Assembly (NCBI GenBank): GCA_000092065.1
Contig: CP000586.1
Source of the DNA: Ostreococcus lucimarinus
Lineage: Eukaryota
Direction: 5' to 3' (one strand)
DNA length: 64,000 bases
Part shown: in pieces, positions 1-64,000 of the stretch
Position numbering within the stretch: the stretch's first letter is position 1
How the letters are laid out: every line of letters starts with the position of its first letter
Made by a program: the position numbers and the translations under genes
The notes under the pieces: model-generated
What the model was told of the DNA's origin: nothing
The model's database searches: none
The model's input: only the letters and a program-made list of their open reading frames with translations

Positions 1-5
1 TGAAG

Positions 6-1496
6 TTGATGGCCGCTCGCTGGGCGGTGGAGAGTATGGAGAAGAATTATCGCCGCGCGGTCGCTCTGGCGCCGAGCGAAAAGCAGAAAGTCCTTCGTGA
101 AATCGATGTCCTTTGGTCCGCTGCGCAGAAGGCTGAGTTGCGCGTCCTCGCTGCGGTGCATCAAGCCGAAGAGAACGATAGGCTCTATCGGCGGCACTCC
201 GCGATTCGATTAAGTCTCGAAATCGAACACGCGGCTTGGACTTTGTGGCAGGGTGGGAGTCCTTTCATCTCCGCTCAGCTCTCGCGACTGTCGCTTTCGC
301 GCGAACGCCAGGTTGACTCTTCTGGGATGCTGCGATTTAAGCTGCACGGTTTAAGTATGGTGTCGCTCGATGAAGGCTGCGTCGATCAGATGTTTTCTCG
401 CTGGATTCCACCGGGAAGCGTGCACGAATCACGCGCGCGTAACGACGCGCCGTTGATTGACTTTTTCTCCATCCGCGCGGGATCGGCGCCGGAGAAACCG
501 GTATACGACCATTTGGAGCTGAGTGTGCAACCGTTCGAGGTGGACATCAAGCACTCGCAGTACAAAATGATTTACCAATATCTCTTTCCAATGACGAAGT
601 CCAGCGATCACGACGCGTTTGAGAATGTTTACAGGCGTCCGGCGCTCGCCAAGAATGCGGAGATGTCGCCGCGCGAGAGCTTGATTCGGGCGCAATCTAT
701 AAACGCAAAGGGTGTGCATCTGACGCCGCTTGAATTGCCGTCGGAGATGTCGGCGTCAAAGCATCGGCGACGATGGCGTTGGAACGAAGAAAAAGATGAA
801 GTTCTCGAAGAGTTTGAAGACGTGCATGCGAAAAAGGGCGAAAAGGGTATTGATCACAAAACCGTACTTTTGCGCTATTTCAGAATTCATCCTCTGCACA
901 TGGAGATGACGTACGAAGGCAAATCACGCGGGTTCAGAGACTTGCAACTCGGCGTCGACGCCTTTGCGTACGAAAACTTTTCCGGTCGCTGGCGTGACTT
1001 GACGTCAGAGCTTAAAAACCACATCGTATGGAGCGTGTTGAAATCGCTCGTCGGCTTTCGAGGAAAGTTTGTCGAGAGCAAGATCGATGACACGCAGTCC
1101 ATCTTCATGCGCGTCGCGGAGCGGTTGAAGAAAACTGCCAACTTGCTCCCGAAGCCCAAACCAGAAACTTCCAGCGGCGCCGAGCACGATTCCGAGTCGG
1201 AGACGGCCGTCGACGACCGAATTAAGTCGCAGACGTCCCAGGCCGAACTCTTTCGCACCGGATGGAACGACGTCGACGTCGATATCGAAGTACCGCGCGG
1301 CGATGGTCGAAAAGCGCCGTCGCGACGCTTCTCGAGGAAGAAGAAGAAACCTCGCCGCATCCGCCCAATCAAAAACACCAAGAAATTCCTCGCCACGGTC
1401 GGCATTGGCTCCTACACGCCGAGCGGTGCCGAGGGAACGCCTTCTTTGCGCAGCCGCACCGAAGTCATCGACGCGTGGTCCACCCCAAACTTGTAA
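6..1496 (+). CDS. Hypothetical protein, 5'-truncated by the window edge (no ATG; the ORF runs to nt 1). Lys/Arg-rich tail. A segment 'LELSVQPFEVDIKHSQYKMIYQYLFP' faintly recalls the C-terminal motifs of bridge-like lipid-transfer (VPS13/Apt1) proteins, but it is unassigned.
   Basis: Long ORF in frame 3 that begins at the window edge with a non-ATG codon. GC3-rich codon usage like neighbouring genes. No recognisable catalytic motif. Confidence 0.45.
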   Translation: MMAARWAVESMEKNYRRAVALAPSEKQKVLREIDVLWSAAQKAELRVLAAVHQAEENDRLYRRHSAIRLSLEIEHAAWTLWQGGSPFISAQLSRLSLSRERQVDSSGMLRFKLHGLSMVSLDEGCVDQMFSRWIPPGSVHESRARNDAPLIDFFSIRAGSAPEKPVYDHLELSVQPFEVDIKHSQYKMIYQYLFPMTKSSDHDAFENVYRRPALAKNAEMSPRESLIRAQSINAKGVHLTPLELPSEMSASKHRRRWRWNEEKDEVLEEFEDVHAKKGEKGIDHKTVLLRYFRIHPLHMEMTYEGKSRGFRDLQLGVDAFAYENFSGRWRDLTSELKNHIVWSVLKSLVGFRGKFVESKIDDTQSIFMRVAERLKKTANLLPKPKPETSSGAEHDSESETAVDDRIKSQTSQAELFRTGWNDVDVDIEVPRGDGRKAPSRRFSRKKKKPRRIRPIKNTKKFLATVGIGSYTPSGAEGTPSLRSRTEVIDAWSTPNL

Positions 1497-1646
1497 CGTT
1501 GTAATACTACTCGCGGCGTCAAACTGCAGAAAGGGGAACGAGCACGAAAAAGAGACGATTTGTCTCTCCGAGTGCGCAATCGCTCGCCCGGCGTCACTTC
1601 GCGCCTCGCGCGCGCGGCGAACGCGCATCCCGAGACGAAGCACACG

Positions 1647-2792
1647 ATGCCCACGTCACCGCTCGCCGATCGCGCGCCGCTGAGCGACGCCGACGCGAAC
1701 GCGAACGCGAACGATGATGGATTCATGAGCCACGCGCCGCGCGCCATCAAATTACGAAACGTCGCGACGCACCACCCGGTGCGTAAACTCGGCCCGAGCA
1801 CGGGCGTCGAGGCGATCTTGGGCGGTGATGAAAACGCGCCGTTCGCGCAGAACGCGCAGAGGAAGTGGAACGAGAACCGGGCGAGACAGCACGCGGGGGC
1901 GAATCTGTTCGGCGCGGCGTCGCCGGCGAAGCGAGACGCGCGAGAGGAAAGAATCAAAGATGCGAATGGGAAACTCGCGGACGTCGGCGCGAGGTACGAC
2001 ATCGTGAGCGCGAAGACGTTAACGCTGCAAGAGTTGAGACAGGCGTGCCGGGCGCGAGGGGTGAATCCTGGGGGAAGTAAGGATGCGCTGTGCGAACGGT
2101 TGGAGGACGCGATAAAGGCGGGCGCGCCGCCGCTGACGTTAGATTCGAGACCGACGACGCAACGAAGTGCGATTGGAGCGGGTGCGCGATTTACGAGTAA
2201 GGCGTGCGAAGTGCGGGCGCCGTCGATGGCGCAGCGCGAACTGCGCGAGTCGCAACAGATTTGGCGAAGCCAGCAAAACGGACACGACATCTTCGGGACG
2301 TCCTTCGGCGACGCGGAGACAAAGAAGCGGAAAGTCGTCGAGGGACCGAAGACGACGTTTTCATTCGAAGCCATCACGCAGTCGTACGTCGACGAGGGCG
2401 CTGTCGCGACGAAGGAGGCCGACGTCGCGCCCAAGCGTGCGAAGCGCGAAGCGCCGGCTTCCACGAATCCCATCACCGACGCCTTCGTTGAAGCGCCCAA
2501 GGCGGAGGTCGAGACGATGGCGGACCATCGCAAATCGGCGTGGTCGAATTTCCAAGGCGCGGGTTTGTTCTCCGAACACTGGACGACCGCGGAAGACGAA
2601 GCAGCGGCCGACGAGGCGCTCGTGAAATCATCCACCACCGAAACCGGCGCGTGGAAGACGCTCGAAGAAGAGCAAGACGAGCAGGACGAAGACGAGGCCG
2701 AGGCCATCGCCGAGCGCGAGGCCGACGAAGCCGTCGCGGCGGCAGAGCGCGAGTTAGCCGAAGAGCTCGCTCGCGAAGAGCAATCCGACTAG
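1647..2792 (+). CDS. SAP-domain protein with an acidic C-terminus (putative DNA/chromatin-binding).
   Basis: SAP motif 'LTLQELRQACRARGVNPGGSKDALCERLEDAIKAG'. The track ORF 1560 starts at TTG; the first in-frame ATG is at 1647 (MPTSPL...). Glu/Asp-rich tail. Confidence 0.6.
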   Translation: MPTSPLADRAPLSDADANANANDDGFMSHAPRAIKLRNVATHHPVRKLGPSTGVEAILGGDENAPFAQNAQRKWNENRARQHAGANLFGAASPAKRDAREERIKDANGKLADVGARYDIVSAKTLTLQELRQACRARGVNPGGSKDALCERLEDAIKAGAPPLTLDSRPTTQRSAIGAGARFTSKACEVRAPSMAQRELRESQQIWRSQQNGHDIFGTSFGDAETKKRKVVEGPKTTFSFEAITQSYVDEGAVATKEADVAPKRAKREAPASTNPITDAFVEAPKAEVETMADHRKSAWSNFQGAGLFSEHWTTAEDEAAADEALVKSSTTETGAWKTLEEEQDEQDEDEAEAIAEREADEAVAAAERELAEELAREEQSD

Positions 2793-3121
2793 CGGCGGCC
2801 GAGCGCAAGTGAGCTTAAGAGCTCGCGAGCCTAAGAGCTCGCTCGCGAAGAGCCATCCGACGCGTCGGCGCCGAACGCTCGCGACTTCGTCTCGCCGCAC
2901 GCGCGCGCGAGCCGACACACGCCGAAACGCCCTTCGTCGCGCGTTCTTTTTCATGTAATCTCATCGTCACCGACTCACGCGTCTCGCGCCCTCCCGTCGC
3001 GATCCGTCATCCGCGCCGTCTCTCGCGCCGCGCCTCCGCCCGGCGCCTCGGCGCGGTGCTTTTTGAGATCCATCGTCATCCGCACATCGACGCCCGCGCC
3101 CCCCACGCGCGCGAGCGCGCG

Positions 3122-4327
3122 ATGAAGATCAAGTGCGGTCAGTGCGGAGAGGTGTTCGCGGACATCGCGCGCGCGAAATCGCACGGCGCGACGACCGGAC
3201 ACGACAGTTTCGAAGCCGCGAACGATGACGATGCGACCGCGACCGCGACGGCACACGCGACGAACGCGACGCCCGTCGACGGTGACGCCGCGCCGGACGC
3301 GGTGAAAGAAGACGCGACGACGCGCGATGAGGCGTCGACGCTGAAAGAACCGAGCGTGCGCGAGGATTTATTGCAAGAATTGACGGAATTGATGGGATTC
3401 GGGAGAAACAAAGCCGTGCGCGCGTTGTACTACTCGAAGGCGGATTCCGCGGAACGGGCGATCGATTGGATAGAGCGACACGAAGACGATGCGGACGTGA
3501 ACGAACCGTTGTTGGTGGAAGATGAAGGCTTGAAGGCGCGAGAGGTGAAGACGGTGAGTAAGATGACGCCGGAGGAAGCCAAGGCAAAGGCGGACGAGTT
3601 GCGTAGAAACGCGGCCGCTAAAAAGGCGGAGCGGTTGTTGGAGGAGAAGGAGATGGAACGACTGCGAGAGCAAGAACGGATCCGGAGCGGGAAAGAATTG
3701 TTGGAGGCGAAGAAGTTGGAAGATGATCTCAGTTTGAAGCGAAATGCCGAGCAGAGGGCGGCGGAGAAGGCGGAGATGGATCGAGCGCGCGCCGCGATTC
3801 GCGTGAAAATCGACGAAGACAGACGAGAGCGTCGACGAAAGCTCGGATTGCCGGAGGAGTTATCGCCCGAGGAGATGGAGGAGGAGCGTCAACGCGAGGA
3901 GGCGCGTGCGCAGGCGGCGCAAGAGGAGATAGCTCGCAAGGCTGCGGCGGGGATGTACGTCAAACCGGTTTCGAAATTGGAAAATTTACGCAAGCACTTG
4001 GTGGACATTAAAAAGGCGTTCGCCGAAGACGCCGACGCCGTGACGACGTGCTTTAAGACGCTGTTGACGTACCTCGGCAACATCGCCCGCGATCCGAGCG
4101 AAGAAAAGTATCGCTCTATCAAGCTCTCCAACGCCGCGTTTCAAAAGCGCGTCGCCGCCGTGGGGGGCGAAATCTATCTCTTGGAATTTGGTTTCGTCGA
4201 AACTGTCGACGACGCCGGAGAAAAGCGTCTCGTGTTACCGCGCGACGGCGCCGACCCGGTGTTATTGCGCACCGCGGGCGAGGAGCTTCACGGCGCGATT
4301 GAGAATCCATTCTTTGGCGCGCTTTAG
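3122..4327 (+). CDS. Protein with an N-terminal C2H2-like zinc finger, a UBA-like domain and a C-terminal PUB (PUG) domain; a p97/ubiquitin-system adaptor-like protein.
   Basis: Zinc finger 'CGQCGEVF...HGATTGH'. UBA-like 'EDLLQELTELMGFGRNKAVRALYYSKADSAERAIDWI'. PUB signature 'LLTYLGNIARDPSEEKYRSIKLSNAAFQKRV' matches the PNGase PUB core '[27 protein letters not shown]'. First ATG is residue 23 of the track ORF. Confidence 0.7.
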   Translation: MKIKCGQCGEVFADIARAKSHGATTGHDSFEAANDDDATATATAHATNATPVDGDAAPDAVKEDATTRDEASTLKEPSVREDLLQELTELMGFGRNKAVRALYYSKADSAERAIDWIERHEDDADVNEPLLVEDEGLKAREVKTVSKMTPEEAKAKADELRRNAAAKKAERLLEEKEMERLREQERIRSGKELLEAKKLEDDLSLKRNAEQRAAEKAEMDRARAAIRVKIDEDRRERRRKLGLPEELSPEEMEEERQREEARAQAAQEEIARKAAAGMYVKPVSKLENLRKHLVDIKKAFAEDADAVTTCFKTLLTYLGNIARDPSEEKYRSIKLSNAAFQKRVAAVGGEIYLLEFGFVETVDDAGEKRLVLPRDGADPVLLRTAGEELHGAIENPFFGAL

Positions 4328-4472
4328 CCACGATATTCCGTATCTCTTGAAATGAAACACCGACCACATTCGTTCCTTCGTCGGCGTTCGGTTCGCCGCG
4401 CTCTCCGGCGCCTCATTCTCCAGCGCGCGACGACGACCGCGACCGCGCCGCCGCGCGTCGCCGCGTCGATCG

Positions 4473-5399
4473 ATGGCGCGGAAGAAGACAAAGAAGCGTC
4501 CGGTCATCGCGCGCGACGACGTCGAGTCGCGCGCGACGCTCAAAAGCGACGATGAAACGGAAGATTACGACGACGCGGATTCGTCGCCCGCGCGCGTTCC
4601 GAACGGCGTGGACGCCTCGCGCGTCGCGTTCGGCGCGCGGGCGTCGCCGTCGCGCGTCCGAGGCGAAGACGAAGGACCGGTGAAGCTGTGCGTCACGGTG
4701 CGGCCGCAGGTCGTCGTCGACGACGACGAAGCGTCGATGCGGATAGATATTTTAGAAGAGGTCGTGGAGGATTTGAAGCTCGAGCTCGACGGGTACCGAG
4801 CGGCGGCGCGGGAGTTGGCGATCGAGATCGAGGCGAAGGATAGAGCGCTCGAGGCGAGCGCGAGGGACACGCGACACGAAAAGACGGAGGGACGCGCGCT
4901 GGCCGTGCGCGAGGCCACGGCGAGATTGACGGATAGATTGGAAAAGGCGGAGAAAGCGGTCGAGCGCGAACGCGGGGATGGCGATCGAGGACGCAAAGCT
5001 TTGGAGACGCTGAAGAAAATGGAAGCCGAACTCGAGCGGCGGATGTGCGACCAAGACGAGGCGTTCGAGCTCAAGTGGGCGCAGCGCGTGGCGGAGGCTA
5101 ACGCCGATCGAGACGCGTTTCGTGGTAAACTCGCCAAGCTGGAGGGCGAGATGGAGACGGTTAAAATCTCGGAAGAACGCGCTCGGAGCGAATTGGTTTC
5201 GGCGAAACGTCAAATCGACGAGTTACAGCTCCGTCTAGCCCGAGCGCTTTCCGCGCCCGCACCGCGCGGAAACGAGCGCACGGACGATCCACGCGACGTC
5301 GTCGACGACGACGCGTCGAAACCTCGTCGTGGTTTCTTTTCCTTCATCACGGGCGTGCCCGAGGCGCCGAAATCGGACCGTCCCGTCGTCGACGCCTAG
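4473..5399 (+). CDS. Coiled-coil protein of unknown function.
   Basis: ATG-initiated 308-aa ORF with a heptad-rich E/R/A/L central region and GC3-rich codons. No family assignment. Confidence 0.5.
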   Translation: MARKKTKKRPVIARDDVESRATLKSDDETEDYDDADSSPARVPNGVDASRVAFGARASPSRVRGEDEGPVKLCVTVRPQVVVDDDEASMRIDILEEVVEDLKLELDGYRAAARELAIEIEAKDRALEASARDTRHEKTEGRALAVREATARLTDRLEKAEKAVERERGDGDRGRKALETLKKMEAELERRMCDQDEAFELKWAQRVAEANADRDAFRGKLAKLEGEMETVKISEERARSELVSAKRQIDELQLRLARALSAPAPRGNERTDDPRDVVDDDASKPRRGFFSFITGVPEAPKSDRPVVDA

Positions 5400-5641
5400 C
5401 CCGCGCCGTCTCGACGTTCAACCCATCGCAACGCATCACAGACACCGACGACCGACGCGTATTAATCCATGCATCCGCCCACGCGTCTCGCGCCCGATCG
5501 CTCGCGCGCGCGGCGCCCCGCGTCCCGGTCTTCGTCTCTCGCGCGTCGCGTCGATTTAAATCAGTTGGGACAGCCGCGCGCGCGGGCCATCGCACTTGAC
5601 CGTCATTCCTCGACGCGCCTCGCGCGCCGTCGCGCGCGCCG

Positions 5642-8512
5642 ATGACCGAGACCGCGCTCGTCATCGCGCGGACGCCCGCGGATAAGTACCGCGTGCGAGC
5701 GTGCGCGCAATGCGACAGAAAAGGCGACGCACTCGCGATTCATTGGCGACGCGGGCACGACCCATCGTCCGCGCTGTTCGGGAAGGATCTGTGCGATAAG
5801 TGCGGTAAAGCCGAGAGCCGACGGTTGGTGAAGGAGCGAGGCGCGGTCCCGCGCGTGGTGTTTCGAGGAACGACGGACGGCGCGACGAGGGCGCCGAGGG
5901 CGTCGGGGAAGACGTCGGGGACGAGACGACGAAGGGCGCCGGCGGTTGGCGGAGAGAAGACGCCGCCGGCGAAGGCGAGATCGCGACCGGAGACGAAGCT
6001 CGGCGCTAAGAAAGCGGTGAGAAAGGCGAAGACGTCGCACGCTGGGTTGGGGTCGATCGCGGTGGTGCGTGAAAAGCTGAGACAATTGGCGACGGAGGAA
6101 CCGTATTACGCGTGCGAATCCTGGCGGCGAACGCCGTACGACATCACTCCGTACGATGTGCTGCCGGATGGTGCGTACGTCGCGGGCGTCGGTGTCGAAG
6201 ATGAGGACGCGAAAGTGTTGTTTGATCGGTTGAACACGTCGGTGAGGGATGGATGGACGGATTACGTGCCCGTGAGCGTGAGCGACGGGACCGCGGCGGC
6301 GGCGACGGGACAGCAACCGTCGATGAAGGCGCACAGTGGACTGGAATTAGATTTGTCCACGGAGAAGTTGCGCACGCCGTTGCGTTTGGGGGTGGATGTG
6401 GAGGAAAGATCGCTGTGGGGGATGGATTGTTTCACGCGCGAAGCGATTTTGGCCAGCATATCTGGGGTGACGTGGTACGCGGGCGACGAGAATCGGCCCA
6501 GGCGAGTGGAGTATTTGCAACAGCGATTTCTACCGAAGTTGCACACGCTCGGCGCTGATGGCTGGGATGCGTCGCGTGTGGCGCAGTGCGTGCTCGATGA
6601 TGCGATAAAGAATGGTGAGAAACACACGGCGATGGCTTCGCGCGCGTTGCTGAGAGTTATTGCGGAGTGCGACGACGACTACGCCCGGGCGCCGGCGCCG
6701 AAAAAGAAGAAGGCAAACTCTACGACGACTACGGGAGAAGTCAAGGCGGAGGATCATACAGAAGAAATCGTCGAATCCCATGATCCGCGCGCTAGGCGCG
6801 AGAGATTTCGAATCCATCCCAAAGGTACGGGTGTGGTATGCATAAATCCCAACGGCTTGAAGGCGGGTACGTTCGTGAATCACTACATCGGTGAAATTTA
6901 TTCGCCGTGGAAGTGGTACGAACGGCAAGACGCCATAAAAAAGTGTTACCCCGGCATGGAGCTTCCCTCGTTCTTCAACATCACGCTGGAGCGTCCGCCG
7001 CACGATGATCGTGGGCGGCACGTCAGCTTCGTCGAAGCGATGCACAAAGGCTGCTTTGCGTCGCGGCTTTCGCACTCGTGCGAACCGAATTGTCAAACGG
7101 TGACGTTCGCAAAGGGAGGCAAGCTTACCCTCGGTATGTTCACCACGCAAGACATCGCGTACGGCGAAGAGATGACGTGGGACTATAGTTGCATCACCGA
7201 AAGCGCCGAGGAATACCGTACTGGATTTTGTCTGTGCTCGTCTCCAACGTGCCGAGGTTCGTTCCTCACGTATTCGGGCTCGGGCGCGTTCACGGCGGTG
7301 GTGAACAAAAAGCACGCATTTTTACATCGCAACGCCATACTTTTCAAGGCGAGCACGTCTGCGTTGACGAATGTTGATCGTAAGATGCTACATGACAGCG
7401 GTATCCGCGAATGTGCGCTCGAACATTGTCCGGACTGGGTCGTCAAGTGGGCGGCGTTGACTCTCGAGTACATCAAGCTAGAGGAGAACGAACTCCCGAA
7501 CGAGTTGATGAGCTTGCCCGCGACGCGTTTCGGTCGGTACAACGAACTCGGGGCAAAAAGCGAAGCAACTGGGGTGGCGGCAACGAGGATCACGAACCTT
7601 ATCGTTACGCTCGATAAAATCCGGTACGTGTTGACGCGATCCGGACAGGAACGAGCTCCATTCTTTCGAGTTTTGACAGAGAGCGAAGTGATCGAGCACC
7701 TTTGGAGCGGTGACGAGTCCATATTACGACGAATCTTGCGCTCAATATTAGCCGGCGCAGGGGCGAAGAAAGGGTCAAATTCTGTTGGCAAGAGTCGATT
7801 AGTCATGGCGAAGATGCCAAAAACCGGCGACGCTCGCGTCGACGCGGCGATGAAAGCGATTCAGGAACGCATCGACATTGATGAACGACCGAAGACCGCT
7901 AGTGGTGCGTGTGAGTCAATGCTCGAGATTTGTACGATTTTAAGGCGAATCGACGCGACTTTTTACGCGCAAGTGTCAGATTTGTTGTGGTTTTACGCCA
8001 ACACTCGCAACTGGTTCACACACGCCAAGCTCGATAACGTCATTTCGCCCGCGGTGAACATCGATGATGTGGCGAGCGTGATACCGACGACGCAGCGAAA
8101 GCACATCCCTAACGCATTCCGTGGTAACAGGGAGGCGATGCTGCAAAAACGGTACGGTGCTCTTTACGTATGGGGGCAGTTGGTGACGTGGTACAAGCAA
8201 ACCATTTACAGTCCCGATTCTTCGCTCAGCGCCGATCGTCGCGGGACTTTGTCGTTGCCAGATCCCGAGAGTTGTTGCAGCGCCGCGCCGTCGGCGTACG
8301 TGAACAAAGAGCGAAAGGAACTGTTCAAGGCTCTCCGCAAGAACAAGCATCAGTCTTGGCCGACGGCGACGTCGTGGAGTTTCAAAAATCCAGCCAAGGT
8401 GTACGGCTCACCGATGTTCGACGACGCGTTGCGAGAGATGTACCCGAAAGAGTACGCCTCGACCACGTCCTTCACCACTTTACTCGACAAGCACGAACGT
8501 CAGTCTATGTAG
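5642..8512 (+). CDS. SET-domain histone-lysine N-methyltransferase, ATXR3/SDG2-like (H3K4 class).
   Basis: SET/post-SET 'SHSCEPNC...AYGEEMTWDY...CITESAEEYRTGFCLCSSPTCRGSFLTYSGSGAF' aligns closely to the Arabidopsis ATXR3 C-terminal SET region '...SVTESKEEYEASVCLCGSQVCRGSYLNLTGEGAF'. 956 aa, ATG start. Confidence 0.8.
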   Translation: MTETALVIARTPADKYRVRACAQCDRKGDALAIHWRRGHDPSSALFGKDLCDKCGKAESRRLVKERGAVPRVVFRGTTDGATRAPRASGKTSGTRRRRAPAVGGEKTPPAKARSRPETKLGAKKAVRKAKTSHAGLGSIAVVREKLRQLATEEPYYACESWRRTPYDITPYDVLPDGAYVAGVGVEDEDAKVLFDRLNTSVRDGWTDYVPVSVSDGTAAAATGQQPSMKAHSGLELDLSTEKLRTPLRLGVDVEERSLWGMDCFTREAILASISGVTWYAGDENRPRRVEYLQQRFLPKLHTLGADGWDASRVAQCVLDDAIKNGEKHTAMASRALLRVIAECDDDYARAPAPKKKKANSTTTTGEVKAEDHTEEIVESHDPRARRERFRIHPKGTGVVCINPNGLKAGTFVNHYIGEIYSPWKWYERQDAIKKCYPGMELPSFFNITLERPPHDDRGRHVSFVEAMHKGCFASRLSHSCEPNCQTVTFAKGGKLTLGMFTTQDIAYGEEMTWDYSCITESAEEYRTGFCLCSSPTCRGSFLTYSGSGAFTAVVNKKHAFLHRNAILFKASTSALTNVDRKMLHDSGIRECALEHCPDWVVKWAALTLEYIKLEENELPNELMSLPATRFGRYNELGAKSEATGVAATRITNLIVTLDKIRYVLTRSGQERAPFFRVLTESEVIEHLWSGDESILRRILRSILAGAGAKKGSNSVGKSRLVMAKMPKTGDARVDAAMKAIQERIDIDERPKTASGACESMLEICTILRRIDATFYAQVSDLLWFYANTRNWFTHAKLDNVISPAVNIDDVASVIPTTQRKHIPNAFRGNREAMLQKRYGALYVWGQLVTWYKQTIYSPDSSLSADRRGTLSLPDPESCCSAAPSAYVNKERKELFKALRKNKHQSWPTATSWSFKNPAKVYGSPMFDDALREMYPKEYASTTSFTTLLDKHERQSM

Positions 8513-8642
8513 GTGACATGCGCCGCGCGTAACCTTTGCTTAGTTTGTATCGACTTCACGCGCGTCGATTCCCCGCGTCTCGCCCCGTCGCACTCGCCGT
8601 CGAGACGCGCGCCGCACACTCCCGCGCGCGACGACGCGCGAG

Positions 8643-9491
8643 ATGTCGTTTCATCCCAAGCCCGACGTCCCGGACGCGCTGGAGAGAGTCTCGCGATGCG
8701 ATATCCTGATCGCCCCCGCGCCTGGGACGTGCGGGAACGTGGGTCAGCTCGCGTGCGATGTCTTGGCGCTCAACCTGAATCTTTCGCGCGTCGGCGTCCT
8801 CGACTTCGAACACTTGATCCCGGTGTGTGGCCGCGATGCGCTGTACGATGACGTCGGGGATGGTGACGTCGCGGGCGCTTTGGCGTGCGCGTGCGAGGTG
8901 TACGTCGGAGAAGTGGACTTCGCGGCGGACGCGAAGGCGCGGGAAACGCGAACCGTCGTCGTCGCGCAGATCCGCAGCGACGCCAACATCGGTGCGCGAC
9001 GATTATTTTGCGAAGAGTACGTCAACTTTTTGACGACATTTACTCATCCCGAGCGCGTGGTGCTGCTGTCGAGCTTACCGTCGACGTACGGCGCGAGCGC
9101 GGCGCAAATCGGCGGGACGAAGTGGCGGCGGTTCGGCGGCGACGATGACTTCAAGTCCATGTGCGCCGCGAACGAATTGATCGAGCTCGAAAAAAATGTG
9201 TATCCACCTTCCGAAGAGATCGCGGAGTCCGTGGACCCGCACTGGGCGCTCGTGGATACGATAGGAACGAACACGCGCGTGGGGTGCGTCGTGGCGGTGT
9301 GCAGCGAGGGCGACAACAGCGTCGACGGCGCGGGGATGGCGCTTGCGGCGGCGCGCGCGTGTGGGATAGATGTAGGTACAGAACCGAAGGCGCCGATTCC
9401 TGGAGCGACGTACATCGGGCCGTGGCGCGTGCCGCGATCTTGGGAAGGCGCGTTCGGGTTGCGAGAAGTTAGCCGCGACATGTTCTCGTAG
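8643..9491 (+). CDS. PSMG2: Proteasome assembly chaperone 2 (PAC2/PSMG2 family).
   Basis: N-terminus 'ILIAPAPGTCGNVGQLACDVLALNL' matches the human PSMG2 'LLMPAVSVGNVGQLAMDLIISTL' core. 282 aa is the typical size. Confidence 0.7.
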   Translation: MSFHPKPDVPDALERVSRCDILIAPAPGTCGNVGQLACDVLALNLNLSRVGVLDFEHLIPVCGRDALYDDVGDGDVAGALACACEVYVGEVDFAADAKARETRTVVVAQIRSDANIGARRLFCEEYVNFLTTFTHPERVVLLSSLPSTYGASAAQIGGTKWRRFGGDDDFKSMCAANELIELEKNVYPPSEEIAESVDPHWALVDTIGTNTRVGCVVAVCSEGDNSVDGAGMALAAARACGIDVGTEPKAPIPGATYIGPWRVPRSWEGAFGLREVSRDMFS

Positions 9492-9534
9492 ACGGATGTC
9501 ATTTTCAATGTGCTGTTGTTACACGGAACGCATC

Positions 9535-10593
9535 CTAATCGTTACCGACGCGCAAGCTTTGCACGAGTTTCACGTACCCTGGCTCGTCCGGGGTGATAAA
9601 ACCGTGCCGCACGCAAAAATCGATGATCACGAGGCAGCAGTTTGGCTTGAAGTCCTCCGTTGTCGCCATGATGTCGATCACTTTGGAAATTTCGTATCGC
9701 TCGAAACTTTCCACCTCGCCGTCGTCTGGAGTCGGCACGAAATCCAGCGGGAGCTCTAAATCGTAGCAGAACAGCACGTCTCGCTTGCAGCAACCCTGGT
9801 AATTCATCGAATAACTCACCGCGCCGACCGCCGTGGCGTTCTTTGCCAACGACTCGGGCACGCTCGCCTCCTCTCCGCACTCCTTGACGACGCACACGCT
9901 CGGAGGCATGCCGTCGGGCAATCCTCCGGCGACGAGGTGATCGAGCTTGGAAGGAAACGTTTGTTTGTTCTTCGCTCGCTTCCCTACCCACAGCTCTTTG
10001 GTGCCGTCCGGTAACGTCACGAACCCGTTCACGTGGACGCCGTACGCTCGCACGCCCAAGAGCGACGCCGCCGCGCGTTCGACGCGCAACAACGGCGGCA
10101 CGCCGTACCCCATCGTGACGGGAAAAATCTCATCCCGCCAACCCGTGATGACGCCCTTATCTCTCAGCGCCTCCAGCGCCGGTCGCAGCGCGTCCGTGCG
10201 CTTATCCGGGGTATCCACCTCCCGCGCGAAAACCACCGTCCCGCTCGCGTCCCGCTCGAGCGTCCCCGACCCGCTCGCGCCCAACAGCTCGTCCGCGAAC
10301 CACGGCTGAAGCGCGCCCACGGCGTGACCGTCGACGACGAAAGGCACGTATTTGGCGTGGTCCGCGGCGGTGATTTCGTTACACGCGTCCACGCGCGGCT
10401 GTAAACGCTCGGCGTTTGAGAGCGCGCGCGCCATCGCCGCGCGCGCGCGAGCGTTCGAAACGACGCACGCCGCGCGCCGCGTCAACACCGCGCCGCGCGC
10501 CGACGCGCCGCGCGACATGTGCGTCGTCCGACGTCGACGCCGACGTCGAGTCGGCGTGTGCCGCGCGCGCGTCTCCTCGCGTCTTCGAATCAT
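9535..10593 (-). CDS. Nudix hydrolase, NUDT20/24 / YJR142W-like (DUF4743 plus Nudix), likely organelle-targeted.
   Basis: Nudix box 'GGLPDGMPPSVCVVKECGEEASVPE' (GX5EX7REUXEEXGU-like), preceded by the 'GYGVPPLLRVERAAASLLGVRAYGVHVNGFV' region. The track ORF starts at GTG (10635); the first ATG gives 10593. Further in-frame ATGs lie at 10518 and 10434, so the start is uncertain. Confidence 0.65.
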   Translation of the reverse strand: MIRRREETRARHTPTRRRRRRRTTHMSRGASARGAVLTRRAACVVSNARARAAMARALSNAERLQPRVDACNEITAADHAKYVPFVVDGHAVGALQPWFADELLGASGSGTLERDASGTVVFAREVDTPDKRTDALRPALEALRDKGVITGWRDEIFPVTMGYGVPPLLRVERAAASLLGVRAYGVHVNGFVTLPDGTKELWVGKRAKNKQTFPSKLDHLVAGGLPDGMPPSVCVVKECGEEASVPESLAKNATAVGAVSYSMNYQGCCKRDVLFCYDLELPLDFVPTPDDGEVESFERYEISKVIDIMATTEDFKPNCCLVIIDFCVRHGFITPDEPGYVKLVQSLRVGND

Positions 10594-11322
10594 CCCTCGA
10601 CGCGCGTCGCGCCGCCTCCGCGCGCCCGCGCGCACCGATCGAAATCACGCTTTTCTCACGCGTCGGCGCCTCCGCGCCGCATCGCTCGCATCGCCGGCGT
10701 CCAGAACGCTCGACACGCCGCGTCGACGCCCGCCGCGCTCACAAGCGTCCACGCCACCCCCCCCACGCACCCGTCCTCGCGCGCGTCCTCGTCCAGCCCG
10801 AACGACAGCCACTTCCCCATCGGCCACGCGCACGCGCTCGGCAGCGCGAACATCACCGCGCGCGCGTTCGCGCCCACGAACGCCAGTCCGCAGACCGCCT
10901 TCATCGCGCTCGCCCCGTGCGCGCATCGCAGCGCCGCGCGCGTCGCCGGCGTCCGCCTCGCCTCGAGCGCCGCGAGTCGCGCGCGTAATTTTTCCACCCG
11001 TCGTTCGTACGTCGCGTCGGCGCGCGACGCGCGTCGCGCGAGCGACCGCGACGCCCGCGCGATCGCGCGCTGCAGCGCGAGCAACGGTTCGAGGTCGAAG
11101 CGACGCGTCAGCGCGTGCTTGGCGCAGTCGACGACGACGAAGGCGACCAAGATCGTCCACGGGCTCGACGCGAGCGCGCGCGCGGTATTTTCACCCATCG
11201 AACGAACGCGCGCGCGTAAACGCGTCGCGGTCGGACGCGCGTCGAGCCGGCGACGATTCGATGATCGGATGGATGCGCCAACACTAACTAATGGACGAAT
11301 GCGCGGGTCGCGTCGCCACACC

Positions 11323-12453
11323 ATGCCGCGTCGACCGAACGCGCCGCGCGAGGCGCCCGGGAAGTACGGCGCGATGGCGCGCGATGAAGAGAGCGGCGTG
11401 CGCGCGGCGTGGACGTCCGCGGACGACGCGAACGACGACGACGCGGGACGAAGGATGCGAACGCGGTCGAAGCGAAAGGGCGCGCGACCGGGACCGCCGA
11501 AAGCGGAACCGCCGAAAAAACTGGCGAAACGGATCGTGGGGTTCTTTTACGACAATCTGTGGATCGCGTTCGTGGCGTACGCGCTGGGGGCGATGTGTAT
11601 TCTGCAAAAGATTCCGGGGGAGCGCGATTTCGCGAAGCCGGCGGACGCGGCGTATTTCGTGGCGATCAGCGCGACGACGGTGGGGTACGGGGACATGTCG
11701 CCGAAGACGGACGAGGGAAAGGTGTTCGTGATGGTGCTGCTCGTCACGGGCGTCGCCATCGCGGGGGTGGCGATGACGAAGGTTACGGATTGGATTTTAA
11801 AGGCGCAGGAGCGCGCGATGAACGCGGTGATGGAACGTTCAAAGGCGCGCATGGCGGTTGATATGGCAAAGTTGCGCGCGCAGGTCGGTGCGGACGCGGG
11901 CGCGGATCAGGACGAAGAGTTGAAGCGAGCGCTGGCGAACAAAGAGGAACGCACGTTCAGGGCGAAGCAGCTGTCTCCGCTCGCGCGAGCGTTGGTCGCC
12001 ATCGCCGTCGTCGTCATTCTGGGCGCCGTCGTGATGCATCGACTCGAGAATATTAGCTTTTTAGACGGGTGTTATTGGTCCATCGTCACCAGCACGACCG
12101 TCGGATACGGTGACGTGACGCCGAAGACGCAGAGCGGGAGGATTTTCGCCTCGTTTTACTGCTTCATCACCGTCGGCGTCATGGCGTGGGCCATCGGACA
12201 AATAGCGAGCTCGAGCGTCGAGTCCCAAGTCGAGAAACACGCCCAACTGAAGGCGTTTAAACTCACCCCCGAGTGGCTCGCCGCGCAAGGAGGCGATAAG
12301 GGTTACGTGGACGAGTTTGATTTCGCAAAGGCGATGTTATTAGCCATGGGCAAGTGCGAACAGAGCGATTTCGACACCGTCGCCGCTCGATTCAACGAGC
12401 TCGACGTCAACGGCGATCGCACGCTCGACGCCAAGGACTTGCTCGGCGCGTAA
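11323..12453 (+). CDS. Tandem-pore (two-pore domain) K+ channel, plant TPK/KCO-like, with C-terminal EF-hand(s).
   Basis: Two selectivity filters 'TTVGYGDMSP' and 'TTVGYGDVTP', each flanked by TM helices. C-terminal EF-hand 'FDTVAARFNELDVNGDRTLDAKDL'. The upstream track extension 10519-11322 is low-complexity and GC-rich, so I take the first ATG at 11323. Confidence 0.8.
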   Translation: MPRRPNAPREAPGKYGAMARDEESGVRAAWTSADDANDDDAGRRMRTRSKRKGARPGPPKAEPPKKLAKRIVGFFYDNLWIAFVAYALGAMCILQKIPGERDFAKPADAAYFVAISATTVGYGDMSPKTDEGKVFVMVLLVTGVAIAGVAMTKVTDWILKAQERAMNAVMERSKARMAVDMAKLRAQVGADAGADQDEELKRALANKEERTFRAKQLSPLARALVAIAVVVILGAVVMHRLENISFLDGCYWSIVTSTTVGYGDVTPKTQSGRIFASFYCFITVGVMAWAIGQIASSSVESQVEKHAQLKAFKLTPEWLAAQGGDKGYVDEFDFAKAMLLAMGKCEQSDFDTVAARFNELDVNGDRTLDAKDLLGA

Positions 12454-12560
12454 CTGCGCGATCATGTTTTAATAGTACTCATTCGCGACTCTGTATCGCG
12501 CGCTCACGCAACCGCGACGCCCTCCTCAGCTCGCACAACTGCCCCCACACTCGCCCGCGC

Positions 12561-13070
12561 ATGCGCTCGTTGAACGCGATCGCACGAGCGTATCGCGTCG
12601 TCCGCGCCGCGCCGTCGCGTCGAGCGAACAACGATCGACCTCGTCGCGCGATGGCGCACGCGCGTAAGCCCGGCGTCGCGTCGGACGACGAGTTTGAACG
12701 ATTTTTTAGCGCAAATCAAGGCAAAACGGTCGTCGTCCTTGACGCGCGCAACAGCGATTTTAGCGTCGAACCGTCGGACGAGCAGTTTGGTGGACCTCAG
12801 GGGAGCGCTCCGATCGCGGATTGCGGCACCAGCGCGCGTCCGAACGCGGTGAACTGCGCTTTTGATCGCTCGGCGAACGCGCTGCGCGATTTGCAAGTCC
12901 TCGAAGCGAAGACGGGCGGGAATAAGTCGACGCCGATCATCACGCACTGCGGCGGTGGCGGACGTGGGCAGAAGGCGAAAGAGTATTTAATATCGCAGGG
13001 GTACTCGAACGTCATCAACGGCGGTGGGCCCGCCGTCGAAGCGCTCTGGAAGACGTTTGGTTCGATGTGA
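12561..13070 (+). CDS. Single-domain rhodanese-like sulfurtransferase with an N-terminal presequence.
   Basis: Rhodanese fold with active-site loop 'THCGGGGRG'. The start is taken at the first ATG after the K-channel stop (residue 70 of the track ORF); the N-terminus is Arg/Ala-rich and targeting-like. Confidence 0.65.
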   Translation: MRSLNAIARAYRVVRAAPSRRANNDRPRRAMAHARKPGVASDDEFERFFSANQGKTVVVLDARNSDFSVEPSDEQFGGPQGSAPIADCGTSARPNAVNCAFDRSANALRDLQVLEAKTGGNKSTPIITHCGGGGRGQKAKEYLISQGYSNVINGGGPAVEALWKTFGSM

Positions 13071-13137
13071 TTCGCGACGCTCGAGTCGAGTCGCGGGTGC
13101 GGTTCTAGCAGAAATTTGTCATTCATTCATGCAGTTT

Positions 13138-13896
13138 TTAAGGCACGCTCGCCGCGAGCGCCTCTTCTTCTTGCGCGCGGAAGGCGCGGTGGGAACGCCG
13201 CGCCGCTCGTGCCTTGCTCGCTGAATCCCAATCGACGATGACGAACGTCCACGACAAGCTGTGCGCGCACGCGCACGTCAGCCACATCCAGTACCCCCAC
13301 CCGAGATAGTCGACGAACGCATCCTTCGCGATATAGCTCGGCATGTCGGCGCGCACGCGAGCGACGAGAACGGCGTACGAGACGCACGCGATGATGCACG
13401 CGATTTCCGCAAAGCCGCCGTACACCGCCGCCGACGTCGACGCGAATCCCGCCTTCGCCCGACGCCGTCGAATGAAGTAAAAAACCTCACAAACCAATTC
13501 CATCGCGCCGTAAAAGATGAATCCCACCGCGCAGGCGCGCGTCAGCTCTACGAGACTCATGTGATTACCACCGAAGACGTCGCCGTAAAACTCGCCGATC
13601 TCCGTCGAGCACTGACGAGAATCGCGCCCGAGTCCCCGAAACGACGTCTCCATCTCGCGCCACCAACGAGTGATGCTCGATCGATCGAGTCGACGCGCAT
13701 CGATGTTCGAGAAGTGATAGCACACGCGCCAGAGCCCGGCTCGAGAGATTCCCGGCAGCGCGCGCGCGGGCCGCTTCGGCTCCAGCCACTGTTCACTACA
13801 CAAGGAAACCACCGCGAACGCGAGCGTCAGCGCGCGCCACGCGGAGAACCGAACGAAGAACGCGACTCGATAGAATTTCCACCAGTCTCGGCGCAT
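13138..13896 (-). CDS. Four-TM membrane protein of unknown function.
   Basis: Four hydrophobic helices (WWKFYRVAFFVRF..., AVGFIFYGAMELV..., AAVYGGFAEIACIIACVSYAVLV, YLGWGYWMWLTCACAHSLSWTFVIV). The start is ambiguous: ATGs at 13896 and 14019; the track M at 14217 is TTG. Confidence 0.45.
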   Translation of the reverse strand: MRRDWWKFYRVAFFVRFSAWRALTLAFAVVSLCSEQWLEPKRPARALPGISRAGLWRVCYHFSNIDARRLDRSSITRWWREMETSFRGLGRDSRQCSTEIGEFYGDVFGGNHMSLVELTRACAVGFIFYGAMELVCEVFYFIRRRRAKAGFASTSAAVYGGFAEIACIIACVSYAVLVARVRADMPSYIAKDAFVDYLGWGYWMWLTCACAHSLSWTFVIVDWDSASKARAARRSHRAFRAQEEEALAASVP

Positions 13897-14017
13897 CGTT
13901 TCGAGCGCGTCTCGGCGTCGCGCGTCCCGGCGTCGCGGTGTGACGACAGTCTCGGCGACGCCACGCGGTGACTGTTCGTATTTCACAACCACCGAAACGT
14001 CACCGCGCGACGCGCGC
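13897..14017. promoter_or_regulatory. Putative bidirectional promoter between the 4-TM protein and the WD40 gene.
   Basis: 121-bp GC-rich spacer between divergent start codons. Inferred from gene arrangement only. Confidence 0.3.
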
Positions 14018-15205
14018 ATGACGCTCGAGCCGCTCGAGCCGCGACGCGCGCCCGCCGTCGCGGACACCGATGCGCTGGTGGCGCTGGCGCATCGCGCGCG
14101 GTCCGGGAACGAGTGCACGTGCGCCACGGGGCGAGGAACGATCGTCAACTTTGACTTGCGCGAACCGAACGACGCGCGCGCGTTCGTCGTTCGAGGCGCG
14201 CGCAGGCGCGAAGTCAACGCGCTGACGTGGCGAAACGAACACGCGCTGTTTCACGCGTCCGATGCGGTCGTCGTCGAGTTGGATGCGCGTAAGATGAGCG
14301 CCGCGGGCGACGCGGCGGTGATTCGGCGGTTCGAGGGCGCCGGAGACGTCGTCAACGGCGTCGACGTCGATCAAGACGACGCGATGCTCGCGGCGTGCGA
14401 CGACGCGGGCGAGGTGATCGCGTACGATTTGTCCAACGGGGAAATTTTGCGAAAGCTTCGCGGACACGATGGGTGCGTCACGGCGGTGGCGTTTCGAAGG
14501 AAACGCGGCGCGAGCGAGTGCGCGACGGCGTCGACGGATTGTCGCGCGATGAAGTGGGACGTCAAGGCGAAGAGCGTGCCCGTGCGGACGTGGGACGCGA
14601 GGAACGTGCTGAGCGCAGAGGATTATGATTGTGGAAAGATTACCGCGCGCGCGGAAGACGAGTCAGCGTCGATCGACGCGGGCGCGAGCGCAAAGGCGTT
14701 CAATCCGCCGATGCTGCACTCGTTGGCGTTTTATCGAGGCGAGACGAGCGAAGAAAACGCACCGGGCCTTCGCCGCGTCGCCGTCTCCGCGTGTGGTGAT
14801 GGATCGGTGATCGTCTTCGATATCGATCACCCCGGCGTGAGCGGTGGATCGCGCGCATCGAAAGGTAAGAAGAAATCGTCGCTCGCGAGCGCCGGACCGT
14901 TTGCCGACGGCAGAGTCGAATGCGTCCGCCTCGGCGCTGACGGCGTCAGGGGTCACACCAACGCGGCGACGTGCGCTGATTTCGTGCCTTGGAACAGAAC
15001 GGGCGACGTCATCGTGTCCGGTGGCGCGGATCGTCGCTTATTGGTTTGGAATTGGGTCGACGAGGCGAGCCACGCCGCGAGAGGCCTGCCCGTCGCGTCG
15101 ATCGAGCGCGATCGCAAGATCAACGACCTCGCCTTCGCCGCGGACTCTCGCGCGATTTGCGTCGCCGACACGAGTCCGACGCTTAAACTATTCGCACTGC
15201 GCTAG
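14018..15205 (+). CDS. WD40-repeat protein.
   Basis: WD motifs 'GHDGCVTAVAF...WDVK' and 'GGADRRLLVWNW'. First ATG is at 14018 (the track start 13940 is GTG). Confidence 0.6.
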   Translation: MTLEPLEPRRAPAVADTDALVALAHRARSGNECTCATGRGTIVNFDLREPNDARAFVVRGARRREVNALTWRNEHALFHASDAVVVELDARKMSAAGDAAVIRRFEGAGDVVNGVDVDQDDAMLAACDDAGEVIAYDLSNGEILRKLRGHDGCVTAVAFRRKRGASECATASTDCRAMKWDVKAKSVPVRTWDARNVLSAEDYDCGKITARAEDESASIDAGASAKAFNPPMLHSLAFYRGETSEENAPGLRRVAVSACGDGSVIVFDIDHPGVSGGSRASKGKKKSSLASAGPFADGRVECVRLGADGVRGHTNAATCADFVPWNRTGDVIVSGGADRRLLVWNWVDEASHAARGLPVASIERDRKINDLAFAADSRAICVADTSPTLKLFALR

Positions 15206-15345
15206 GATGTATCACAGGCCGTACCATAGCGAAACCGTCTCGCGCTCGCCTAACCGCCGCGGAGCGCGACGCCGCAGAGCGCGACGCGCGCGTCCTCCGA
15301 CGCCGCGTCGAGCGCGCGGCGGGCGCATCGCGTCGCGGCCATCGC

Positions 15346-17318
15346 ATGCCGCGCGATCGCGCGCCCCGAATCGCCGCGCGCGAGAGCAAACGCTCGAAAA
15401 CAGCACCAGCCATGTCGGGTGGCGGCGCCGACGTCTCGACGAAATCAACGACGCCGCAGGGCACCGACGGGACTAAAGGCACCGACGATCGAAGGGATCA
15501 CGAACGGCGCATGCGAGCGTTGTGCGCGTCGACGAGCGCGGCGATGCGGGAAGCAGGCGCGGACGCGGATGCGCGAGCGATCGCGGGCGAAGCCGTCGGC
15601 GCGCTCTTCGAGCCGACGCTTCGACGCGCGCGCCGATTGATGCAAAGCGAACTGGGAAAGTGGTCGTCGGAACATCTCGCGCTCGCGTTGGACATTTTCA
15701 TGGGGATCGTCAACGACGAGGCGATGGTCGCGGCCGGGCGGAGCAAGACGTCGAGCGAGGCGCTCGGCGCGCTCGGCGCGCTCGCGAGTTGTTTCGCGAC
15801 TAAGCCGAGCGGCGCGTTCGAGCGCGCCGTCGTAGACGCGATTCCGAGGCGTGCACTCGCTGTAGCACTCGCACGTGGATTTGAATTAGCGGTCGTCGAG
15901 GCTCGGGCGGGTGTGCGAGCGTCGCCGAACGATGTGGAAGTGTTAGCGGAGAGCGCGGCGTTGGCGTACGCGATGACGACGTCGCAGGGGCGAGAAGATG
16001 CGACGACGCTGGAGCCCGTGTTGCGGGCGCTGTACGCGTTTTTGACGCTTGACAGTGCACCGTCGAGAGACGCGACGTTCACGGCGGGTGTGACGCTCGC
16101 GAGGGCGTGTTGCGACGACAATCGTCCTGAGACGTCGCTCGAGGCATTGGAGGCGACGTTTTTTGCCGGAGCGCGCGGTGCTTGCGATGGCAGCGCGCTC
16201 TTGCGCGCCGCGACCCGAGTGGCTAGTGCAGACGAAACGATGCGAGCGTCATCTTTCGGTGCGCTTGCTGTGCTTCGTGGATTTATCATCACGGCTGACG
16301 ACGCAGCCCTCGCACGTCGGCGAGACGGTGACGCGATATTTCACGACGTGCTGCCGGCCATTTGCGAGTTTATCGAGCACGGCGATGATGTTCATCATAG
16401 ATTTCACGCTGTTACGTGTTTGAAAGTAGCTTTAGAAAAGATGAAGTCGGCCGCGTCGATGGGTGCGTTGAAAACGTTTCCAAGAGACGCGTTTGATCGC
16501 ATCGCGTTTGTCATCGCGTCGCGATGGGAAGACACTTTCGGGCACACCGTGCGAGAAATCCAGACGTGCTTTGGGTTGTTGCTCGATATCATCGTCGATT
16601 CATTTGAGGCGCAGTACGATGATTATGTCGATCGCGTTATCTCGCGAGCGTTGCGACGGCCAGCAGAGCAGAAGAGCAAGTACCTCGCCCTGCGCGTACT
16701 CATTACCAAGTTTGGCGCTACACGCATTCTTACGGCGGATTTGGATTTACTCTCAAAAACGCTCGACGCCATGCGAGAGGCGTCGATTGCACCCGCGGCA
16801 TCCAGTATGCTCGCCGACTTGTCGAGTGCGTACATGAGCGAACTCAAATCCATTTCAAAGTGGCGCGAGTGGTGGCTTCCGTGTGTGACACGTTGCGTGT
16901 CCGCGGAATCCAAGGCACGCGCGCCGATCGTGACTTATGTCCTGCCGCTCTTTTTTAAACAGGACGGCGAATCCGTCATCGAGTTTACGAAGCATCTCTC
17001 GAATGAAGCTAAACGAGACTATCGGAACGACAATCTCATCGCCGCCGTCGTTTCCGTGCTCAAAGTGGCTCGTAATTTACAAATGGTTGATCCCAGTCGC
17101 ATCACCGTCGTTCGGGCGGCGGCTAACGGAGACGCCTCGACGCCTTCATATGAGGTTGACCAAATCGTTATCGACCACGCCATGGCGAGCGTGGACAAAA
17201 CCGCGCGTCTCGATGTGCTCGAATGGCTTTGCCTGGAAGGGCGACGCGGCTCGGCCACACTTCCAGGGTCATACGAACTCAAGTTATTGAAGCGCATGGT
17301 TTCCGCCAATCTCAGAGG
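15346..17318 (+). CDS. THADA: THADA/Trm732 homolog (DUF2428; tRNA 2'-O-methylation cofactor-like), exon 1 of 4.
   Basis: ATG at 15346. The ORF continues in frame to a GGTGCGT donor at 17319. Huntingtin/ARM-like helical repeats. Confidence 0.6.
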
Positions 17319-17511
17319 GTGCGTTTCCTTATCGCTCGTCACAATTTACTCGAGCTCTATGACGATACAATCCTTTAAGGCGCTGACGACTATGAGGCAT
17401 CCTTAACCTCCTACTCATTCGGAGAGCTCGACCGTTTCACGCGGCGTACCGCGCGATGACTTGCTGATCGCTTCTCGACTAACCTTCGATTTTTCATTCG
17501 TCCGCACACAG

Positions 17512-18430
17512 AGAATCGGTTTCCTTTCGGAGCGCCATCGTGACGCTTGTGTCTAAAGTCTTCGTGCGTATGTGGACTGGTGTCAATCAAATCGGACAAA
17601 AAGTCCGACGTCGCGGAGAAGCTGCGATTAAGAAGGGCATCGTCACAAACCGAGCAAAGGATGATCCTTTGAAGTCGGATATCGAGCGCGCGACAGAGGT
17701 GCATGCGTTCGTCGCGGAGATCGTATGCGTGTTGATTGCAAACGTGTATCCAGGCGCGCCATTCGAGCGACGTTGCACCGCACTGGAGCTATTAAACGTG
17801 ATTGCGGATACGTGGAAGACTGCTGATGATTTTGAACTTACTGAGAAACACGGAACGGTCGAACATGGCCACGACGTCATCATCGCGCGACGGTTGCTGA
17901 CTTCGCCGTACGACGCATACATGAGGGATGAAGCGTTTACGAATCTATTGCTCGGAGCTCTCGTGGACAGCTGGGAGAAATTGCGAATGACTGCGTTTGA
18001 TTTATTGCGAAGGCATCCGGCACCGCTGGCGGGTATCGAGACTCCAGAAATACTTGCAAAACGGCTCGAGTGGGCTTTGCAGCTTTTACGATCGCCTCGC
18101 GTTCGTGAAAGTGGTGCGGCGGCGCTGTTGATTCGTTTACTCATTCGTAAATACGGTTTCGACTTGAACTGGCGTATCCACCTTGGTCCAGTTACTCAGG
18201 TCGTCGAACACGCGAGAGACGCCGCAGACGTGGCGAAATCAGGAGCTACTATCCAGGTCATGGAATCGCTGTGCGACTTACTCGAACAAGATATTGCGCT
18301 CGCGGAACGAGACGTCATGAAAGCGAGTCAACGCTCACTTGCACATGGTGCCGTTCTTTTGACGAGATTTGCACTTTGTGAGATTGATTTGAATGGCAAA
18401 TTCGACGAGTCGACTCAGAAGCGAATACAG
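17512..18430 (+). CDS. THADA: THADA homolog, exon 2.
   Basis: Acceptor cacacAG|A at 17510/11 with a CTAAC branch about 30 nt upstream. Phase-2 junction restores the frame (GG|A = Gly). Ends at a CAG|GTGAGT donor (18431). Confidence 0.55.
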
Positions 18431-18664
18431 GTGAGTTCAGTCGTGCCTCGCGCGCTACGTGTTTTCGACACTTCTTTCGAAAGGCGATGAAGAAAACCAG
18501 GCTCCCTCTACCGAATTGCCATGTCGGATAACCGTCGGCTGAATCGAACAATAAACAACCCTGGCCAGGACCGAGCTCTTTCGATGTTTTCTTTTTTTTT
18601 CTTCATCCCGTCACGCGGTTCGTTGCGACGTTGACTGAACTCACATTTCTACTTCTATTCGCAG

Positions 18665-19417
18665 GACTCCGCGAGTCGTTTAATGGCGCTCGCGGGACGC
18701 GCCACAGATTTGGCTTTGGACTTCATTAGTCAGCCTGATGCCTTGGGTGCGACGGCGGAGGAGGTCAAAACTCTACAACACGACGATCTCATGGACGACG
18801 CCGAGGATGTTGACGACGACGCATCACTCGATCTCGCGCCCAAGGCTCAAATCATCACGACAGCGTGCTGGCTGACGGTGAAGGAAACGAGCCTACTCAC
18901 GGGTGAAATCATAGCTTCGTCCACGGATGTATTTTCGTTCGATGCGATCAAATCGACGGGCGAGCGCTTGATGAAAGTGTTGTTCGCCGTAAAACACACC
19001 GGTGCTCTCGAGAAAACACGCATCGGTATGACTGCAGTTTGTTCACGCTTGATGCGATCGGACGACGCTGCTATGAAAGCGTTACCGCAGCGTTGGCTTG
19101 AAGACCTTCTTGATCAACTCAATCGCCCTGGTCAAGGCATTCGTGATCGCGTTCGACGTTCGGCGGGCTTACCGTACGCGTTCATGTCCATCCTTCTCGC
19201 CGAACCAAAAGGACAACCGAGACTGGCGCTTGACGGCGCGCTCCCTCGCTTGCTCGATATTGCATCTGGTGTTGTGAGCTCGGACATTCCCCGAGTGCAT
19301 GCCTTCAACGTTATTCGTGTCATTTTCGCCGATCGAGATTTGACGATGGACACCACACCGTACGCCGCGCGAGGTGTGCAGGTGTGCATCGACGCTTTCT
19401 CTTCGCCAACTTGGGAG
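18665..19417 (+). CDS. THADA: THADA homolog, exon 3 (contains the conserved RRSAGLP motif).
   Basis: Acceptor ttcgcAG|G (18663/64) with a CTGAC branch. 'RVRRSAGLPYAFMSILLAEP' matches the hallmark RRSAGLP motif of Trm732/THADA. Donor GAG|GTACGT at 19418. Confidence 0.6.
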
Positions 19418-19660
19418 GTACGTCCTCTATTGTCACGCGCATTCGTTCTCGCTTTCTCGCCGCGCCACGCTGGAGGTATCGTTGCCTGTGCTTTAGCCTT
19501 GCGATTGGGCGCATGGCTTGTTCCCCAGCAACATTCAAGGAGTTCGAACAAAGAGCGCCCGCGTGCTCCAGCGGGCGTTTGGAAACTCGAACTCAACATT
19601 CGCTTATCGATGTTTGCTGATCAAACTTTTCGACTGACTTTTGCCTCGACGATGCTATAG

Positions 19661-21826
19661 ATTCAAAACGCCGCGACACTGGCTTTTGCGTCGCTCTTGA
19701 CCAAAGTGTGTGGTTACATGAACACCGTGACGCGCGCGCGCCATTTCACCGCTGACGGTCGTCACGAGGTGAAATTCGTCGAGTTTTTCCAAAGGTTCCC
19801 AACACTCATGACGTATTTGGGCGCCGAACTCGAAAAGGCAACGAGCCTGTCGTGTTTGGAGACGTCACTCGACGTCCATCCGAGCTTGTATCCAATACTA
19901 GCTCTACTCTCTCGATTGAGACCGAGCTTGGACAAAGACAAGAGCGCGTACACCGATGGTAAATGTGGCGACGACTTCTTCGTTCCGCTCGTGCGATGCA
20001 TGTCGGGTAGATATCTCGCCGTGCGCACCGCCGCGGCGCGCGCTATGGTGCCCATTCTACCGTCCACGCGTTTGTGCGAGTACATCGACAAGATATTCAC
20101 CTTCGAGCTCGTCGATAAAGTAAACCTCAACGCCATTCACGGAGCGTTGCTGTGTTTCCTCGAAGTCATCAACGAAGTCCGACGGTCAGCGTTCTCTGAT
20201 GACGTGTGCTGGGCGGCATTCTCCGCCGACGCGTCCCGGCGCTTAGTCGCATTCGCCGAGTGTGCCGTCGGAGCGCCGTGTCCGATGATTTCTGCGACAT
20301 GGCTGAGATGTGCTGAAGCCATTGTCGCGATTGAAAACTCAAAGCGCAAGTGCGCGCGCTCAAATTGCGCGTGCCGAACAACGGGGGATGAAAACGCGAT
20401 CGGTGAAATGTTGCGAATGATTTGGCAGTGTGCCGCACCAGTACTATCGGCAAACGCGGAAGGTCATCCAGGGGCATCTGAGTGGCATAGAACAGCGGCA
20501 GGAGCGCGAGTACGACTCACATTAGGATTCGATTCTTGGCTCGTGCCGCTGAATGATGGCCTTTGCGCGAATTTGGACACGGGCGACGCCTTGACGGCGT
20601 TGCTCGATACTATCAGTCAAGACTTGCCGTATGAATACCGCGCTGAGGCGTACAAAACCATGTTCAAAACACCCATTACGAAAGATACGAAAGTTTTGAG
20701 CGATAAGTTGCGTCATTTCGCCGCGGAAAATCTCGCGACAGAGTCGCGACACACGTGCGCACGTCGCGCGCTTCAGTGCATCGATTTGTGGACGGCAAGC
20801 AGCGATGCGAATGTCTCGTCGACCGTTTTTACCGCCGTCGAAAGCATTACATTTTCGAGCATAAACGAGCGCGTGCGATCGGAAGGCATGCGATGTCTTG
20901 CGGTGCTGTACAAGCGTCGCATTGCCCAACAAAACGGTTCGTTGAATATTGACGATTTCAAGTCGTTGGACAAGTTTACGCGTGCTTTGTCCATTGGATC
21001 TGCACCTGCGCAGTCCGCGGAGACTCGTCGCGCCGCTGTCGACGCACTCGCTCGAGGGGATCTGTTGCTATACCTCAATCTTGAGAACGTTAAACGACAG
21101 GAGTCGAGTCACGACTTTCCGGCACAAGTGGCGTTGTCGACATGGAAATGCGCGTTGACGCTCGTCGAAGACGAGGATGTTGAAATCCGCGCGAAGGCAT
21201 CCATCGCCATCTCTCGCGCAGTGGCCCCGACGGTACCTAGCGCTCATAGTGAAGAAAGTCTTTGCGACGCTTTCGCACACATGCACTCCAACTTTGCCGG
21301 CCTCAGAGAATTCGATGATTACTGCGTCCAACTCGCTCGCGGTTTGGCGCACGACGAGGCTAGCTTTGCGAGTGTCATTTCCAACGCCACGAGTGTTCGT
21401 CGGCTCTTCGATAAGGAAGCAGATAATATACACGCCGAACCTCTGTTGTTGGCGCAGATCGCTGCGACTCACGCTTCGCAGACGCTCGATGTTGAACGCG
21501 CGAGGGAGGGTCTCAGAGACGTCACCGAGCGAATCGAATGCATGTTGCGCGCGCTGCGAGCGTCTCCCGAAGACGTGTGGGTGGGCGGCATCGCGGGGCA
21601 CGAGGCCTGTTTCTTACCAATCAGCAACGCGATTCTCGGTGCGAGCGTGTTTGCAAAAGCGCTTGAGCGCCAAAACCTTCCCAGTGGTGAATCGTTCCGC
21701 GAGACGATGCGCTCGGCGAGCGCGGCGATACCTCAGCTGCGATTATTCGTAAACGGCGGACTCGACATGTACGACCACGTGTATCTCATGAAGCATCGCT
21801 TGTGGCACCTCGGCGCAATCTCCTAA
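19661..21826 (+). CDS. THADA: THADA homolog, exon 4 (C-terminal).
   Basis: Acceptor ctaTAG|A (19658-60) with a CTGAC branch about 25 nt upstream. The frame is continuous to the stop at 21826. The spliced product is about 1,930 aa, typical of THADA. Confidence 0.55.
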   Translation: MQNAATLAFASLLTKVCGYMNTVTRARHFTADGRHEVKFVEFFQRFPTLMTYLGAELEKATSLSCLETSLDVHPSLYPILALLSRLRPSLDKDKSAYTDGKCGDDFFVPLVRCMSGRYLAVRTAAARAMVPILPSTRLCEYIDKIFTFELVDKVNLNAIHGALLCFLEVINEVRRSAFSDDVCWAAFSADASRRLVAFAECAVGAPCPMISATWLRCAEAIVAIENSKRKCARSNCACRTTGDENAIGEMLRMIWQCAAPVLSANAEGHPGASEWHRTAAGARVRLTLGFDSWLVPLNDGLCANLDTGDALTALLDTISQDLPYEYRAEAYKTMFKTPITKDTKVLSDKLRHFAAENLATESRHTCARRALQCIDLWTASSDANVSSTVFTAVESITFSSINERVRSEGMRCLAVLYKRRIAQQNGSLNIDDFKSLDKFTRALSIGSAPAQSAETRRAAVDALARGDLLLYLNLENVKRQESSHDFPAQVALSTWKCALTLVEDEDVEIRAKASIAISRAVAPTVPSAHSEESLCDAFAHMHSNFAGLREFDDYCVQLARGLAHDEASFASVISNATSVRRLFDKEADNIHAEPLLLAQIAATHASQTLDVERAREGLRDVTERIECMLRALRASPEDVWVGGIAGHEACFLPISNAILGASVFAKALERQNLPSGESFRETMRSASAAIPQLRLFVNGGLDMYDHVYLMKHRLWHLGAIS

Positions 21827-21886
21827 AAATACTGTAGCTGAGCATAGATATTGAATAATAGACAATAGATCCCTAGAAGTGCGGAG

Positions 21887-23044
21887 CTAGCGTTTGGACG
21901 GGTTGATGACGCGACGAATGGTGAGGAATTGCAACGCGTCGACGTAAGCTTGCGAGTTGTGATCACCGATCGTTTGCCACGCCGTGAGCGGCGACTGTGT
22001 GATGTCGTCTAAATTCATCCGAAGCTTCGTCAAGACGTCGTCGCCGCCGTACCGACTCAACGTCGGTTTTCCTTGCTCGCCGTCGGCGTACTCGAGCCAA
22101 TACAAATCGCCGATGGATTCGTACAAGAATCTATTCTTTGTGAACATCCCTTCCCCGAACGTCTCGCGGCGCCAATCGAGTAAACCGCCTATAAAATCGG
22201 TTTTCGTCGCCGCGACGAACACGGGATCGGCAGAGAGCCACATCCTTGGAATGACGTCTTTCGCCAACACGTACTGCTTCACCAAGGACGCGCCGCGCGT
22301 GAATCCGACGAGCCGCAAAATCTCATCCATGCCAACCTCTGGCTCGTCGTCGATCGACGAACCGGGACCGTTTCCGGCCAATCGATCGTACGCCAACACC
22401 GGCGGCGCACCGAACGTGTACACCCCTCCCACTCTCGCCTCTTCCAATCCCAACTCTCTCGCCCTCGCGGCGACGACGAGTCCCATCGACCCGCCGAGCG
22501 AGTGCCCGGTGAAATAATACGTCCCATCGAACGTCTCATCGCTCAACCAGGGCACCAGGTCCCTCCAAAACTCCTCCACCATCTCGTACACCCCTTGATG
22601 ACACACCACCGGCGTTTTTCGATCCTTTCGCAACGCTTGCGGCCATATCTTCGCGATTTGCCACGACAACTTATTCCTATCCGTATCCGGCTGGCTCCAC
22701 GCCGCGCCCCTGACGACGATGAATCGCGCGTTCCTTTCGACGTCGTCGCAAACGCACCAACCGGTCGCTCCGGTGACGCCTCTCGCCTTGGTCTGTAAAC
22801 CGTCGTCCGCCATCCACGACTCGACGCCGCCGCCCTTGTACACGAAGTTCGCCATGCGCGCGCACTTCGTCGCGAGCACGCAGTCGTCCTCCTCGTCCTT
22901 CGCCGCCGCCGCCGACGACGACGCGTCCGACGACGACGTCGCGCGCGTCGACGCCGTCTTCATCTTCATCTTCATCTTCATCTTCGTCTTCATCCTCGTC
23001 GTCGTCGCCGTCGCCGTCGCGCCGCGATTCGCGCGCGTCGTCAT
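21887..23044 (-). CDS. Class-3 (fungal-type) lipase / alpha-beta hydrolase; N-terminus contains an (MK)n repeat.
   Basis: Nucleophile elbow '[12 protein letters not shown]' within a Lipase_3 context ('[14 protein letters not shown]...'). The track ORF extends to 23452, but that overlaps NAA10; I take the ATG at 23044 (MTTRANRG...). Other candidates are 22993 and 22855. Confidence 0.7.
22957..23000. repeat. (CTTCAT)n hexanucleotide microsatellite (~6-7 units, imperfect).
   Basis: 'cttcatcttcatcttcatcttcatcttcgtcttcat' read directly. On the minus strand it encodes [12 protein letters not shown] in the lipase N-terminus. Confidence 0.8.
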
Positions 23045-23206
23045 ATCGCGCGTCGCGGACGTCCGTCTCGCGTCTCGCGCGCGTCGCGTCTCGCGTCTCG
23101 CGTCTCGCGTCGCGGAGTGCGGCGCGCCGGCGTCACATCGCGTCACATCGCGTCGCATCGCGTCGTCCCGGTCGCCCCGCCTCCGCAGACCGCGACGCGA
23201 GACGCG

Positions 23207-23785
23207 ATGGGCGTGTGCGTGCGCGCGGCGACGATCGATGACCTGCACGCGATGCAGCGATGCAACCTGCTGTGCCTGCCCGAAAACTATCAGCTCAAGT
23301 ACTACCTGTACCACGCCCTGGCGTGGCCGGCGCTGCTGCAAGTCGCCGACTGCGACGGCGCGATCGTCGGGTACGTCCTGGCGAAGCTGGACGAGGAGTG
23401 CGCGGATGAGATACGAGGACACATCACGTCGCTGAGCGTGCTGCGGACGCATCGGAAATTAGGATTGGCGGCGACGCTCATGCGCGCGGCGCACGCGGCG
23501 CTGGAGGAGGTGTACGACGCCAAGGACGTGAGTCTGCACGTGCGGGTGAGCAACGAGGCGGCGCTGCATCTGTATCGGGACGTGCTGCGATACGAGCGCG
23601 TGGGAGTGGAGGAGAAGTACTACGCGGACGGCGAGGACGCGTATAACATGCGAAAGACGTTTCGGGAGGGCGAGGCGAGGGCGAAGGTGGACGGCGACGG
23701 CGACGTCGAGACGCTGCGAACGCGCGTCGAGCGCATGGGCGCGGGCGCGGGACAGAAATCGAAGAAGAAGGGAACGAAACGATAG
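23207..23785 (+). CDS. NAA10: N-alpha-acetyltransferase 10 (NatA catalytic subunit, ARD1).
   Basis: '[26 protein letters not shown]...[17 protein letters not shown]...[16 protein letters not shown]...[11 protein letters not shown]' is near-collinear with human NAA10. ATG at residue 31 of the track ORF. Confidence 0.85.
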
Positions 23786-23934
23786 TTCGCGAGATTGGCG
23801 TTGTAACCGCGATCGAACGTCCAGCGCGCGCGCGTTTTCGGTGACTCGCGCGCGTTCGCGGCGGCTCGCCTCGCGCGCTCGCCGCACTTCTCAGCGCGCT
23901 CGCGAGTCGCGTCGTCGAGAATCGCGCGCGCGTC

Positions 23935-26223
23935 ATGTCTAGCGCGGCTTTCGAAGAGGTCGGGCTGTGCCCGGAGCTCATCGTCGCCGCCGATCGCGCG
24001 GGGTACGCGCTACCGACGCCCATTCAAAGCGAAGCCATTCCTCTGGCCCTGACCGGTGGGGACGTTCTCGCGAGCGCGGAAACCGGGAGCGGGAAGACGT
24101 TCGCGTTCGGTGCGCCGACGCTGCAGCTCGTGCACGAAGCGATCGATCGCGAGCGCGCGGATGCGCGCAGGAAAACGACGGAAAAGGCGCGAGACGTGGA
24201 AATTTTGGCCAACTCGGCGCGACGGCGCGGTTTGAGCGCGAACGCTCGAAGCGCGACGTGCGCGGTGGATTACGATGCGAACGTCGTGCAGAGCCGAGCG
24301 ACGCAGAGTTGGGGGGGCGTGCGGGGAAGATTCGGCGCGGACCCGCGAACGGGGGCGGAACGCGCTTTAAAGGTGTGCTTTGAAGTCGAGGCGCGCGACG
24401 AAGGGTTGGCGCGATGCGGGTACTCGAGTCGGTTCGGCGCGCTGGACGGTCTCGGCGCGGACGCGCACTCGTACGGGTACGGGGGGACGGGGAAGAAATC
24501 GCACAACAAATCGTTTGAGGATTACGGGGAGAAGTTTGGTAAGGGCGATTGCGTGGGATGCTTGCTAGATTTAGAAAACGGCGTCGTGACGTTTACGAAA
24601 AACGGCAAAGCGCTCGGCGAGGCGTTTCGATTGAGCGAACAGAGCGCGAAATGCGACGGGTTGTTCCCGGCGGTGTGCGTGAAAAACGCGGAGTGCGTCG
24701 TGCGCTTGGTGGAAAGTGAGTTCAAGTACCCGATGCCCGAAGGATACGTCGCGTTCGGATCGCTGCGAGGCTGCGACGCCGTGGACGGCGACGACGCCTC
24801 CGCCGGGGACACGCTCGAAGCGGGCGCGCGTAAGCCGCGCGCGCTGATTCTCGAACCCGCGCGCGATTTAGCCGAACAAACGCACGAGTTTTTCGTGAAC
24901 TTTGCGTCGGAGTTTCGCGATCCCACGCTCGTGCCCGGGTTGTTCATCGGCGGCGTGAAGGAGGGACCGCAGCATCAGCAATTGCGCGACGGCGTGGACA
25001 TCGTCACCGGAACGCCGATTCGCATCCTGGAGCTCGCCATGAACGGTAAGCTCGATCTCAGCGCGTGTCGTATCTTCGTCTTGGACGAGGCCGACCGCTT
25101 GCTCGACACCGGCAATCAGGCGCCGATTTTGAAGCTCTTCGAGCGCATGCCCAAGCACGCCGAGTCCTCGGCGCAGCGATTACAGGTGATGCTCTTTTCC
25201 GCCACGTTGCACTCGCCCGAGATTCGCAAACTCGCCGATTTTCTCACCGTCAACGCCACGTGGGTAGATTTGAAAGGTAAGGAGGCGGTGCCCGAGACGG
25301 TGCATCACGCCCTGGTGCTCGTGGACCCAGCAACAGAGGACGTCGAATCGCTCTCACCCGCGGCGCCGACGGATCGTCTGCACTCGCTCGCGACAAAGCT
25401 CGAGGGCGACGACGCCATGAGCGAGTCTATCAAGCGCTTGAAACCGCACATCGTGCGTAGAATCATAGATGCGCACGATATGGATCAGTGCTTGATCTTT
25501 TGTCGAACGAATTTCGATTGCGACAACTTGGAAAAGTTTCTCAACGAATGCGGCGGAGGGAAGAGATTCCGGGGGCCGTTGGTCGGCGGCGTCGAAGGAA
25601 AGTATTCGTGCTGTGTCCTCGGAGGTTCGCGCCACATGGATGAGCGGCGTCGAAACTTACAAGCGTTTAAAAATGGTGACGTGAGATTTCTGATATGCAC
25701 CGATGTCGCCGCTCGAGGGCTCGACATTAAGAACCTGCCCTACGTCATCAACCTGACGTTGCCGGATCGCAGCGAGGACTACATCCATCGCATCGGCAGA
25801 GTAGGTCGGGCGGACACGATGGGTCTGGCGATTTCCATTGTCGCCTCAAGGAACGAGCGAGTGTGGTATTGCACGAAGAAAGGCTACAAGCCGTGGTTTG
25901 AGCCGAAACCTGAAGACGTCAAGCTCACGTCTGACGGCGGACACACGATTTGGTACGACGAACCCAAACTTTTGAAGGACATCGAAAAGCGTATCGGTGC
26001 GACCGTGACGCCACTAGGGCCGAATTACGCGCTACCGGAAGCATTTGGGATGCACGGTGGCAAAGACGCGTACGGAAAGGCTCGCGATGAGAAACCAAAC
26101 GAAGAGTTGAACGCGCACTTGGAGGCGTACGCGCCGAACGTTCGCGCGTTGGCGGTTTTGGAGACGAAAGTGCAGAGCTCGTTCTGGGATCTCAAGCGCA
26201 AGTTCGCGACGCACGTAGAATAG
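23935..26223 (+). CDS. DDX1: ATP-dependent RNA helicase DDX1 (DEAD-box with inserted SPRY domain).
   Basis: Motif I 'AETGSGKT', 'VLDEADRLL', 'SAT', 'HRIGRVGRA'. SPRY insert '[22 protein letters not shown]...[20 protein letters not shown]' matches the human DDX1 '[22 protein letters not shown]'. Confidence 0.9.
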   Translation: [762 protein letters not shown]

Positions 26224-26354
26224 ATGTATCGTCTGTGTTTTCAGAATCCTTCACGCGCGCGTTCAGCGCGTAGATGTAGATGTAGAATTGTTATAGCAAA
26301 ATTGTCCTCGAGAGACGAGGCAGAACTAATGAAACTCGTTGCATGAGCTCAGGT

Positions 26355-27608
26355 CTAATCGATTGACACGGCCGAAGCCATCCCCATACCGCTGCCGATG
26401 CACATGCTGACGACACCGGTCTTCGCGCCACGTCGGTGCATCTCGTGAATCAGTGTCGCGAGACATCTCGCGCCTGTAGCGCCGAGCGGATGGCCTAACG
26501 CGATGGCGCCTCCGTTAACGTTGACTTTTTCAGAATCGAGCCCTAACTTTTCGACGCAATACGTCGCCTGCGACGCGAAGGCTTCATTTATCTCGTACAG
26601 GTCGACGTCATCGACAGTCATGTTCGCCGCACTCAGCGTCGCGGGAATCGCGATCGCGGGACCGATGCCCATGAGGGCTGGGTCACAGCCGACGGCGGCC
26701 CACGAGCGCCAAGTCGCCAAAATCGGCAAGCCGCGCGCCTCTGCGTACGATCTTCGCGCCAGAACGACGGCGGCGGCACCATCGGAAACTTGCGATGCGT
26801 TGCCCGGCGTCGTGCTGCCGCCTTTCTTGAACACAGCCGGGAGTTTTGCGAGCGATTGAACCGTTGTGCCCTCTCTGATACCGTCGTCCTCCGACACGAT
26901 GACGTTTGCGCCGCCGCCGGCGCCGGTTTTGGGATCCGGAGCGGTTTTCGTGTGAATGGGCACGATTTCAGCCTTGAATCTGCCGCTCGCGCGCGCGTTT
27001 GCCGCGCGCGCGTGGGATCGCGCCGCCATCGTATCCTGCGCCTCGCGCGTGATCCCCCACTTCTCCGCCACGTTTTCGCTCGTGATGCCCATGGGAATCA
27101 AGCAGTTTTGCGCGTCGCTCGACGACGCGATTCGCGGATTAATCCCGCCTTCCCACTTCATCGGATTTGCCGTCATCGTCTCCACTCCCGCACCGATTCC
27201 CATATCGTAGTACCCAGCCTTGATTCCCGCCGCGATGTCCGCGCACGCCTGCAACCCCGACGAGCACTGTCGATTCGTCGTTCGCACCGGCACCTCCTTC
27301 GGAAACCCCGCGAGAAACATTCCTATCCTGCACTCGTTAGCCCTTTGACTCGACGCTCCCAGCACCGATCCGACGACGATGTCCCCGACATCGTTCACAT
27401 CAATTTTCCCTCGCGCCACGCTCGCTTGCAGCACCGCGGCGATCAAGTCATCCGCCGGCGTCGCCGCCAATCCGCCTCGCTTCGCTCGCGTGATGGGCGT
27501 TCTGCACGCGCTCACGATGACGACGTCATCCGGCGATTTGGCGAATCCCTGTGCGTCGATGCGCGTCGTCAGTCGAGCGTCCCGCGGCCGTCGCGCGCAT
27601 TCATTCAT
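26355..27608 (-). CDS. 3-ketoacyl-CoA thiolase / acetyl-CoA acetyltransferase (peroxisomal KAT-like).
   Basis: 'NRQCSSGLQACADIAAGIKAGYYDMGIGAGVETM' and the C-terminal catalytic 'CIGSGMGMA'. A PTS2-like 'RLTTRIDAQ' is only an imperfect match. The start codon lies inside the (TTCA)n repeat. Confidence 0.85.
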   Translation of the reverse strand: MNECARRPRDARLTTRIDAQGFAKSPDDVVIVSACRTPITRAKRGGLAATPADDLIAAVLQASVARGKIDVNDVGDIVVGSVLGASSQRANECRIGMFLAGFPKEVPVRTTNRQCSSGLQACADIAAGIKAGYYDMGIGAGVETMTANPMKWEGGINPRIASSSDAQNCLIPMGITSENVAEKWGITREAQDTMAARSHARAANARASGRFKAEIVPIHTKTAPDPKTGAGGGANVIVSEDDGIREGTTVQSLAKLPAVFKKGGSTTPGNASQVSDGAAAVVLARRSYAEARGLPILATWRSWAAVGCDPALMGIGPAIAIPATLSAANMTVDDVDLYEINEAFASQATYCVEKLGLDSEKVNVNGGAIALGHPLGATGARCLATLIHEMHRRGAKTGVVSMCIGSGMGMASAVSID

Positions 27609-27630
27609 TCATTCATTCATTCATTCACGC
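27599..27630. repeat. (TTCA)n / (ATGA)n tetranucleotide microsatellite, ~7 units, spanning the thiolase start codon.
   Basis: 'cattcattcattcattcattcattcattcacg' read directly. Confidence 0.85.
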
Positions 27631-27964
27631 GTTCGCCGCCGTAACGACTTTTCGCGACATCTTTCGCGACGACGCGACGACGCGACGCACCGATGCGGCG
27701 CCGCGATACGACCCGAACGAGTTCGTCGCGGACGCGTTCGCGCCGACGTGGGCGGCGATGGATTTCACGCGACGGTTCGCGGCATCGACGCTCATGATCA
27801 GGATGACGAAATTTCGATCGCGCGAGGGCGAGAGTGCCGACGGGACGGGTCGGACGCGCGGGGACGACGACGACGACGACGACGCGCGAACCCGGCGCGT
27901 TCGAACGTGGCGCGTGAAATACCGATGGTGTGATTATTTAAACACGAGTGAGATCGACGTCGGA

Positions 27965-30900
27965 TCACGCGTCGATGTTTAAGACGCACGCGACGCCGCG
28001 TAAGATCCACGCGCTCGCGTGCTCGCTCGAGGCCAAGTCGGCTTGGAAGACGAGACCGCGACCCATGGCGTCGCGACGACTTTGAGTGAAGTACACGGGC
28101 GCTTTGAAAGCGTTCGTTGTCGATGAGGAGGAGGAAGAAGAGGGCATCGTGGTGCGTTCTATCGGGACGAGACGCAGGATGGGGAGCTCGCGCGCCAAGC
28201 CGCGGTCGCTTGGATGCGCCAGGACGCGGCGTTCGGCGTCCCAAATCGCGCCTTCGAGAAATAAACCCGAGATGTAACAGCCTATCTCGGGTTTGGCGTC
28301 GATTTCATCCGCGGAAACGTACGGGGTGACTTCCGTATACATCGTGCTCGCGTCTAAAGGCCAACCACGAGAGCGACACGCGGTTTGAATGAGTGCCGCG
28401 ATGTACGTTTCCGGGCAGTGTAAACCGCTGAGCCAGATGACTTTTGGTTCGCCGTCGACGGCCCACGACTTGTACTGCTTCTCCCGCGTCTTGTACCACG
28501 TCATCCAAGATTGTACGTCTTTGTCTGTCGGTGGCGCGACACTTTTCCACTCCTCCGGTAAGCGCCCGCGCGAGAGTGAATCCGCGACGGCGTCGAGTTC
28601 TCGCGACATGCCGATTTCCCCACTCAGCGCCTTGACGAGCTCTCGCAACGAGTGTCGAAGCACCAGCTTTAACGCGTTGTGACGCTCAATCTCCTGGAAG
28701 AGTACCACGGTCGTCGGCGATGGAACTTCATCTCCGCGCTGACGCTGGAGTTTTATCAAGTCAAACTCGAAATCTTCGTTCGTGACGACGTTTAAGATTT
28801 CGTTGACGATGGCGAGCAAGGCGCCGTTTCCATCGCTCGAGCCAGCGCTCTCGTCGTTCGACGAAGCCGAAATGGAGAGTTTACTCTGGAGCGATAAGAC
28901 GTTAGACCATAACGCTTTCGCTGCTCGTGTAGAGTGTGCGACGTCTGCGTTGGCGTGAAGCCCGAGTACTTCAGGTGTCTGCGCGTCTGGAAGTTCATCG
29001 ATGACGCGCGATTGCTCGTCGTACGAAGATTCCGGCGGCGGCAACTCATAACGAACTCGAGCTTCTTCGTCGGCGTAAAACATGAACTTGTGAAAGCCAT
29101 CAAATAAGAAATCGCCAAAGTACTCGTCCAGATACGCGCTCAAGATACGTCGATCGTAATGATCGCTCACGCGTCCACCGTACATGGCCTCACCTATGAG
29201 ATATTTCAACGCCGCCCACGGAATCATTCTCGAGCCGCCGCCGCCGGTGTTCACGGCGGCAACTTTGTTACAATAAGTCTTGATCAAACTGAACGAAATT
29301 CGAAAATCGGTTTCGTTGAAATCATACGCAACGTTCCATCCGAGCTTACCGTACTTTCGTCGCTCTTGCACGGCAGCGTGGAAGAAGGCCAGCACGTACG
29401 CTAAAGATCTAAAGAAAGGGTTCGCGCAACTCCCCAAGACGTCTTCGGACAATCTCGCGTACGACGCCTTCATGTTCATCTTGAGCCCGTCGGGGGGTTC
29501 TGTGACAACTTTGAGACTTTTTTGCAGAATACCGATCGGGAACGTTTTGATCGGGTCGGTGGTGAGCCACAAACGGAAGTCTTTGTGCGGGTTCGCCAAT
29601 CCGTCGACGACTTTTTCGAGCGCCGGCAGCCATTTGGGGAGAAGATGACAGTTTTGCAACATGAGCCACAAACCTCGCGAGGCGCACGTAAGAATAAGTT
29701 CCTCGGCTTTAGGTCCCATGCCTTGCCCAAGGGCCATGAACTTCAGTTTGCCTCCTGCCTTGAATCCCATCGTTTCTCCCAACGCAAAAATATCAAACGC
29801 CGGATCTGCGCCAGGGGAGAGAATGAACACCACAGGTGTCTGCGCGGAAGACAATTTAAATATGCTTTCGTAGTCTGAAATCGGAGGCGTTACGTATCTT
29901 GAACCCATGGTTTCAGTGATGTAGTTCGACACCGCCACCGTGACTCGATCTAATCGAGCGCAACGCAACAAGCATAGGCGCTCAAAACTGGACAGCGACG
30001 CCGAGTAACCATCTGGAAGCGCTACGGATTCGGGTTGTTCGCAGTCGTACCATGCGCGCCACGCATCGGCGTTGGACGTGATTCGATCGACGATTCCGTT
30101 TAGTGTTGCGCACTTGTCGTCATTAGCCGCGATGTGCTCGTCTAAATGCATTAAATCTTGCCAACCACGTTCGGACCACCATGGAAGCGGTTGCGAATCC
30201 CCGGAGGCGGCGTCAAGCGTGACGTTGCCCTTGAGGAAGAATCGTAGGAGGTTGCCATTCAATCGTCCATCACCGTCTTCGATTCTCGTAGTCATTTGAA
30301 ACGAAAGCGCGAGTTTATCGCGCTTGAACAAACCGAGACATGCAAATTTGTACACGTCGTACGTCAACCTATCCACAAGATCACTCAAGCGCTCGTCCAG
30401 TTGATCGCGCACGGGCGTGACATGAAGCGTGTTGCAGAACACATCCAAAAAGCTCGAAAGTGAGTACTCGTACATCGCGTTGAGATTAGAGAGCGCTGAA
30501 ATGACGAAGAAGAGTATCGCGCCGCGCTTTGCTACGGGAGAGTAGCACGACTGTGCCTTGTTTAACTCTTTCGCCGAACGCGCCGCCGCCACGAGCTTTT
30601 CAGAAATCTCTGTAGACTTTGTCTTCGCGCTCTCGAGTGTTTCGATGAGCTCCACGTTATCAACGATTTCACCCTGTGCGGTGGACAACTCATAAAGCAA
30701 CGTGTCTTCGAGTTTCTTCAACAGTGCTCGATTCGCGACGGTTTCCTTGACGAGTTTTTCTCGCTCTGTTTCAAGATCTGGGCGCTCTTGCTTCACCGTG
30801 ACATTCAAAAGTTGCTCTTGGAGCCCGAGCTCAGTGACAGAGTAGTTGATTATAATCGTTTTACCCGTCACATCTGGATCGTAATGGGGATTTGGAAGTT

Positions 30901-33900
30901 TCGTCGTCATGTACAGGCGGAAGTTGTCGTCCCACTCAACTTCAGAATCGCCAAGCTTGATCATCTTCGCTCCGTTTGGAGCGTAGTAGAAACTCTTCTT
31001 CAGCACCGGGTCCAAAACGGGATCAATGTACTCGCCCACGTTTTCTATCAAGAATGGTAAACCATATTCAATGGCGAGCTCGAGTTGTTTCAAAAAGTCT
31101 GCGTCGGTCTGACGTTTAATCTTACCTTCGAGCTGCGCGCCCTCGCGAGATTTGATCCACTTTACCGCTTGCATCTGCGGATCGATACACAGCGGGAATC
31201 GCTCGGCGCGCATGGTGAGTATACCGTTTTGTACGCTAAGCTCATCACCTGGCAACCCTTCGGCGAGCCAAGAATTCATTTCGTTGTCATCTGTGAGTAA
31301 CGCTTGGAGTCTGAATGGTTGACTCAACGGTATGCCGAGCTCCAGCAAATTCTTCTCAAGATGATCGTGAACGAATTGTTTACGAAACTCGTACGTAAAC
31401 GTTCCAGCGTACGACAAGAACGCGGAAGTGATCAAACAATCGCCAACAAGTCGCTCTTTACGGGAATTCAGTTCTTGCATCTCATTCGTCCATCTGACCT
31501 TTTCGCTCGACAGTCCCGAGATGAGTCGTTCGGCGGCGGCGAGACGGTTCGCCATTAGCTCGGCACTTTCCTTCAAGTCTTGCTGACGCGCGCTCTTCTC
31601 TTCGAACTGCGTGCTGAGTTGCTTTAGCTCGATCTGTAAGCTCTTTAACTCAGACTTCGTTTCAACCAATTCGCGTTCTTTAATCTTCAACGTCTTCTCC
31701 GCGTTTGCGACGGCGGCGCGCTTTGGATTCACCATGCGAGCAACTTTGTTGTAATTAATCATAGCAAACACCCATTTCAGCAGACCGGCACCAGCAGTCG
31801 AAATCTTCATCACTTCATCGGGCTTGAATTTTGAGTCTTTTGTGTACTCGCGAATGGCTTTCATCTGTTTTTCTTTGATGCCATCCTTGTCAAACTCGAC
31901 GAGAGATCTTAAGAAATTTGTATCTGCCATCATGCCTTTCGCTCCAGACCACGAGACGTTCGGCAGTCCTTTGAGAATCATCACACATTCACATACTCGC
32001 TGAACCGCGATGTTTGGCTTAGAAAACGATCGGATTTCGGTAATCTCGTCCTTTTTCAGATTATTCAACGCCGCGGCGGCTTCTTCGAGAGCAGGGATTG
32101 CCGCCTCTAAGTCTGCCTCAGCTTCCGTCTTTTCCTTCGCGATACGCGCTGAATCATTGATGAGATCTTCTTCTTTACTCGTTGCGTTAGCTGCTTTAGT
32201 TTCGACTTCCGCCGTGCGCTTCGTGATGCGATCTAGTAAAGCATCACACTCCTTCGCTTGCTGCGTGACGACGATTTGCGCGTCGTTGAGCTTCGTCCGC
32301 ATTGCGTCCACTTCGGTGCTCGCCTGTATTAATTTGTCGAGACCACCACGCAAACGTTTGATTGAAGTTTCAATTGACGCGCGCTGCGTCTTAAGCATTG
32401 CTTCATAGGCGGCGATAAAGTCCAAATAATGCTTCGGAGTGACGTAGTTGTGTCTCTTCAGCTGTGATTTGAACTTTTCGTTGAGAGCAATCGCCGAGCA
32501 GTGCGTGTGCACGACGTGCACGTTAATCTTCTCCGCGAACTGTTCTGGCAAATCTACGTTTATGAGTAATGAAGTGCTTACTTCGAGCAATGCTTCTTTC
32601 GGCCATTCTGTGAACCAGTCGATAACAGTGTTGTTCACCAATCCGGGGAAGTTTCTGCAACGGTGACGCAACGTATCGCCGACGGGAGACATGGCGAGGA
32701 CGATGTGCAAGTTCTTTCGGCAACGCGAAATAAAGTATCGCCAACCTTCATCGCGCGTGACAGAAATTTTATTCGCGTGCAAATCGTCACGAATCGCATT
32801 CACCAAAGCGTCCTTCTCTTCATCGGCGAACAACGCGGGAACCGTACCCGTGGTGAGCATGTTGTTGATTAACTCCAAAAATCCTTCCTCAACGACGTGG
32901 TTGTCGGTGAAAAGAAACATCGTGGGATGATTTTGCACCCCAAGTACGTTGTATAGCTTTTTCAAGTCCTCCCTGAACGACTCATCGTTGTAGCCACGCG
33001 TCAGCGTGATCTCAAACACTTCACAACCCGCCATATCAGCGGCGAGATGCGCGAGCGATTGTTTGCCGCTTCCGCCGACGCCGACGAGAAGCGCATGTCC
33101 ATTTTCTGTTCGAAGTACGCGATGAATACGCGTGATATGCTCTAGCGCATGATCAAACAAGACTAGTTTAGTCGGTGCTGAGCCATCGCTGAGTTTGGCG
33201 TTACGACGATTGATGAGGTCCTCGAACCAAGGTTTGATGGTGGCGTAATCGCCAACGTCAGCGTACGAGCGTAGTCGACTAGAAGGATCGACTTCATCTG
33301 ACGATCCACTTCCATCGATTTGTTTTAGTGGACTGTAGTCGGCGAATAAAATCGGGTTGGATGTGATCGGCGAAGTGTCATCAGTACACCCATGGCGAAT
33401 AAGTGACGATACTTTTCCCAGTACGAAGTCGCGATCTTTGTCCGCAATCAACCTATCGTGAAACACGCGAATCGATTCGTTTCGCCACAGGCGCAAGAAA
33501 TCTGGGGTGTTTCGAACTTTTGCTGACGTCGCTTTCGACATGCCCTCGAACAAGCGACTTAAGTCGCGAAGGTTAAAGATGTAATGAAATCGGCTCGGCG
33601 TCGGCAAAAGTTTGGAGACGACGCTCTTATATAAATCCAAAGTCATATCTACGACGAGTTCGTGCGTCCCGGGCTTGAGAGCCAGCGTTTTTGACGTATT
33701 CGTTATGATTGAACCATAAATTACCTTAAGATTGGTCTCATCCGGGGTCTGCATTTCGAATACTTGGAACATTGAAACAAAGCGTGGGTCCACAACGCTT
33801 CGTGCGCCGCCGGGATGCCCCATGGCTGCGATGTACTGAATATCCTTCATCTGCAGCCAATTCAAATCACGTCCGCGGTCGTACGTGCCTCCACGGCCAA

Positions 33901-36900
33901 TCATGAGTTTTAGCAACGCGATTGGTTGTTGCGTACCGTACTTATCGACGGCAGGCATGTTCAAATCGTCCACGAAGCACAATAAACGCTTGCCGACGGG
34001 TGGACCCACCGTGTCCTTCGTGCGCTTGTCCAGCACATCCATGAGCGAGCTATGCACATCATTTGCGGTCGTACGAGAACTGAAATTCATCGTCACCGTG
34101 TTCGTCTTTCCATCTTGCAATCTCTTTTGTAAATAGTTCTTCACGACAACAGTTTTACTTGTTCCGCTATCGCCGGTGAGAAGCGTATGCGCGTCACAAG
34201 AGCACATGAGGTCGATTAACCAGTTTGTGCGAACCGTGTGCGCGGTTGAAACCAAGAGCGACGAAAATGGAGTGTTTGGTGGCACCTCGAGTGGAGTGGT
34301 GAGACTTTTCCATTCGTACCACGTGTTACGAGTGATATCAAAGCCATAATCATACAACGTCGCGCCCGCCGGCAAAACGTTGCCGAAATTGGCGAGTCGC
34401 CTAACGAAGTCATCGAATCTCGCACGATCAGAGTTTCCAGACGTTTCAACGATAGTCGCACCGAATGACCACACTAAGCAGAAGATAAAAGCCGATTCGA
34501 TCGCCCGAACGTAGTCATCATCCTGGCTCGTCTCCACGTCGCTGGTGGAGTCATCGAGAGCTTCCAAAAAGCTTTGCATCAAAATGGTGAACTGTTTTAC
34601 CACAGATATCACCGGTCGATCGATCGACGTTCGCACGATTGAAATCATTCGCCCGTCAAGTTCTGTGCCGTCGTAGCAAAATGCCGTCATTCTATCCATG
34701 TACTTGTCAAACATACGCAATAACGTTTCGCGGTGCTTGGCGCCGACACCTTCGGACCAAGTCTTGAGGAACGGTTTGAAGCCGAGATTCTTGGGGTCTA
34801 CGTACACCATTCCGCAACGACTTACAGTGGCTGGAGAAGCATACTTTAAGTCGGCCACCTCAAACAAAAGCTTGCAATGGTCTTGAAGACGAATCCGCTC
34901 ACCGTTTGGCAACGTCAGTAGGCGATTATCGTCCATTACGCTATTCATATTTTCGACCCAAACTGCGTCGACATCGCCATCAAATACTATATACTTGAAG
35001 TCGTTCTCACGTCCAATAGCCATCGGTTTGTTGCACTCGCGAAAAATATTCGAAAGAAGACCATCAGTCCAATCTCGCGTATCCGGATCCAATTCGCCAT
35101 AGAGTTCGGCCACCGTTTGCGCTTTTGGATTTAGAGTGTACAACTTCGTATTTCGACCCATCGTAGTTTGCGCGCGAGCGATTGTTTCAAGCATGACAGA
35201 CTTACCTCCACCAGTCTCGCCGACTAACATCGTCGTATGCCTCGTCAACATAGTCTCATACAACTGAATAATTTTGTCCACTTGCTCGCCCGGGCGCGTC
35301 AACACTTGATAGCCATGCTTGGCCAAGTCTTGTTCAATGACATCGTTGAGAGTAGGATATCGAACACGCGGGCAGTCTAGTCCAGGGAATAAATCGGCGA
35401 TCAGACCCAAAAAGAGTGGGACATCGTCGAATACAAACTTTGGCAGATTCATATCCCTCAACGCTCGCATGAGAACTACCTCTTCGGCGAGCTCGGGCGC
35501 ATCGCGCTTCAGCGCGCCAGCCATGACGAGCACCGATTTAAGCGCGCGTAAACCGAAATCATAATGCGATCTTTTGCTAAGTTGCTCTTTAGCCAGGCGG
35601 TACAGTATCGTCATCTTCTTCGCGAGAGCTTTCGCCGCGTTGAAACCTTCGCTAAAGAGCATAATTTCACAAATTTGCTCCAAATCCGGCACAATCATAG
35701 TAACGGGGCGGAACAGAGCCTTCAAGTTATCCGGAAGTTCGGTTCTACCCGCATACCCAGGATTCATAGTGATGAAAATACCGGTGCGTGCGTCGCAATT
35801 GATTTCTTTTCCTTCAAACTGGAATCGTGACAAATTGTGCTTCAACGCTTCTTGAATCTGCTTAATTTGCGATGAGACGACGGACAGCACCTCAGCCTCA
35901 ATGCGATTGAACTCATCGAAGCATCCCCACGCGCCGCACTGCACAAGACCACTAAAAATGGCCCCCATAGCTTTGTAGTCTAATCCTTCACCACAATTGA
36001 ACACGACGCAAAGCAAAGCCATGGACTTTGCCAAATCCTTTGTGGTCTCCGTCTTTCCTGTGCCCGCGGGCCCGCTCGGGGCACCGCCGAGTCTATACGT
36101 CAGCGCCGTAGTGAGCGTGATATAGCAGCGGTCAGTTAGACCAGTGATTACGAGACGCCCATTCAAACCCATGTACTCGTAACCATATCTGAATTCACCA
36201 CTGCACTGATTGATGACGATGTCGTCGCGTGCCTTGTCCCACTTGAAACGAAGTTGCGACTCCCACGCAAAATCTGACTCATCTAAAACAGAATCTCTAA
36301 CGAAAGAGTCGATGATGTCTCGCGCGTGGACGTCAATGATGATCAACGTATTCACTTTTTTTCGTTCGCACGAGCTAAGCTCGCCTCGAACCATTTTCGT
36401 GAGAACCTCGAGTTGCGACGAGAGCTTGTCGCTGTAATTCCGCATGGCGAGTTTATCGCCCGAGCGAATCGATTTGAATACGTTTTGCACTTCCCAGGTC
36501 CACCAAATTTGCGACCCCACAAGGGTGATCATTCCAAGCTGTTCTTTTATCCATTCTTCACGATCGCACGTCATGTATCGCGCGACTCCATACTTGCACA
36601 ACGCGCGTAAGGTTGCCCGCATCTCTTCTTCGACGGCAGACATCCAATCCTCAACAGGGCCTTGAATTTTTACGGGCGACTTGAACTTGAACGATTCCCC
36701 CTCTGCGGACGTAATCCCGACTACGCACGCTTTATCAGACGTAAACGTCAGCTTTGCACAGTTGTCAAACAGCTTCAACATGTGCTCCTGAATTAGTGTC
36801 GGATCGGCAGCACCTAAAATTGAAAGCAGCTCCTCGTCGGAGATGAAGAAGAAGCGCGGAAACGCGTCCCGCTTTGTGTCTAAATATTGACTCAAACTCT

Positions 36901-39900
36901 TTTGACATATCTCCAGCTCCTCGCGAAGGTTCTTCAGCGTTTCTAAGCGCCCTTCGGATTTGCACATGTCTAAAACGAATTTAGTCTTCACAGTTTCCGC
37001 CATGAGTTTGCGTATTTCAGTATCGATGTTGTCAAAACGATCAGCTTCCTCAGGAAGCTGCGTGCGTATGTCGTCTGAGCCACCAAAAATGCTGAGTAAG
37101 TACATCCAACGTTGCTGCGTGTCGATCCACACCTGTAGAACATTGGCCACTAATGCGAGCGTTCCTTCCCACTCGCGCACGCTTTCGATGAGCGGATCAG
37201 CATACCGACTTGCCGACATACTCTGCAAAGTTAATCCCGTGTCTTCGAGCGCGAGCGTAATTTCTTCCACGGCGCAAAGCACGTACGTGGGCTGCGCGTG
37301 CTTCTTGCTTTTGCCTTTGGAGTAAGGTCTAAGATCAAAGCGCATTTCTCGCCATGATCGATCGATCGCGATTAAGTCGTTTTCAATTTTTAGCTCCTTC
37401 TCTGCCGCCGCTGTAATGTCCATGATTTTTTGCGCGTGCGCGTGAAGTTTCATCTCACTCAAGTGTCGCATCGAGAGTTGCGCGCTCTTTACGGTTTCGT
37501 CGTCAAAATCAACAGTCTGAAACACAGACTTCCAGTGACGAGGTCGAATTGCATCAACTTTCAAGCTTTCGATGAGGTTCAAATCAGTTTCGATGTCGTC
37601 AATTTCTTCCCGGACAGCCGCAAAGAGGCGATGCGAATGAAGACTCTTCGGAAGCGTCGAGAGCTGCGTTCGACCAAAAGCCACGACAGAGGCGTACACG
37701 TTCGCGACGACCAACTCTGGAACGAGCGTTTCGTAAAATTGTCGCAACTGACCTCGATACGCTCGTTGACATTCGTATATCTTTGCCATGGAATCCAAAT
37801 CAGTTTTTGCTTGCTCAAGCGATTCAAACGAGCATTGATCGACGCCAAAGACGCGCTCACTGTCTCTAATATCGGCCAATGCATCCAATCTACCGAGAAT
37901 TTCTTCTTTAAACGTCTCAAAACTTTCGAAGCCGGCGTCTAAATTTAGCAAAAGATCGGCGCATGTCGGGCCTTCAGCCTTGAGCCTGTTCGCGAAGCCA
38001 TCACATTCCTCCTGAAATAGGCGCGCCGTTCTTTTCAGTTCCGTCTTGAAGTCTGAAATCTTCAACGTCATGCCTTCGTAAACACGTTCGGCGCGCGCGC
38101 GGAGCTTTTCAAAAGATGGAATCGTCGCCGATGCGCGCTCAAGATCAGAGGGATCGTGTTCTATCCTGTATTTCATTCTCACGGCAAATCGATCGTTCAC
38201 TCCACTTGCCGTCACTTCGGTCGCGGTGTTTTCGCGCACATCTCTGACCGTCTTTACCAGATTCTTCATGGTGAGGAAATCACGTGCGTCGACTGAAAAT
38301 GTATTCTCGCATGCCGCCATGTGCTCGTAAAGGTCATTCAGGAGTTTGACGTCAGCATGATACGTCGCGGCACCGATGTCTTTGATCCACTGAGCGCTCT
38401 TGTTCTTAATGAGGGTGGTCAATTTGTCGGCTCGCACCCGCACAGCGCCGATGTCCACGCTCGCGTCCTCATCCATGGCTTTCATGACGTCCTCGTATCT
38501 AAGTAAAGCGCGTTGAAGACTCAATGCGTTCATATTTTCCGTATGTTTTTCGATCACGAGATCTTTGTCGTCTTTCCACACGGCTTGGTATCGCTTCCAC
38601 ACTTCCATCTGGCGGCGGATTTCACCCGCAAAGAGATGTGAGACGTTGCTCAAAGAGCTCATCGCGTCGCACACGCGTTCGTTCGCTGAAACCTCATTCC
38701 CAAAGTTGAACGCATGAGTCACCGTGTTTGATGCGTCATCGTCGAGTTCTATGGCAAGTAAAGTGGAGAGGCTCAAATCTGAGCTCGAAGTTGCTCGCCG
38801 CGTGGGCATCCCCACACAAGTGCCGTCCATCCATCGGCCGAGCACTGAGGCGGCATTTGCAATGGATTTCGCCGCGTATGCAATGGATCGAATGAGCTCT
38901 TTCAACGGCGGTTCGCACACGATTTCTCCCGCTCGCAGAGTTATATTTAGTTTAAACAGAGTGATGTTCGAAGGGAGCGACTTGTCAAAATACTCCCTTA
39001 ATCGAAGAATGTTCCGCTCCGCAGCGAGAACGAGAGCGTCGTAAATCTCGCTCTCCCAATAGGCATAGTATTCCCTCAAATGCACAACCTTCCCGGTGCG
39101 TGTGCCGAAAACGATTTCTTCGACACAAAGCAAAAGATTCATGATGTTGACGTATTCCTCTCGCACTACCGAAGCCGTTTTGCTGCATTGCGCGGCGAGT
39201 TGAGCGAACAGTTCGCCGCTTTCGCGCTCAACGCCGGATTTTGACAGTGCTTCACAATCGACGAATGATGAGACCGAGATCTTTTTCACTGACCGCTCTA
39301 GATCGCCAGCGTGCGTTCGCACGCCATCTATAACAGTTGTAAAGTCCTTAAGTTCCGTTGTGTACGCCGCGACAAAGTCAGGAATACCCAAAGAGTTCCA
39401 ATTATACGTCTTCAGTCCTCGATGAAGAGACGCGCTATTCAGTACCGCCACGCGCGTGCGGAAGAGTTGACGCTCCAGTGGTGACAGTGAATCGAGTACG
39501 TCGCGACGATGAGCGAGCATTTTACTAAGCGTGCATCTATAAGCGCTGTATTTTTCGCTTTGCAATGCCACGCCACGCGCCTCTGCTGGGATGTCGAAGC
39601 CAAGTCGTTCCAGATTTCGAGTCTCCTTGATTAGGCTTGTGAGCGCTGGGTGGAAATTCATAATCACGTCGTCCCCACTCTCATTCTTCGATAATATAGG
39701 TTGCATAAGGCATGATGTCAAAGTAGAGTCTATTTCTTCTTTCCAAGTTAACACGCGCTGCTTCTCGTAGTTCATGATAAGTTTTGCCAAGGCTAAAAAC
39801 TTTGCGTTCACCTCTTGCGCCGCCGGCGTGTCGCGAATACCTCGTTGATCCTCGACGCACGCGTTGAACGATTTCATGGTAACTCGCAGCTTGTAAAACA

Positions 39901-41905
39901 GTGATCTTACCCAATGAATCGATCCACTTACGGTTGGTTGGTCGCGATTGAGCGGTGGTGAGCGGCGGTGACTGTTGAAGATGTGCCGGGTCGAATCGAT
40001 CTCGCGAGAAAATTGCTCAAGGACGTCTTGCATCTTGCCAAGAATTTGACTGTTTAGTGTCATACGCGTCGATCCAGACAGTACTTCGTCGTCGTCCGCG
40101 TGCATTGTACTTTTCAGCTCTTGAACGAGCGCGAACGCTCCCGCACTACTGCGCAACCTCTTGAAGCATGCGTCGATGAAGTTACACAGCGCGCGTTCGA
40201 TGCGCGTCTTTTCCATCACGAAAGACTTGTGCATCGCCTTCCAACTCGCTGCGTTCGCCGAGTCGAAGATGTCTAGCTGCGACATTTCAATTGTAAGGCA
40301 AAGCGCATCCACTCGCGCAGAGATTTCGTCCACGCCGTCGGCATCGAGAGTCACTGCTTTGAGACGCGGACTGAGAAACGTGCGGAAATCACTCACTACG
40401 ATAACCATTTCGCTGAATTCCGCACAAACGTCCGCAACGTAATCCGACTTCATGAACAAGCGTTCGCGATCAAACTCCCACCTTGAATCCCTATTTGAAC
40501 GTTCGATTTCTTCTCGCGCGTTCAAATATTCGCTCTTCCAAGATTCCATAATCGACTTTGAGAGTTGTACGTCGCGCAACGTGGCGTGCGCCCCAAGTCC
40601 GCTCGACGCTTGGGCAAACAGTTCCTGGTAGTTTACCGATTCGCGAACACGATGAATGAGCGCATCTGACAGGCGTTCTAATAGGGAACCCATTCGAGAG
40701 TCGTCACTGTAGTGGTGCGAAATTACCCAAACCATTCGAAGTGCGCGAAGCGTCGGCGCGATGGCGCGGAGCACGTCCGGCAACAGCGCCTCACTCAACA
40801 CTTTGAAATGACTCTCGAGCGTGGACAAAAACTTGATGTTGTCAGCACTCACGCTGTGTAAGTGTGTGATTTCTCCCAAGAGCGTTTTAAACGCCGACGC
40901 GACGTTGCGCACGCGAGACGAAAATTCATCGACAGAAGCAGTGTGCTTCGCCGCAAATCGTTCCAGCACGTCCAACACAATGTCCATGCTCGGATCGGAG
41001 AGCTGCGTCACCAAACCTGACAAGTCGTTATGTCGCGCGCGCCACAGACGAATCTCCACTAGCGGTCCTTCGTTTGCCCCTGCACATTCTTCCGTGATCA
41101 CGCTTTCGCTTTCGTTCCTCGTCTTCGCCGCCGACATCACCGCGCACCACTCAACCGCCGCAGCTTCGAGCTGACGCACGAAAGCCTCGTCTTCACACGC
41201 CTTGGCGGGATCGATGTCGCAGAGTGCACGACCCGACGCCCCGCCCGCCTTGACGACGCTTTTCAGTGACGCCTCTGGACTCTGAACTGGGGCGTTTACG
41301 CCTTGAATCCCATCCAAAAACTCCCGCACATGCTTCGCAAAGGATTGACTCTCCGTCGACGCACTCGACTCGAACGCGGATACGAATGAGCACTGTAAAG
41401 TCGCGTGAAGCTCGTCCATCGACGCCCCGTGCGGAAGGAAGCCGTACATCGCACTCCGCAAATCATCGAGTCCGATCGAATTTTCGTCGTTCACGCAGTC
41501 CGGACGCACGATGAACAACACAGGCTGTTTTGGATCGCACTCGCCGTCCGCGACGAGCTCGAGCCGAGGTCGCCGAGGCGAGTCTTCCCGCGCGCCTCCA
41601 TCACTCTTGACGACGCCGGCGTTCGTCGAGTCCGCGAGCGCGTGCGAAGTGATGGAGGACAACGTGAGTCCATTCATCGTCTTCGCCCTCGCTTTCACCG
41701 TCGAAGTCGCGCGAAGCCGCAGCACGAGCACGTCCTCGCGTCCGCAATCGAGAAAGTCCAAGGTCTTTGCGCGCGAACCGTCACCGAACCCCACGACGTG
41801 TTCGTCGATGTCGGCGTCGACGCACGACGATGCGAGACGAAGTATAAAGGCGACGCGCGCATCTGGTTCCTCGGCGCCATCCTCGCCGTCGTCTGCGCAC
41901 GTCAT
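27965..41905 (-). CDS. Dynein heavy chain, axonemal type (inner-arm I1/f-like size class); single ~14-kb exon, 4,646 aa.
   Basis: AAA1 P-loop '[33 protein letters not shown]...[12 protein letters not shown]' (axonemal signature, not the cytoplasmic 'TESVKAL'). Further P-loops 'GETGGGKS' and 'GVGGSGKQS'. Stalk coiled coils and a canonical C-terminal domain are present. The track M1 (41938) is TTG; the first ATG is at 41905. Confidence 0.9.
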   Translation of the reverse strand: [4646 protein letters not shown]

Positions 41906-42028
41906 TCCGCGTCGAAGAATGCGCGACGACGCACGCAAAGACCTTGGACTTTGCTTTGACTGAGAAAAAAGACGATTCGGCTAAAAATAAAACACGCACT
42001 GCATTCAGCGACGTGCGGCGCGCGGAAG
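41906..42028. promoter_or_regulatory. Putative bidirectional promoter shared by the dynein heavy chain and the RIIa-like gene.
   Basis: ~120 bp between divergent ATGs. Inferred from arrangement only. Confidence 0.3.
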
Positions 42029-42631
42029 ATGATTGAAGAATTGGAAGCGTACGCGAAGGAGAGCAAAGTGGATGATTTATTCCGGGATATGATGACTGGG
42101 TGTTTCAAGAAACGACCGAGCGCGCCGGTGACGTACATCTTGGAGTACCTCGCGAGCGAGTACCCAGAGGAGAGTTTGACGCACGCGCGCGCGTTCGTAG
42201 ACTTGAAGGATGGGATCACGAGCGCGAACGTGGCGGTGGACGAAGACGAAGACGGCGCGCACGATGTTGTCGTTGAAGATATCGATGAAAAACATGAGAT
42301 CGTCGAGGCGCCGCTGACGTCACCCAAGGACGTCCCCGCGAAGGCGACCGACGTCGTCGCGGAGGCGATCGAGGACGTGGCCGTTGAGGGCGAGATATTA
42401 CCGGACGAAGCACAACATCTCATGGCGCCAGAGGAGGGCGCACACGTCGACGTCGTCGTCGATAAGCCCGATGAGCGCGTCGAGGAGTGCGAAAGTGTCG
42501 CCGAAGAGCCCGTCGACGCGGACGCAGGTGAGGAAGAGCAAAAAGAAGAACCACCCGTCGTGACGCCCGCGAGTGAGGAAGCTGTCGAATCGATTACGAA
42601 TGCGGAGAACGTGGAGGATGCACCAAACTAA
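42029..42631 (+). CDS. RIIa/DPY-30-like dimerization-docking domain protein with a long acidic tail.
   Basis: N-terminus 'VDDLFRDMMTGCFKKRPSAPVTYILEYLASEYPE' follows the RIIa pattern (hydrophobic spacing ...F..E.L..QP.D...FA..YF..L). The remainder is Asp/Glu/Val-rich. Confidence 0.45.
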   Translation: MIEELEAYAKESKVDDLFRDMMTGCFKKRPSAPVTYILEYLASEYPEESLTHARAFVDLKDGITSANVAVDEDEDGAHDVVVEDIDEKHEIVEAPLTSPKDVPAKATDVVAEAIEDVAVEGEILPDEAQHLMAPEEGAHVDVVVDKPDERVEECESVAEEPVDADAGEEEQKEEPPVVTPASEEAVESITNAENVEDAPN

Positions 42632-43989
42632 ACTAAAGCGCTAATGCTATCTAAAACGCGTTTCACCGCGCGTTTGTCGCTCAAGACCGTCAACGCGGGT
42701 CTGTACCGTTTTAATAAGTTCAACTCGTCCTTGCTCAAGTCGCCGATTTCCTCGCCCCCGGCTCGATGTTCATCGCGATCAAACTCACTCAAAATTCGTC
42801 GAGCGACTGCGTCGCGATCGTCGTCGACGTTGATCCATGCGTAGCGCGATTCGCCGCGAAACCACGTGAATTGACGTTTCGCGTACGCGCGATTGAGCAT
42901 CTGAATCTCATTCACCAGCTCCAATAACGACGCGTCGTCGACTTTGATCTCCTTCGCCCGAGCCTTTGCCAAGTACTCCATCGCCTGCCGGTAACCGATG
43001 GACCGCGCCGGGACGTTTTCTCCCGGCGCGATTCCAGCATTCAATAACCACGCGGCTTCATCCATGATTCCATCTACAAACATACCCTCCACGCGAGCGT
43101 CAATTTTTCGATACAGCTCGACGCGCGGCGAAGATAAAAAGAAACATCTAAAATCAAACCGCGCCTCAGGATTCTCGCGCGCGAACGCCTTGACGCTTTG
43201 CCCGCTCGTGCGCACGATTTCGTACGCTCGCGTCAATCGATACCAATCGTTTTCGCTCAGCGTCTTCCCCGTCTCCGCATCTCCCGCGCGCGTCAACAAC
43301 TCCACGGCTTCGCGCCACCCCCCCCGCGCTCTCGCCTCGCCCACGGCGCGTTCCGCCGCCTCTCGCGTCTCTGGCGTCGACCCCGGCGCGCTAGGTTTCC
43401 CATCCGTCAACCACTTCAAATACATCCCCGCACCGCCCACGACGACCGCATCGCGCCCTCGTCGATGTATATCGTCGATCACGTTTACGGCTTCGTCGTA
43501 ATACGCGTTCGCGTCGTACTCTCCACTCCCATCTCTCGCGCGCGGATCCAGCGCGCTCAGCATGTGATGCGCGCACGCTTCGAGCTCCCGCGCGCCCACT
43601 TTCCCCGACCCGACGTCTAATCCGCGATATATTTGCACCGAATCGCACGACACGATTTCAACCTCGCGCGCGTCTCGTCGCTCTCGTCGCGCGCGCGCCA
43701 TGGCGATCGCGACCGCGCTCTTCCCGATCGCCGTCGGTCCCGTGACGACGAGCACCTTAGCGCGCCGCGTCGCGCGCGCGATTCCGTCGTCTCCCTCGCG
43801 CCCTGGATCAACGTCGCGCGCGCCGTTCGCGTCGGCATTCGCACTCGCACTCGCATTCGCATTCGCATCGACGCGCGTCGTCGTCGTCGCGCGTCGTCGT
43901 CGTCGCGGCGCCCCGCACGCGGTCCAGCGTTTCGTCGCGCTCGCGCCGATGCGCTCGAGCCACGTCCGCGCGCCGCACGCCGCGCGCAT
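42628..43989 (-). CDS. tRNA dimethylallyl(isopentenyl)transferase (MiaA/TRIT1/IPT family) with an N-terminal presequence.
   Basis: 'VTGPTAIGKSAVAIAMA...EIVSCDSVQIYRGLDVGSGK...HHMLSALDP...VVVGGAGMYLKWL' matches the MiaA/TRIT1 P-loop and DSMQVY motifs. ATG at 43989. Confidence 0.8.
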   Translation of the reverse strand: MRAACGARTWLERIGASATKRWTACGAPRRRRRATTTTRVDANANASASANADANGARDVDPGREGDDGIARATRRAKVLVVTGPTAIGKSAVAIAMARARRERRDAREVEIVSCDSVQIYRGLDVGSGKVGARELEACAHHMLSALDPRARDGSGEYDANAYYDEAVNVIDDIHRRGRDAVVVGGAGMYLKWLTDGKPSAPGSTPETREAAERAVGEARARGGWREAVELLTRAGDAETGKTLSENDWYRLTRAYEIVRTSGQSVKAFARENPEARFDFRCFFLSSPRVELYRKIDARVEGMFVDGIMDEAAWLLNAGIAPGENVPARSIGYRQAMEYLAKARAKEIKVDDASLLELVNEIQMLNRAYAKRQFTWFRGESRYAWINVDDDRDAVARRILSEFDRDEHRAGGEEIGDLSKDELNLLKRYRPALTVLSDKRAVKRVLDSISALV

Positions 43990-44033
43990 CGTTCCACTCG
44001 CCGCCGCGCGCGCGTCAGAGAGTGACGCGCGGC

Positions 44034-45443
44034 ATGGACGTCGACGACGACGACAGCGACGACGACGGCGCGCGAGCGCTCGCGAGCGCGCGTCCGACGC
44101 TGTGTTACCCGGGTCGGCTGACGTCGCGCCGAGAGTCGCGCGCGTTCGCCGACGCCGGCGCGCGCGGCGCGCACAAGGTTGGCGGCGCGCCGGTGGCGCT
44201 GACGGCGGACGGCGACGACGACGGCGACGACGGCGACGACGACGGCGACGCGGCGACGCGGTGGTACGCGCCGCGGTGCGCGTCGTGCGCGCGCGCGATG
44301 ACGCTCGTCGTGCAGACGTACGCGCCGAGAGGAGGTCGCGGACGGGCGCTGTACGCGTACGCGTGCGTCGGCGGCGGCGCGGCGTGTCGAGGAGACGACG
44401 CGTGGGCGTGCGTCAGCGCGACGTCGATCGCGGCGCGCGCGGACGCGAGCGAAGAGCGCGGGCGCGATGGCGAAACCACGACGCGCGACGGCGGTGGCTC
44501 GCGCGCGCGCGCGACGAACGGCGTCGAGACGTACGGGACGGCGGAACGCGCGCCGGCGATGGAGGACGCGTGGGACGATCCGGAATCGAGCGCGTGGTGC
44601 GACGACGGCGCGGACGCGGCGGCGCTGAGCGCGGAATTAGATGCCATGTTGGTGTGCGGGGTAGGGCGCGCGGAAGGACGCGCGGAAGGGCGCGCGGAGG
44701 CCGCGATGACGCCCGGCGACGAGGACGAAGACGATGGCGATGGCGACGACGACGCCGCGAGACAAGAAGACGGTTTTTCTTTGTCACGGATCGTGCGCGA
44801 GGCGTACGACGCGGCGTGCGCGACGCAAATAGTAGAATACCACCTCGTGTCCGAGATTGAGCCGAAAGCGGTCAGCGGGATGACGGTGAAGGAAGCGGCG
44901 CACGCCGAGGCGCTCCTGGCGCGATACGCCGAACGCGAAGGCGTCTCCGTGACGGACGTCGTCGCCATCGATGACGAGGATGGCGAGTGGGCGGGAGAGA
45001 CGTACGAGCGTGGCGAAGCACGACATGCGGATGATGCGTATTTAAAGTTCGCCCGCCGTCTGCAGCGCGCGCCTGATCAGTGCATGCGATACGACGTCGG
45101 CGGCATGAAGTTCATCTGGCCGACGAAGACGCCGCCACCGTCAACTTCGTGCGATCGCTGCGGCACCACGCGCGTGTGCGAGCTTCAACTCACTCCGGCA
45201 CTTTTGCGAGACGTTGAAGATGCGTTGTCGATGCACAAGGGCGATAAATCGCGCCTCGCGAGCGAAGAGGATCTCTTGGGCTGGGATTGGCAAACCGTCT
45301 GCGTGTTCGCGTGTCCAAACGACGCGTGCGTCGTCCCATCCACCGACGTGCATCGGAACGTCTCGTACGCCCTCGAGCGCGTCTTCGTGGCCGAGAGTGA
45401 GGCGCCTGGGGATGCCCTGCTCAAAGCCACTCGCGCGTCCTAA
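44034..45443 (+). CDS. PDCD2/Tsr4-family protein (PDCD2_C domain; no MYND finger).
   Basis: N-terminal 'YPGRLTS...KVGGAPV...RCASCARAMTLVVQTYAP'. C-terminal 'MRYDVGGMKFIWPT...CDRCGTTRVCELQLTPALL...DWQTVCVFACPNDAC' parallels the human PDCD2 'ILRYGRGG..PLWIS...CPCGAKRILEFQVMPQLL...DWGILAVFTCAESC'. ATG at 44034 (the track start is GTG). Confidence 0.7.
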   Translation: MDVDDDDSDDDGARALASARPTLCYPGRLTSRRESRAFADAGARGAHKVGGAPVALTADGDDDGDDGDDDGDAATRWYAPRCASCARAMTLVVQTYAPRGGRGRALYAYACVGGGAACRGDDAWACVSATSIAARADASEERGRDGETTTRDGGGSRARATNGVETYGTAERAPAMEDAWDDPESSAWCDDGADAAALSAELDAMLVCGVGRAEGRAEGRAEAAMTPGDEDEDDGDGDDDAARQEDGFSLSRIVREAYDAACATQIVEYHLVSEIEPKAVSGMTVKEAAHAEALLARYAEREGVSVTDVVAIDDEDGEWAGETYERGEARHADDAYLKFARRLQRAPDQCMRYDVGGMKFIWPTKTPPPSTSCDRCGTTRVCELQLTPALLRDVEDALSMHKGDKSRLASEEDLLGWDWQTVCVFACPNDACVVPSTDVHRNVSYALERVFVAESEAPGDALLKATRAS

Positions 45444-45555
45444 GCGCCGTAGCGTCGATGTTTGATGTCCAGAAAACTAGTAGTAGCGCACCAACTCGAA
45501 ATAACCGCCTCGCCTCACTCGACGACGCACGCGGTCGTCCAGTCGTCGCGCGCGC

Positions 45556-45903
45556 ATGAAGTGGACCGCGAGTAAGGTGTTCCAGTGCGTCACGTTGTTC
45601 CTCCTCGCATCAGCGCTCGAAATAGGCGGGTGCTACGGCTTTTGGCGCGCCGTGCGGTTGGAAAAGAACAAGTTGTGGGCGGCATTCGGCGCGGCCTCGC
45701 TCGTCGCGTACGGAGGCGTGTTTCTTTTAATGCCCATGGATGCGTTCGCTCGCATCATGGCGGCGTACGGTGGAGTGTTTATCGTTTCATCGTACGCGTT
45801 CGGGGCGGCGGTTGAAGGCTTCAAGTTGGACGCCGGCGACTACGTTGGCGCGAGCATCGCGCTAGCGGGCGTCGGCGTGTGTTTGTTCTGGCCGCGGGAG
45901 TAG
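45556..45903 (+). CDS. UPF0060/YnfA-family small membrane protein (bacterial-type 4-TM).
   Basis: 'AAYGGVFIVSSYAFGAAVEGFKLDAGDYVGASIALAGVGVCLFWPR' closely parallels the E. coli YnfA '[47 protein letters not shown]'. Confidence 0.75.
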   Translation: MKWTASKVFQCVTLFLLASALEIGGCYGFWRAVRLEKNKLWAAFGAASLVAYGGVFLLMPMDAFARIMAAYGGVFIVSSYAFGAAVEGFKLDAGDYVGASIALAGVGVCLFWPRE

Positions 45904-45977
45904 AACACAGGATTCTAGAATCAATCTATGTACAAACAATACGTATAGCTAGATACTACTGGTGATCACCCTATCGA

Positions 45978-46748
45978 CTACAGGAACGGTTTAAACGCGC
46001 GCGGCCGTATCTCAATCTTGCTCTTGCACCACGGACATCGCCGCTTGACTTTTGGCACCTGCCAAACGCGCTGTGCGCAATCGCCGCACTGCCGCACGTG
46101 CTGGCACGGATAAAACATGTGCCGCACCACGCCCTCGGCGTCGTCGAACTGCGTGAGGCAGATCCCACACTCTTCGTGATTTCCACTCATGACGCGCAAA
46201 TCGAATTGAACGCTCGACGGCGCGACGCCCTCGACGTCCGCCACCGCCGCGTCGACGTCCATCGTCTCTTCCTCTTCTTTTTCTACCACGGCGTCCGTCT
46301 GCGTCGAAGCATTCACCACGCTTGATTTCACGCCGCCATCGCTTCGCTTCACGAGCGGTGCGTTCGTGACGTCGCTCAGAAGCCCGGTCGTTTGGCGCCG
46401 TCGCTTAAAGTCATTCTGCGCGCGCGTCTGCGCGTGCTCGTTCCGTCGTTTCGCCGCCGCGAGCGCGCCGAGGACGCCACCGGATGACTTCACGGTCGTT
46501 GAAGCTTCGCACGAAGTCAACGCATCCGTCGCTTCCGCGTCCGCGGCGTCGCTCGCGCTCGCATTCCGACCCGCTTCGAGCGCGCGCGACCGCTCGACGC
46601 CGACCGTCGCATCGCCCGAACACTGCGCCGCGTGCGCCTCGATCAGGGCGACGTGCGCGAATTTCGAGCACAGCGGACACTGCGCCAGACGACTGCCCGC
46701 GTGCGAGTTCGAACGCGCGCGATCGGGGAAGGCGAGCGACGACGACAT
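45978..46748 (-). CDS. E3 ubiquitin ligase-like protein with a RAD18-type UBZ4 zinc finger and a C-terminal C3HC4 RING.
   Basis: UBZ 'CPLCSKFAHVALIEAHAAQC' (C-x2-C-x11-H-x3-C). RING 'CGICLTQF...YPCQHVRQCGDCAQRV...CPWCKSKI'. Confidence 0.6.
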   Translation of the reverse strand: MSSSLAFPDRARSNSHAGSRLAQCPLCSKFAHVALIEAHAAQCSGDATVGVERSRALEAGRNASASDAADAEATDALTSCEASTTVKSSGGVLGALAAAKRRNEHAQTRAQNDFKRRRQTTGLLSDVTNAPLVKRSDGGVKSSVVNASTQTDAVVEKEEEETMDVDAAVADVEGVAPSSVQFDLRVMSGNHEECGICLTQFDDAEGVVRHMFYPCQHVRQCGDCAQRVWQVPKVKRRCPWCKSKIEIRPRAFKPFL

Positions 46749-47175
46749 CGCGACCCCGAGGGCCGATGTGAAGAAAGAAATTCAAACTCGTTCGAGCTGT
46801 CGAGACGCGAAGCTCGAGAATTTTGTCGAGCGTCGTCGGCGTTCGTTCGTTCGTGCGCGCGTAAATAAGTACTGTGATAATTATTAATGAGGTATTAGTT
46901 TCAAGATCAACGGGATCCAATCTATAGACAACGCCGCCGCCGATGAAATAGAGCGGCGACGGAGACAACACGTTTCATTCAACACACAACACGCGGTACA
47001 GCCAAGATGATATATATAAAGAGGGCGCCAACGCGACTCGTTAAAAGCCACGCTCGCACCCGCATCAACACTGATTGATCACCTCATGATCTACTCGACA
47101 CTCGTCGAGCCGTAATTAAGTAAAGGACGGTTTTTTCAAGGTCAAAAGGGTCTTGAGATCACGAAGACTTCGGGC

Positions 47176-49461
47176 TTACGCCGTCTTGTCGTCGGCGTCC
47201 GCTTCATGCTCCATTTGCGCGAGGGCAAACGGAAACAAGATGGCAACAGAGGTGTAATCTTCAAGGGCGCAGCCGAGGATGTTTCTGGCGTTGCGCAATT
47301 CGCGGCGAACGTTGGCGACGCAGAAGATGAAGATGCAACAGAAGAGCCACGCGACGGCGTGCGTGTTCGCGCCGGCGTGCGTGGACGCCATCAAACCGAT
47401 GAAAGTCCAGAGAACGCCGGTGATGGCGGCGGCATTAATCATAGCAAACTGGTAGTCGGCTCCCATGGCGACCTTGGACTTGAGAATGGCGTCGAACGGG
47501 TAGATGAAGTTCTTCAAAACGCACAAAAGTCGTTCCATCTGCACGGGGGCGCTGGCGCCAGCCGTGTCCGGGTTGAAACGCTCGAGGAAGTCGAAGATGC
47601 ACGTGTTGAAGCCCTTGCGCTTGCGACGGTATTCTTCATCACCACCTTCATCTTGCAGTGCGCGCCAGAGCGCCAGACACATAAAGTTGAGCGCGATAGT
47701 GTAAGGGAAGCCGGCGACGATGGAGACGGCTTGAACCATCTTCAAACCACCGCTGTAGACGAGCGCACTAGCGAGCGCGCCTTCGGTGAAGCACCAGTAA
47801 ATCTTTTGCAAAACCGGCGGGCTTTCGTAGCCCATGGCAGAGATCAAATCGTCGACGTACGAACCAGAGTCCGAAGACGTGATGAAGTAAAGCGTGACGG
47901 CGATGAGGATCAAAGCTTGGAACGGGCGCGCCAAAGAACCGTACGGTTCGACGACGTCAAGGATGTGATCAGGACCAGCTCTGCAAGACAGTGGGTAGTA
48001 ACCAGCCTGTTGCAGTTGCAAACCGGCGGCGTATTTCGCCAACGTCGTGTCGAGCTTGCCCTTCGCATAGCCAAACGCGCTGCAGTCCACGGAGCCGCTG
48101 CCTTTCGACCAGTCAACAGTAGATGAGTCACCGAGGGCCAACTCGGCGACGCGTTGCATCTTGATCCCGAGAGAGCCGAGGACGGTGAGGTAGAAGAAAC
48201 CGAACAATACGGGCGCGACGAACGCACCCTTGATGAGTTGGCCGACGGTTCTGCCGCGAGAAATTCTGGCGATGAACATGCCGACGAACGGCGCCCAGGA
48301 GATCCACCAACCCCAGTAGAAGATGGTCCAATCGTCCATGAAATAGGGTGACGTCGTCGCACCATACATGTTTGCGGTGTCCGCGGTGTTGCCCGCGGTT
48401 GCGCTCACAGCGTCGATGATGTTCTTTTCCGCGTGGCGGCCGATGGCGTATTGCGTCCACGTTTTCGACGTGCTTTTCCACGTGCCGTCATCGTGAGTCC
48501 ATCCGTTCTTGCCACCCTTGAGGACGGCATTCAACACAGGCCAAGCATCGCAATCCCATCCGACGACGGTGACCCATTGCAAGTAGTGGCCGATGGATTG
48601 AACGACGCTGTTCATGAGAAACATGGGGTCGTCGGCACAGATGACGCCGAAGAGGAAGATCAAGCCGATACTGAAGGTGAGCTTGGACAGTTTCCTGATG
48701 CCATTCTTCAAGCCACTGACCACAGAAATGCAAGCGACGCCGGTGATGACCCAAATGATGAGACCCTTGGTCGTGTCGGATGTAGCGCTGATGTCGCTGT
48801 TGAGACGATTCATCGCGGTGGCGATCGTCGTGACGCCGAGTCCGAGAGACGTGCAAACGCCAAAGGTGGTGCACGAGATGGAAAGCGCATCGATCAAATC
48901 ACCGATGAGACCGTTGACGTTTTCACCCAAAAGCGGGTAGAAGGCCGCACGGATGGTCATGGGACGACCGTGACGGTAGCAAATGACCCCGAGCGTGATT
49001 GCGACCAGAACATAAGGAATCCAACCGTGGATACCCCAGTGGAACAGCGTCATGAAGATGGCTTGTTGAGCGCGTTGATCATCGTTCACGATGGGAATCT
49101 TTTGCGGATTGTAGTAGTTCATGCGGTAATACCACATCGGTTCGGCGACGCCGTAGGTGTACAAACCGACGCCGATTCCGCACGCGAACAACATGGAAAA
49201 CCACTCGTAATCGCTGAAGGCGGGCTTTTCGTCGTCACGCCCGAGCTTGACGTCTTTGTACTTCGTGAAAAGCAAACCGATGATGAAGATGAACCACACG
49301 TCTTGGGTGAGGATGTACAACCACGTCCAGTTGACGGTGACCCACGCTTGCCAACCCTTCACCTCCGTCGCGGCGTTGATGCCGGTCGTCGTGGCCCAGA
49401 TGATGAACCCCCAAAGCACGGCCGAGGCGATGCCAGAGCTCACCCAGTTCATGCGAAGCAT
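47176..49461 (-). CDS. BCCT-family transporter (betaine/carnitine/choline; glycine-betaine/DMSP-type osmolyte uptake) with a long C-terminal extension.
   Basis: BCCT signature 'TIFYWGWWISWAPFVGMFIARISRGRTVGQLIKGAF' plus 12-TM hydropathy. 761 aa, ATG start. Confidence 0.85.
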   Translation of the reverse strand: MLRMNWVSSGIASAVLWGFIIWATTTGINAATEVKGWQAWVTVNWTWLYILTQDVWFIFIIGLLFTKYKDVKLGRDDEKPAFSDYEWFSMLFACGIGVGLYTYGVAEPMWYYRMNYYNPQKIPIVNDDQRAQQAIFMTLFHWGIHGWIPYVLVAITLGVICYRHGRPMTIRAAFYPLLGENVNGLIGDLIDALSISCTTFGVCTSLGLGVTTIATAMNRLNSDISATSDTTKGLIIWVITGVACISVVSGLKNGIRKLSKLTFSIGLIFLFGVICADDPMFLMNSVVQSIGHYLQWVTVVGWDCDAWPVLNAVLKGGKNGWTHDDGTWKSTSKTWTQYAIGRHAEKNIIDAVSATAGNTADTANMYGATTSPYFMDDWTIFYWGWWISWAPFVGMFIARISRGRTVGQLIKGAFVAPVLFGFFYLTVLGSLGIKMQRVAELALGDSSTVDWSKGSGSVDCSAFGYAKGKLDTTLAKYAAGLQLQQAGYYPLSCRAGPDHILDVVEPYGSLARPFQALILIAVTLYFITSSDSGSYVDDLISAMGYESPPVLQKIYWCFTEGALASALVYSGGLKMVQAVSIVAGFPYTIALNFMCLALWRALQDEGGDEEYRRKRKGFNTCIFDFLERFNPDTAGASAPVQMERLLCVLKNFIYPFDAILKSKVAMGADYQFAMINAAAITGVLWTFIGLMASTHAGANTHAVAWLFCCIFIFCVANVRRELRNARNILGCALEDYTSVAILFPFALAQMEHEADADDKTA

Positions 49462-50139
49462 CTGCGATGGACGAACGGACGGCGCGAGTCAGTCTCGGGT
49501 CGTGATGATTTAATTTAGAGTCGCGTCGCCGGGACCGATCGAACGATCCACGATTCGCGCGCAACGCGAGACGCGCGCGTCTTCCGCCTCGCGCGACGCC
49601 GGCGTGGAGTCCACGAAATTTCAACGCACCGGTATTCCCGCGATATCGAGCGACACCCATCGGTTCGCTCGCACGAACCGCTTGATGTTTGCTTCTTGCT
49701 TGAAATCGAGCGCGTCATCCGCCTTGCTCGGCTTCGTCGTGTCGCTCATGTCGCCCCCGTTCATCGCGCGCGCGCTCGTCGAGGTCGACGGGATCGATGG
49801 AAATTATTCCAGCGACGTCCTCGCCGCGCGCCCGTCGCGAAGTGTCGCGCGCCGGCCGCGCGTCGCCGAATTCACGACGATTCAAACCGCGAATGACGAA
49901 AAAAAAAAGAGTCGTTTGCGCGATTTCCTGATATTTTTCTCATTCGAGGTTCACGATTCGACGACACCCCCTCCACGTCAGGTTTCCCGCGCGTTTTCGC
50001 CCGTCCGCGCGCGCGACGTCGACCACGCGCGCGTGGCTGATCGATGTCGAGCGATCGCGCGTCGCGTCGCGTCGCGTCGCGTCGGCACACGAAGGCGCGC
50101 GCGCGCGCCCGAGACGAGCGGTCAAACGTCGACCACGCG

Positions 50140-51126
50140 ATGATGCGGACGACGACGGCGACGACGCGGACGACGACGCGCGTCGCCGCGCTCGGCGCGC
50201 GCGCGACGGGGCGAGGACGAGGACGAGGACGCGACGCGCGGGCGCGGGCGAGCGGGGACGCGCAACGCGCGGGCGCGGACGGAGACGCGCGCGACGATGC
50301 GCGACGCGGCGGCGCGACGACGCGAAAGAACCGGCGGGGTTTGTTGGGCGCCGGGTTCGCGGCGGCGACGGCGGGGCTGACGGGGCTGACGCGCGCGGCG
50401 AACGCGGCGCCGACGCTGCCGAAAGAGCTCACGGAACCGGATGAAATCTTCCGAGAAGACTTCAACGTTCAGTTCGCGGGGTTGACGGTCGATCATAAAG
50501 ATTTAATCTACGCCCTGGTCGTCGGGCAGACGATCGGATTCGTCGGAAGCGCCGTCGGCGGCGCGGAGGCTCGTAAGCGCGCTGAGGAGATCGAACGGTT
50601 GAACTCGACGCTGCTGAAGGTGAACAAGGAAGTGCGAAAAGAGCTCAGGAGTAGTCAAGGGCGCAAAGTGGCGTTCTCCACGATGGATTCCTCGGACGAA
50701 GCTTCGAGCGAGACGGTGCTCGAAATCATCAGTTTGCTCAAGAGCGGCAAGTCTAAACTCAAAGCGCAAGCGTCCCAAGAGGCGAAAGAAACATTCACTA
50801 AGGCGCGTCAACTCATCGATGCTAACCAGAGCGCGCTGAAGGAACCGTGGAAGGCTGTTCGAAAGGCTGAGCGCGGTCTCGGCGCGGCGTCGGCGCGCTT
50901 GGGCGAGTACGACGAAGCCCTTTCTCACATGAAGACTGTGTTGAAGTTATCCACCGAGCACGACGACACGAGCGTCGCCACGGACGCGTGCGGCATAATA
51001 GCCGATATTTACGCCGAAATGGATCAAATCGAAGTCGCCGCGGATTGGTACGACAAGTATTTTGAATCCTTGGCCATCGAAGACGCCAAGGAAGCCGCCG
51101 AGGCGGGCTCGAGCTCGGCGCGTTGA
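50140..51126 (+). CDS. FLU: FLU (FLUORESCENT IN BLUE LIGHT) homolog; TPR-containing negative regulator of glutamyl-tRNA reductase and tetrapyrrole synthesis; plastid-targeted.
   Basis: 'IGFVGSAVGGAEARKRAEEIERLNSTLLKVNKEVRKE' and 'KAERGLGAASARLGEYDEALSHMKTVLKLSTEHDDTSVATDACGIIADIYAEMDQIEVAADWYDKYF' are collinear with the Arabidopsis FLU 'IGATVGGLLARQRKGELQRLNEQLRQINAALRRQ' and 'KAARGLGASLQRQGKYREAIQYHSMVLAISKRESEDSGITEAYGAIADCYTELGDLEKAGKFYDTYI'. The start is taken at ATG residue 33 (MMRTTTATT..., transit-peptide-like). Confidence 0.65.
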   Translation: MMRTTTATTRTTTRVAALGARATGRGRGRGRDARARASGDAQRAGADGDARDDARRGGATTRKNRRGLLGAGFAAATAGLTGLTRAANAAPTLPKELTEPDEIFREDFNVQFAGLTVDHKDLIYALVVGQTIGFVGSAVGGAEARKRAEEIERLNSTLLKVNKEVRKELRSSQGRKVAFSTMDSSDEASSETVLEIISLLKSGKSKLKAQASQEAKETFTKARQLIDANQSALKEPWKAVRKAERGLGAASARLGEYDEALSHMKTVLKLSTEHDDTSVATDACGIIADIYAEMDQIEVAADWYDKYFESLAIEDAKEAAEAGSSSAR

Positions 51127-51310
51127 TCGCCTATTGATTTCCACCGAACAGTTGTAATATATGAATGATGCCGCATCAAACGACGCACGATCAGCGCATT
51201 GACTGAACGAGAGCCACCGCAACGTCCTCGACGCTCGAATTTCAGCGCGGCGACGTCGCTCGCGCGTCACTCCTCGCCCCCGCACCGTCCTTCATCGCTC
51301 GGTGCGTTGA

Positions 51311-51970
51311 ATGCAACCGCAGGCTTTCGGTTTACGACACGCGAATTTCTCAGAGCTCTCGAGAGCGCATCGCGCGAGCGCATCGCGTCGTCGTCGTCGT
51401 CGTTCGTCCCATCGCCAGTTCATCGCGAACGTGCAATCGTGCAACGACCCACACCCATCGCGGCGCGTGCGCACACCAGTCGTGCGTTCTTCTCGCTCGA
51501 CGCGAACGAACGCGTCGAGCAATAACGGTTCATTCAAATCCGCGTGCTTCGACGCGCACGGACGCTGGACACACGAGATGAAGGCGTGCGTACCGAGGCA
51601 TGACTTTTGCATGACGCTTCCATTTGGCGCCGTGGTCGCCACGCTCGGCGTCCTGGGATTCGTGGCGAAACGATCGTTCGCGAGTTTGGTCGCCGGTGGG
51701 AGCATTGGTGCGACGTTAATGTGCTTGGGCTTCGCGAGCCTGCGCGCGTGGAGCTCGGGCGCGTCGTCGCTGCCGTGGACGGCGGCGAGCGCGGCGGTGA
51801 CGGCGACGTTGGCGTTCGCGATGGGGAAAAAGTACATGGAATCTTCCGCCATTTTTCCGAGCGGGATGTTAGCGTTGACCAGTATGCTCATGCTGTGCTT
51901 TTACGCCAAGAATTTGCTCGTGGATGGGGGAAATCCTCCGAAAGAGTCGCAGATGGCCAAGTCGGATTAG
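51311..51970 (+). CDS. TMEM14/FAX-family 4-TM protein (plastid fatty-acid-export-like) with a transit-peptide-like N-terminus.
   Basis: 'LPFGAVVATLGVLGFVAKRSFASLVAGGSIGATLMCLGFASL...AFAMGKKYMESSAIFPSGMLALTSMLMLCFYAKNLL' matches the TMEM14 glycine-zipper helices. Ser/Arg-rich presequence. Confidence 0.65.
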   Translation: MQPQAFGLRHANFSELSRAHRASASRRRRRRSSHRQFIANVQSCNDPHPSRRVRTPVVRSSRSTRTNASSNNGSFKSACFDAHGRWTHEMKACVPRHDFCMTLPFGAVVATLGVLGFVAKRSFASLVAGGSIGATLMCLGFASLRAWSSGASSLPWTAASAAVTATLAFAMGKKYMESSAIFPSGMLALTSMLMLCFYAKNLLVDGGNPPKESQMAKSD

Positions 51971-52107
51971 AACGAGCGCGCGTCGCGACGAGAGACGGCG
52001 TCGCCACGAGAAAATGTTTGGCACGATAGAGGCACGGGTGTAATGAATATGCGCTGAAATACATCATTCGTCTTCTACTACGTACTGTTCATGACGCGCG
52101 AACCCCG

Positions 52108-52644
52108 CTAACGCGTCTTCGCCGAGGCGTATATGAACTGGTTCAAGTCTAGCGTAATCTTGCCGCTCTTGTCGGCGTCAAAGCTTTCAAACACTTTTCT
52201 CGCCGCGGCCAGGAACAGGAACAGCCCGATGAATTGGTCGATGCCTAAGTCATTGGAACGATCCGGATCGAACGCCCGACACGCGTGCTCGATCGCCTTT
52301 TGATCGACGTCTCCGTAGCCCGCGTACGCCAAACACTCCAGCGCCTCTCGCTTGTTGAGCTTTTTCGTCCCCGACTTGTCGAAGTGCGTGAAGGAGTTTT
52401 GCGCGTTCACGAGAAATTCGTGCACTTTCTTGTACTCCGTGAACGAGAGTGTCCCGCTCTTATTCCCGGGTGCGGAGTGCAGGCGAATCAACAGCGCGAT
52501 GGTTTGCAAGGAGAACGTCAATCCAGACGTGGCGAGCGCGCGTTGAAGCTCTCGTCCGTCGATCGCCCCGTTCCCGTTACCATCGACGGCGTTAAAGTGT
52601 TGCAGTAGCGTCGCCTCGTCCTGGTACGCGTACGCGGGCGACAT
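52108..52644 (-). CDS. Penta-EF-hand (PEF) Ca2+-binding protein, ALG-2/sorcin-like.
   Basis: 'FNAVDGNGNGAIDGRELQRAL', 'FTHFDKSGTKKLNKREAL', 'FESFDADKSGKITL'. The track ORF extends to an ATG at 52998, but that region is antisense to the better-supported CBS-like gene; I take the ATG at 52644 (MSPAYAY...). Start uncertain. Confidence 0.6.
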   Translation of the reverse strand: MSPAYAYQDEATLLQHFNAVDGNGNGAIDGRELQRALATSGLTFSLQTIALLIRLHSAPGNKSGTLSFTEYKKVHEFLVNAQNSFTHFDKSGTKKLNKREALECLAYAGYGDVDQKAIEHACRAFDPDRSNDLGIDQFIGLFLFLAAARKVFESFDADKSGKITLDLNQFIYASAKTR

Positions 52645-52726
52645 GAGCGCGACGGCGGAGCGCGACGCGCGTCGACGAATGTCGCCACCTGGGCAACCGC
52701 AGTGCGCTCGACCGCAGTGCGCGACG

Positions 52727-54016
52727 ATGTCCGACGCGTCCGCGGCGACGCGCGCGGTGAGCGCGGCGGTGATGGTGGCGTGCGTCGCGCTCGCCGTCGT
52801 CGTCGTCGCGAGGGCGTCGGCGCCGGTGCGCGGCGACGAAAGCGCCGCGAGGAAAGTGCGCCGTGGCGAACGCGCGACGAAGGACGACGCCGACGACGCG
52901 CGCGCGCAGTCAAACCGACGCGCGAACGTGCTGAGCGCGATCGGAAACACGCCTGTGATGCGCGTGGAGTCGTTGTCGCGCTTGACGCGATGCGACATCT
53001 ACGTCAAGTGCGAGTTTCTCAATCCCGGCGGCTCGGTGAAGGACCGCGTGGCTCTGCGAATCGTCGAGGACGCCTTAGCCAGTGGCGCGCTGCGACGAGG
53101 AGGGTTGTGCACCGAAGGTACCGCGGGGAGCACGGGAGTATCGCTCGCCATGGTGTGCAAAGCGATGGGGGTGGAATGTTTCGTCGCCATGCCGGACGAC
53201 GCCGCGAAGGAGAAATCGGCGCTCGTCGAGGCGTACGGCGCTCGGGTGGAGCGCGTGCGACCGGTGTCGATCGCAAATCGTGGACACTTTGTCAATGTGG
53301 CCAGACGCGAGGCTGAGCGCGCACGCGCGCGCGACGGCGTGGGCGGAGGGTACTTTGCAGATCAGTTTGAGAATTTAGCGAACTTTCGCGCGCACGCCGA
53401 CGGCACGGGAGTGGAAATATTTTCTGAAATCGGCGCCGAACTCGACGCCTTTGTGTGCGCGTGCGGTACCGGGGGCACGCTCGCGGGTGTGGGGGTGGCG
53501 CTGAAGGAACGGAAGCCGTCTGTCAAGCTCTTTCTCGCGGATCCGCAAGGAAGCGGGTTGTTTAATCGCGTCTCGCGCGGCGTCATGTATACGAAAGAAG
53601 AGGCGGAGGGAAAGCGCTTGAAGAACCCGTTCGATACCGTGACGGAAGGTGTGGGAATCAATCGCATCACGGAGAATTTCAAAGTTTTGCTCGATCGTCC
53701 GGGAATGCTCACGGGCGCCGTGAAGGTGAGCGACGCCGAGGCTGTCGCGATGAGCCGCTTCGTCGCGAGGCACGACGGGCTCTTCATCGGAAGCTCAAGC
53801 GCCGTCAATCTCGTTTCTGCGGTGCGCGTGGCGCAATCGCTCGGACCAGGACATTGCATTTGCACGATCGCGTGTGACAGCGGACTGCGTCACATGACGA
53901 AATTCTGGGACGACGAATATCTCGCCAAGATCGATTTGACGTCTCACGATGTCGCGTCGGCTGATTCCTTATCGTTTCTCGACGACGACACGGTGGTGAC
54001 TGCGGCGCGTTGTTAG
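52727..54016 (+). CDS. PLP-dependent cystathionine-beta-synthase/cysteine-synthase-family enzyme (CBS catalytic core only) with an N-terminal signal/presequence-like hydrophobic segment.
   Basis: PLP-lysine motif 'KCEFLNPGGSVKDRVALRIVEDA' (cf. CBS 'KCEFFNAGGSVKDR'), a Gly-rich 'GTGGTLAGV' loop and C-terminal 'DSGLRHMTKFW'. Upstream in-frame ATGs also lie at 52643 and 52679. GC3 supports plus-strand coding through this region. Confidence 0.75.
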   Translation: MSDASAATRAVSAAVMVACVALAVVVVARASAPVRGDESAARKVRRGERATKDDADDARAQSNRRANVLSAIGNTPVMRVESLSRLTRCDIYVKCEFLNPGGSVKDRVALRIVEDALASGALRRGGLCTEGTAGSTGVSLAMVCKAMGVECFVAMPDDAAKEKSALVEAYGARVERVRPVSIANRGHFVNVARREAERARARDGVGGGYFADQFENLANFRAHADGTGVEIFSEIGAELDAFVCACGTGGTLAGVGVALKERKPSVKLFLADPQGSGLFNRVSRGVMYTKEEAEGKRLKNPFDTVTEGVGINRITENFKVLLDRPGMLTGAVKVSDAEAVAMSRFVARHDGLFIGSSSAVNLVSAVRVAQSLGPGHCICTIACDSGLRHMTKFWDDEYLAKIDLTSHDVASADSLSFLDDDTVVTAARC

Positions 54017-54130
54017 TTTAGTACTAGGTTCGTATCCTCTAGCGTATAGATCTAGCGCAGCGCATGTGTAGTGGTAATATTAGGAGTCGTGGCTGCGACT
54101 GCAGGCGAAGCTATATTTTCTTACACGACA

Positions 54131-55759
54131 CTAAGCTTCCAGGGTTTTTCCCGTCGTTTCCGGCAAAACCTTATACACGACGGTAAGTGCGAAGACACTC
54201 ACGGTAAAGTACAACATCCAAACGCCTTGTGCGCTCCAGATTTCGCGGATTCGTAAAAACGTGAACGTCACCAAGGCGTTCATGATCCACTGCACCGCCG
54301 TCGCGGCGCTCACGCCGACGTTGCGCACCTTTTGTGGAAAGACCTCACTCGTTACGATGTACGGTACCGGGCCGAGACTGACGCTGAAAGCGATGCGAAA
54401 CACGAGAATAGCAGCAACGGCTAGCCACGGCGCGGCGGTGGCGCTCATGAAATGCAAGTACACGCTCGGAGTCACGCTCAACGTGAGAAGAGCGAGCGCG
54501 AACGAAATCGCGCCGATACCACCCAGAGCTAAAGGTCGACGACCGATGGCGTCTATGCTTCGCGAGAGCCAAGTACCTGCGATGATTTGTACGACACTCA
54601 CACACGCTGTGAGCGCGATGGCGTGCGAACGATCGAATCCAAGATCGCTCAAAATCTTCGGAGCGTAATAAATCACGACGTTGATACCGCAAGCTTGCTG
54701 GAAAAAGTTCATCAAACTCGCGACGCCAAGCGCGTTCCGAGTCTTCGCGTCCTTGAACAAACTCAAAATCTTACTCGTTGGCTTCGTCGTCGCGTTCAGT
54801 GCGATGACGTGCACGTCCACATCGGGCTGTCCGAGGCTGTTGAATACCGCCTTGGCTTCGCCGACGCGACAATTTTCTGCCAGCCATCGCGGCGACTCGG
54901 GAAGCGCGTTGGTCTTGAGAATGATGCCGAGTTGTACGAGTGCCGGGACGGCGGCGAAGGCAAACATGTAGCGCCATCCATCGACCACGTTCGTCGCGAA
55001 TAAGGAGAGAACGAATGAGCCCAAGAGACCGACGGTGACGGACAGCGGCGCCAAGCCGCTGTGCTTGCCGCGAGTCTTCGCCGGCGCGCACTCGGAAATG
55101 TACATTGTACACATCGACGTCGCGATCCCCACCGCGAGACCGGCGACGAAACGACCGAGGACGACTTGTTCGACCGCACTCGCGCTCGCCATGAGCGCGG
55201 CGGAGACGATGAATCCCACATCGCAGCATCCCAGCGCGAATCTTCGCCCAAACGGTTCGTTCAACCCCGGCGTCGCCGCGCACCCGAACATCGCGCCGAG
55301 TGGTAGCGCCGCGACAACCGCGCCCTTCATCGTCGTCGTGAGCGTGCCGAGCACGGTTCCAGATTCTATGTACACCAACGCTCCCGCGATGGCACCGCAC
55401 GCGCATCCCACGCTGAGCATCGCCAAACACACGCTCAGCGTGGCGACGTACAGCGCTCGCGCGCCCGCGGCGGGCGTCGGCGGGTCGTTGAAGAGCCGCG
55501 CCGTGAACGACGAAGACGCTCGAAGCGCGCTCGAAGGACGGCGAGTCGTCGGCGACGACGAATGCGTCGACGCGCACCGCGCGTCGCAGTCGTGCGCGTA
55601 CCGCGCCCGTCGCGACTCCTCCCGATGGGTTCGCGCGTTTAAACCGACACGGCCGTTGCGCGATGGAGCGACGTTTGACGACGTCGCGTGCGCGCGAGAG
55701 CGTCGACGCGAGGGCGCTGGTGCGCGGCACGCGAGAGATGTGACCTTCATCATCACCAT
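54131..55759 (-). CDS. MFS sugar-porter-family transporter (hexose/polyol), plastidic glucose-translocator-like with a transit-peptide-like N-terminus.
   Basis: 'LPESPRWL' sugar-porter motif, 12-TM pattern, 'PVPYIVTSEVFPQKVRNVGVS'. The start is taken at ATG 55759 (MVMMKV...); the track extension to 55993 runs through an (AACGC)n repeat. Confidence 0.8.
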   Translation of the reverse strand: MVMMKVTSLACRAPAPSRRRSRAHATSSNVAPSRNGRVGLNARTHREESRRARYAHDCDARCASTHSSSPTTRRPSSALRASSSFTARLFNDPPTPAAGARALYVATLSVCLAMLSVGCACGAIAGALVYIESGTVLGTLTTTMKGAVVAALPLGAMFGCAATPGLNEPFGRRFALGCCDVGFIVSAALMASASAVEQVVLGRFVAGLAVGIATSMCTMYISECAPAKTRGKHSGLAPLSVTVGLLGSFVLSLFATNVVDGWRYMFAFAAVPALVQLGIILKTNALPESPRWLAENCRVGEAKAVFNSLGQPDVDVHVIALNATTKPTSKILSLFKDAKTRNALGVASLMNFFQQACGINVVIYYAPKILSDLGFDRSHAIALTACVSVVQIIAGTWLSRSIDAIGRRPLALGGIGAISFALALLTLSVTPSVYLHFMSATAAPWLAVAAILVFRIAFSVSLGPVPYIVTSEVFPQKVRNVGVSAATAVQWIMNALVTFTFLRIREIWSAQGVWMLYFTVSVFALTVVYKVLPETTGKTLEA

Positions 55760-55942
55760 CCGCGACGACGACGCCGGTTCCGGCGGGACGAGCGACCGCA
55801 CGCGGTCGCGAGTGCGGCCGGCACGCGTTTTCGCGGAATTGAAACGGCACTCTGGCTTCGCTCTGGCTTCGCGCGGAGATGCGACGACGCGACGAGGAGA
55901 GAGGAGACGATGACTCAACCGAACACATTTACTACAATACCC

Positions 55943-55991
55943 AACGAAACGAAACGCGATGAAACGCAACGCAACGCAACGCAACGCAACC
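55943..55991. repeat. (AACGC)n / (GAAAC) pentanucleotide microsatellite in the sugar-porter 5' region.
   Basis: 'aacgaaacgaaacgcgatgaaacgcaacgcaacgcaacgcaacgcaacc' read directly. Confidence 0.8.
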
Positions 55992-55998
55992 AACTCGA

Positions 55999-57285
55999 CT
56001 AGGAAAAATCTGACATGATGCTTGGATCCCTACAACGCTCGTGCACGCGATCGATCTCGACGAGCGTCTCTTCGCTCAAGACGATGTCGGGCCCAAACGC
56101 ATCGATGTTCTCCTTGAGCTGGGTCATGGAGGTGGCACCGATGATGGTACTGGAGACGTAAAATCGCGATTTACACCACGCCAACGCGAGCGTCGCGAGC
56201 GTTACGCCGGCTTCGTCGGCAATCTTCTTATACTCCGCCGTCGCGACTCTCGATGGGTCGTTCAAATACCGCTGATGGAAGCCGTATTTCGCGTACTTGA
56301 CCAAGCGACCTTCAGCTGCGTTCGAAGCGCCGTCCAGGTACTTTCCCGTCAACGCTCCGCCACCCAAGGGCGTCCACGGAAGAAGACCTATGTCGAAGTT
56401 TGACGGCGCGCACGCCTCGGCGAGTTCGGTTTCGAAGCCGCGATGTAACAAGCAGAACGAATTCTGAATCGACACCGGTCGAGGTACGCCGAGTTCATCC
56501 GCCGCGCGAACGAACTCGCACACTCCGAATGTGCTTTCGTTCGAGAGGCCGTAGTGCTTGATTTTCCCAGCCTTTATGAGCTCGCCGAGCGCCTCGACGG
56601 ATTCGCGAATCGGCACCGCGTCCGCTCTCTCGAGCGCGGGATTGTATGCCGGCGACCCAAAAAAAGCCCCAATGGGGACGTATCGATCGGGCCAATGTAT
56701 TTGGTATAAATCTATATAGTCCGTCTGTAATCGCGCCAAACTTGCATCGCACGCGGACTTGATCGATGCGCGATCTAATCTCCCCGTAGCCGTCGTCTCT
56801 TCGCGACGCCTATTGCCGACGATTTTCGCGCTCGCGCCGAACCCAGCAATCTTCGTCGCCAGCACGACATCTTCGCGCACGGCGCTCGAATTCTTCGCCA
56901 ACCAAGACCCAATAAACTTCTCCGTCGTTCCCGGCATCCAACTCGGATCACTCATAGGGACCGGGTACATCTCCGCGGTGTCGATGAAGTTCACGCCTCG
57001 TTGTTTGATGGCGTAATCCAACTGCTCGTGCGCCTCGGCTTCGGTGTTTTGCACGCCCCACGTCATCGTCCCCAGGCACGCGTCGGTCACGGCGATGCCG
57101 CTGTGTCCCAATCGCGACGTTCGAGGCAACGGCGCATCGCTCGTCGTCGTCGCCGCCGCCGCCTTGACGGTCGAGCGTGCGGACGACGACGGCGACGACA
57201 GCGCGTGGTGTCGTCCTCGCCGTCGACTCGCGACGCGCGTCGTCGTCGTCGCCGCCGCCGCCGTCGTCGTCGTCGTCGCGCGCAT
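55999..57285 (-). CDS. Aldo-keto reductase, Tas-like (NADPH-dependent), with a poly-Thr/Ala organellar presequence.
   Basis: 'LGTMTWGVQNTEAEAHEQLDYAIKQRGVNFIDTAEMYPVP' is almost identical in pattern to the E. coli Tas 'LGTMTFGEQNSEADAHAQLDYAVAQGINLIDVAEMYPVP'; 'LQTDYIDLYQIHWPDR' follows. N-terminus MRATTTTTAAAATTTT. Confidence 0.85.
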   Translation of the reverse strand: MRATTTTTAAAATTTTRVASRRRGRHHALSSPSSSARSTVKAAAATTTSDAPLPRTSRLGHSGIAVTDACLGTMTWGVQNTEAEAHEQLDYAIKQRGVNFIDTAEMYPVPMSDPSWMPGTTEKFIGSWLAKNSSAVREDVVLATKIAGFGASAKIVGNRRREETTATGRLDRASIKSACDASLARLQTDYIDLYQIHWPDRYVPIGAFFGSPAYNPALERADAVPIRESVEALGELIKAGKIKHYGLSNESTFGVCEFVRAADELGVPRPVSIQNSFCLLHRGFETELAEACAPSNFDIGLLPWTPLGGGALTGKYLDGASNAAEGRLVKYAKYGFHQRYLNDPSRVATAEYKKIADEAGVTLATLALAWCKSRFYVSSTIIGATSMTQLKENIDAFGPDIVLSEETLVEIDRVHERCRDPSIMSDFS

Positions 57286-57444
57286 CTTCGCTCGCGACGC
57301 GACGCGTGCGTCGCGATGTCCGACCGGCGCGCGCGTCGCGACGCCTCGGCTTCGAGCGGCGCCGCTAAAAGTGGCGCTTTATCCGCACACGACGACGACG
57401 ACCGCCGTCGCCTCGGTGCGCGCGCGCGTGGTCGAACGAGCGAG
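57286..57444. promoter_or_regulatory. Putative bidirectional promoter between the AKR and PsbS-like genes; rich in (GTC)n/(GCC)n trinucleotide runs.
   Basis: ~160 bp between divergent ATGs. Inferred from arrangement only. Confidence 0.3.
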
Positions 57445-58221
57445 ATGCGCGGTGCGATGAACGCGAACGCCGCGCTGCCCGCGCGAGCCGCGACGCGCGC
57501 GACGAGCCGACGAGCGACGACGACGACGACGCGCACGCGACGCGCGTCCATGACGTCACGAAAGGCGACGACGACGCGCACGCGCGCGGTGGGGATCAAC
57601 GACGCGGAGAAACCGCCGGAAGAAACGGTGGCGGGTGTGGAGTTGCAACTCGGACGAGCCGCCATGCTCGGGTTCCTCGGCACGACGGTCGGAGACGTGT
57701 TGACGCGAGGGGATGGACCAATCGAGCAGCTCGGCGATGAGTTTTCATACGTGGCGCGGCACGTCGTGAACCCGGTGGAAGTCGCGCGCGACGCCCTGGA
57801 AGTCGCAGGATTTTACGTTGAATCCGTGGTGTTGATTTGGTTTCTACTCGGCGGCTCTTTATTGCTCGGATTTTGGCAAGGAGCGCGCAGCCCGATTAAG
57901 ACGGTTTCGGGAAAATCAGCCAAGCAACGCGCCGAGGCGGCTTTCGGGGAAATCGAAAAGGCGTACGAGACGACGGTGCGCGAGCAAAAGCCTTACGAGC
58001 TCTTCAACGGTCGCCTTGCCATGCTTGGCACGGCGTTCGCGTTCGTTGGAGACGTCGAGACGGGTGGGTTGGGGCCTCTCGAGCAAGTGCAACTCGAAAG
58101 CGGCATCCCGATAATCGACGAAGAAATATTTGCGCTTGTTTTCCTCGCGGGCGTGAGTTTCAACGTCGTTGCCACTGGCGTCACCGCTGTGCGCAGGGCG
58201 TACGTAAAAGGTCGCGAATAG
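57445..58221 (+). CDS. PSBS: PsbS-like four-helix LHC-superfamily protein (photoprotection/NPQ) with a transit peptide.
   Basis: Two LHC motifs 'ELQLGRAAMLGFLG' and 'ELFNGRLAMLGTAFAFVG' separated by an extra helix, plus a fourth helix. 'GPLEQVQLESGIPIIDEEIFALVFL' parallels the PsbS 'GALAQLNIETGIPIQDIEPLVLL'. The start is taken at ATG residue 149 of the track ORF (Ala/Arg/Thr-rich presequence). Confidence 0.6.
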   Translation: MRGAMNANAALPARAATRATSRRATTTTTRTRRASMTSRKATTTRTRAVGINDAEKPPEETVAGVELQLGRAAMLGFLGTTVGDVLTRGDGPIEQLGDEFSYVARHVVNPVEVARDALEVAGFYVESVVLIWFLLGGSLLLGFWQGARSPIKTVSGKSAKQRAEAAFGEIEKAYETTVREQKPYELFNGRLAMLGTAFAFVGDVETGGLGPLEQVQLESGIPIIDEEIFALVFLAGVSFNVVATGVTAVRRAYVKGRE

Positions 58222-58271
58222 TCGCAGCAGACATGAGTATTGTATTACAGTTGTACACCCGATTCTTTTCT

Positions 58272-59510
58272 TTAAAACGTCCCCCCATTCAACGCCAAGC
58301 CTTTATCGAGGACGTGCGCCACTTGGTTGGGTTTCAGACGCACGTACTTTCCCAGAGGTAGCTCTTTCGGCATGCGCAATCCGCCCACGCGCGTACGCTT
58401 CAAGTTCTTAACGTCGACGCCCGCGTCCGCGCACAGCACGCGCACCTCGCGGTTGCGTCCGTCGACGACTTCGACCAAAATTCTATTCGCAGGCCCTCCA
58501 TCCGCGCCCATGGACTCGACGCGCACCGGCACGACGCGAGCTCCGTCGACTTCGGTCCCTTTAGCCATGGCGGCGATTTGCGCGCGCGTCGGTTTGTTAT
58601 TCGCCGTGACGACGTATTGCTTCACGACTTCGCTGCTCGGGTGCGCGACGCGCTGGGACCAGTCCCCATCCGTCGTGAGTAAAAGTAACCCGGTTGTGGC
58701 GACGTCGAGGCGACCGACGGTGAAGAGACGAGGCGGGAGCTTACCCGGATACGCCGCCTTGAACTCATCTCGCCACTGCTCGAACAAATCGTACACCGTC
58801 TTTCCTTGCGCCGAATTCGATTTTGTGCTGCATACGAAACCTTTAGGCTTGTTCAGCATGAAGTATGCGTGCTCTTTCACGAAGTTTACCCCACCTTCGA
58901 CGATTTTGCCATCCACCATGACGACGTCGGCGTTCAAGTTGACTTTGGTCTGCGGCGCCGTCACCGTCTCGCCGTTCACCTTGACGCGACCGCCAAAAAT
59001 TAAATCATCCGCCCCACGGCGACTTGCCACGCCCAAGCTCGCCAACGCTTTGCTCAAGCGTTCACCTTCATCTCTCGCGCGCCTGCGCTCGGCGGGTGTC
59101 ATGTAAACTTGGCCGTTGAATCGTTCGGCGGTTTTTCCCGCGCGTTTCGGTTTCCCGCGACTCGGCGTCAACGATCCAGACTCCGAGTTCGGAAGAAATC
59201 CCGCGAACACTTCGTCGTCTTTACCGTCTTCATCGAACCTATCACCACCACTAGACCCAGAGCTTGACGCTCCTCTCGCTCGCGTCGTCGTCGTCGCTGG
59301 CGCCGTCCACCGCTCGCCGGGCGCGCGCGCGCCGACTCTCACGCCCGTCGCTCGTGCACCGACGTTCTTCGCCGCCGACGACGACGTCGAGCAACACACC
59401 ACGCCGAGTGCCGTCGTCGTCGTCGTCGACGACGCTCGCATCAAGTGTCTCGCCGAACACGACCACGACGAACGCGCGACGACGACGGCGGCGGAGCTTC
59501 GAGACAACAT
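58272..59510 (-). CDS. RsuA/RluB-family pseudouridine synthase (S4 domain plus catalytic domain), organelle-targeted.
   Basis: S4 'RLSKALASLGVASRRGADDLIFGGRVKVNG'. Catalytic 'YFMLNKPKGFVCS...GRLDVATTGLLLLTTDG'. N-terminal Ser/Ala/Thr/Arg presequence. Confidence 0.75.
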   Translation of the reverse strand: MLSRSSAAVVVARSSWSCSARHLMRASSTTTTTALGVVCCSTSSSAAKNVGARATGVRVGARAPGERWTAPATTTTRARGASSSGSSGGDRFDEDGKDDEVFAGFLPNSESGSLTPSRGKPKRAGKTAERFNGQVYMTPAERRRARDEGERLSKALASLGVASRRGADDLIFGGRVKVNGETVTAPQTKVNLNADVVMVDGKIVEGGVNFVKEHAYFMLNKPKGFVCSTKSNSAQGKTVYDLFEQWRDEFKAAYPGKLPPRLFTVGRLDVATTGLLLLTTDGDWSQRVAHPSSEVVKQYVVTANNKPTRAQIAAMAKGTEVDGARVVPVRVESMGADGGPANRILVEVVDGRNREVRVLCADAGVDVKNLKRTRVGGLRMPKELPLGKYVRLKPNQVAHVLDKGLALNGGTF

Positions 59511-59715
59511 CGAGACGGTGCCGCTGCGCGCGCGTGCGATGGGTCGACGCGCGCGTCGCGCGTGCGAACAGCTGTGAAGAGCTGCGCGCGTTTAAGTCGA
59601 ACGCTTCGCGTCACCGCGCGTCGATCGCGTCGCGCACTGACGCGCCTGCGCATGCTGGAATGCGCGTGCGCCGCAGTCCGCCCCAGTGTGCGCCGCGCGC
59701 GCATTCGCGGCGACG

Positions 59716-60456
59716 ATGGGGAAGCTGTTGAACAAGTACGCCAATGGGCGAGGGTTACCCGCCAACGCCGAGCGCACCGCGCGCACGTTCGACGCCGAGC
59801 GACGACGCAAGAACGGCGGCGGCGCACTCGACACCTTTGCACGCGGTGGCGGCAACGCCGCGTCGACGTCGCGCGCTGGACACGGCGGCGCGACGAGTGG
59901 TGGGAAGAAGTGGAAATCTCGCGCCGGGGCGAAGCCGAGATTGATGCGCGCGCTGCGCGTAAGCGCGAAAGGACACCGCGCGCTCACCGCGCGAGAGGTT
60001 GAGAAACTCATCGAACCGGTGCTGCAACCCCGGCGAGCGAAGTACGGTGGACAAGGGTTCGCGAAGACGAGCACGTTCGTGAACATATCGTGCGATGATT
60101 TCTTGGGCGAATTCACCGCGCTGTTCGACGAACACGTCGATGGTTTCAACGGAAAATCGTACGTGAAGATGGGAAAGGCGCAAGAAGACATGCTGTGGAA
60201 GCAAAAGCTTCGCGAAAAGACGCGGCAAGAGGCAACGGGAGAACGTCAACTAGCGGGCGCACAACCATTTGAAGTCGCTCCGGACGGCGAGGCGAAGATT
60301 AAGAAGAAGAAACGGAAAATGATTGAATCTCCGACTGCGACGACGCCGAAAACCAAGGTCGATGTCGATTTGCAAGCCCAAGCCATCGCCGCGTACAGAG
60401 CGTTGAAGGCGAAAAAGGCGGCGACGCAGAACAACGCAGCGAAGTGGAAAAGATAG
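59716..60456 (+). CDS. Lys/Arg-rich hypothetical protein (nucleolar-like basic protein).
   Basis: ATG-initiated 246-aa ORF with a basic, KKKKRK NLS-like stretch and GC3-rich codons. No family recognised. Confidence 0.5.
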   Translation: MGKLLNKYANGRGLPANAERTARTFDAERRRKNGGGALDTFARGGGNAASTSRAGHGGATSGGKKWKSRAGAKPRLMRALRVSAKGHRALTAREVEKLIEPVLQPRRAKYGGQGFAKTSTFVNISCDDFLGEFTALFDEHVDGFNGKSYVKMGKAQEDMLWKQKLREKTRQEATGERQLAGAQPFEVAPDGEAKIKKKKRKMIESPTATTPKTKVDVDLQAQAIAAYRALKAKKAATQNNAAKWKR

Positions 60457-60518
60457 AACTTTAGCATTATGTAGCGCACAGCGATTGTAAAAGTAACAGC
60501 TGGTATCCTAGGTGATTT

Positions 60519-61187
60519 TCATCGAGTGCGGCATTCTCGCAAGGCGCGATCGACGTGTCGCAACGAGGCGGCGTTCTCATCCTCGTCGCCGTCGGTATCA
60601 ACTTCACCGAGCACGTCGAGCACTCGATTCGTTTCTTCCAGGCTCGCATCGACGTCTTCTAACGAAATAGCTGTCGCTTTGAGGAGGGATCGCTTTCTGC
60701 GATAGGCGACTCGCGCGCGTTCAACGGCGCCGTCCACCGCCGCGCCAAACGAAAGATCTTCTACACGAGGAGAAGTGACGCCACGAAACACGACGTGTGC
60801 ATCCACGCCCATGCTTGTCTTTGATGACGGGAGAAAGAATCGCGTGTTCGCGTCGCACAGGCGCTCGACGCGTTCTGCTTCGTCGCGCAAAAGACCCTTC
60901 ACGTCCTCGCGGCGTCTGGTCATCGTCCGTTGACGAAGCTCATCTTCGGCGCGCGAACACGACTCAGACGCGCGCGCATACGACGTCATCGCTCGCTCGA
61001 GATTTTCTATGCAGATGGCGTGAGAACAGTTCGCTGTGGATGCAGACTCGTCATCAGCGGAGGTCGCTTGTCCGTTCGGTTCTTCGGACGCGCGTTCGTC
61101 CGACGTCGCCGCCGGTCGAGTCGGCGCGTCGAGCGTCGATAAAGACGTCATGAACACATCGTCACCATCGTCGCGCGCGCTGGACAT
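60519..61187 (-). CDS. Hypothetical acidic coiled-coil protein.
   Basis: ATG-initiated 222-aa ORF between two plus-strand genes with moderately GC3-biased codons. No family recognised. Confidence 0.4.
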   Translation of the reverse strand: MSSARDDGDDVFMTSLSTLDAPTRPAATSDERASEEPNGQATSADDESASTANCSHAICIENLERAMTSYARASESCSRAEDELRQRTMTRRREDVKGLLRDEAERVERLCDANTRFFLPSSKTSMGVDAHVVFRGVTSPRVEDLSFGAAVDGAVERARVAYRRKRSLLKATAISLEDVDASLEETNRVLDVLGEVDTDGDEDENAASLRHVDRALRECRTR

Positions 61188-61351
61188 CGTCGTCCGGCGA
61201 TCGATGACGTCGGGCGGAAAGGGAAGCGAATCGGCGATTCGCCGTTGACTCGGCTTTTTGGTCTTTTTGGAAATGAAAGTGGCCGCGCGAAATTTTGCGA
61301 AATTTTGGGGGCGTCCCGGCGCCTCGCCTAAACCCTTGCTTGTCGTCGTCG

Positions 61352-63769
61352 ATGGCTAGATTGGCGGCGATGTCGCGCGCGCGCGCATTCCCCGTCGCGT
61401 CGTTGGCGATGACGACGGTGGAGACGCGCGGCGGGCGCGGAGGACCGCGCGTCGCCTCGCGCGAGGGCGTCGGCGTTCATCGAGCGCGTCGGCGTCCTCG
61501 TGCGCTGTCGCTCACGGTAATCGTCAGCCTTTGCGTCGCGAGCGCGAGCGCGCTCGCGCTCGCGTTCGCGCGCGAAAGTGCGGGCATCAGTGACGTTAGT
61601 GATGTCGACGACGCCGTCATCAGAGCCGGTGACGTCGCTGCAGCCGACGAGGTGGCGTCTACGACGTCGCACGACGCGCCCGCGTGCATCGCCGAAGGCG
61701 TGGCTGCGCTGTCGACGTTAGAGGAATTTAGATACGTCTTACTGGCGCGAACTTCGGCGAACGAGGACATGTGTAGGTGCTTTCCCACGTGGAGTCGCGG
61801 CGTCGGTGCCGCGGAAGAGGCGCGAAGAGGAGAGTCTGACGTGAAAAAGACGAAGAAAGAGCCGCGCGCGCCCTTGTTGTCTTTGAAAGAATACAAAGAG
61901 AACATGGAAGAGAAGATGGCGCAGAAGCAGCGCGAGAAGGAGGCAAAACAGCGCGAGAAAGAAGAGAAGGAGCGCAAGCGCAAGAAGGAGGAAGATGAGG
62001 CATTGCGACGTTTAGTAGAGGTGAATGTGACGCACGGCGCCGTTTCCGAAAACGAAGACGCAGAGACAAAAGGCGAGACGTTGGAACCGAATAGCACGGA
62101 GACGACGACGGTGGACGAAGAACCCGCGCCAAGCGAGGTTTCGATCGAAGTAGAAGGCGGGCAGCAGCAGGCGGAGACGATGGACGGAGCGTCGACGGCG
62201 GAGACTGGCGAGCTCGCTCGCGACGCCGTGAGCGAAACGTCGCAGGCGGCGCCCGCGCCGGTCGAACCGCCCGTGATGGAAGAAGAAGATACCGACGGTG
62301 AAGCAACTTTCGCTGAGCTCGTGATCAAACCTGAACGCCTCACGGAAGCAGACGCGGAGATGTACAATTACGCCGCGAGCTTCAACGGAGCAAAGGTGGT
62401 GGCGAGCGATAAGGATTCAAAACACGCGAGCGCCGCTTTGAAGGAAGATAAAGATGTTTATTACATTTCTCCATGCGCTTCGGAAAAGTTTGTCACTGTT
62501 GAGCTGAGCGAGGAGGTGACGGTGACGAGCTTGGTTTTAGGAAACTTCGAGTTTCATTCGTCTCGCGTCAAAGATTTCGAAGTTTGGGGCACGGACGGGC
62601 ACCACGCTATTGAGGAAGGTTGGAAGAGACTGATGATTGGACGTGCGGATAACACGCAAAACTATCAAAAGTTTGCCGTGCCTTCGCCAGCGTGGGTGCG
62701 TTACGTACAAATTCGCATGACTGGTCATCACGATCAGCAACACTTTTGCACGTTGAGCCTGCTGCGCATCCACGGTAAAGACGCCAAGGAGACGTTGAAA
62801 GAAGAGATGGAGCGTTTGCAAGCGGAGGTGCAAGAGGTAGAGTCGTTATTGTCAGACGAGGACGAGGACGAGGACGAGGACGAAGACGTGGATGTTCGCG
62901 AAAGTTCTGCAGAAGTTGTGCTAGACGTTGAGGAGCAAAATCGTGAGGAAACAAACGCGAGCGCTGTGGTGGGCGAAGAAAACGAGCGCGCGTCGACTGG
63001 TGACGACAGAGATGTCTCTACTTCGAGCGAAACAGATCACTCGGCAAATGTCAACACATCGATCGCGGAGGGTGCACCGAGCGAAACGACGTCGAACTCT
63101 GATGAGGATGACAACGCCGCACAGGAGAGAGCGACGAAGATTGATGCGTCGACAACGTCTCGTCCAAATGCGACCGCCGCGGGCGCGACCGCCGTGAACG
63201 CGACGAACTCGAACGCTACGGGCGTCGCGACGGCTAAACCCAAGATGGCGACATCGACGAATGAACTCGCCAAGGGTGGCGGCGATGCGAACGTGTTTCG
63301 GTTGCTGGCGCAGAAGATCAAGGATTTAGAGCTCAACCAATCGCTTTTGTCGCGGTACGTGGAGTCGCTCAACGTGCGATACGGCGAAACGTTGGAAGAC
63401 TTCGGGAAAGAGATTGACGAGATTGAAGAATCAGTGTCGAATTCCACTGGCAAGCTCGACGAAGCCAGTCGCCAAGCGCGAGCGAGCTCGAAAGCGTGCG
63501 ATGACGCCGTCGCGCGCGTCAACGATAGCTCCGAAAAGCTCGTCGCCGCAGCCGTGTCTGAGTTGGACGCGTATCGCACGACTGTCGCGAAGCGGGACAC
63601 CGTTCTCGCACTCGCGCTCGCGCTCACAGCAGGCGCGCTCGTGGCGTCGCGCAGATCGTCTGGTGCGATCGAACGCGTCTTGAGCGCGCTCTCATCATTC
63701 GCTTTGCTCGTCATCGTCGTGGCGAACATCGTCCTCATAGCACAAAATTTCTTGTTAAAGTCGATGTAA
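61352..63769 (+). CDS. Mid-SUN (Sad1/UNC-84 domain) protein: N-terminal signal-anchor, central SUN domain, coiled coil, C-terminal TM. SUN3-5/SLP1/SUCO class.
   Basis: '[19 protein letters not shown]...[45 protein letters not shown]...[28 protein letters not shown]' matches plant mid-SUN domains (NYA..., ...NPC..., FV.IEL, VLAN.EF.SS.VKDFE, WVRY..., YCTLS). C-terminal TM '[15 protein letters not shown]'. First ATG is residue 20 of the track ORF (track start TTG). Confidence 0.75.
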   Translation: [805 protein letters not shown]

Positions 63770-63832
63770 CACCCTTTTCCAACCGCAACCGCAAAGCCAT
63801 TCGCCCACGCCATTACCGTCGTCGTCCCTTTT

Positions 63833-64000
63833 TTTAGGGTTTAGGGTTTAGGGTTTAGGGTTTAGGGTTTAGGGTTTAGGGTTTAGGGTTTAGGGTTTAG
63901 GGTTTAGGGTTTAGGGTTTAGGGTTTAGGGTTTAGGGTTTAGGGTTTAGGGTTTAGGGTTTAGGGTTTAGGGTTTAGGGTTTAGGGTTTAGGGTTTAGGG
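63833..64000 (+). repeat. Telomere: (TTTAGGG)n, ~24 perfect units running to the window end (plant/green-algal type).
   Basis: Read directly: ...ccctttttTTTAGGGTTTAGGG... The G-rich strand runs 5'->3' toward the end, so this is the right-hand chromosome terminus. Confidence 0.95.

What the first reader, a model, noticed from the sequence alone, without database searches (positions are those of the whole stretch)
27965..41905. Intact ~14-kb intronless axonemal-type dynein heavy chain in a compact picoalgal genome, with atypical composition
The 4,646-aa ORF has the axonemal AAA1 signature ([16 protein letters not shown]...[12 protein letters not shown]), four P-loops, a stalk and a C-terminal domain with no frameshift, so it is under purifying selection. 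Its size fits the I1/f inner-arm class. If the host is a non-flagellate Ostreococcus-like alga, as the telomere type, compaction and codon usage suggest, this is a flagellar motor retained without a flagellum. Comparative dynein surveys have remarked on I1-dynein retention in non-flagellate prasinophytes. The gene is also clearly less GC3-biased than all its neighbours (about 52-54% GC against about 62-70%), which fits low expression or a distinct evolutionary regime.
Basis: partly seen in the sequence, partly recalled or inferred. Interest (0 to 1): 0.7.

Follow-up and report, generated by a model that had tools for sequence, protein, structure and literature searches.

The report
Inner-arm dynein kept without a flagellum
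This is the intact gene for the alpha heavy chain of the flagellar I1/f inner-arm dynein in the flagellum-less picoalga Ostreococcus lucimarinus, a real but already published oddity whose function is still unknown.

Summary
Window 27965-41905 (minus strand) is one uninterrupted 4,646-codon ORF with a complete dynein heavy-chain architecture. Neighbouring genes match Ostreococcus lucimarinus CCE9901 exactly, and the window ends in a (TTTAGGG)24 telomere.

The protein is the I1/f ALPHA chain. It scores 4,655 bits against Chlamydomonas DHC1 and about 3,920 against human DNAH10, but only about 2,400 against I1-beta and 2,300 or less against other classes.

It is under strong purifying selection. 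Against a second Ostreococcus lineage, synonymous sites are saturated (pS 0.74) while pN is 0.18, and AAA1 is 93% identical. The gene is intact in three Ostreococcus lineages.

The retention of I1-alpha, I1-beta and IC138 was reported for this very species by Wickstead & Gull (2007) and again by Kollmar (2016). The finding is therefore already known.

Modest additions from this work:
- The GC3 deficit (0.59 against 0.73 for neighbours) recurs in all three Ostreococcus lineages but not in a syntenic high-GC relative. It fits low expression, because the O. tauri orthologue is H3K27me3-marked.
- The tail has diverged much more than the motor.
- A conserved docking-domain gene, divergently oriented, sits 123 bp upstream.

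The parts
27965..41905 (-). Complete intronless CDS (4,646 aa plus stop) of the I1/f inner-arm dynein alpha heavy chain, the orthologue of Chlamydomonas DHC1 and human DNAH10
   Evidence: ORF. Pfam architecture. PDB ranking. Identical-length alleles in four environmental assemblies.
39374..41179 (-). Tail, DHC_N1 region (aa 243-844). This part carries dimerisation and intermediate-chain binding in canonical dyneins.
   Evidence: Pfam PF08385, E 2e-114. 65% identical to the second Ostreococcus lineage. The tail as a whole scores only 57-64% of what a high-GC relative scores against outgroups.
36593..37819 (-). Linker, DHC_N2 (aa 1363-1771)
   Evidence: Pfam PF08393, E 3e-119.
35198..36187 (-). 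AAA1, the main hydrolytic site (aa 1907-2236). Walker A GPAGTGKT at aa 1945 and Walker B DEFNR at aa 1997.
   Evidence: Pfam AAA_6, E 6e-155. Motifs. 93% aa identity between Ostreococcus lineages with saturated synonymous sites.
34307..35230 (-). AAA2 plus lid (aa 2226-2533). P-loop GETGGGKS at aa 2229.
   Evidence: Pfam AAA_5 and Dynein_AAA_lid. Motif.
33404..34288 (-). AAA3 plus lids (aa 2540-2834). P-loop GDSGTSKT at aa 2578 and Walker B FVDDLNMP at aa 2644.
   Evidence: Pfam AAA_7, AAA_lid_1 and DYN_lid. The G-x-S-G-T-[SA]-K-[ST] P-loop is shared with Chlamydomonas DHC1 (GESGTAKS), human DNAH10 (GESGTSKT) and trypanosomatid IDAf-alpha (GKSGTAKT).
32399..33169 (-). AAA4 (aa 2913-3169). P-loop GVGGSGKQ at aa 2942.
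   Evidence: Pfam AAA_8, E 5e-96. Motif.
31367..32356 (-). Coiled-coil stalk with the microtubule-binding domain (aa 3184-3513)
   Evidence: Pfam MT (PF12777), E 5e-56. 84% identity between lineages.
30605..31273 (-). AAA5 (aa 3545-3767)
   Evidence: Pfam AAA_9, E 1e-82.
28946..29845 (-). AAA6 plus lid (aa 4021-4320)
   Evidence: Pfam Dynein_heavy and AAA_lid_11.
27980..28927 (-). C-terminal domain (aa 4327-4642), with a poly-Ser insert at aa 4589-4595
   Evidence: Pfam Dynein_C, E 4e-79. Poly-Ser.
41906..42028 (.). 123-bp intergenic spacer between the dynein start codon and the divergently oriented 200-aa gene. It is presumed to be a shared promoter region (inferred).
   Evidence: Coordinates. 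The same head-to-head arrangement, with a spacer of about 123-125 bp, occurs in a second Ostreococcus lineage (L004) and in O. tauri (L015). The spacer sequence itself is poorly conserved.
42029..42631 (+). Neighbouring 200-aa gene: an N-terminal RI-alpha/DPY-30-type dimerisation-docking domain of about 45-60 aa followed by an acidic, disordered tail. It is listed because of its conserved head-to-head position. A functional link to the dynein is speculative.
   Evidence: The best PDB match is FAP385, a Chlamydomonas radial-spoke protein (7jtk_u/8glv), E 1.3e-4. The next matches are the PKA RI-alpha D/D domain and DPY30. Remote homologues carry Dpy-30 motifs, several of them with cNMP-binding domains. 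The N-terminal 62 aa are 76-88% identical in other Ostreococcus sequences.

Best explanation
SHOWN. The gene encodes the Ostreococcus lucimarinus orthologue of the I1/f inner-arm dynein alpha heavy chain. It has every module of a working minus-end-directed microtubule motor: tail, linker, six AAA modules with intact AAA1-AAA4 nucleotide sites, a stalk with microtubule-binding domain, and a C-terminal domain. It was inherited vertically, because it sits in the same TSR4-IPT-dynein block as in other Mamiellophyceae. It has been held by strong purifying selection since Ostreococcus lineages diverged, although the genus builds no axoneme.

INFERRED. It most likely still works as one head of a two-headed I1-type dynein, together with I1-beta and IC138, which the literature reports in the same genome. 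That motor would have been re-used for a microtubule-based task outside an axoneme. Its cargo and docking end (the tail) has been remodelled, while the force-generating motor is conserved. It is probably expressed little in vegetative cells and used in a rarely entered state, for example a sexual or meiotic stage. Weak expression relaxes selection for the G/C-ending optimal codons, and this produces the gene's low GC3.
For: Identity: PDB phmmer gives 4,654.6 bits to 8glv_Cn. This is a 4,625-aa Chlamydomonas chain; my own knowledge identifies it as DHC1, the 1-alpha chain, and the 1-beta chain is labelled next to it as 8glv_Co. Scores are 3,877-3,938 to three DNAH10-type chains and 3,338-3,417 to trypanosomatid IDAf-alpha, against 2,400 to I1-beta and 2,300 or less to every other class. 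The same ranking holds for the tail alone, for AAA1-4 alone and for AAA3 alone. The AAA3 P-loop variant is shared with those I1-alpha chains.

Organism: neighbouring proteins are identical to O. lucimarinus CCE9901 entries.

Selection: over 4,563 aligned codons against a second Ostreococcus lineage, pS is 0.741 (saturated) and pN is 0.184. The raw ratio is 0.25 and the corrected ratio about 0.06. AAA1 is 93% identical.

Intactness:
- Five O. lucimarinus-type alleles are all 13,941 nt and intact.
- The gene is called as a 4,643-aa product in six assemblies of the second lineage; the fetched loci cover its first 8,046 nt.
- The O. tauri copy is open over the 3,291 codons fetched.

Synteny with a high-GC relative.

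Context from the literature: there is no cytoplasmic dynein 1 or 2, no outer-arm dynein and no single-headed inner-arm dynein, but I1-beta and IC138 are present in this species (PMC2239267; PMC5100056).

Tail against motor: scored against three outgroups, the Ostreococcus tail reaches 507/413/305 bits (window) and 463/361/267 (second lineage), against 890/686/474 for the high-GC relative. The motor reaches 1,519/1,361/1,190 against 1,815/1,512/1,319.

Low expression:
- The GC3 deficit is present in three Ostreococcus lineages: 0.594, 0.653 and 0.561, against neighbours at about 0.70-0.78.
- It is absent in the syntenic high-GC relative, where the dynein is 0.88-0.94 and the neighbours 0.88-0.92.
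- Codon bias tracks expression in O. tauri (PMC3673656).
- Both O. tauri dynein genes, including ostta06g04460 ('DHC1'), carry repressive H3K27me3 in vegetative cultures, as do the meiosis genes DMC1, PCH2 and SPO22 (bioRxiv 10.64898/2026.08.19.745701).
Against: - No expression, localisation or biochemical data exist for the O. lucimarinus gene.
- The H3K27me3 result is from a preprint on a different species, and a chromatin mark does not show what the protein does.
- A sexual stage of Ostreococcus has never been observed.
- Wickstead & Gull's text lists only IC138 for Ostreococcus and does not mention IC140; in Chlamydomonas IC140 is needed for I1 assembly. Whether a canonical I1 complex can form is therefore open, and I could not search the genome for partners.
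- The disproportionate tail divergence could simply reflect a generally faster clock acting on a less constrained region.
- The comparison lineage L012 could not be named. It is inferred to be Micromonas- or Mantoniella-like only from 68% GC, synteny and similarity.
- Low GC3 is also seen in the second-longest gene of the window, so a gene-length effect is not separated from an expression effect.
Confidence: 0.6

Rival explanations
1. Constitutive substitute for cytoplasmic dynein. As the only dynein in the cell, the I1 complex acts in every vegetative cell cycle as the minus-end motor, for example in spindle organisation within the tiny spindle or in organelle positioning along the few microtubules.
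For: Ostreococcus lacks cytoplasmic dynein 1 and 2 (PMC2239267). The motor domain is highly conserved. O. tauri segregates chromosomes with a microtubule spindle (PMC3603444). In another minute non-flagellate green alga, Medakamo hakoo, an axonemal-type heavy chain is detected in proteomes and is raised in a division mutant (PMC12868012).
Against: The O. tauri orthologues carry repressive H3K27me3 in growing cultures, and genes with this mark are lowly expressed. The weak codon bias argues against substantial expression. Land plants and red algae divide without any dynein (PMC2239267).
Confidence: 0.2
2. Cryptic flagellum. Ostreococcus has an unobserved flagellate stage (gamete or zoospore), and the gene does its ordinary axonemal job there.
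For: The protein is a canonical I1-alpha with a conserved tail architecture alignable to Chlamydomonas DHC1 from about aa 137. In O. tauri it shares the repressive H3K27me3 mark with meiosis genes. Axonemes without outer arms can still beat (noted in PMC5100056). Its conserved head-to-head neighbour has a docking domain most similar to a radial-spoke protein.
Against: Outer-arm dyneins, IFT dynein and all single-headed inner-arm dyneins are absent (PMC2239267; PMC5100056). Central-pair proteins, RSP3, and most other radial-spoke and IFT proteins are absent from the non-flagellate species, including Ostreococcus (PMC7455551). [quoted passage not shown] The tail, which docks the complex on doublets, has diverged disproportionately.
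Confidence: 0.1
3. A relic on its way to loss. The gene is no longer needed and merely has not decayed yet, and its low GC3 reflects relaxed constraint.
For: The organism lacks the structure the protein normally serves. One related assembly (L001) showed the gene broken by 18 frameshifts.
Against: Synonymous sites are saturated between lineages while protein identity is 71% overall and 93% in AAA1. All other assemblies in three lineages are intact. The L001 breaks are assembly errors. L001 is 99.7% identical to six intact assemblies, with 25 gap openings against 12 mismatches. There are no in-frame stops, and the indels occur at a similar rate outside the gene.
Confidence: 0.02
4. The compositional anomaly marks a foreign or recently acquired segment, through horizontal transfer or an outlier-chromosome-like region.
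For: There is a roughly 14-kb block at about 50% GC inside DNA of about 60% GC.
Against: The low-GC block coincides exactly with one vertically inherited gene in a conserved syntenic block. The best match is the green-algal orthologue. The deficit persists in three lineages despite saturated synonymous divergence, so it is an equilibrium state. GC2 is also low for reasons of protein composition. The first 400 and last 250 codons have neighbour-like GC3.
Confidence: 0.02

Closest known systems
Chlamydomonas reinhardtii DHC1 (I1/f dynein 1-alpha heavy chain; PDB 8glv chain Cn)
   Same: Nearly the same length (4,625 against 4,646 aa). The two align from aa 137 to the C-terminus at 4,655 bits. Domain order is the same, as is the unusual AAA3 P-loop G-x-S-G-T-[SA]-K-[ST].
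   Different: The Chlamydomonas protein sits on axonemal doublets with I1-beta, IC140, IC138 and light chains. Here there is no axoneme, and the tail is much less similar (507 bits over 1,120 aa) than in a related high-GC alga (890 bits).
Human DNAH10 (I1-alpha family; DHC5 in Kollmar's scheme; PDB 8j07 chain k8)
   Same: Second-best family match (3,920 bits). It is orthologous by rank in the tail, in AAA1-4 and in AAA3.
   Different: DNAH10 is a component of motile cilia and sperm flagella. No such organelle is known in Ostreococcus.
Ostreococcus tauri Ot06g04800 / ostta06g04460 ('Dynein 1-alpha heavy chain', 'osttaDHC1')
   Same: Orthologue in a sister species. It is 72% identical over 3,293 aa in a single frame, has the same neighbours (docking-domain gene, IPT, TSR4), lies near a chromosome end, and has the same GC3 deficit (0.56).
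   Different: The species differs. Chromatin data exist only for O. tauri (H3K27me3-marked). Treating the two gene identifiers as one gene is my inference: both are the dynein gene on chromosome 6, and the only other dynein gene is on chromosome 14.
The published observation itself: I1 dynein retained in non-flagellate Ostreococcus (Wickstead & Gull 2007; Kollmar 2016)
   Same: Same species and same gene family. The conclusion is also the same: apparently canonical, under selection, function unknown.
   Different: This analysis adds a quantitative selection test, the tail-against-motor asymmetry, the lineage-specific GC3 deficit and the conserved head-to-head docking-domain neighbour.
Cytoplasmic dynein 1 (DYNC1H1)
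   Same: This is the role the Ostreococcus protein might functionally replace: a two-headed minus-end motor working outside an axoneme.
   Different: It is not a member of this family. No chain named as a cytoplasmic dynein appears in the 60 best PDB matches, all of which are axonemal chains.

Membership tests
I1/f inner-arm dynein alpha heavy chain (IAD-1alpha / DHC1 / DNAH10 / Kollmar DHC5) | Complete dynein heavy-chain architecture: DHC_N1 tail, DHC_N2 linker, AAA1-6, stalk with microtubule-binding domain, C-terminal domain | tested here: met
   All Pfam modules are found in order with E-values from 1e-15 to 1e-155.
I1/f inner-arm dynein alpha heavy chain (IAD-1alpha / DHC1 / DNAH10 / Kollmar DHC5) | Closer to I1-alpha references than to any of the other eight heavy-chain families | tested here: met
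   Scores are 4,655, about 3,920 and about 3,340-3,420 bits to Chlamydomonas, human and trypanosomatid I1-alpha chains, against 2,400 or less to I1-beta, outer-arm and single-headed chains. The rank order is the same for the tail, AAA1-4 and AAA3 separately. This is similarity ranking, not a tree. No formal phylogeny was run.
I1/f inner-arm dynein alpha heavy chain (IAD-1alpha / DHC1 / DNAH10 / Kollmar DHC5) | Family-typical AAA3 P-loop G-x-S-G-T-[SA]-K-[ST] with an intact AAA3 Walker B | tested here: met
   GDSGTSKT and FVDDLNMP here, against GESGTAKS (Chlamydomonas), GESGTSKT (human) and GKSGTAKT (trypanosomatid). That this variant is restricted to I1-alpha was not checked systematically.
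I1/f inner-arm dynein alpha heavy chain (IAD-1alpha / DHC1 / DNAH10 / Kollmar DHC5) | Forms a heterodimer with I1-beta and binds IC140, IC138 and light chains | not testable with these tools
The literature reports I1-beta and IC138 in this species and no Tctex1. IC140 is not mentioned for Ostreococcus in the text read (PMC2239267).
I1/f inner-arm dynein alpha heavy chain (IAD-1alpha / DHC1 / DNAH10 / Kollmar DHC5) | Located at the proximal end of the 96-nm axonemal repeat on doublet microtubules | not testable with these tools
   The organism is reported not to build an axoneme (PMC2239267; PMC5100056). Sequence-family membership is met, but the canonical cellular location probably is not.
I1/f inner-arm dynein alpha heavy chain (IAD-1alpha / DHC1 / DNAH10 / Kollmar DHC5) | Vertical descent, shown by conserved synteny with orthologues in related algae | tested here: met
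   The TSR4/PDCD2_C - IPT - dynein order is shared with a second Ostreococcus lineage, with O. tauri and with a high-GC Mamiellophyceae-like contig.
Cytoplasmic dynein 1 / IFT dynein 2 | Best similarity to DYNC1H1 or DYNC2H1 | tested here: not met
   None of the 60 best PDB matches carries a cytoplasmic-dynein name.
Outer-arm dynein heavy chains | Best similarity to outer-arm alpha, beta or gamma chains | tested here: not met
   Outer-arm chains score 1,770-2,220 bits, less than half the I1-alpha score.
RIIa / DPY-30 dimerisation-docking domain proteins (for the neighbouring 200-aa gene) | N-terminal helix-turn-helix docking motif of about 40 aa with a conserved R-P-x-x-P core | tested here: inconclusive
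   PDB matches: FAP385 E 1.3e-4, PKA RI-alpha D/D E 0.15, DPY30 E 1. Pfam Dpy-30 gives E 0.084, below the gathering score. Remote homologues do carry Dpy-30 motifs, some with cNMP-binding domains. The AlphaFold model has low confidence (pLDDT 49) but predicts helices at residues 2-11, 14-23 and 32-44.

The most novel reading that the evidence does not exclude
The I1 dynein of Ostreococcus is a Polycomb-silenced, stage-specific motor that works without an axoneme. For example, it could drive nuclear or chromosome movements in a still unobserved sexual or meiotic stage. Its tail would have been re-tooled for a new anchor, and the conserved head-to-head docking-domain protein (related to FAP385 and PKA RI-alpha) would be a lineage-specific adaptor or co-regulated partner. 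That would be a documented case of an axonemal dynein being converted into a cytoplasmic one.
Probability: 0.2. Interest if true: 0.75.

Novelty: already known. Interest (0 to 1): 0.3.

Why it matters
Ostreococcus is the smallest free-living eukaryote and lacks every dynein except the two-headed inner-arm I1 complex. Why a 14-kb flagellar motor gene survives in a genome under extreme streamlining has been an open question since 2007. The answer would show whether an axonemal dynein can acquire a cytoplasmic or meiotic job, or whether these algae hide a motile stage.

The present analysis does not answer that question, but it narrows it:
- The gene is strongly constrained, so it is not a relic.
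- The motor is conserved while the tail has shifted.
- The codon signature and published chromatin marks point to rare or stage-specific use.

This analysis also shows that at least one later survey statement cannot be strictly correct. PMC7455551 says that non-flagellate green algae completely lack DHC1-7. O. tauri is genetically tractable, so the question is directly testable.

Tried and rejected
1. A pseudogene in a sister lineage. Contig L001 showed the orthologue split into at least 13 ORFs with 18 frame changes. I rejected this reading. Six other assemblies of the same lineage have an intact 4,643-aa gene. L001 is 99.7% identical to them, with 25 gap openings against 12 mismatches. There are no in-frame stops. 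The indels lie mostly in CpG/CCGG contexts and are about as frequent outside the gene, at 8 in 5.5 kb against 17 in 8 kb. The hit was also an ascertainment artefact, because the word-index protein search returned only proteins under about 700 aa, which favours broken gene models.

2. The full-length homologue search timed out. The tail search returned only 4 weak hits and missed the gene's own cluster.

3. Within-species pN/pS. The five alleles differ at too few sites (pS about 0.001) for a meaningful ratio.

4. Naming the comparison lineages. Exact look-ups of their neighbouring proteins returned no organism names. The second Ostreococcus lineage is not O. tauri, because default blastn (megablast) found no DNA match between L004 and L015. 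L012 is only inferred to be Micromonas- or Mantoniella-like.

5. A length-GC3 correlation across the window is not significant (Spearman rho -0.20, p 0.30). Only the two longest genes stand out.

6. The 123-bp spacer shared with the docking-domain gene shows no conserved promoter motif across three lineages.

7. The structure prediction for the 200-aa neighbour was too weak (pLDDT 49) to justify a fold search.

8. The Gui et al. 2021 paper describing FAP385 was not held.
Full report
**Observation.** The minus strand of the window is open from 41938 to 27965. The first ATG at 41905 gives a 4,646-aa protein with no interruption. Pfam recognises the whole dynein heavy-chain plan in order: DHC_N1, DHC_N2, AAA_6, AAA_5 with lid, AAA_7 with lids, AAA_8, the MT stalk, AAA_9, Dynein_heavy, AAA_lid_11 and Dynein_C. 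Walker B motifs are at aa 1997 and 2644.

**Source.** The two flanking genes (a thiolase and a tRNA isopentenyltransferase) were looked up by exact sequence. The thiolase is identical to ABO96863.1/XP_001418570.1 of Ostreococcus lucimarinus CCE9901, on an 818,664-bp record. The window ends in 24 perfect TTTAGGG repeats at 63833-64000. The gene therefore lies 22-36 kb from a chromosome end.

**Class.** A phmmer search of all PDB chains ranks the matches as follows:
- 8glv_Cn of the Chlamydomonas axoneme, a 4,625-aa chain: 4,655 bits, aligned from aa 137 to the end. My own knowledge identifies this chain as DHC1, the 1-alpha chain. The 1-beta chain is labelled beside it as 8glv_Co.
- Three DNAH10-type chains: 3,877-3,938 bits.
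- Trypanosomatid IDAf-alpha: 3,338-3,417 bits.
- I1-beta/DNAH2: about 2,400 bits.
- Every outer-arm and single-headed chain: below 2,300 bits.

No chain named as a cytoplasmic dynein is among the best 60. The same order is found with the tail alone, with AAA1-4 alone and with AAA3 alone. The AAA3 P-loop departs from the GxxxxGK[ST] consensus in the same way in all these I1-alpha chains. One Tetrahymena outer-arm gamma chain carries a misleading 'Dynein-1-alpha ... I1' label in the PDB and scores only 1,792 bits. This does not affect the assignment. I did not build a tree, so the assignment rests on a similarity margin of roughly two to one.

**Is it maintained?** Five O. lucimarinus-type alleles (the window plus four environmental contigs from Tara and JGI samples) are all 13,941 nt and intact. 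They differ too little (pS about 0.001) for a polymorphism test.

A second, unnamed Ostreococcus lineage has the gene in the same gene order (TSR4 - IPT - small ORF - dynein - thiolase). The gene is called as a 4,643-aa product in six independent assemblies; the fetched loci cover its first 8,046 nt. Over 4,563 aligned codons, synonymous sites are saturated (pS 0.741) while pN is 0.184. The raw ratio is 0.25 and the Jukes-Cantor-corrected ratio about 0.06. Protein identity is 93% in AAA1, 84% in the stalk, 65% in DHC_N1 and 34% in the first 242 residues.

O. tauri (GCA_002158475.1) has the orthologue open over the 3,291 codons I fetched, at 72% identity in one frame.

**A false lead.** The first related contig I retrieved (L001) showed the gene shattered by 18 frame changes. 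This proved to be assembly error. L001 is 99.7% identical to the six intact assemblies, with 25 gap openings against 12 mismatches. It has no in-frame stops, and its indels lie in CpG-rich contexts at a similar density outside the gene. The protein search tool returned only short proteins, which selects for broken gene models.

**What is already known.** Wickstead & Gull (2007) analysed O. lucimarinus itself. They reported as 'a most surprising result' apparently canonical IAD-1alpha and IAD-1beta plus an IC138 homologue. The organism has no cytoplasmic dynein 1 or 2, no outer-arm and no single-headed inner-arm dyneins, and no Tctex1. The same three proteins are present in O. tauri. They could 'only speculate' about function (PMC2239267).

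Kollmar (2016) confirmed that Ostreococcus is the only taxon with only the heterodimeric inner-arm dyneins. That paper also reports that Bathycoccaceae lack outer-arm and IFT dyneins (PMC5100056). The O. tauri gene is annotated 'Dynein 1-alpha heavy chain' (Ot06g04800, chromosome 6; PMC4378021).

Some later surveys state that non-flagellate green algae, including Ostreococcus, completely lack DHC1-7 (PMC7455551). The gene in this window shows that this statement is not strictly correct.

**Composition.** The gene has GC 0.514, GC1 0.550, GC2 0.399 and GC3 0.594. The other 29 gene-sized ORFs have mean GC3 0.728 (sd 0.046). Part of the GC deficit is amino-acid composition (low GC2).

The synonymous deficit is real, with GC at four-fold sites 0.616 against 0.69-0.86. 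It is not unique. Four consecutive ORFs at 15346-21826 are pieces of one THADA/Trm732-like gene of about 2,000 aa with GC3 0.615. Within the dynein, the first 400 and last 250 codons have neighbour-like GC3 (about 0.70), and the interior is at 0.54-0.60.

The deficit recurs in the second Ostreococcus lineage (0.65 against 0.72-0.78) and in O. tauri (0.56 against 0.71-0.75). Because synonymous sites are saturated between lineages, it is an equilibrium property and not a recent event. It is absent from a syntenic orthologue on a 68%-GC contig. There the dynein has GC3 0.88-0.94 and its neighbours 0.88-0.92. I infer that this contig comes from a Micromonas- or Mantoniella-like flagellate, but I could not name it.

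In O. tauri, codon bias increases with expression and nearly all optimal codons end in G or C (PMC3673656). A 2026 preprint reports that both O. tauri dynein genes (ostta06g04460 'DHC1' and ostta14g00070) carry the repressive mark H3K27me3 in vegetative cultures. The meiosis genes DMC1, PCH2 and SPO22 carry it too, and marked genes are lowly expressed. Low expression is thus the best-supported reason for the low GC3. A gene-length effect is not excluded.

**Tail against motor.** As a proxy for relative rates, I scored equivalent segments against three outgroups: Chlamydomonas DHC1, human DNAH10 and trypanosomatid IDAf-alpha.

| Segment | Window | Second Ostreococcus lineage | High-GC relative (L012) |
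|---|---|---|---|
| Tail (aa 243-1362) | 507/413/305 | 463/361/267 | 890/686/474 |
| AAA1-4 (aa 1944-3088) | 1,519/1,361/1,190 | not scored | 1,815/1,512/1,319 |

Ostreococcus keeps 84-90% of the relative's motor score but only 52-64% of its tail score. This is consistent with a changed or relaxed docking and cargo end on a conserved engine. A generally faster clock acting on a less constrained region could give a similar pattern, so this is suggestive only.

**The neighbour.** A 200-aa ORF (42029-42631, plus strand) faces away from the dynein start across 123 bp. The same head-to-head pair is present in the second lineage and in O. tauri, but not on the high-GC contig, where IPT abuts the dynein.

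Its first 62 residues are 76-88% identical across Ostreococcus sequences, whereas the acidic tail is not conserved. A full HMMER scan of 1.84 billion representatives found nine close clusters and then only remote docking-domain proteins.

The N-terminus looks like an RI-alpha/DPY-30-type dimerisation-docking domain. The best PDB hit is FAP385, a 70-aa Chlamydomonas radial-spoke neck protein (E 1.3e-4). The next hits are the PKA RI-alpha D/D domain and DPY30 (PMC12399478). Remote homologues carry Dpy-30 motifs, several of them with cNMP-binding domains. Synteny is generally well conserved among these compact genomes, so adjacency alone proves nothing. A functional link to the dynein is a lead, not a result.

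**Mechanism.** What is shown: this is a complete, constrained, vertically inherited I1-alpha motor in an alga with no other dynein class. What is inferred: it acts with I1-beta and IC138 as a two-headed minus-end motor outside an axoneme, is expressed rarely, and has a modified tail.

The rivals are as follows:
- A constitutive mitotic or transport role. This is plausible but fits poorly with the repressive chromatin mark and the weak codon bias.
- A hidden flagellate stage. This is unlikely given the reported wholesale loss of axonemal, IFT and basal-body components.
- A decaying relic. This is refuted.
- Foreign origin. This is refuted.

**Verdict.** Interest is modest because the open question of function is not advanced decisively here.

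Noticed in passing
window 42029-42631 (+), with the spacer at 41906-42028: A 200-aa gene lies head-to-head with the dynein across 123 bp. This arrangement is conserved in three Ostreococcus lineages but absent from the syntenic high-GC relative. The N-terminal 62 aa or so resemble an RI-alpha/DPY-30 dimerisation-docking domain; the best PDB hit is the radial-spoke protein FAP385 (E 1.3e-4). The rest of the protein is acidic and disordered. It is a possible co-regulated partner or adaptor, but this is speculative.
   Followed up: partly
window 15346-21826 (+): Four consecutive ORFs (15346-17406, 17570-18490, 18683-19660, 19718-21826) match successive parts of one THADA/Trm732-like protein (TPR_Trm732, DUF2428, TPR_Trm732_C). 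They are probably one gene of about 2,000 aa with three short introns. It has the second-lowest GC3 in the window (0.615), which explains the second low-GC patch.
   Followed up: partly
window 63833-64000: There are 24 perfect copies of TTTAGGG running to the end of the window. This is a plant-type telomere, so the window is a chromosome end. The last gene before it (61352-63769, +) encodes a Sad1/UNC (SUN-domain) protein. O. tauri has a SUN-domain gene in the same neighbourhood (L015 16635-18893).
   Followed up: partly
window 27965-41905, database record: The exact 4,646-aa translation is present in ENA and Logan environmental assemblies. It was not listed from NCBI among the cluster members read, although both flanking genes are (ABO96863.1, ABO96865.1). 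The deposited O. lucimarinus gene model probably differs from the simple single-ORF reading. Only 40 of 294 cluster members were read, so this is not certain.
   Followed up: no
L001 (ENA ERZ28548097, taylor_4 contig_21035_pilon), 1-13501: This long-contig assembly carries about 2 single-base indels per kb relative to six sister assemblies, mostly in CpG/CCGG contexts. The indels break the dynein into at least 13 called ORFs and mimic a pseudogene. This is a warning for gene-decay surveys that use such assemblies.
   Followed up: yes
window 41180-41905 (aa 1-242) and 28121-28141 (aa 4589-4595): The N-terminal 242 residues evolve fast: 34% identity and dN/dS about 0.5 between Ostreococcus lineages. 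They lie largely outside the region alignable to Chlamydomonas DHC1. A run of seven serines interrupts the C-terminal domain.
   Followed up: no
window 27598-27627: A perfect (CATT)7.5 microsatellite spans the start of the thiolase gene and its upstream region, just downstream of the dynein stop codon.
   Followed up: no
L013/L014 (JGI metagenome contigs): An I1-alpha orthologue from another, unnamed alga (locus GC 0.59; 52-60% identical in the linker and motor, lower in the tail) is split into many small exons at both ends but has one 7.1-kb central exon. Its exons have GC3 about 0.93. This contrasts with the intronless, low-GC3 Ostreococcus gene.
   Followed up: no
literature (PMC7455551; PMC5508029): Two later comparative papers state that Ostreococcus lacks axonemal dynein heavy chains or inner-arm dynein orthologues. 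This conflicts with the gene in this window and with Wickstead & Gull 2007 and Kollmar 2016.
   Followed up: partly

What the first reader, a model, noticed from the sequence alone, without database searches (positions are those of the whole stretch)
41906..42631. Dynein heavy chain is divergently paired (~120 bp) with an RIIa/DPY-30-like docking-domain protein
RIIa-domain proteins are classic axonemal scaffold/AKAP-binding components (radial spoke, central pair, I1-associated). Finding one as the head-to-head partner of the only dynein heavy chain suggests a co-regulated two-gene motor-plus-docking module sharing a bidirectional promoter. The RIIa-like assignment rests only on the N-terminal helix pattern (VDDLFRDMMTGCFKKRPSAPVTYILEYLASEYP). 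The rest is an acidic low-complexity tail.
Basis: inference. Interest (0 to 1): 0.6.

Follow-up and report, generated by a model that had tools for sequence, protein, structure and literature searches.

The report
PKA-subunit docking-domain relic beside dynein gene
Next to an inner-arm dynein motor gene in the flagellum-less alga Ostreococcus lucimarinus sits a small, conserved gene that is the shrunken remnant of a protein kinase A regulatory subunit, keeping only its docking domain; whether it serves the dynein is unproven.

Summary
The window is Ostreococcus lucimarinus. A 4646-aa dynein heavy chain (27965-41905, minus strand) and a 200-aa ORF (42029-42631, plus strand) lie head to head, 123 bp apart.

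- **The dynein.** It is the I1/f inner-arm 1-alpha (DNAH10) orthologue. It is one of two heavy chains this non-flagellate alga is known to keep, so it is not "the only" one.
- **The small protein.** Pfam RIIa and Dpy-30 do not hit it directly. Profile searches still place residues 1-50 in the RIIa/DPY-30 docking-domain clan, RI-like (R1D2) type with a PxxP loop:
  - FAP385, E 3e-5
  - algal PKA-R-like proteins, E 1e-9 to 1e-4 against 1.8 billion proteins
  - hhalign probability 99.6%
- **Selection.** The domain is under strong purifying selection (dN/dS 0-0.24). Residues 61-200 are acidic and predicted disordered.
- **New result.** In two more distant relatives the gene in the same slot (dynein / X / tRNA-IPT) is a PKA regulatory subunit, either full or cut off. 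The Ostreococcus gene is therefore a PKA-R relic reduced to its first docking domain.
- **What is not shown.** A 123-bp divergent spacer is ordinary in this genome, and the unrelated neighbours are equally syntenic. A motor-plus-docking module remains a plausible, untested idea.

The parts
27965..41905 (-). Dynein heavy chain, 4646 aa, intronless. Orthologue of inner-arm I1/f 1-alpha (DNAH10 / Chlamydomonas 1-alpha).
   Evidence: All dynein heavy chain Pfam domains including DHC_N1 and DHC_N2. The best solved chain is 8glv_Cn at 4654 bits. DNAH10 scores 3920, and I1-beta/DNAH2 about 2400.
41906..42028 (.). 123-bp divergent spacer between the two ATGs; presumed shared promoter region.
   Evidence: Read directly. 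The spacer is 98-133 bp in the 8 Ostreococcus-like lineages and otherwise poorly conserved.
41980..41992 (.). AT-rich element GCTAAAAATAAAA, the only conserved motif in the spacer. It may be a TATA-like core element.
   Evidence: GCTAAAWWT, in either orientation, is present once in the spacer of all 8 Ostreococcus-like lineages. In the 64-kb window it occurs only here and twice inside the dynein coding sequence.
42029..42631 (+). Small gene, 200 aa plus stop (XP_001418334.1 / A4RZH3).
   Evidence: ORF. Exact match to the O. lucimarinus protein. Orthologues found and aligned.
42029..42178 (+). Residues 1-50: RI-type (R1D2) dimerization/docking domain. It comprises an N-terminal helix 2-11 (Y8-A9), helix I 16-28, a loop P30-S-A-P33 (nt 42116-42127) and helix II 34-44.
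   Evidence: Profile hits. Invariant Y8, F18, P30, P33 and L41. AlphaFold2 helices, pLDDT up to about 79. dN/dS 0-0.24 over codons 1-62.
42164..42214 (+). Residues 46-62: a fourth conserved helix specific to Ostreococcus (ESLTHARAFVDLKDG). It is not shared with PKA-R-like relatives.
   Evidence: H52, A53, R54, A55, D58 and G62 are invariant. The profile matches to distant relatives end at about residue 49-50. AlphaFold2 predicts helix 46-60.
42215..42628 (+). Residues 63-200: acidic, fast-evolving, predicted disordered tail. It carries two short conserved motifs, IVEAPL (residues 91-96, nt 42299-42316) and HLMAPEE (residues 130-136, nt 42416-42436).
   Evidence: 33% D+E. No secondary structure and pLDDT mostly below 50. 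dN/dS 0.27-0.52. V92, P95, A133, P134 and E136 are conserved. No second docking domain and no RRxS site remain.
42628..43989 (-). tRNA isopentenyltransferase (IPT), convergent neighbour. Its stop overlaps the small gene's stop by 4 nt. It serves as the synteny anchor.
   Evidence: Pfam IPPT, E 3e-56. It holds the same position in all related loci.

Best explanation
The 200-aa ORF encodes a real, conserved protein. Its first 50 or so residues are an RI-type (R1D2) dimerization/docking domain of the RIIa/DPY-30 clan. An Ostreococcus-specific helix follows (residues 46-60), and then about 140 residues of acidic disordered tail.

It is the positional orthologue, and the truncated descendant, of a PKA regulatory-subunit gene. 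In the common ancestor of the lineages compared here (probably Mamiellophyceae) that gene already lay head to head with the I1/f 1-alpha dynein heavy chain gene and tail to tail with tRNA-IPT.

- **Shown:** stepwise reduction across lineages. One relative has the full regulatory subunit (two docking domains, an RRxS inhibitor site, two cNMP-binding domains). Another has the two docking domains plus the inhibitor site. Ostreococcus has the first docking domain only.
- **Inferred:** the protein homodimerises into an X-type four-helix bundle and docks onto an amphipathic helix of an unknown partner. It acts as an architectural or adaptor element, and can no longer sense cAMP or inhibit a kinase.

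Its adjacency to the dynein gene is inherited gene order in a very compact genome. A functional tie to the retained I1 dynein is possible but not demonstrated.
For: **Domain**
- A2 profile against solved chains: FAP385 3.3e-5, PKA RI-alpha D/D 0.11, AK7 0.26, DPY30 1.1.
- Exhaustive profile search: 33 distant homologues at E 1e-9 to 1e-3. Of 30 scanned, 17 hit Pfam Dpy-30, 4 hit RIIa and 7 hit cNMP_binding. Intermediates pass the Dpy-30 gathering score (P0084 29.6 bits, P0088 24.1 bits, L023 gene 26.1 bits).
- hhalign A2 against A5: 99.6%, E 2e-24. A5 against solved chains: FAP385 4.8e-10, RI-alpha D/D 6.8e-7, plus AK7, AK8, DPY30, enolase and EFCAB10.
- R1D2 hallmarks as defined in PMC8339350: the P30-x-x-P33 loop and Y8 in an N-terminal helix are conserved.

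**Descent from PKA-R**
- L023 has a dynein first exon, then a 434-bp spacer, then a gene with docking domain 1, docking domain 2, RRPSVSAEC and two cNMP-binding domains, convergent with IPT.
- L016, L017 and L018 are independent assemblies. Each has an I1-alpha heavy chain next to a 219-aa protein with docking domain 1, docking domain 2 and RRHSVSAEC. That protein stops 89 bp before the convergent IPT.
- tblastn with PKA-R-like proteins finds no cNMP-binding domain in the 20-kb L016 locus or in the 64-kb window.
- The Ostreococcus tails contain no second docking domain and no RRxS site.

**Function retained**
- dN/dS of the docking domain is 0-0.24, against 0.27-0.52 for the tail.
- The domain is 74-84% identical across lineages. 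In the same lineages the dynein tail is 50-65% identical and IPT 53-67%.

**Ordinary spacing:**
Against: - Pfam RIIa and Dpy-30 do not hit this protein directly.
- The AlphaFold2 monomer models are of low to moderate confidence (pLDDT 54-61 overall), and Foldseek on the monomer found nothing meaningful.
- Dimerisation and helix binding are inferred from family membership only.
- The taxa of L016 and L023 were not identified, so the order of the reduction steps is inferred from domain content, not from a dated tree.
- The L023 dynein evidence is only 26 codons at a contig end (E 1e-8 to the L016 N-terminus).
- The conserved linkage, together with the known PKA/AKAP-to-I1 pathway in Chlamydomonas (PMC12760996), could mean the adjacency is not merely inherited.
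Confidence: 0.65

Rival explanations
1. The docking-domain protein is a dedicated partner of the retained I1-type dynein. The two genes are co-expressed from the shared 123-bp promoter, and the dimer docks onto an amphipathic helix in a dynein subunit or a dynein regulator. This would be a surviving piece of the axonemal PKA/AKAP-to-I1 regulatory circuit.
For: - The head-to-head pair is kept in every lineage examined. That range runs from a full PKA-R gene to the docking-domain-only form, and the dynein tail is only 35% identical at the extreme.
- In Chlamydomonas, I1 dynein lies downstream of RII-binding AKAP/PKA signalling, and the 1-alpha mutant ida1 is epistatic (PMC12760996).
- PKA-R-like docking-domain proteins are generally lost with flagella (PMC8339350). 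Here one is retained in an alga that also retains I1 dynein alone (PMC2239267).
- The docking domain is under stronger constraint than the dynein tail.
- A single conserved AT-rich element sits in the spacer.
Against: - IPT, PDCD2_C and UPF0060 are equally conserved in order, so collinearity suffices to explain the linkage.
- A 123-bp divergent gap is typical here.
- No expression, chromatin or interaction data exist for the small gene.
- To my knowledge (not tested here), no docking-domain subunit is described in solved I1/f complexes.
- The closest solved relative, FAP385, is a radial-spoke protein, not an I1 protein.
Confidence: 0.2
2. The protein still works in PKA signalling. It either heterodimerises with, or competes against, a full-length PKA regulatory subunit encoded elsewhere for AKAP-type helices, acting as a decoy or modulator.
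For: Its closest homologues are docking domains of PKA-R-like proteins. Cross-member heterodimerisation of docking domains is documented for SPA17-ROPN1L (PMC8339350).
Against: Whether Ostreococcus has any full-length PKA-R or PKA catalytic subunit could not be tested with these tools. The inhibitor site that the L016 orthologue retains is gone here.
Confidence: 0.08
3. It is the DPY-30 orthologue, a subunit of the COMPASS/Set1 histone methyltransferase, and has nothing to do with PKA or cilia.
For: Pfam Dpy-30 is the model most often hit by the distant relatives. Three of the 16 homologues aligned with the window protein reach Dpy-30 at E 0.12.
Against: Solved DPY30 chains score only E 1.1, against 3e-5 for FAP385. 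The nearest relatives carry cNMP-binding domains and RRxS sites. The positional orthologue is a PKA-R gene. The N-terminal helix with Tyr plus a hydrophobic residue, and the PxxP loop, are R1D2 hallmarks.
Confidence: 0.03
4. The ORF is a decaying, non-functional remnant or a chance ORF in GC-rich DNA.
For: The cNMP-binding domains, the second docking domain and the inhibitor site have been lost. The tail evolves fast and varies in length.
Against: dN/dS of codons 1-62 is 0-0.24 with dS saturated. The ORF is intact in all lineages, with 42 invariant N-terminal residues among seven representative sequences. Tail dN/dS is 0.27-0.52, not about 1.
Confidence: 0.02

Closest known systems
PKA regulatory subunit, type I (RI-alpha) docking/dimerization domain; R1D2 class of the PKA-R D/D superfamily (Dahlin et al. 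2021, PMC8339350)
   Same: An N-terminal flanking helix with an aromatic plus a hydrophobic residue (Y8-A9), then helix I, a PxxP loop and helix II. Homology is supported at the profile level. The positional orthologues are PKA-R-like genes.
   Different: It has no inhibitor or pseudosubstrate site and no cNMP-binding domains, so it cannot be a PKA regulatory subunit. It has an extra conserved helix (residues 46-60) and an acidic disordered tail.
FAP385 (Chlamydomonas radial-spoke neck protein, 70 aa; 7jtk/8glv) and the AK8 N-terminus
   Same: FAP385 is the best solved-structure match (E 3.3e-5, residues 3-44). It too is a small stand-alone docking-domain protein of the same R1D2 flavour. FAP385 resembles the AK8 N-terminus (PMC12399478).
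   Different: FAP385 is a radial-spoke component. Ostreococcus builds no axoneme and, from general knowledge, lacks radial spokes. The similarity is much weaker than to algal PKA-R-like docking domains. FAP385 has no long acidic tail.
Non-kinase docking-domain proteins (RSP7, RSP11/ROPN1L, SPA17, CABYR, RIIAD1)
   Same: The architecture is an N-terminal docking domain followed by a variable, often acidic, tail. The presumed role is architectural, binding AKAP-type helices rather than taking part in kinase signalling (PMC8339350; PMC12760996).
   Different: Most of those are R2D2 (RII-like, Pxx[LIV] loop and a beta strand), whereas this protein is R1D2. No orthology to any of them was found.
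Ostreococcus I1/f dynein (IAD-1alpha, IAD-1beta, IC138) retained without a flagellum
   Same: The neighbouring gene is the IAD-1alpha heavy chain of this known oddity.
   Different: In the papers found and read here, a PKA-R-derived neighbour was not mentioned.

Membership tests
RIIa/DPY-30 clan docking-dimerization (D/D) domain | Direct match to the curated Pfam models RIIa (PF02197) or Dpy-30 (PF05186) | tested here: not met
   No hit at E<=1 for the window protein. The best among the 16 homologues aligned with it is Dpy-30 at E 0.12.
RIIa/DPY-30 clan docking-dimerization (D/D) domain | Significant profile-level homology to bona fide D/D domains | tested here: met
   FAP385 at 3.3e-5. Thirty-three distant relatives, of which 17 of 30 scanned hit Dpy-30 and 4 of 30 hit RIIa. 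hhalign 99.6%. That family hits RI-alpha D/D at 6.8e-7.
R1D2 (RI-like) subclass of the PKA-R D/D superfamily | [quoted passage not shown] | tested here: met
   P30-S-A-P33. Both prolines are invariant in the Ostreococcus-like sequences and conserved in the distant family. Definition from PMC8339350.
R1D2 (RI-like) subclass of the PKA-R D/D superfamily | Flanking N-terminal helix carrying consecutive aromatic and hydrophobic residues | tested here: met
   AlphaFold2 predicts helix 2-11. Y8 is invariant and is followed by A, I or V. Model confidence is only moderate.
RIIa/DPY-30 clan docking-dimerization (D/D) domain | Homodimerises into an X-type four-helix bundle | not testable with these tools
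   Only single-chain prediction was available. The monomer pLDDT is about 60, and Foldseek on the monomer was uninformative.
RIIa/DPY-30 clan docking-dimerization (D/D) domain | Binds an amphipathic (AKAP-type) helix | not testable with these tools
   This needs a complex prediction or biochemistry. No partner has been identified.
PKA regulatory subunit | Inhibitor or pseudosubstrate site (RRxS/A) | tested here: not met
   There is no [RK][RK]x[ST] in any Ostreococcus tail. The site is present in the positional orthologues: RRHSVSAEC in L016 and RRPSVSAEC in L023.
PKA regulatory subunit | Two cyclic-nucleotide-binding domains | tested here: not met
   No cNMP_binding hit in the protein or anywhere in the 64-kb window by tblastn. 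The domains are present in the L023 orthologue.
DPY-30 (COMPASS subunit) | Closest similarity to DPY-30 proper | tested here: not met
   DPY30 chains score E 1.1, against 3e-5 for FAP385 and 0.11 for RI-alpha.
I1/f inner-arm dynein 1-alpha heavy chain (DNAH10), for the neighbouring gene | Best full-length match to I1-alpha rather than to other heavy chain classes | tested here: met
   8glv_Cn scores 4654 bits, DNAH10 3920 and IDAf-alpha 3338. I1-beta/DNAH2 scores about 2400 and outer-arm chains about 2000.
Subunit or regulator of the I1 dynein complex, for the small protein | Physical association or co-expression with I1 subunits | not testable with these tools
   No expression or interaction data were found. 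Gene linkage alone is not a membership criterion.

The most novel reading that the evidence does not exclude
In flagellum-less Ostreococcus, the relic docking domain is a true adaptor of the orphan I1-type dynein. A repurposed piece of the axonemal PKA/AKAP circuit now docks the cytoplasmic two-headed inner-arm dynein to its cargo or regulator through an amphipathic helix. The two genes are kept head to head because they are co-regulated, perhaps silenced together with meiosis genes by H3K27me3 and switched on in a rare life-cycle stage.
Probability: 0.12. Interest if true: 0.8.

Novelty: new member of a known kind. Interest (0 to 1): 0.45.

Why it matters
Why Ostreococcus, which has no cilium, keeps exactly one axonemal dynein (I1/f) has been an open puzzle since 2007 (PMC2239267). 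This work gives that dynein's immediate neighbour an identity: a strongly constrained docking domain descended from a PKA regulatory subunit. The PKA/AKAP pathway is the one that controls I1 in Chlamydomonas. It also shows that the dynein/PKA-R gene pair predates the loss of flagella.

That supplies a concrete, cheap candidate to test, by tagging, pull-down and knockout in transformable O. tauri. It is also a clean natural example of a signalling protein being whittled down to its docking module.

If the link is only inherited gene order, the result is still a corrected annotation for a 'predicted protein'.

Tried and rejected
- **Direct Pfam scans** of the protein and of 16 homologues found no RIIa or Dpy-30 hit below E 0.1.
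- **AlphaFold2 of the isolated N-terminus** gave pLDDT 60.6, and Foldseek against the PDB returned only meaningless helical matches (E >= 0.9). This is expected for an obligate dimer modelled as a monomer, and I discarded it.
- **P0116**, a 53-aa member of a PKA-R-like cluster on a long contig, turned out to lie in a bacterial phage-integrase context. It was mis-clustered and is a dead end.
- **Naming the organisms** behind L007-L016 by exact look-up of neighbouring proteins returned no organism names. I describe L016 (65% GC, 2.27-Mb contig) and L023 (58% GC, with introns) only as more distant relatives, probably Mamiellophyceae.
- **Co-expression or chromatin data** could not be found. The O. 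tauri H3K27me3 preprint marks both dynein genes, but no supplement is held. No paper mentions the neighbouring gene identifiers or the protein accession.
- **A degenerate second docking domain or inhibitor site** in the Ostreococcus tails was searched for and not found. The second-docking-domain profile only re-finds the first docking domain.
- **A further homologue search** from the L016 and P0087 proteins found only close strains on short contigs, apart from L023.
Full report
**1. What is there**

The window comes from Ostreococcus lucimarinus CCE9901. The 200-aa product of 42029-42631 (+) is identical to XP_001418334.1 / A4RZH3, 'predicted protein'. The same sequence occurs on hundreds of marine metagenome contigs.

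On the minus strand, 27965-41905 is an intronless 4646-aa dynein heavy chain with the full set of dynein Pfam domains. Its ATG is at 41905 and the small ORF's ATG is at 42029. The two genes are therefore head to head across 123 bp. The small gene's stop overlaps, by 4 nt, the stop of a convergent tRNA isopentenyltransferase gene (42628-43989; Pfam IPPT, E 3e-56).

**2. The dynein**

The full-length protein scores best against Chlamydomonas chain 8glv_Cn (4654 bits). Next come DNAH10 (3920) and 'IDAf-alpha' (3338). I1-beta/DNAH2 scores about 2400 and outer-arm chains about 2000. It is the I1/f inner-arm 1-alpha heavy chain.

This is a known oddity. Wickstead & Gull (PMC2239267) reported that non-flagellate O. 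lucimarinus lacks all cytoplasmic, outer-arm and single-headed dyneins, but keeps IAD-1alpha, IAD-1beta and IC138. Two later papers say the same (PMC6727741; PMC5100056). So 'the only dynein heavy chain' is true of the window but not of the genome.

**3. Is the small ORF a gene?**

Yes. Homologues fall into at least eight Ostreococcus-like lineages. Their first 62 residues are 74-84% identical among seven representative sequences, with 42 invariant positions. Their tails vary in length and sequence but are always acidic.

| Region | dN/dS | Note |
|---|---|---|
| Codons 1-62 | 0-0.24 | dS 0.7 to saturation in most lineage pairs |
| Tail | 0.27-0.52 | three lineage pairs |

In the same lineages the dynein tail is only 50-65% identical and IPT only 53-67%. 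The small N-terminal domain is therefore the most constrained thing in the neighbourhood.

AlphaFold2 with the orthologue alignment predicts helices 2-11, 16-28, 34-44 and 46-60 (pLDDT up to about 79). It predicts no structure for residues 61-200, where pLDDT is mostly below 50. The tail (residues 63-200) is 33% D+E and 4% K+R.

**4. Is the N-terminus an RIIa/DPY-30-type docking domain?**

Neither PF02197 nor PF05186 matches at E<=1, and the aligned homologues reach only Dpy-30 at E 0.12. The homology is nevertheless solid.

- phmmer of the single protein against solved chains already ranks FAP385 first (E 0.0017) and the PKA RI-alpha D/D domain third.
- A profile of the N-termini (A2) gives FAP385 3.3e-5, RI-alpha D/D 0.11, AK7 C-terminal DPY-30-like domain 0.26 and DPY30 1.1. 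Five of the seven listed hits are clan members.
- The same profile against 1.84 billion representative proteins finds nine close clusters and then 33 distant hits at E 1e-9 to 1e-3. Two of these (P0101, P0109) are repeat artefacts.
- Of 30 distant hits scanned, 17 match Pfam Dpy-30 (best 1.6e-8), 4 match RIIa (1.7e-8) and 7 carry cNMP-binding domains. Several pass the Dpy-30 gathering score.
- hhalign of A2 against an alignment of their docking domains (A5) gives 99.6% probability, E 2e-24 over 48 columns.
- A5 in turn hits FAP385 (4.8e-10), PKA RI-alpha D/D over its whole length (6.8e-7), and AK7, AK8, DPY30, enolase, RI-beta and EFCAB10.

Dahlin et al. (PMC8339350) define the RI-like 'R1D2' class by an N-terminal flanking helix with an aromatic plus a hydrophobic residue, and a PxxP loop. 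[quoted passage not shown] Here Y8-A9 sit in predicted helix 2-11, and the loop is P30-S-A-P33, all conserved. The domain is therefore RI-like, in the same class as AK8/FAP385. It is neither 'RIIa' in the strict sense nor DPY-30 proper.

**5. What the gene used to be**

The distant relatives include 400-530-aa proteins. One cluster contains a Pyramimonas parkeae transcript and another a Tetraselmis 'RIIa domain-containing protein'. Their architecture is a first docking domain, then a second docking-like domain (VxVxHxDPxxxxYLNxxL...RPxxPL), an acidic linker, RRxSVSAEC and two cNMP-binding domains. These are PKA regulatory-subunit-like proteins.

Gene context then settles the matter.

| Lineage | Gene between the I1-alpha heavy chain and the convergent IPT | Spacer to the dynein |
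|---|---|---|
| Ostreococcus-like (8 lineages) | First docking domain plus acidic tail | 98-133 bp |
| L016, L017, L018 (65% GC, 2.27-Mb contig; three independent assemblies) | 219 aa: both docking domains plus RRHSVSAEC | about 260 bp |
| L023 (58% GC, intron-bearing) | Full PKA-R-like: both docking domains, RRPSVSAEC, two cNMP-binding domains in at least four exons | 434 bp |

- **Ostreococcus-like lineages.** PDCD2_C and, in most of them, UPF0060 follow downstream of IPT.
- **L016.** Its heavy chain is I1-alpha: 8glv_Cn scores 3905 bits against 1467 for I1-beta. Its dynein tail is only 35% identical to that of O. lucimarinus. The 219-aa ORF ends 89 bp before IPT. No cNMP-binding domain is detectable anywhere in the 20-kb locus.
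- **L023.** Pfam cNMP_binding scores 3.5e-15 and 9e-11, and Dpy-30 26.1 bits. Across the spacer lie the first 26 codons of a heavy chain, 82% identical to the L016 dynein N-terminus (E 1e-8).

The Ostreococcus tails keep neither a second docking domain nor any RRxS/T site. The most economical reading is that the order I1-alpha heavy chain / PKA-R / IPT is ancestral. The regulatory subunit then lost its cNMP-binding domains in one lineage. In Ostreococcus it lost everything but the first docking domain, gaining a lineage-specific fourth helix (residues 46-60; H52, A53, R54, A55, D58 and G62 invariant) and an acidic disordered tail with two short motifs (IVEAPL, HLMAPEE).

**6. How it most likely works**

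- **Shown:** a strongly constrained R1D2 docking domain without kinase-inhibitor or cAMP-sensing parts.
- **Inferred from the family:** docking domains homodimerise into an X-type four-helix bundle whose groove binds an amphipathic helix. Many non-kinase docking-domain proteins (RSP7, RSP11/ROPN1L, SPA17, FAP385) are architectural parts of motile cilia (PMC8339350; PMC12399478).

I therefore propose a dimeric docking adaptor whose partner is unknown.

**7. Is it a dynein module?**

Arguments for:
- The pair is never broken in any lineage examined.
- In Chlamydomonas, I1 dynein lies downstream of PKA anchored by an RII-binding AKAP, and the 1-alpha mutant ida1 is epistatic to the AKAP mutant (PMC12760996).
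- PKA-R-like docking-domain proteins tend to be lost with flagella, yet this one is kept in an alga that also keeps I1 alone.
- The spacer holds one conserved AT-rich element, GCTAAAWWT, found in all eight Ostreococcus-like lineages. It is otherwise absent from intergenic DNA in the window.

Arguments against:
- IPT, PDCD2_C and UPF0060 are just as syntenic.
- An approximate gene map from the longest non-overlapping ORFs gives divergent gaps of -2, 30, 44, 123, 164, 205, 482, 582 and 675 bp in this window. So 123 bp is ordinary.
- There is no expression, chromatin or interaction evidence for the small gene.

A 2026 preprint reports that both O. tauri dynein genes are H3K27me3-marked together with meiosis genes. 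Whether the mark extends to the neighbour is unknown. I put the dedicated-module reading at about 0.2.

**8. Novelty and verdict**

The I1-only dynein of Ostreococcus is already known. Three things appear to be new. The neighbouring 'predicted protein' is identified as an R1D2 docking domain. It is shown to be a truncated PKA regulatory subunit. And the heavy chain / PKA-R linkage predates the truncation. None of the papers found or read mentions these points.

It is a new, divergent member of a known domain family, with a suggestive but unproven link to a long-standing puzzle. Interest is moderate (0.45).

Noticed in passing
L023:1-5247 (metagenome contig ERZ27315414 k141_192929): This intron-bearing relative has a complete PKA regulatory-subunit-like gene between the dynein first exon and the convergent IPT. 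The gene has two tandem docking domains, RRPSVSAEC and two cNMP-binding domains. It shows what the Ostreococcus gene used to be.
   Followed up: yes
L016:10001-10660 (also L017, L018): The orthologue in a 65%-GC relative is a 219-aa 'headless' PKA-R. It has both docking domains and the RRHSVSAEC inhibitor site but no cNMP-binding domains. That predicts a cAMP-insensitive binder of the kinase catalytic subunit. The organism was not identified.
   Followed up: partly
Proteins P0083-P0108, P0249: The algal PKA-R-like family carries two tandem docking-like domains. The second has the signature VxVxHxDPxxxxYLNxxL..LF..RPxxPL. Canonical PKA regulatory subunits have one docking domain. I did not look for any description of this in the literature.
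   Followed up: no
window 41980-41992; spacers of L007, L008, L010, L011, L013, L015, L022: A single AT-rich element GCTAAAWWT is the only conserved feature of the otherwise GC-rich dynein / docking-domain spacer. It occurs in either orientation and is palindromic (GCTAAATTTAGC) in two lineages. In the 64-kb window the 9-mer occurs only here and twice inside the dynein coding sequence.
   Followed up: partly
window 42164-42214 (residues 46-62): An Ostreococcus-specific, nearly invariant extra helix (ESLTHARAFVDLKDG) follows the docking domain. It is absent from the PKA-R-like relatives. It may extend the docking domain or form a second interface.
   Followed up: partly
window 42299-42316 and 42416-42436: Two short conserved islands, IVEAPL and HLMAPEE, lie in the otherwise fast-evolving acidic tail. 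They are candidate short linear motifs.
   Followed up: no
window 27965-41905 vs L016:1-9417: The O. lucimarinus I1-alpha heavy chain is more diverged from Chlamydomonas 1-alpha than the L016 heavy chain is (4654 bits over 4646 aa, against 3905 bits over 3139 aa). Dynein tails are only 50-65% identical among Ostreococcus-like lineages. This is consistent with relaxed or altered constraint after loss of the flagellum.
   Followed up: partly
window 42628-42631 and 43990-44033: Gene packing is extreme here. The small gene and IPT overlap by 4 nt at their stops. IPT and the downstream PDCD2_C-domain gene (44034-45443) are divergent with only 44 bp between their ATGs.
   Followed up: no
Literature: bioRxiv 10.64898/2026.08.19.745701: In O. 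tauri both dynein heavy chain genes (ostta06g04460, ostta14g00070) are reported as H3K27me3-marked alongside meiosis genes. This hints that the I1 dynein is silent in vegetative culture. The status of the neighbouring docking-domain gene is not given.
   Followed up: partly

What the first reader, a model, noticed from the sequence alone, without database searches (positions are those of the whole stretch)
42620..42640. Convergent genes with overlapping stop codons (CTAA): the RIIa-like gene and tRNA-IPT share their last nucleotides
The plus-strand TAA (42629-42631) and the minus-strand TAG (complement of CTA, 42628-42630) overlap within the 4-mer CTAA. Each gene's entire 3' UTR is therefore antisense to the other's coding sequence. 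This obligate convergent transcript overlap implies mutual antisense regulation, or unusual termination/polyadenylation.
Basis: seen in the sequence. Interest (0 to 1): 0.5.

Follow-up and report, generated by a model that had tools for sequence, protein, structure and literature searches.

The report
Convergent genes sharing overlapping stop codons
Two genes on opposite strands of the tiny marine green alga Ostreococcus lucimarinus really do end inside each other's stop codons, but this is the extreme end of a genome-compaction pattern already known in this group, not evidence of special antisense regulation.

Summary
The + ORF 42029-42631 (200 aa) ends in TAA at 42629-42631. The - ORF 42628-43989 (453 aa, tRNA isopentenyltransferase) ends in TAG, the complement of CTA at 42628-42630. 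The window is Ostreococcus lucimarinus CCE9901. Both ORF ends are real: the IPT C-terminus is conserved to its last residue in every lineage examined, and the other ORF stays open through in-frame indels. The same convergent pair occurs in all Ostreococcus-like lineages fetched, with stop-to-stop distances of -4, 0, +1, +2, +9, +13 and +31 nt. The other nine convergent pairs in the window have 43-137 nt. Opposite-strand transcript overlap is already reported for Ostreococcus and Micromonas. Ostreococcus is reported to lack Dicer and Argonaute, so siRNA-type antisense regulation is unlikely. The best reading is spacer loss through compaction, with 3'-end signals forced into the partner's coding sequence. 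One new detail fits this: the last 8-10 IPT codons are an AT-rich block of rare codons conserved at nucleotide level across six lineages. They have the composition of a normal 3' flank. No transcript data could be obtained. It is a new member of a known kind, of low to moderate interest.

The parts
42029..42631 (+). FAP385-like / RIIa-Dpy-30-type docking-domain protein gene (200 aa; GenBank ABO96627.1 'predicted protein'); stop TAA at 42629-42631
   Evidence: ORF. Exact match to O. lucimarinus CCE9901 XP_001418334.1. PDB profile hit to FAP385 at E=2e-5. Pfam Dpy-30 only E=0.12.
42029..42223 (+). Conserved N-terminal domain (residues 1-65), helical, docking-domain-like
   Evidence: 41 invariant columns in 6 lineages. 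FAP385, PKA RI-alpha D/D and AK7 hits. The AF2 model is helical but of low confidence, pLDDT 62.6.
42224..42628 (+). Fast-evolving acidic, probably disordered tail (135 codons); its length varies among lineages by in-frame indels and it runs up to the IPT stop
   Evidence: Alignment. Between the window and L008 this protein is 84% identical while IPT is 99% identical.
42628..43989 (-). tRNA isopentenyltransferase (MiaA/IPT9-type) gene, 453-aa ORF; stop TAG is the complement of 42628-42630. The GenBank model ABO96865.1 is partial and lacks the last 28 codons.
   Evidence: PF01715 at 3.1e-56. C-terminus conserved to the last residue. The partial model P0187 ends at ...GDLSKD.
42628..42631 (.). 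CTAA 4-mer holding both stop codons (the overlap itself)
42631..42660 (-). Last 10 IPT codons (CGC GTT TTA GAT AGC ATT AGC GCT TTA GTT): AT-rich rare-codon block conserved at nucleotide level. Inferred to serve as the shared AT-rich 3'-end zone of the pair.
   Evidence: GC3 is 0.30 against 0.70 for the whole gene, the lowest of 36 genes. Across 6 lineages it has the highest same-codon fraction, 55/63 against 0.51 overall. It has the rarest codons (about 3.4 sd below the mean) and the lowest GC3 (about 3.8 sd below the mean) among 327 windows. The column-permutation result is 35/2000. A GC trough at -20..+10 is present in all 8 lineages.
42640..42654 (-). Core of the conserved block, TTAGATAGCATTAGC (consensus TTAGATAGNATTAGA; on the + strand GCTAATGCTATCTAA)
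   Evidence: It is the only close match in the window; the other two matches have 3 mismatches, which is chance level.
42710..42714 (+). TTTAA, the commonest single-base variant of the Ostreococcus poly(A) signal UGUAA. It lies 82 nt from the first base of the plus-gene stop and is made by the rare IPT codons TTA TTA AAA, which only the O. lucimarinus clade uses. Candidate poly(A) signal, unverified.
   Evidence: Signal frequencies from PMC6413133.
41939..42028 (.). Short divergent spacer between the dynein heavy-chain gene and the docking-domain gene. It is 90 nt from the TTG-start ORF that ends at 41938, and 123 nt from the ATG-start ORF that ends at 41905.
43990..44033 (.). 44-nt divergent spacer between IPT and the PDCD2_C gene, if the first ATG of each is used

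Best explanation
This is a convergent gene pair in the ultra-compact nuclear genome of Ostreococcus lucimarinus whose intergenic spacer has been eroded completely.

The IPT stop sits at an ancient, fixed position. The upstream partner has a barely constrained acidic tail whose stop has drifted until it abuts or overlaps the IPT stop. That much is shown.

The following steps are inferred. With no spacer left, RNA polymerase II transcripts of each gene must end inside the other gene's coding sequence. The AT-rich zone that normally follows stop codons in this genome is instead encoded within the last 8-10 IPT codons, through AT-rich rare synonymous codons. In the O. lucimarinus clade, a UUUAA poly(A)-signal variant 82 nt into IPT may also contribute. 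The resulting 3' antisense overlap is tolerated rather than exploited, helped by the reported absence of RNAi in this organism.
For: - Identity: the organism and both genes are identified.
- Synteny: dynein | docking-domain gene | IPT | PDCD2 | UPF0060 | RING is conserved in every Ostreococcus-like lineage fetched.
- Drifting distance: the stop-to-stop distances are -4 (window, L007/8, L016, L021), 0 (O. tauri), +1, +2, +2, +9, +13 and +31. The IPT stop stays at the same aligned residue throughout.
- General packing: the nine other convergent pairs in the window have 43-137 nt.
- Normal 3' flanks: GC falls from about 0.58 in coding sequence to about 0.46 in the 60 nt after stops. TGTAA is enriched in the first 50 nt after stops, 6 observed against 0.65 expected.
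- AT-rich block: the last IPT codons have flank-like composition and conserved rare codons.
- Contrast case: a distant GC-rich relative, whose IPT faces a different gene across a 78-nt spacer, has normal GC3 of 0.90 in its last 10 codons.
- Literature, O. lucimarinus: opposite-strand overlapping genes are described as known in Ostreococcus, and 148 of 1647 O. lucimarinus EST clusters were flagged as potentially over-clustered from such overlaps (PMC2367439).
- Literature, O. tauri: an RNA-seq assembly concatenated transcripts because of overlapping UTRs (PMC4378021).
- Literature, Micromonas: convergent overlapping pairs are described (PMC4815162).
- Literature, RNAi: Dicer and Argonaute are reported absent in O. 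tauri and O. lucimarinus (PMC4014436).
Against: - No transcript or poly(A)-site data for this locus could be obtained. All fetched contigs are metagenomic, so the extent of overlap and the use of any signal are inferred.
- No canonical TGTAA lies within 300 nt downstream of either stop.
- The synonymous-constraint signal is modest, with a family-wise permutation result of 35/2000. It is invisible at 30-codon resolution. It rests on one gene.
- The pair is the tightest convergent pair in every lineage. That could also mean the tight arrangement is itself selected.
Confidence: 0.7

Rival explanations
1. The overlap is an adaptive mutual antisense arrangement. Convergent transcription of the docking-domain gene and IPT reciprocally represses them, through transcriptional interference or double-stranded RNA, and so partitions their expression, for example over the day-night cycle.
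For: The pair is the tightest convergent pair in all lineages examined and has stayed within 31 nt since their common ancestor, while other pairs keep 43-137 nt. Reciprocal regulation has been suggested for Micromonas convergent overlapping pairs (PMC4815162).
Against: - The exact distance is not conserved; it ranges from -4 to +31.
- There is no excess synonymous conservation over the last 30-90 codons of either gene beyond the terminal 8-10 IPT codons.
- No stable RNA structure and no Rfam family is found at the junction.
- Dicer and Argonaute are reported absent.
- The two gene functions have no evident link.
Confidence: 0.12
2. The overlap is an annotation artefact. One ORF end is mis-called, for example because a 3' intron or an earlier true stop or poly(A) site means the proteins do not extend to the CTAA.
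For: The GenBank IPT model for this strain is partial and stops 28 codons short. The plus-gene tail is poorly conserved and acidic, so an open frame is partly favoured by its composition.
Against: - The IPT C-terminal 28 residues are conserved to the last residue in all 11 loci, and the O. tauri reference model runs to the same stop.
- The plus-gene tail differs among lineages only by in-frame indels, and it keeps a recognisable C-terminal motif (EAVESIT...) within the clade.
- Both ORFs have good coding scores.
Confidence: 0.05
3. The overlap comes from compaction, but the AT-rich rare-codon block at the IPT C-terminus has nothing to do with 3'-end formation. It could reflect translational pausing at the C-terminus, a DNA-level site such as the GATA-like AGATAG, or residual phylogenetic signal.
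For: The block also exists in lineages that keep 9-31 nt of spacer. No specific 3' motif could be tied to it: TAGAT is only about twofold enriched in non-coding DNA. The permutation support is moderate.
Against: No other of the 36 genes in the window has such AT-rich terminal codons. The relative with a 78-nt spacer lacks the block. Its composition matches the ordinary 3' flank.
Confidence: 0.13

Closest known systems
Overlapping opposite-strand genes and transcripts in Ostreococcus: the O. lucimarinus EST study PMC2367439, which cites the genome paper, and the O. tauri re-annotation PMC4378021
   Same: Same genus, and for the EST study the same strain. Convergent neighbours have 3' ends that overlap because intergenic DNA averages under 200 bp. 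Overlap is frequent enough to merge EST clusters and RNA-seq assemblies.
   Different: Those reports concern overlapping UTRs or transcripts in general. Here the coding sequences themselves overlap, stop codon within stop codon. The GenBank annotation hides this because the IPT model is partial.
Convergent overlapping pairs (COPs) of Micromonas (van Baren et al. 2016, PMC4815162)
   Same: Tail-to-tail gene pairs with overlapping 3' ends in a sister genus of the same order. Reciprocal regulation was suggested but not shown.
   Different: COPs were described mainly in the low-GC region and with unusually large 5' intergenic distances (about 900-1250 nt). This pair lies in a normal-GC region (0.61) with 5' spacers of about 44-123 nt.
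[quoted passage not shown] 2005, cited as ref. 10 of PMC2367439; details from my own knowledge)
   Same: Loss of intergenic DNA pushes transcript ends into neighbouring genes. The overlap is interpreted as a by-product of compaction.
   Different: Those genomes belong to parasites or endosymbionts, whereas this is a free-living alga. The paper could not be read here.
Plant and animal cis-natural antisense pairs regulated through nat-siRNAs (general knowledge)
   Same: Convergent protein-coding genes with complementary 3' ends.
   Different: That mechanism requires Dicer and Argonaute, which are reported absent from O. lucimarinus.

Membership tests
Convergent overlapping pair (COP) in the sense used for Micromonas | Two protein-coding genes in tail-to-tail orientation | tested here: met
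   The + ORF 42029-42631 and the - ORF 42628-43989.
Convergent overlapping pair (COP) in the sense used for Micromonas | Overlapping 3' UTRs validated by directional cDNA or RNA-seq evidence | not testable with these tools
   No transcript data were available; the fetched contigs are metagenomic. An overlap of at least 4 nt follows logically from the shared stop codons.
Convergent overlapping pair (COP) in the sense used for Micromonas | Located in the low-GC region with large 5' intergenic distances (about 900-1250 nt) | tested here: not met
   Local GC is 0.61. The 5' spacers are about 123 nt and 44 nt.
cis-NAT pair with siRNA-mediated mutual regulation | Dicer and Argonaute machinery present | not tested
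   I did not scan the genome. The literature states that O. tauri and O. lucimarinus lack both genes (PMC4014436).
cis-NAT pair with siRNA-mediated mutual regulation | Anticorrelated expression of the partners, or small RNAs from the overlap | not testable with these tools
   No expression data were available.
tRNA isopentenyltransferase (MiaA / IPT9 type, PF01715) | Full-length match to the IPPT profile | tested here: met
   PF01715 at 3.1e-56, residues 119-379 against profile positions 1-242 of 243. The best named relatives are O. tauri tRNA isopentenyltransferase and plant tRNA dimethylallyltransferase 9.
tRNA isopentenyltransferase (MiaA / IPT9 type, PF01715) | N-terminal P-loop (GxxxxGKS/T) | tested here: met
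   GPTAIGKS can be read in the translation.
RIIa / Dpy-30 dimerisation-docking domain | Significant match to the Pfam RIIa or Dpy-30 model | tested here: inconclusive
   Dpy-30 gives E=0.12, 12.6 bits against a cut-off of 22. The same region matches in two orthologues. There is no RIIa hit.
RIIa / Dpy-30 dimerisation-docking domain | Homology to a structurally characterised docking-domain protein | tested here: met
   The profile of the N-terminal 65 residues hits FAP385 (7jtk, radial spoke) at E=2e-5. PKA RI-alpha D/D at 0.16, AK7 at 0.22 and DPY30 at 1 follow. The predicted fold was too uncertain to use, pLDDT 62.6.

The most novel reading that the evidence does not exclude
The last 8-10 codons of the IPT gene have been co-opted, throughout the genus Ostreococcus, as a shared two-way 3'-end-formation element. 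In this reading a stretch of protein-coding sequence is held in AT-rich rare codons because it also acts as the polyadenylation or termination zone for the opposite-strand gene, and perhaps for IPT itself. If so, this locus would be a compact, genetically tractable example of how RNA polymerase II termination signals are embedded in coding sequence when intergenic DNA disappears, in an organism without RNAi.
Probability: 0.3. Interest if true: 0.45.

Novelty: new member of a known kind. Interest (0 to 1): 0.25.

Why it matters
In itself this matters little. It documents an extreme case, coding-sequence overlap at the stop codons, of the convergent transcript overlap already known in Ostreococcus and Micromonas. 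It also shows that the public IPT model for this strain is truncated.

It gains some value as a natural test case. The pair has had 31 nt or less of spacer across the whole genus, so whatever signals end these transcripts must lie in coding sequence. The conserved AT-rich rare-codon block gives a concrete, recodable candidate. O. tauri is a model alga, which I know, from my own knowledge rather than from checks made here, to be transformable by homologous recombination, so the experiment is practical.

Tried and rejected
1. Transcript evidence. I looked for short contigs that might be merged convergent transcripts (P0043, P0003, P0040) and scanned JGI contigs for the junction 32-mer. All were metagenome contigs with arbitrary ends, so there is no 3'-end information.

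2. Canonical poly(A) signal. No TGTAA lies within 300 nt after either stop. In some other lineages the IPT stop is embedded in TGTAA, TGTGA or TGTAG. However, 5 of 36 window genes also have TG before their stop, so I do not count this as evidence.

3. A specific 3' motif. TAGAT looked enriched after stops, 9 observed against 0.8 expected. It is only about twofold denser in non-coding than in coding DNA, so I rejected it as a defined signal.

4. Coarse synonymous-constraint test. Bins of 30 codons showed no reduced synonymous divergence at the 3' ends. Only the 8-codon analysis did.

5. RNA family or structure at the junction. The only Rfam match (mir-598, 41634-41699) was far below its gathering score and lies outside the junction. 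The folding z-scores were +1.1 and +0.2.

6. Structure of the docking domain. The AlphaFold model had pLDDT 62.6, so I ran no fold search.

7. Papers. The Palenik 2007 and Williams 2005 papers are not held.

Full report
**What is there.** One search shows ...GCA CCA AAC TAA at 42620-42631. One search lists a + ORF at 42029..42631 (200 aa) and a - ORF at 42628..43989 (453 aa). The minus-strand stop TAG is the complement of CTA at 42628-42630. The two stops therefore share 42629-42630 and the ORFs overlap by the 4-mer CTAA.

**Organism and genes.**
- The window is intron-poor with about 58% GC. It carries a single-exon dynein heavy chain of about 4650 aa next to the pair.
- An exact look-up identifies the 200-aa protein as ABO96627.1 / XP_001418334.1, 'predicted protein', of Ostreococcus lucimarinus CCE9901.
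- The minus gene matches PF01715 IPPT at 3.1e-56. Its nearest named relatives are O. tauri tRNA isopentenyltransferase and plant IPT9.
- The GenBank model for this IPT, ABO96865.1, is 'partial'. It lacks the first 77 and last 28 residues, so the public annotation does not show the overlap.
- The plus gene has no Pfam hit at E<=0.01 and only Dpy-30 at E=0.12.
- A profile of its conserved N-terminal 65 residues hits the 70-aa Chlamydomonas radial-spoke protein FAP385 at E=2e-5. The PKA RI-alpha docking domain (0.16), adenylate kinase 7 (0.22) and DPY30 (1) follow. 'RIIa-like' is therefore a fair label.
- The rest of the plus-gene protein is an acidic tail.

**Are the ORF ends real?**
- I fetched orthologous loci from ten other sources, including O. 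tauri chromosome 6.
- The IPT C-terminus (...LKRYRP.L.VL.D....RV.D.I..L[VI]*) aligns to the last residue in all of them, so its stop is ancient and fixed.
- The plus-gene tail is poorly conserved. Between the window and L008 it is 84% identical while IPT is 99% identical. It differs only by in-frame indels and stays open for 105-165 codons in every lineage.
- A mis-called end or a hidden intron is therefore unlikely.

**Comparative picture.**
- The gene order dynein(-) | docking-domain gene(+) | IPT(-) | PDCD2_C(+) | UPF0060(+) | RING(-) is conserved in all Ostreococcus-like lineages fetched.
- The stop-to-stop distance for the pair is -4 in the window and in three diverged members of its clade (L007/L008, L021, L016). 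It is 0 in O. tauri, +1 (L014), +2 (L013, L022), +9 (L012), +13 (L011) and +31 (L009/L010).
- The pair has been nearly spacer-less since the common ancestor of these lineages, but the exact distance drifts.
- My crude gene map of the window, corrected with the gene calls, gives ten convergent pairs. The other nine have spacers of 43, 50, 60, 62, 67, 74, 114, 131 and 137 nt.
- The finding is the extreme of a tight distribution, not a qualitatively different arrangement.

**What is already known.**
- For O. lucimarinus, opposite-strand overlapping genes are described as known, and 148 of 1647 EST clusters were flagged as potentially over-clustered from overlapping opposite-strand transcription units (PMC2367439).
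- For O. tauri, an RNA-seq assembly was abandoned because overlapping UTRs concatenated transcripts (PMC4378021).
- For Micromonas, 'convergent overlapping pairs' were defined, and reciprocal regulation was suggested but not tested (PMC4815162).
- O. tauri and O. lucimarinus are reported to lack Dicer and Argonaute (PMC4014436). This removes the siRNA route for antisense regulation.
- The O. lucimarinus poly(A) signal is UGUAA (30% of sites), with UUUAA as the commonest variant (PMC6413133).

**3'-end signals.**
- Across the 36 genes in the window, TGTAA is concentrated in the first 50 nt after stops, 6 observed against 0.65 expected.
- GC falls from about 0.58 in coding sequence to about 0.46 in the 60 nt after the stop.
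- The pair studied has no TGTAA within 300 nt after either stop and no spacer to hold an AT-rich zone.
- Instead, the last 10 IPT codons (CGC GTT TTA GAT AGC ATT AGC GCT TTA GTT) have GC 0.40 and GC3 0.30, against 0.70 for the whole gene. That is the lowest terminal GC3 of all 36 genes.
- Across six divergent lineages the same codons recur: TTA GAT AG[A/C/G] ATT AG[A/C]. TTA is 10% of Leu codons, AGA 8% of Arg, ATT 30% of Ile and GAT 42% of Asp.
- Among 327 eight-codon windows of the IPT alignment, this one has the highest same-codon fraction (55/63 against 0.51 overall), the rarest codons (about 3.4 sd below the mean) and the lowest GC3 (0.29 against 0.68, about 3.8 sd below the mean).
- After correcting for amino-acid-specific expectations, its excess is reached by the best window in 35 of 2000 column permutations.
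- A GC trough from -20 to +10 around the IPT stop is present in all eight lineages.
- A more distant GC-rich relative (L024, GC 0.67) has its IPT facing a different gene across a 78-nt AT-richer spacer. Its last ten codons are normal, with GC3 0.90.
- In the O. lucimarinus clade only, the IPT codons TTA TTA AAA create TTTTAATA on the + strand at 42708-42715 (the TTTAA variant is at 42710-42714). This lies 82 nt from the plus-gene stop and is a candidate UUUAA signal.
- These observations are consistent with 3'-end signals having been absorbed into IPT coding sequence, but they do not prove it.
- A coarser test with 30-codon bins showed nothing.
- A tentative TAGAT motif proved non-specific.
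- There is no Rfam family and no unusually stable fold at the junction.

**Interpretation.**
- The best-supported explanation is neutral or compaction-driven loss of the spacer. The unconstrained acidic tail of the plus gene extended until its stop met the fixed IPT stop. Transcript ends are then forced into the partner's coding sequence.
- The step 'AT-rich terminal IPT codons act as the 3'-end zone' is inferred.
- Mutual antisense regulation cannot be excluded without expression data, but nothing here requires it and several points speak against it.
- No transcript evidence could be obtained. All short contigs examined were metagenomic.

**Verdict.**
- It is a new, extreme member of a known kind.
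- The conserved rare-codon block is the only element that goes beyond what is already described, and it needs 3'-end mapping and recoding experiments to be established.

Noticed in passing
window 27965-41938 (-) and 42029-42631 (+): A single-exon dynein heavy chain of about 4650 aa sits head-to-head, 90-123 nt apart, with a homologue of the Chlamydomonas radial-spoke protein FAP385. As far as I know (own knowledge, not checked here), no flagellum has been described for this alga. The pairing is conserved in every lineage fetched, which suggests a shared two-way promoter and perhaps a shared non-flagellar or cryptic function.
   Followed up: partly
window 42628-43989 (-): The GenBank model of the IPT (ABO96865.1, 348 aa, 'partial') lacks 28 conserved C-terminal residues and the N-terminal extension. 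The full ORF is 453 aa. Orthologues are 396-434 aa, so the true start may be a downstream ATG.
   Followed up: partly
window 42224-42628 (+): The acidic tail of the docking-domain protein evolves very fast. It is 84% identical to L008, where the neighbouring IPT is 99% identical. It carries multiple in-frame indels, while the N-terminal 62 residues are identical. The tail looks close to neutrally evolving.
   Followed up: partly
whole window, 36 gene ends: TAG is the commonest stop codon (21 of 36), then TAA (10) and TGA (5). TGTAA clusters within 4-30 nt after stops, which implies very short 3' UTRs for many genes.
   Followed up: partly
window 14018-14019: In my crude gene map, the divergent ORFs 13138-14019 (-) and 14018-15205 (+) overlap by 2 nt at their putative start codons. 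This may just reflect a wrong choice of start.
   Followed up: no
window about 55950-55998, just downstream of the stop of the - gene 55999-57285: A short tandem run of GTTGC units (four in a row, GTTGCGTTGCGTTGCGTTGC) lies about 10 nt after a stop codon in the 3' flank.
   Followed up: no
window 43600-44900: Long Arg-rich ORFs (for example 43700-44860 +, 386 aa, and 43617-44174 -, 185 aa) overlap the real IPT and PDCD2_C genes. They are composition-driven artefacts of GC-rich, Asp/Gly/Ala-rich coding sequence, not genes.
   Followed up: no
L024 6366-6443: In a distant GC-rich relative, the IPT is convergent with a cNMP-binding-domain gene instead of the docking-domain gene. The Ostreococcus pairing is therefore not universal in the wider group.
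   Followed up: partly

What the first reader, a model, noticed from the sequence alone, without database searches (positions are those of the whole stretch)
45556..45903. UPF0060/YnfA small 4-TM protein (a bacterial family) 1.3 kb from the BCCT transporter
Near-collinear match to the E. coli YnfA C-terminal half (AAYGGV...GVKL..YD..GA.IAL.G). This SMR/EamA-like family has no established function. Two bacterial-type membrane proteins, YnfA and BCCT, flank a host E3 ligase within 4 kb. That could be coincidence or a remnant of one transferred segment.
Basis: partly seen in the sequence, partly recalled or inferred. Interest (0 to 1): 0.5.

Follow-up and report, generated by a model that had tools for sequence, protein, structure and literature searches.

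The report
Ordinary algal YnfA-type small membrane transporter
The ORF is a real, full-length YnfA/UPF0060 four-helix membrane protein of the green alga Ostreococcus lucimarinus; it belongs to a widespread algal branch of that family, its closeness to the BCCT transporter looks like coincidence rather than a shared bacterial transfer, and the gene is already in public databases.

Summary

The same 90% cluster holds XP_001418336.1/A4RZH6 of Ostreococcus lucimarinus. A 2011 survey already counted one UPF0060 gene each in O. lucimarinus, O. tauri and moss.

The co-transfer idea is not supported:
- UPF0060 has a large eukaryotic branch: Coccomyxa, Trebouxia, Astrephomene, Tetraselmis, Bathycoccus-like contigs, a diatom and Chlorarachnion. 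The window protein carries that branch's markers, an N-terminal W-T and an x-G-D motif.
- All named BCCT relatives among the best 120 hits are algal.
- None of 80 bacterial or archaeal YnfA loci (up to 10 kb each side) holds a BCCT.
- Bathycoccus-like loci have UPF0060 in a different neighbourhood.
- Codon composition matches the neighbouring genes, and dN/dS is about 0.18.

Likely function (inferred) is a dimeric, proton-coupled exporter of small cations that uses the invariant Glu22. Bacterial relatives confer thallium(I) and dye resistance, so "no established function" is out of date.

Verdict: ordinary, already known, low interest.

The parts
45556..45903 (+). Complete CDS (115 aa plus stop) of a UPF0060/YnfA-family four-helix membrane protein. 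Its 90% cluster holds O. lucimarinus XP_001418336.1 / A4RZH6.
   Evidence: ORF list. Pfam PF02694 E 2.1e-23. NCBIfam YnfA 96 bits, below the equivalog cut-off of 114. Cluster membership. dN/dS about 0.18 against an 84%-identical Ostreococcus relative.
45568..45660 (+). Predicted helix 1 (aa 5-35). It holds the N-terminal W3-T4 extension typical of eukaryotic members and the buried Glu22.
   Evidence: AlphaFold2 model, mean pLDDT 95.4, helices at 5-35, 39-58, 64-87 and 93-111. Alignments.
45619..45621 (+). Codon GAA for Glu22. This is the invariant membrane-embedded glutamate, equivalent to E. coli YnfA E15, and by inference the counterpart of EmrE E14 as proton/substrate site.
   Evidence: Invariant in alignments A1 (24 sequences), A2 (82 sequences) and the 76-sequence euk/prokaryote alignment. 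The role of EmrE E14 is as described in PMC9295541. The equivalence to EmrE E14 is inferred, not aligned by HMMER.
45670..45729 (+). Predicted helix 2 (aa 39-58).
45745..45816 (+). Predicted helix 3 (aa 64-87) with the invariant R66 and Y71-G72-G73 motif. The profile aligns this stretch to EmrE TM3 (Y60/W63 region).
45832..45888 (+). Predicted helix 4 (aa 93-111). It is preceded by D92 and begins with G94-D95. G94 is present in all 36 eukaryote-type sequences and absent from all 40 prokaryotic ones examined.
44022..45443 (+). Context only: PDCD2_C-domain gene directly upstream (a eukaryotic family).
   Evidence: Pfam PF04194 E 2e-19. The order PDCD2-YnfA-RING is kept in Ostreococcus relatives L096, L097 and L102.
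45978..46748 (-). Context only: RING-finger gene, convergent with YnfA. Identical to XP_001418573.1 of O. lucimarinus.
47176..49461 (-). Context only: main exon of a BCCT transporter (761 aa) that belongs to an algal BCCT group. No evidence links it to YnfA.
   Evidence: Pfam PF02028 E 3e-142. All named relatives among the best 120 hits are eukaryotic: Mantoniella, Guillardia and MMETSP/EukProt transcripts.

Best explanation
The ORF is a functional nuclear gene of Ostreococcus lucimarinus for a UPF0060/YnfA-family protein. It belongs to a eukaryotic, mainly algal, branch of that family and is inherited within the Ostreococcus lineage. Its position near the BCCT gene is a chance neighbourhood in a very compact genome. 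The following are shown: family membership, four transmembrane helices, an SMR-type fold, an invariant buried glutamate (E22), purifying selection and host-like composition. The mechanism is inferred. Like other small multidrug resistance (SMR) proteins, two copies probably pair in the membrane, and the two E22 side chains form a shared site that binds either protons or a cationic substrate. Alternating access would then export the cation in exchange for protons. Judging from bacterial relatives, the substrate is a small monovalent cation (thallium(I)-like) or a small cationic organic compound. The membrane in which it sits is unknown. The protein has no N-terminal extension that could be a targeting peptide.
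Against: The eukaryote clade has only about 32% NJ bootstrap support on 110 columns, and the Ostreococcus and Bathycoccus-like sequences do not group together (23%). Monophyly and vertical descent across Mamiellophyceae are therefore not proven. The protein scores below NCBIfam's equivalog cut-off for bacterial YnfA, 96 against 114 bits, and it is the most divergent member of the eukaryotic group. For example it has GGCYGFW where the others have GGGWLVW. No transport, substrate, dimer or localisation data exist for any eukaryotic member. The Shigella phenotypes are for hydrophobic dyes and the fitness data are for Tl(I), so even the bacterial substrate is unsettled.
Confidence: 0.6

Rival explanations
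1. YnfA and BCCT are remnants of one bacterial DNA segment transferred into the alga, later split by insertion of a host RING gene.
For: Both families are far more common in prokaryotes, and the two genes lie within 3.9 kb. The order PDCD2-YnfA-RING-BCCT is kept in close Ostreococcus relatives.
Against: No BCCT was found within up to 10 kb of YnfA in 80 bacterial and archaeal loci. All named BCCT relatives among the best 120 hits are eukaryotic algae, and many carry a C-terminal PLAC8-like domain. The BCCT gene apparently has a spliceosomal intron. UPF0060 has its own eukaryotic branch with shared markers. Bathycoccus-like UPF0060 loci have no BCCT within 8 kb. The genes are on opposite strands. 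GC3 is host-like.
Confidence: 0.03
2. The whole eukaryotic UPF0060 branch descends from one ancient transfer from a bacterium, possibly Actinobacteria-like, into an early alga. It then spread by descent and by secondary endosymbioses. The Ostreococcus gene is a vertical descendant of that event. This concerns the origin only and is compatible with the best explanation.
For: The distribution in eukaryotes is patchy: green algae, moss, a diatom and a chlorarachniophyte, with none found in maize, rice, grape or spruce. The nearest prokaryotic sequences are actinobacterial at 44-50% identity. The NJ tree puts the eukaryote clade next to Actinobacteria.
Against: That sister relation has only about 10% bootstrap support. 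The family is short and highly conserved, so deep branches cannot be resolved here. Descent from the eukaryotic ancestor with many losses is not excluded.
Confidence: 0.35
3. The protein is not a transporter. It could be a small structural or accessory membrane subunit, or a decaying relic.
For: No eukaryotic member has been studied. The Ostreococcus sequence is divergent in TM1 and TM2 and falls below the NCBIfam equivalog cut-off.
Against: dN/dS is about 0.18 and the ORF is intact in several Ostreococcus lineages. Every family-invariant residue is retained, including the buried Glu22. The SMR fold is predicted with high confidence.
Confidence: 0.1
4. The ORF is bacterial contamination or a mis-assembly in the algal sequence.
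For: None beyond the family's prokaryotic bias.
Against: The same gene sits between the same eukaryotic neighbours in several independent metagenome and genome contigs. Its composition equals that of its neighbours.
Confidence: 0.01

Closest known systems
E. coli / Shigella flexneri YnfA (UPF0060, PF02694, COG1742; KEGG 'small multidrug resistance family-3')
   Same: Same Pfam family with a full-length match. 38% identity. About 110 aa with four TM helices. The TM1 glutamate (E15 in E. coli, E22 here) and the A-Y-G-G motif in TM3 are conserved. The K+R topology bias is near zero.
   Different: The window protein is encoded in a eukaryotic nucleus. It has a 7-residue N-terminal extension with a W-T motif and an x-G-D motif before TM4, both confined to eukaryotic members. 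It ends in F-W-P-R-E. It scores below NCBIfam's equivalog cut-off. Its function is untested.
Eukaryotic (algal) UPF0060 proteins, e.g. Coccomyxa viridis CAK0786617.1, Tetraselmis chuii A0A7S1SWG8, Chlorarachnion reptans EP00467_P025016, and Bathycoccus-like metagenomic genes
   Same: 45-56% identity. They share the N-terminal W-T, the x-G-D motif and a WPR C-terminus, and they lie among eukaryotic genes.
   Different: Many of the others carry 30-100 aa N-terminal extensions that may be targeting peptides; the Ostreococcus protein has none. Ostreococcus has diverged in TM1 and TM2 (GGCYGFW, VFLLMP). The chromosomal neighbourhood differs from that of Bathycoccus.
SMR transporters EmrE and Gdx (PF00893), antiparallel homodimeric proton/cation antiporters
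   Different: The sequence relation is marginal (E about 0.01). The window protein itself does not match PF00893. Dimer geometry, proton coupling and substrate are not shown for any UPF0060 protein.

Membership tests
UPF0060 / YnfA (Pfam PF02694) | Score above Pfam's gathering threshold over the whole domain | tested here: met
   83 bits against a cut-off of 24.9, E 2.1e-23, profile positions 3-106 of 107.
UPF0060 / YnfA (Pfam PF02694) | About 108 aa with four transmembrane helices | tested here: met
   115 aa. The AF2 model (pLDDT 95.4) has helices at 5-35, 39-58, 64-87 and 93-111.
UPF0060 / YnfA (Pfam PF02694) | Invariant TM1 glutamate and the TM3 A-x-Y-G-G motif | tested here: met
   E22, A69 and Y71-G72-G73 are invariant across 82 sequences, and E22 and the Y-G-G motif are present in E. 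coli YnfA.
Bacterial YnfA equivalog (NCBIfam NF002586) | Score above the curated equivalog cut-off | tested here: not met
   96.3 bits against a cut-off of 114. It is a family member but not an assured functional equivalent of enterobacterial YnfA.
SMR / DMT-clan transporters | SMR-type four-helix fold | tested here: met
SMR / DMT-clan transporters | Detectable sequence homology to PF00893 / EmrE | tested here: inconclusive
   The family profile against the PDB gives EmrE as its six best hits, but at E 0.011-0.034. The window protein has no PF00893 hit, and 6 of 82 relatives hit it weakly.
SMR / DMT-clan transporters | Antiparallel (dual-topology) homodimer | not testable with these tools
   Only indirect evidence. 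K+R bias is +1 for the window protein and averages 0 for the named eukaryotic members. E. coli YnfA is listed as a dual-topology candidate (PMC3962082). A model of the two-domain Coccomyxa protein was too uncertain to use (pTM 0.55).
SMR / DMT-clan transporters | Proton-coupled export of cationic substrates | not testable with these tools
   Bacterial genetics only: Tl(I) sensitivity of mutants and ethidium/acriflavine efflux.
Recently transferred bacterial gene segment (YnfA + BCCT) | Both genes nest within bacterial sequences, apart from other eukaryotes | tested here: not met
   YnfA falls in the eukaryote clade with shared markers, though support is weak. All named BCCT relatives among the best 120 hits are eukaryotic.
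Recently transferred bacterial gene segment (YnfA + BCCT) | The two genes are neighbours in prokaryotic genomes | tested here: not met
   0 of 80 prokaryotic YnfA loci with up to 10 kb flanks hold a BCCT, by tblastn at E<=1e-5. The sample is biased towards Actinobacteria.
Recently transferred bacterial gene segment (YnfA + BCCT) | Composition unlike that of the host genes | tested here: not met
   GC3 is 0.79 for YnfA and 0.75 for BCCT, against 0.77 for RING, 0.81 for PDCD2 and 0.70 for IPPT.

The most novel reading that the evidence does not exclude
Algal UPF0060 proteins may be single-domain SMR-type transporters that work as antiparallel homodimers. That would require the same polypeptide to insert in both orientations into a eukaryotic membrane, which has hardly been documented in eukaryotes. 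They would form an old, unstudied algal clade of cation (Tl+/K+-like or guanidinium-like) exporters. The near-zero K+R bias of the eukaryotic members and the tandem or fused paralogue pair in Coccomyxa are compatible with this but do not show it.
Probability: 0.2. Interest if true: 0.5.

Novelty: already known. Interest (0 to 1): 0.12.

Why it matters
It matters little for this locus. The gene is already deposited (XP_001418336.1 / A4RZH6) and carries a known Pfam domain. Its presence in O. lucimarinus and O. tauri was tabulated in 2011. The attractive idea of a two-gene bacterial transfer does not survive testing. The residual value is a reminder that UPF0060, usually treated as a bacterial family, has a sizeable and entirely uncharacterised branch in algae. 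Bacterial data (thallium(I) resistance, dye efflux) now give testable hypotheses for that branch.

Tried and rejected
(1) P0005, a 69%-identical 'relative', is an artefact. Its differences are all A->V, S->L/F, R->C/W and P->L/F, meaning C->T converted (bisulfite-type) reads of the same locus.

(2) I looked for synteny between the Ostreococcus locus and the Bathycoccus-like UPF0060 loci. There is none. Only a generic SET-domain similarity appears elsewhere in the window.

(3) L093 is a more distant Ostreococcus-like contig, collinear with window 49.6-57 kb plus BCCT. The 1 kb beyond BCCT shows no RING or YnfA similarity, but the contig ends there. Whether the adjacency is lost is therefore undecided.

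(4) The metagenome scan for close relatives returned only O. lucimarinus-like contigs at 97-100% identity, all with the same gene order. It gave no information on deeper synteny.

(5) A Biopython bootstrap timed out. I replaced it with my own NJ/Kimura bootstrap. Support for deep nodes is low, and no ML program was available.

(6) The structure model of the two-domain Coccomyxa protein, made to read the dimer geometry, had pTM 0.55 and was not interpretable.

(7) The AFDB fold library was unavailable.

(8) An Rfam scan of 45300-50200 found nothing credible.

(9) The 'conserved non-coding element' upstream of BCCT turned out to be an upstream exon.

Full report
**What is there.** Window 45556-45903 (+) is an ATG-initiated ORF of 115 codons. 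It matches Pfam PF02694 (UPF0060, YnfA family) at E 2.1e-23, 83 bits against a gathering score of 24.9, over profile positions 3-106 of 107. It matches NCBIfam's YnfA model at 96 bits, which is below that model's equivalog cut-off of 114. BLASTP against E. coli K-12 YnfA, read from NC_000913.3, gives 38% identity over residues 13-106 against 5-98, E 3e-12. The stated neighbours are right: a RING-finger gene at 45978-46748 (-) and a BCCT gene at 47176-49461 (-), whose stop codon is 1,273 bp from the YnfA stop.

**Where the window comes from.** The window carries long intron-poor eukaryotic genes. One is a 4,657-aa dynein-like heavy-chain ORF (identified by eye from its translation, not scanned). 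Others are a PDCD2_C gene and a tRNA isopentenyltransferase gene. The same 90% cluster as the YnfA protein holds XP_001418336.1 / UniProt A4RZH6, 'predicted protein [Ostreococcus lucimarinus CCE9901]'. The RING protein is identical to XP_001418573.1. The gene is therefore already in public databases.

**Is UPF0060 'bacterial'?** Mostly, but not only.
- A single-sequence search gave Ostreococcus-type proteins at 88-99% identity, then two 135-139-aa proteins at about 50%, then Actinobacteria at 44-50%.
- The two 50% proteins lie on contigs with eukaryotic genes in the order HSP70, SET, delta-9 desaturase, UPF0060, zf-CW/SET, SCAMP. For one of the two contigs, the neighbouring proteins fall in 90% clusters with Bathycoccus prasinos proteins.
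- An exhaustive representative search and a profile search found a large set of UPF0060 proteins, many with N-terminal extensions. The named members are all eukaryotic: Coccomyxa subellipsoidea and C. viridis, Trebouxia, Astrephomene, Tetraselmis chuii, the diatom Mayamaea, Chlorarachnion reptans, and other MMETSP/EukProt transcripts.
- In a 76-sequence alignment, all 36 eukaryote-type sequences, including the window protein, have glycine at window position 94 (x-G-D before helix 4). Most also have a W-T motif just before helix 1. None of the 40 prokaryotic sequences has that glycine.
- An NJ tree (Kimura distances, 110 columns, 500 bootstraps) places all 36 in one clade with the Ostreococcus pair inside it. 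Support is only about 32%, and Ostreococcus does not group with the Bathycoccus-like pair.
- Västermark et al. 2011 (PMC3111387, Table 4) already list one UPF0060 protein each in O. lucimarinus, O. tauri, Physcomitrella and poplar, and none in maize, rice, grape or spruce.

It is largely met, with the caveat that the tree is weak.

**Is the gene linked to BCCT?** The evidence says no.
- Eighty bacterial and archaeal YnfA loci, with up to 10 kb on each side, contain no BCCT homologue by tblastn at E<=1e-5.
- All named BCCT relatives among the best 120 hits are algal (Mantoniella, Guillardia, MMETSP/EukProt). Many carry a C-terminal PLAC8-like domain, which the window protein matches weakly.
- The Bathycoccus-like and other eukaryote-type UPF0060 contigs have no BCCT nearby.
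- GC3 is 0.79 for YnfA and 0.75 for BCCT. The adjacent RING, PDCD2 and IPPT genes have 0.77, 0.81 and 0.70.
- The order PDCD2-YnfA-RING(-BCCT) is kept in close Ostreococcus relatives, including one whose RING protein is only 84% identical.
- A more distant relative is collinear on the far side of BCCT. It shows no RING or YnfA similarity in the 1 kb beyond BCCT, where the contig ends. This result is inconclusive.

The two genes are on opposite strands and are separated by a eukaryotic gene. In a genome this compact, any gene has neighbours within a few kilobases. Coincidence is the better reading.

**Is it a working gene?** Against the 84%-identical Ostreococcus relative, dN is 0.066 and dS 0.37, giving dN/dS of about 0.18. 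All residues that are invariant across 82 family members are retained: E22, R66, A69, Y71-G72-G73, D92, D95, P113 and R114.

By analogy with EmrE and Gdx, I infer a dimer in which the two buried E22 carboxylates bind protons or a cationic substrate alternately and drive export. This is not shown for any UPF0060 protein.

Bacterial genetics supply the substrate leads. UPF0060 mutants are specifically sensitive to thallium(I) in Cupriavidus, Sphingomonas and two Pseudomonas strains, and the authors proposed a Tl(I) efflux pump (bioRxiv 10.1101/072470). A Shigella ynfA knockout is more drug-sensitive and effluxes less ethidium and acriflavine (PMC9295541). It remains true for eukaryotes.

The K+R bias across the membrane is +1 for the window protein and averages 0 for the named eukaryotic members. 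This resembles E. coli YnfA, which is listed as a dual-topology candidate (PMC3962082). That fits an antiparallel homodimer but does not demonstrate one.

**Comparison with known families, and novelty.** The protein is a member of UPF0060 and has the fold of the SMR family. It is not an assured equivalog of enterobacterial YnfA. It is already deposited and has been counted in a published survey, so I rate it 'already known'.

The only part with some wider interest is that the eukaryotic branch of UPF0060 is unstudied. If these single-domain proteins form antiparallel dimers, they would be a rare case of dual-topology insertion in eukaryotes. I give that about 0.2 probability.

**Verdict.** The family call is right and the co-transfer idea is not supported. 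This is an ordinary gene. Interest 0.12.

Noticed in passing
window 49462-49764 (minus strand): The BCCT gene seems to have an unrecognised first exon and an intron. A block conserved at about 82% in three Ostreococcus-type loci reads ATG...DIAGIP (40-45 codons, 49630-49764 or 49630-49749). It is followed by GTGCG, and a poorly conserved 168-nt stretch then ends in CAG directly before the ATG at 49461. The same GT...CAG layout is present in L093 and L094.
   Followed up: partly
window 47203-47376 (minus strand; BCCT aa 696-753): The C-terminus of the BCCT protein gives a weak PLAC8 (PF04749) match, E 2.6e-4, below the cut-off. Many algal BCCT homologues carry a PF04749 hit, which suggests a eukaryote-specific BCCT + PLAC8-like architecture.
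   Followed up: partly
proteins P0331, P0332 and P0180 (Coccomyxa): Two Coccomyxa gene models hold two UPF0060 domains in tandem. Another annotation has the second domain as a separate gene. Domain 1 groups with Trebouxia (93% bootstrap) and domain 2 with C. viridis P0180 (95%). These are either tandem paralogues or a true fusion, which bears on whether the dimer is parallel or antiparallel. The AF2 model of the fusion was too uncertain to use (pTM 0.55).
   Followed up: partly
L008 (Logan SRR847306 contig), protein P0005: An apparent 69%-identity homologue is the same O. lucimarinus locus assembled from C->T converted (bisulfite-type) reads. Such artefactual 'divergent homologues' sit in the protein collection.
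   Followed up: yes
L094/L095 6712-8997 versus window 47176-49461: A BCCT gene 78% identical in protein lies in a wholly different gene neighbourhood (WLM, SpoU methylase, DsbD_TM, P450). It still has the same upstream exon/intron layout. It is either a paralogue or a rearranged orthologue in another Ostreococcus-type genome.
   Followed up: no
window 45978-46748 (minus strand), RING protein aa 24-43: By eye, the N-terminus of the RING protein holds a second small zinc-binding-like motif (CPLCSKF.H..LIEAH..QC). It is conserved in the 84%-identical relative L096 and resembles UBZ-type fingers. I did not test it against any model.
   Followed up: no
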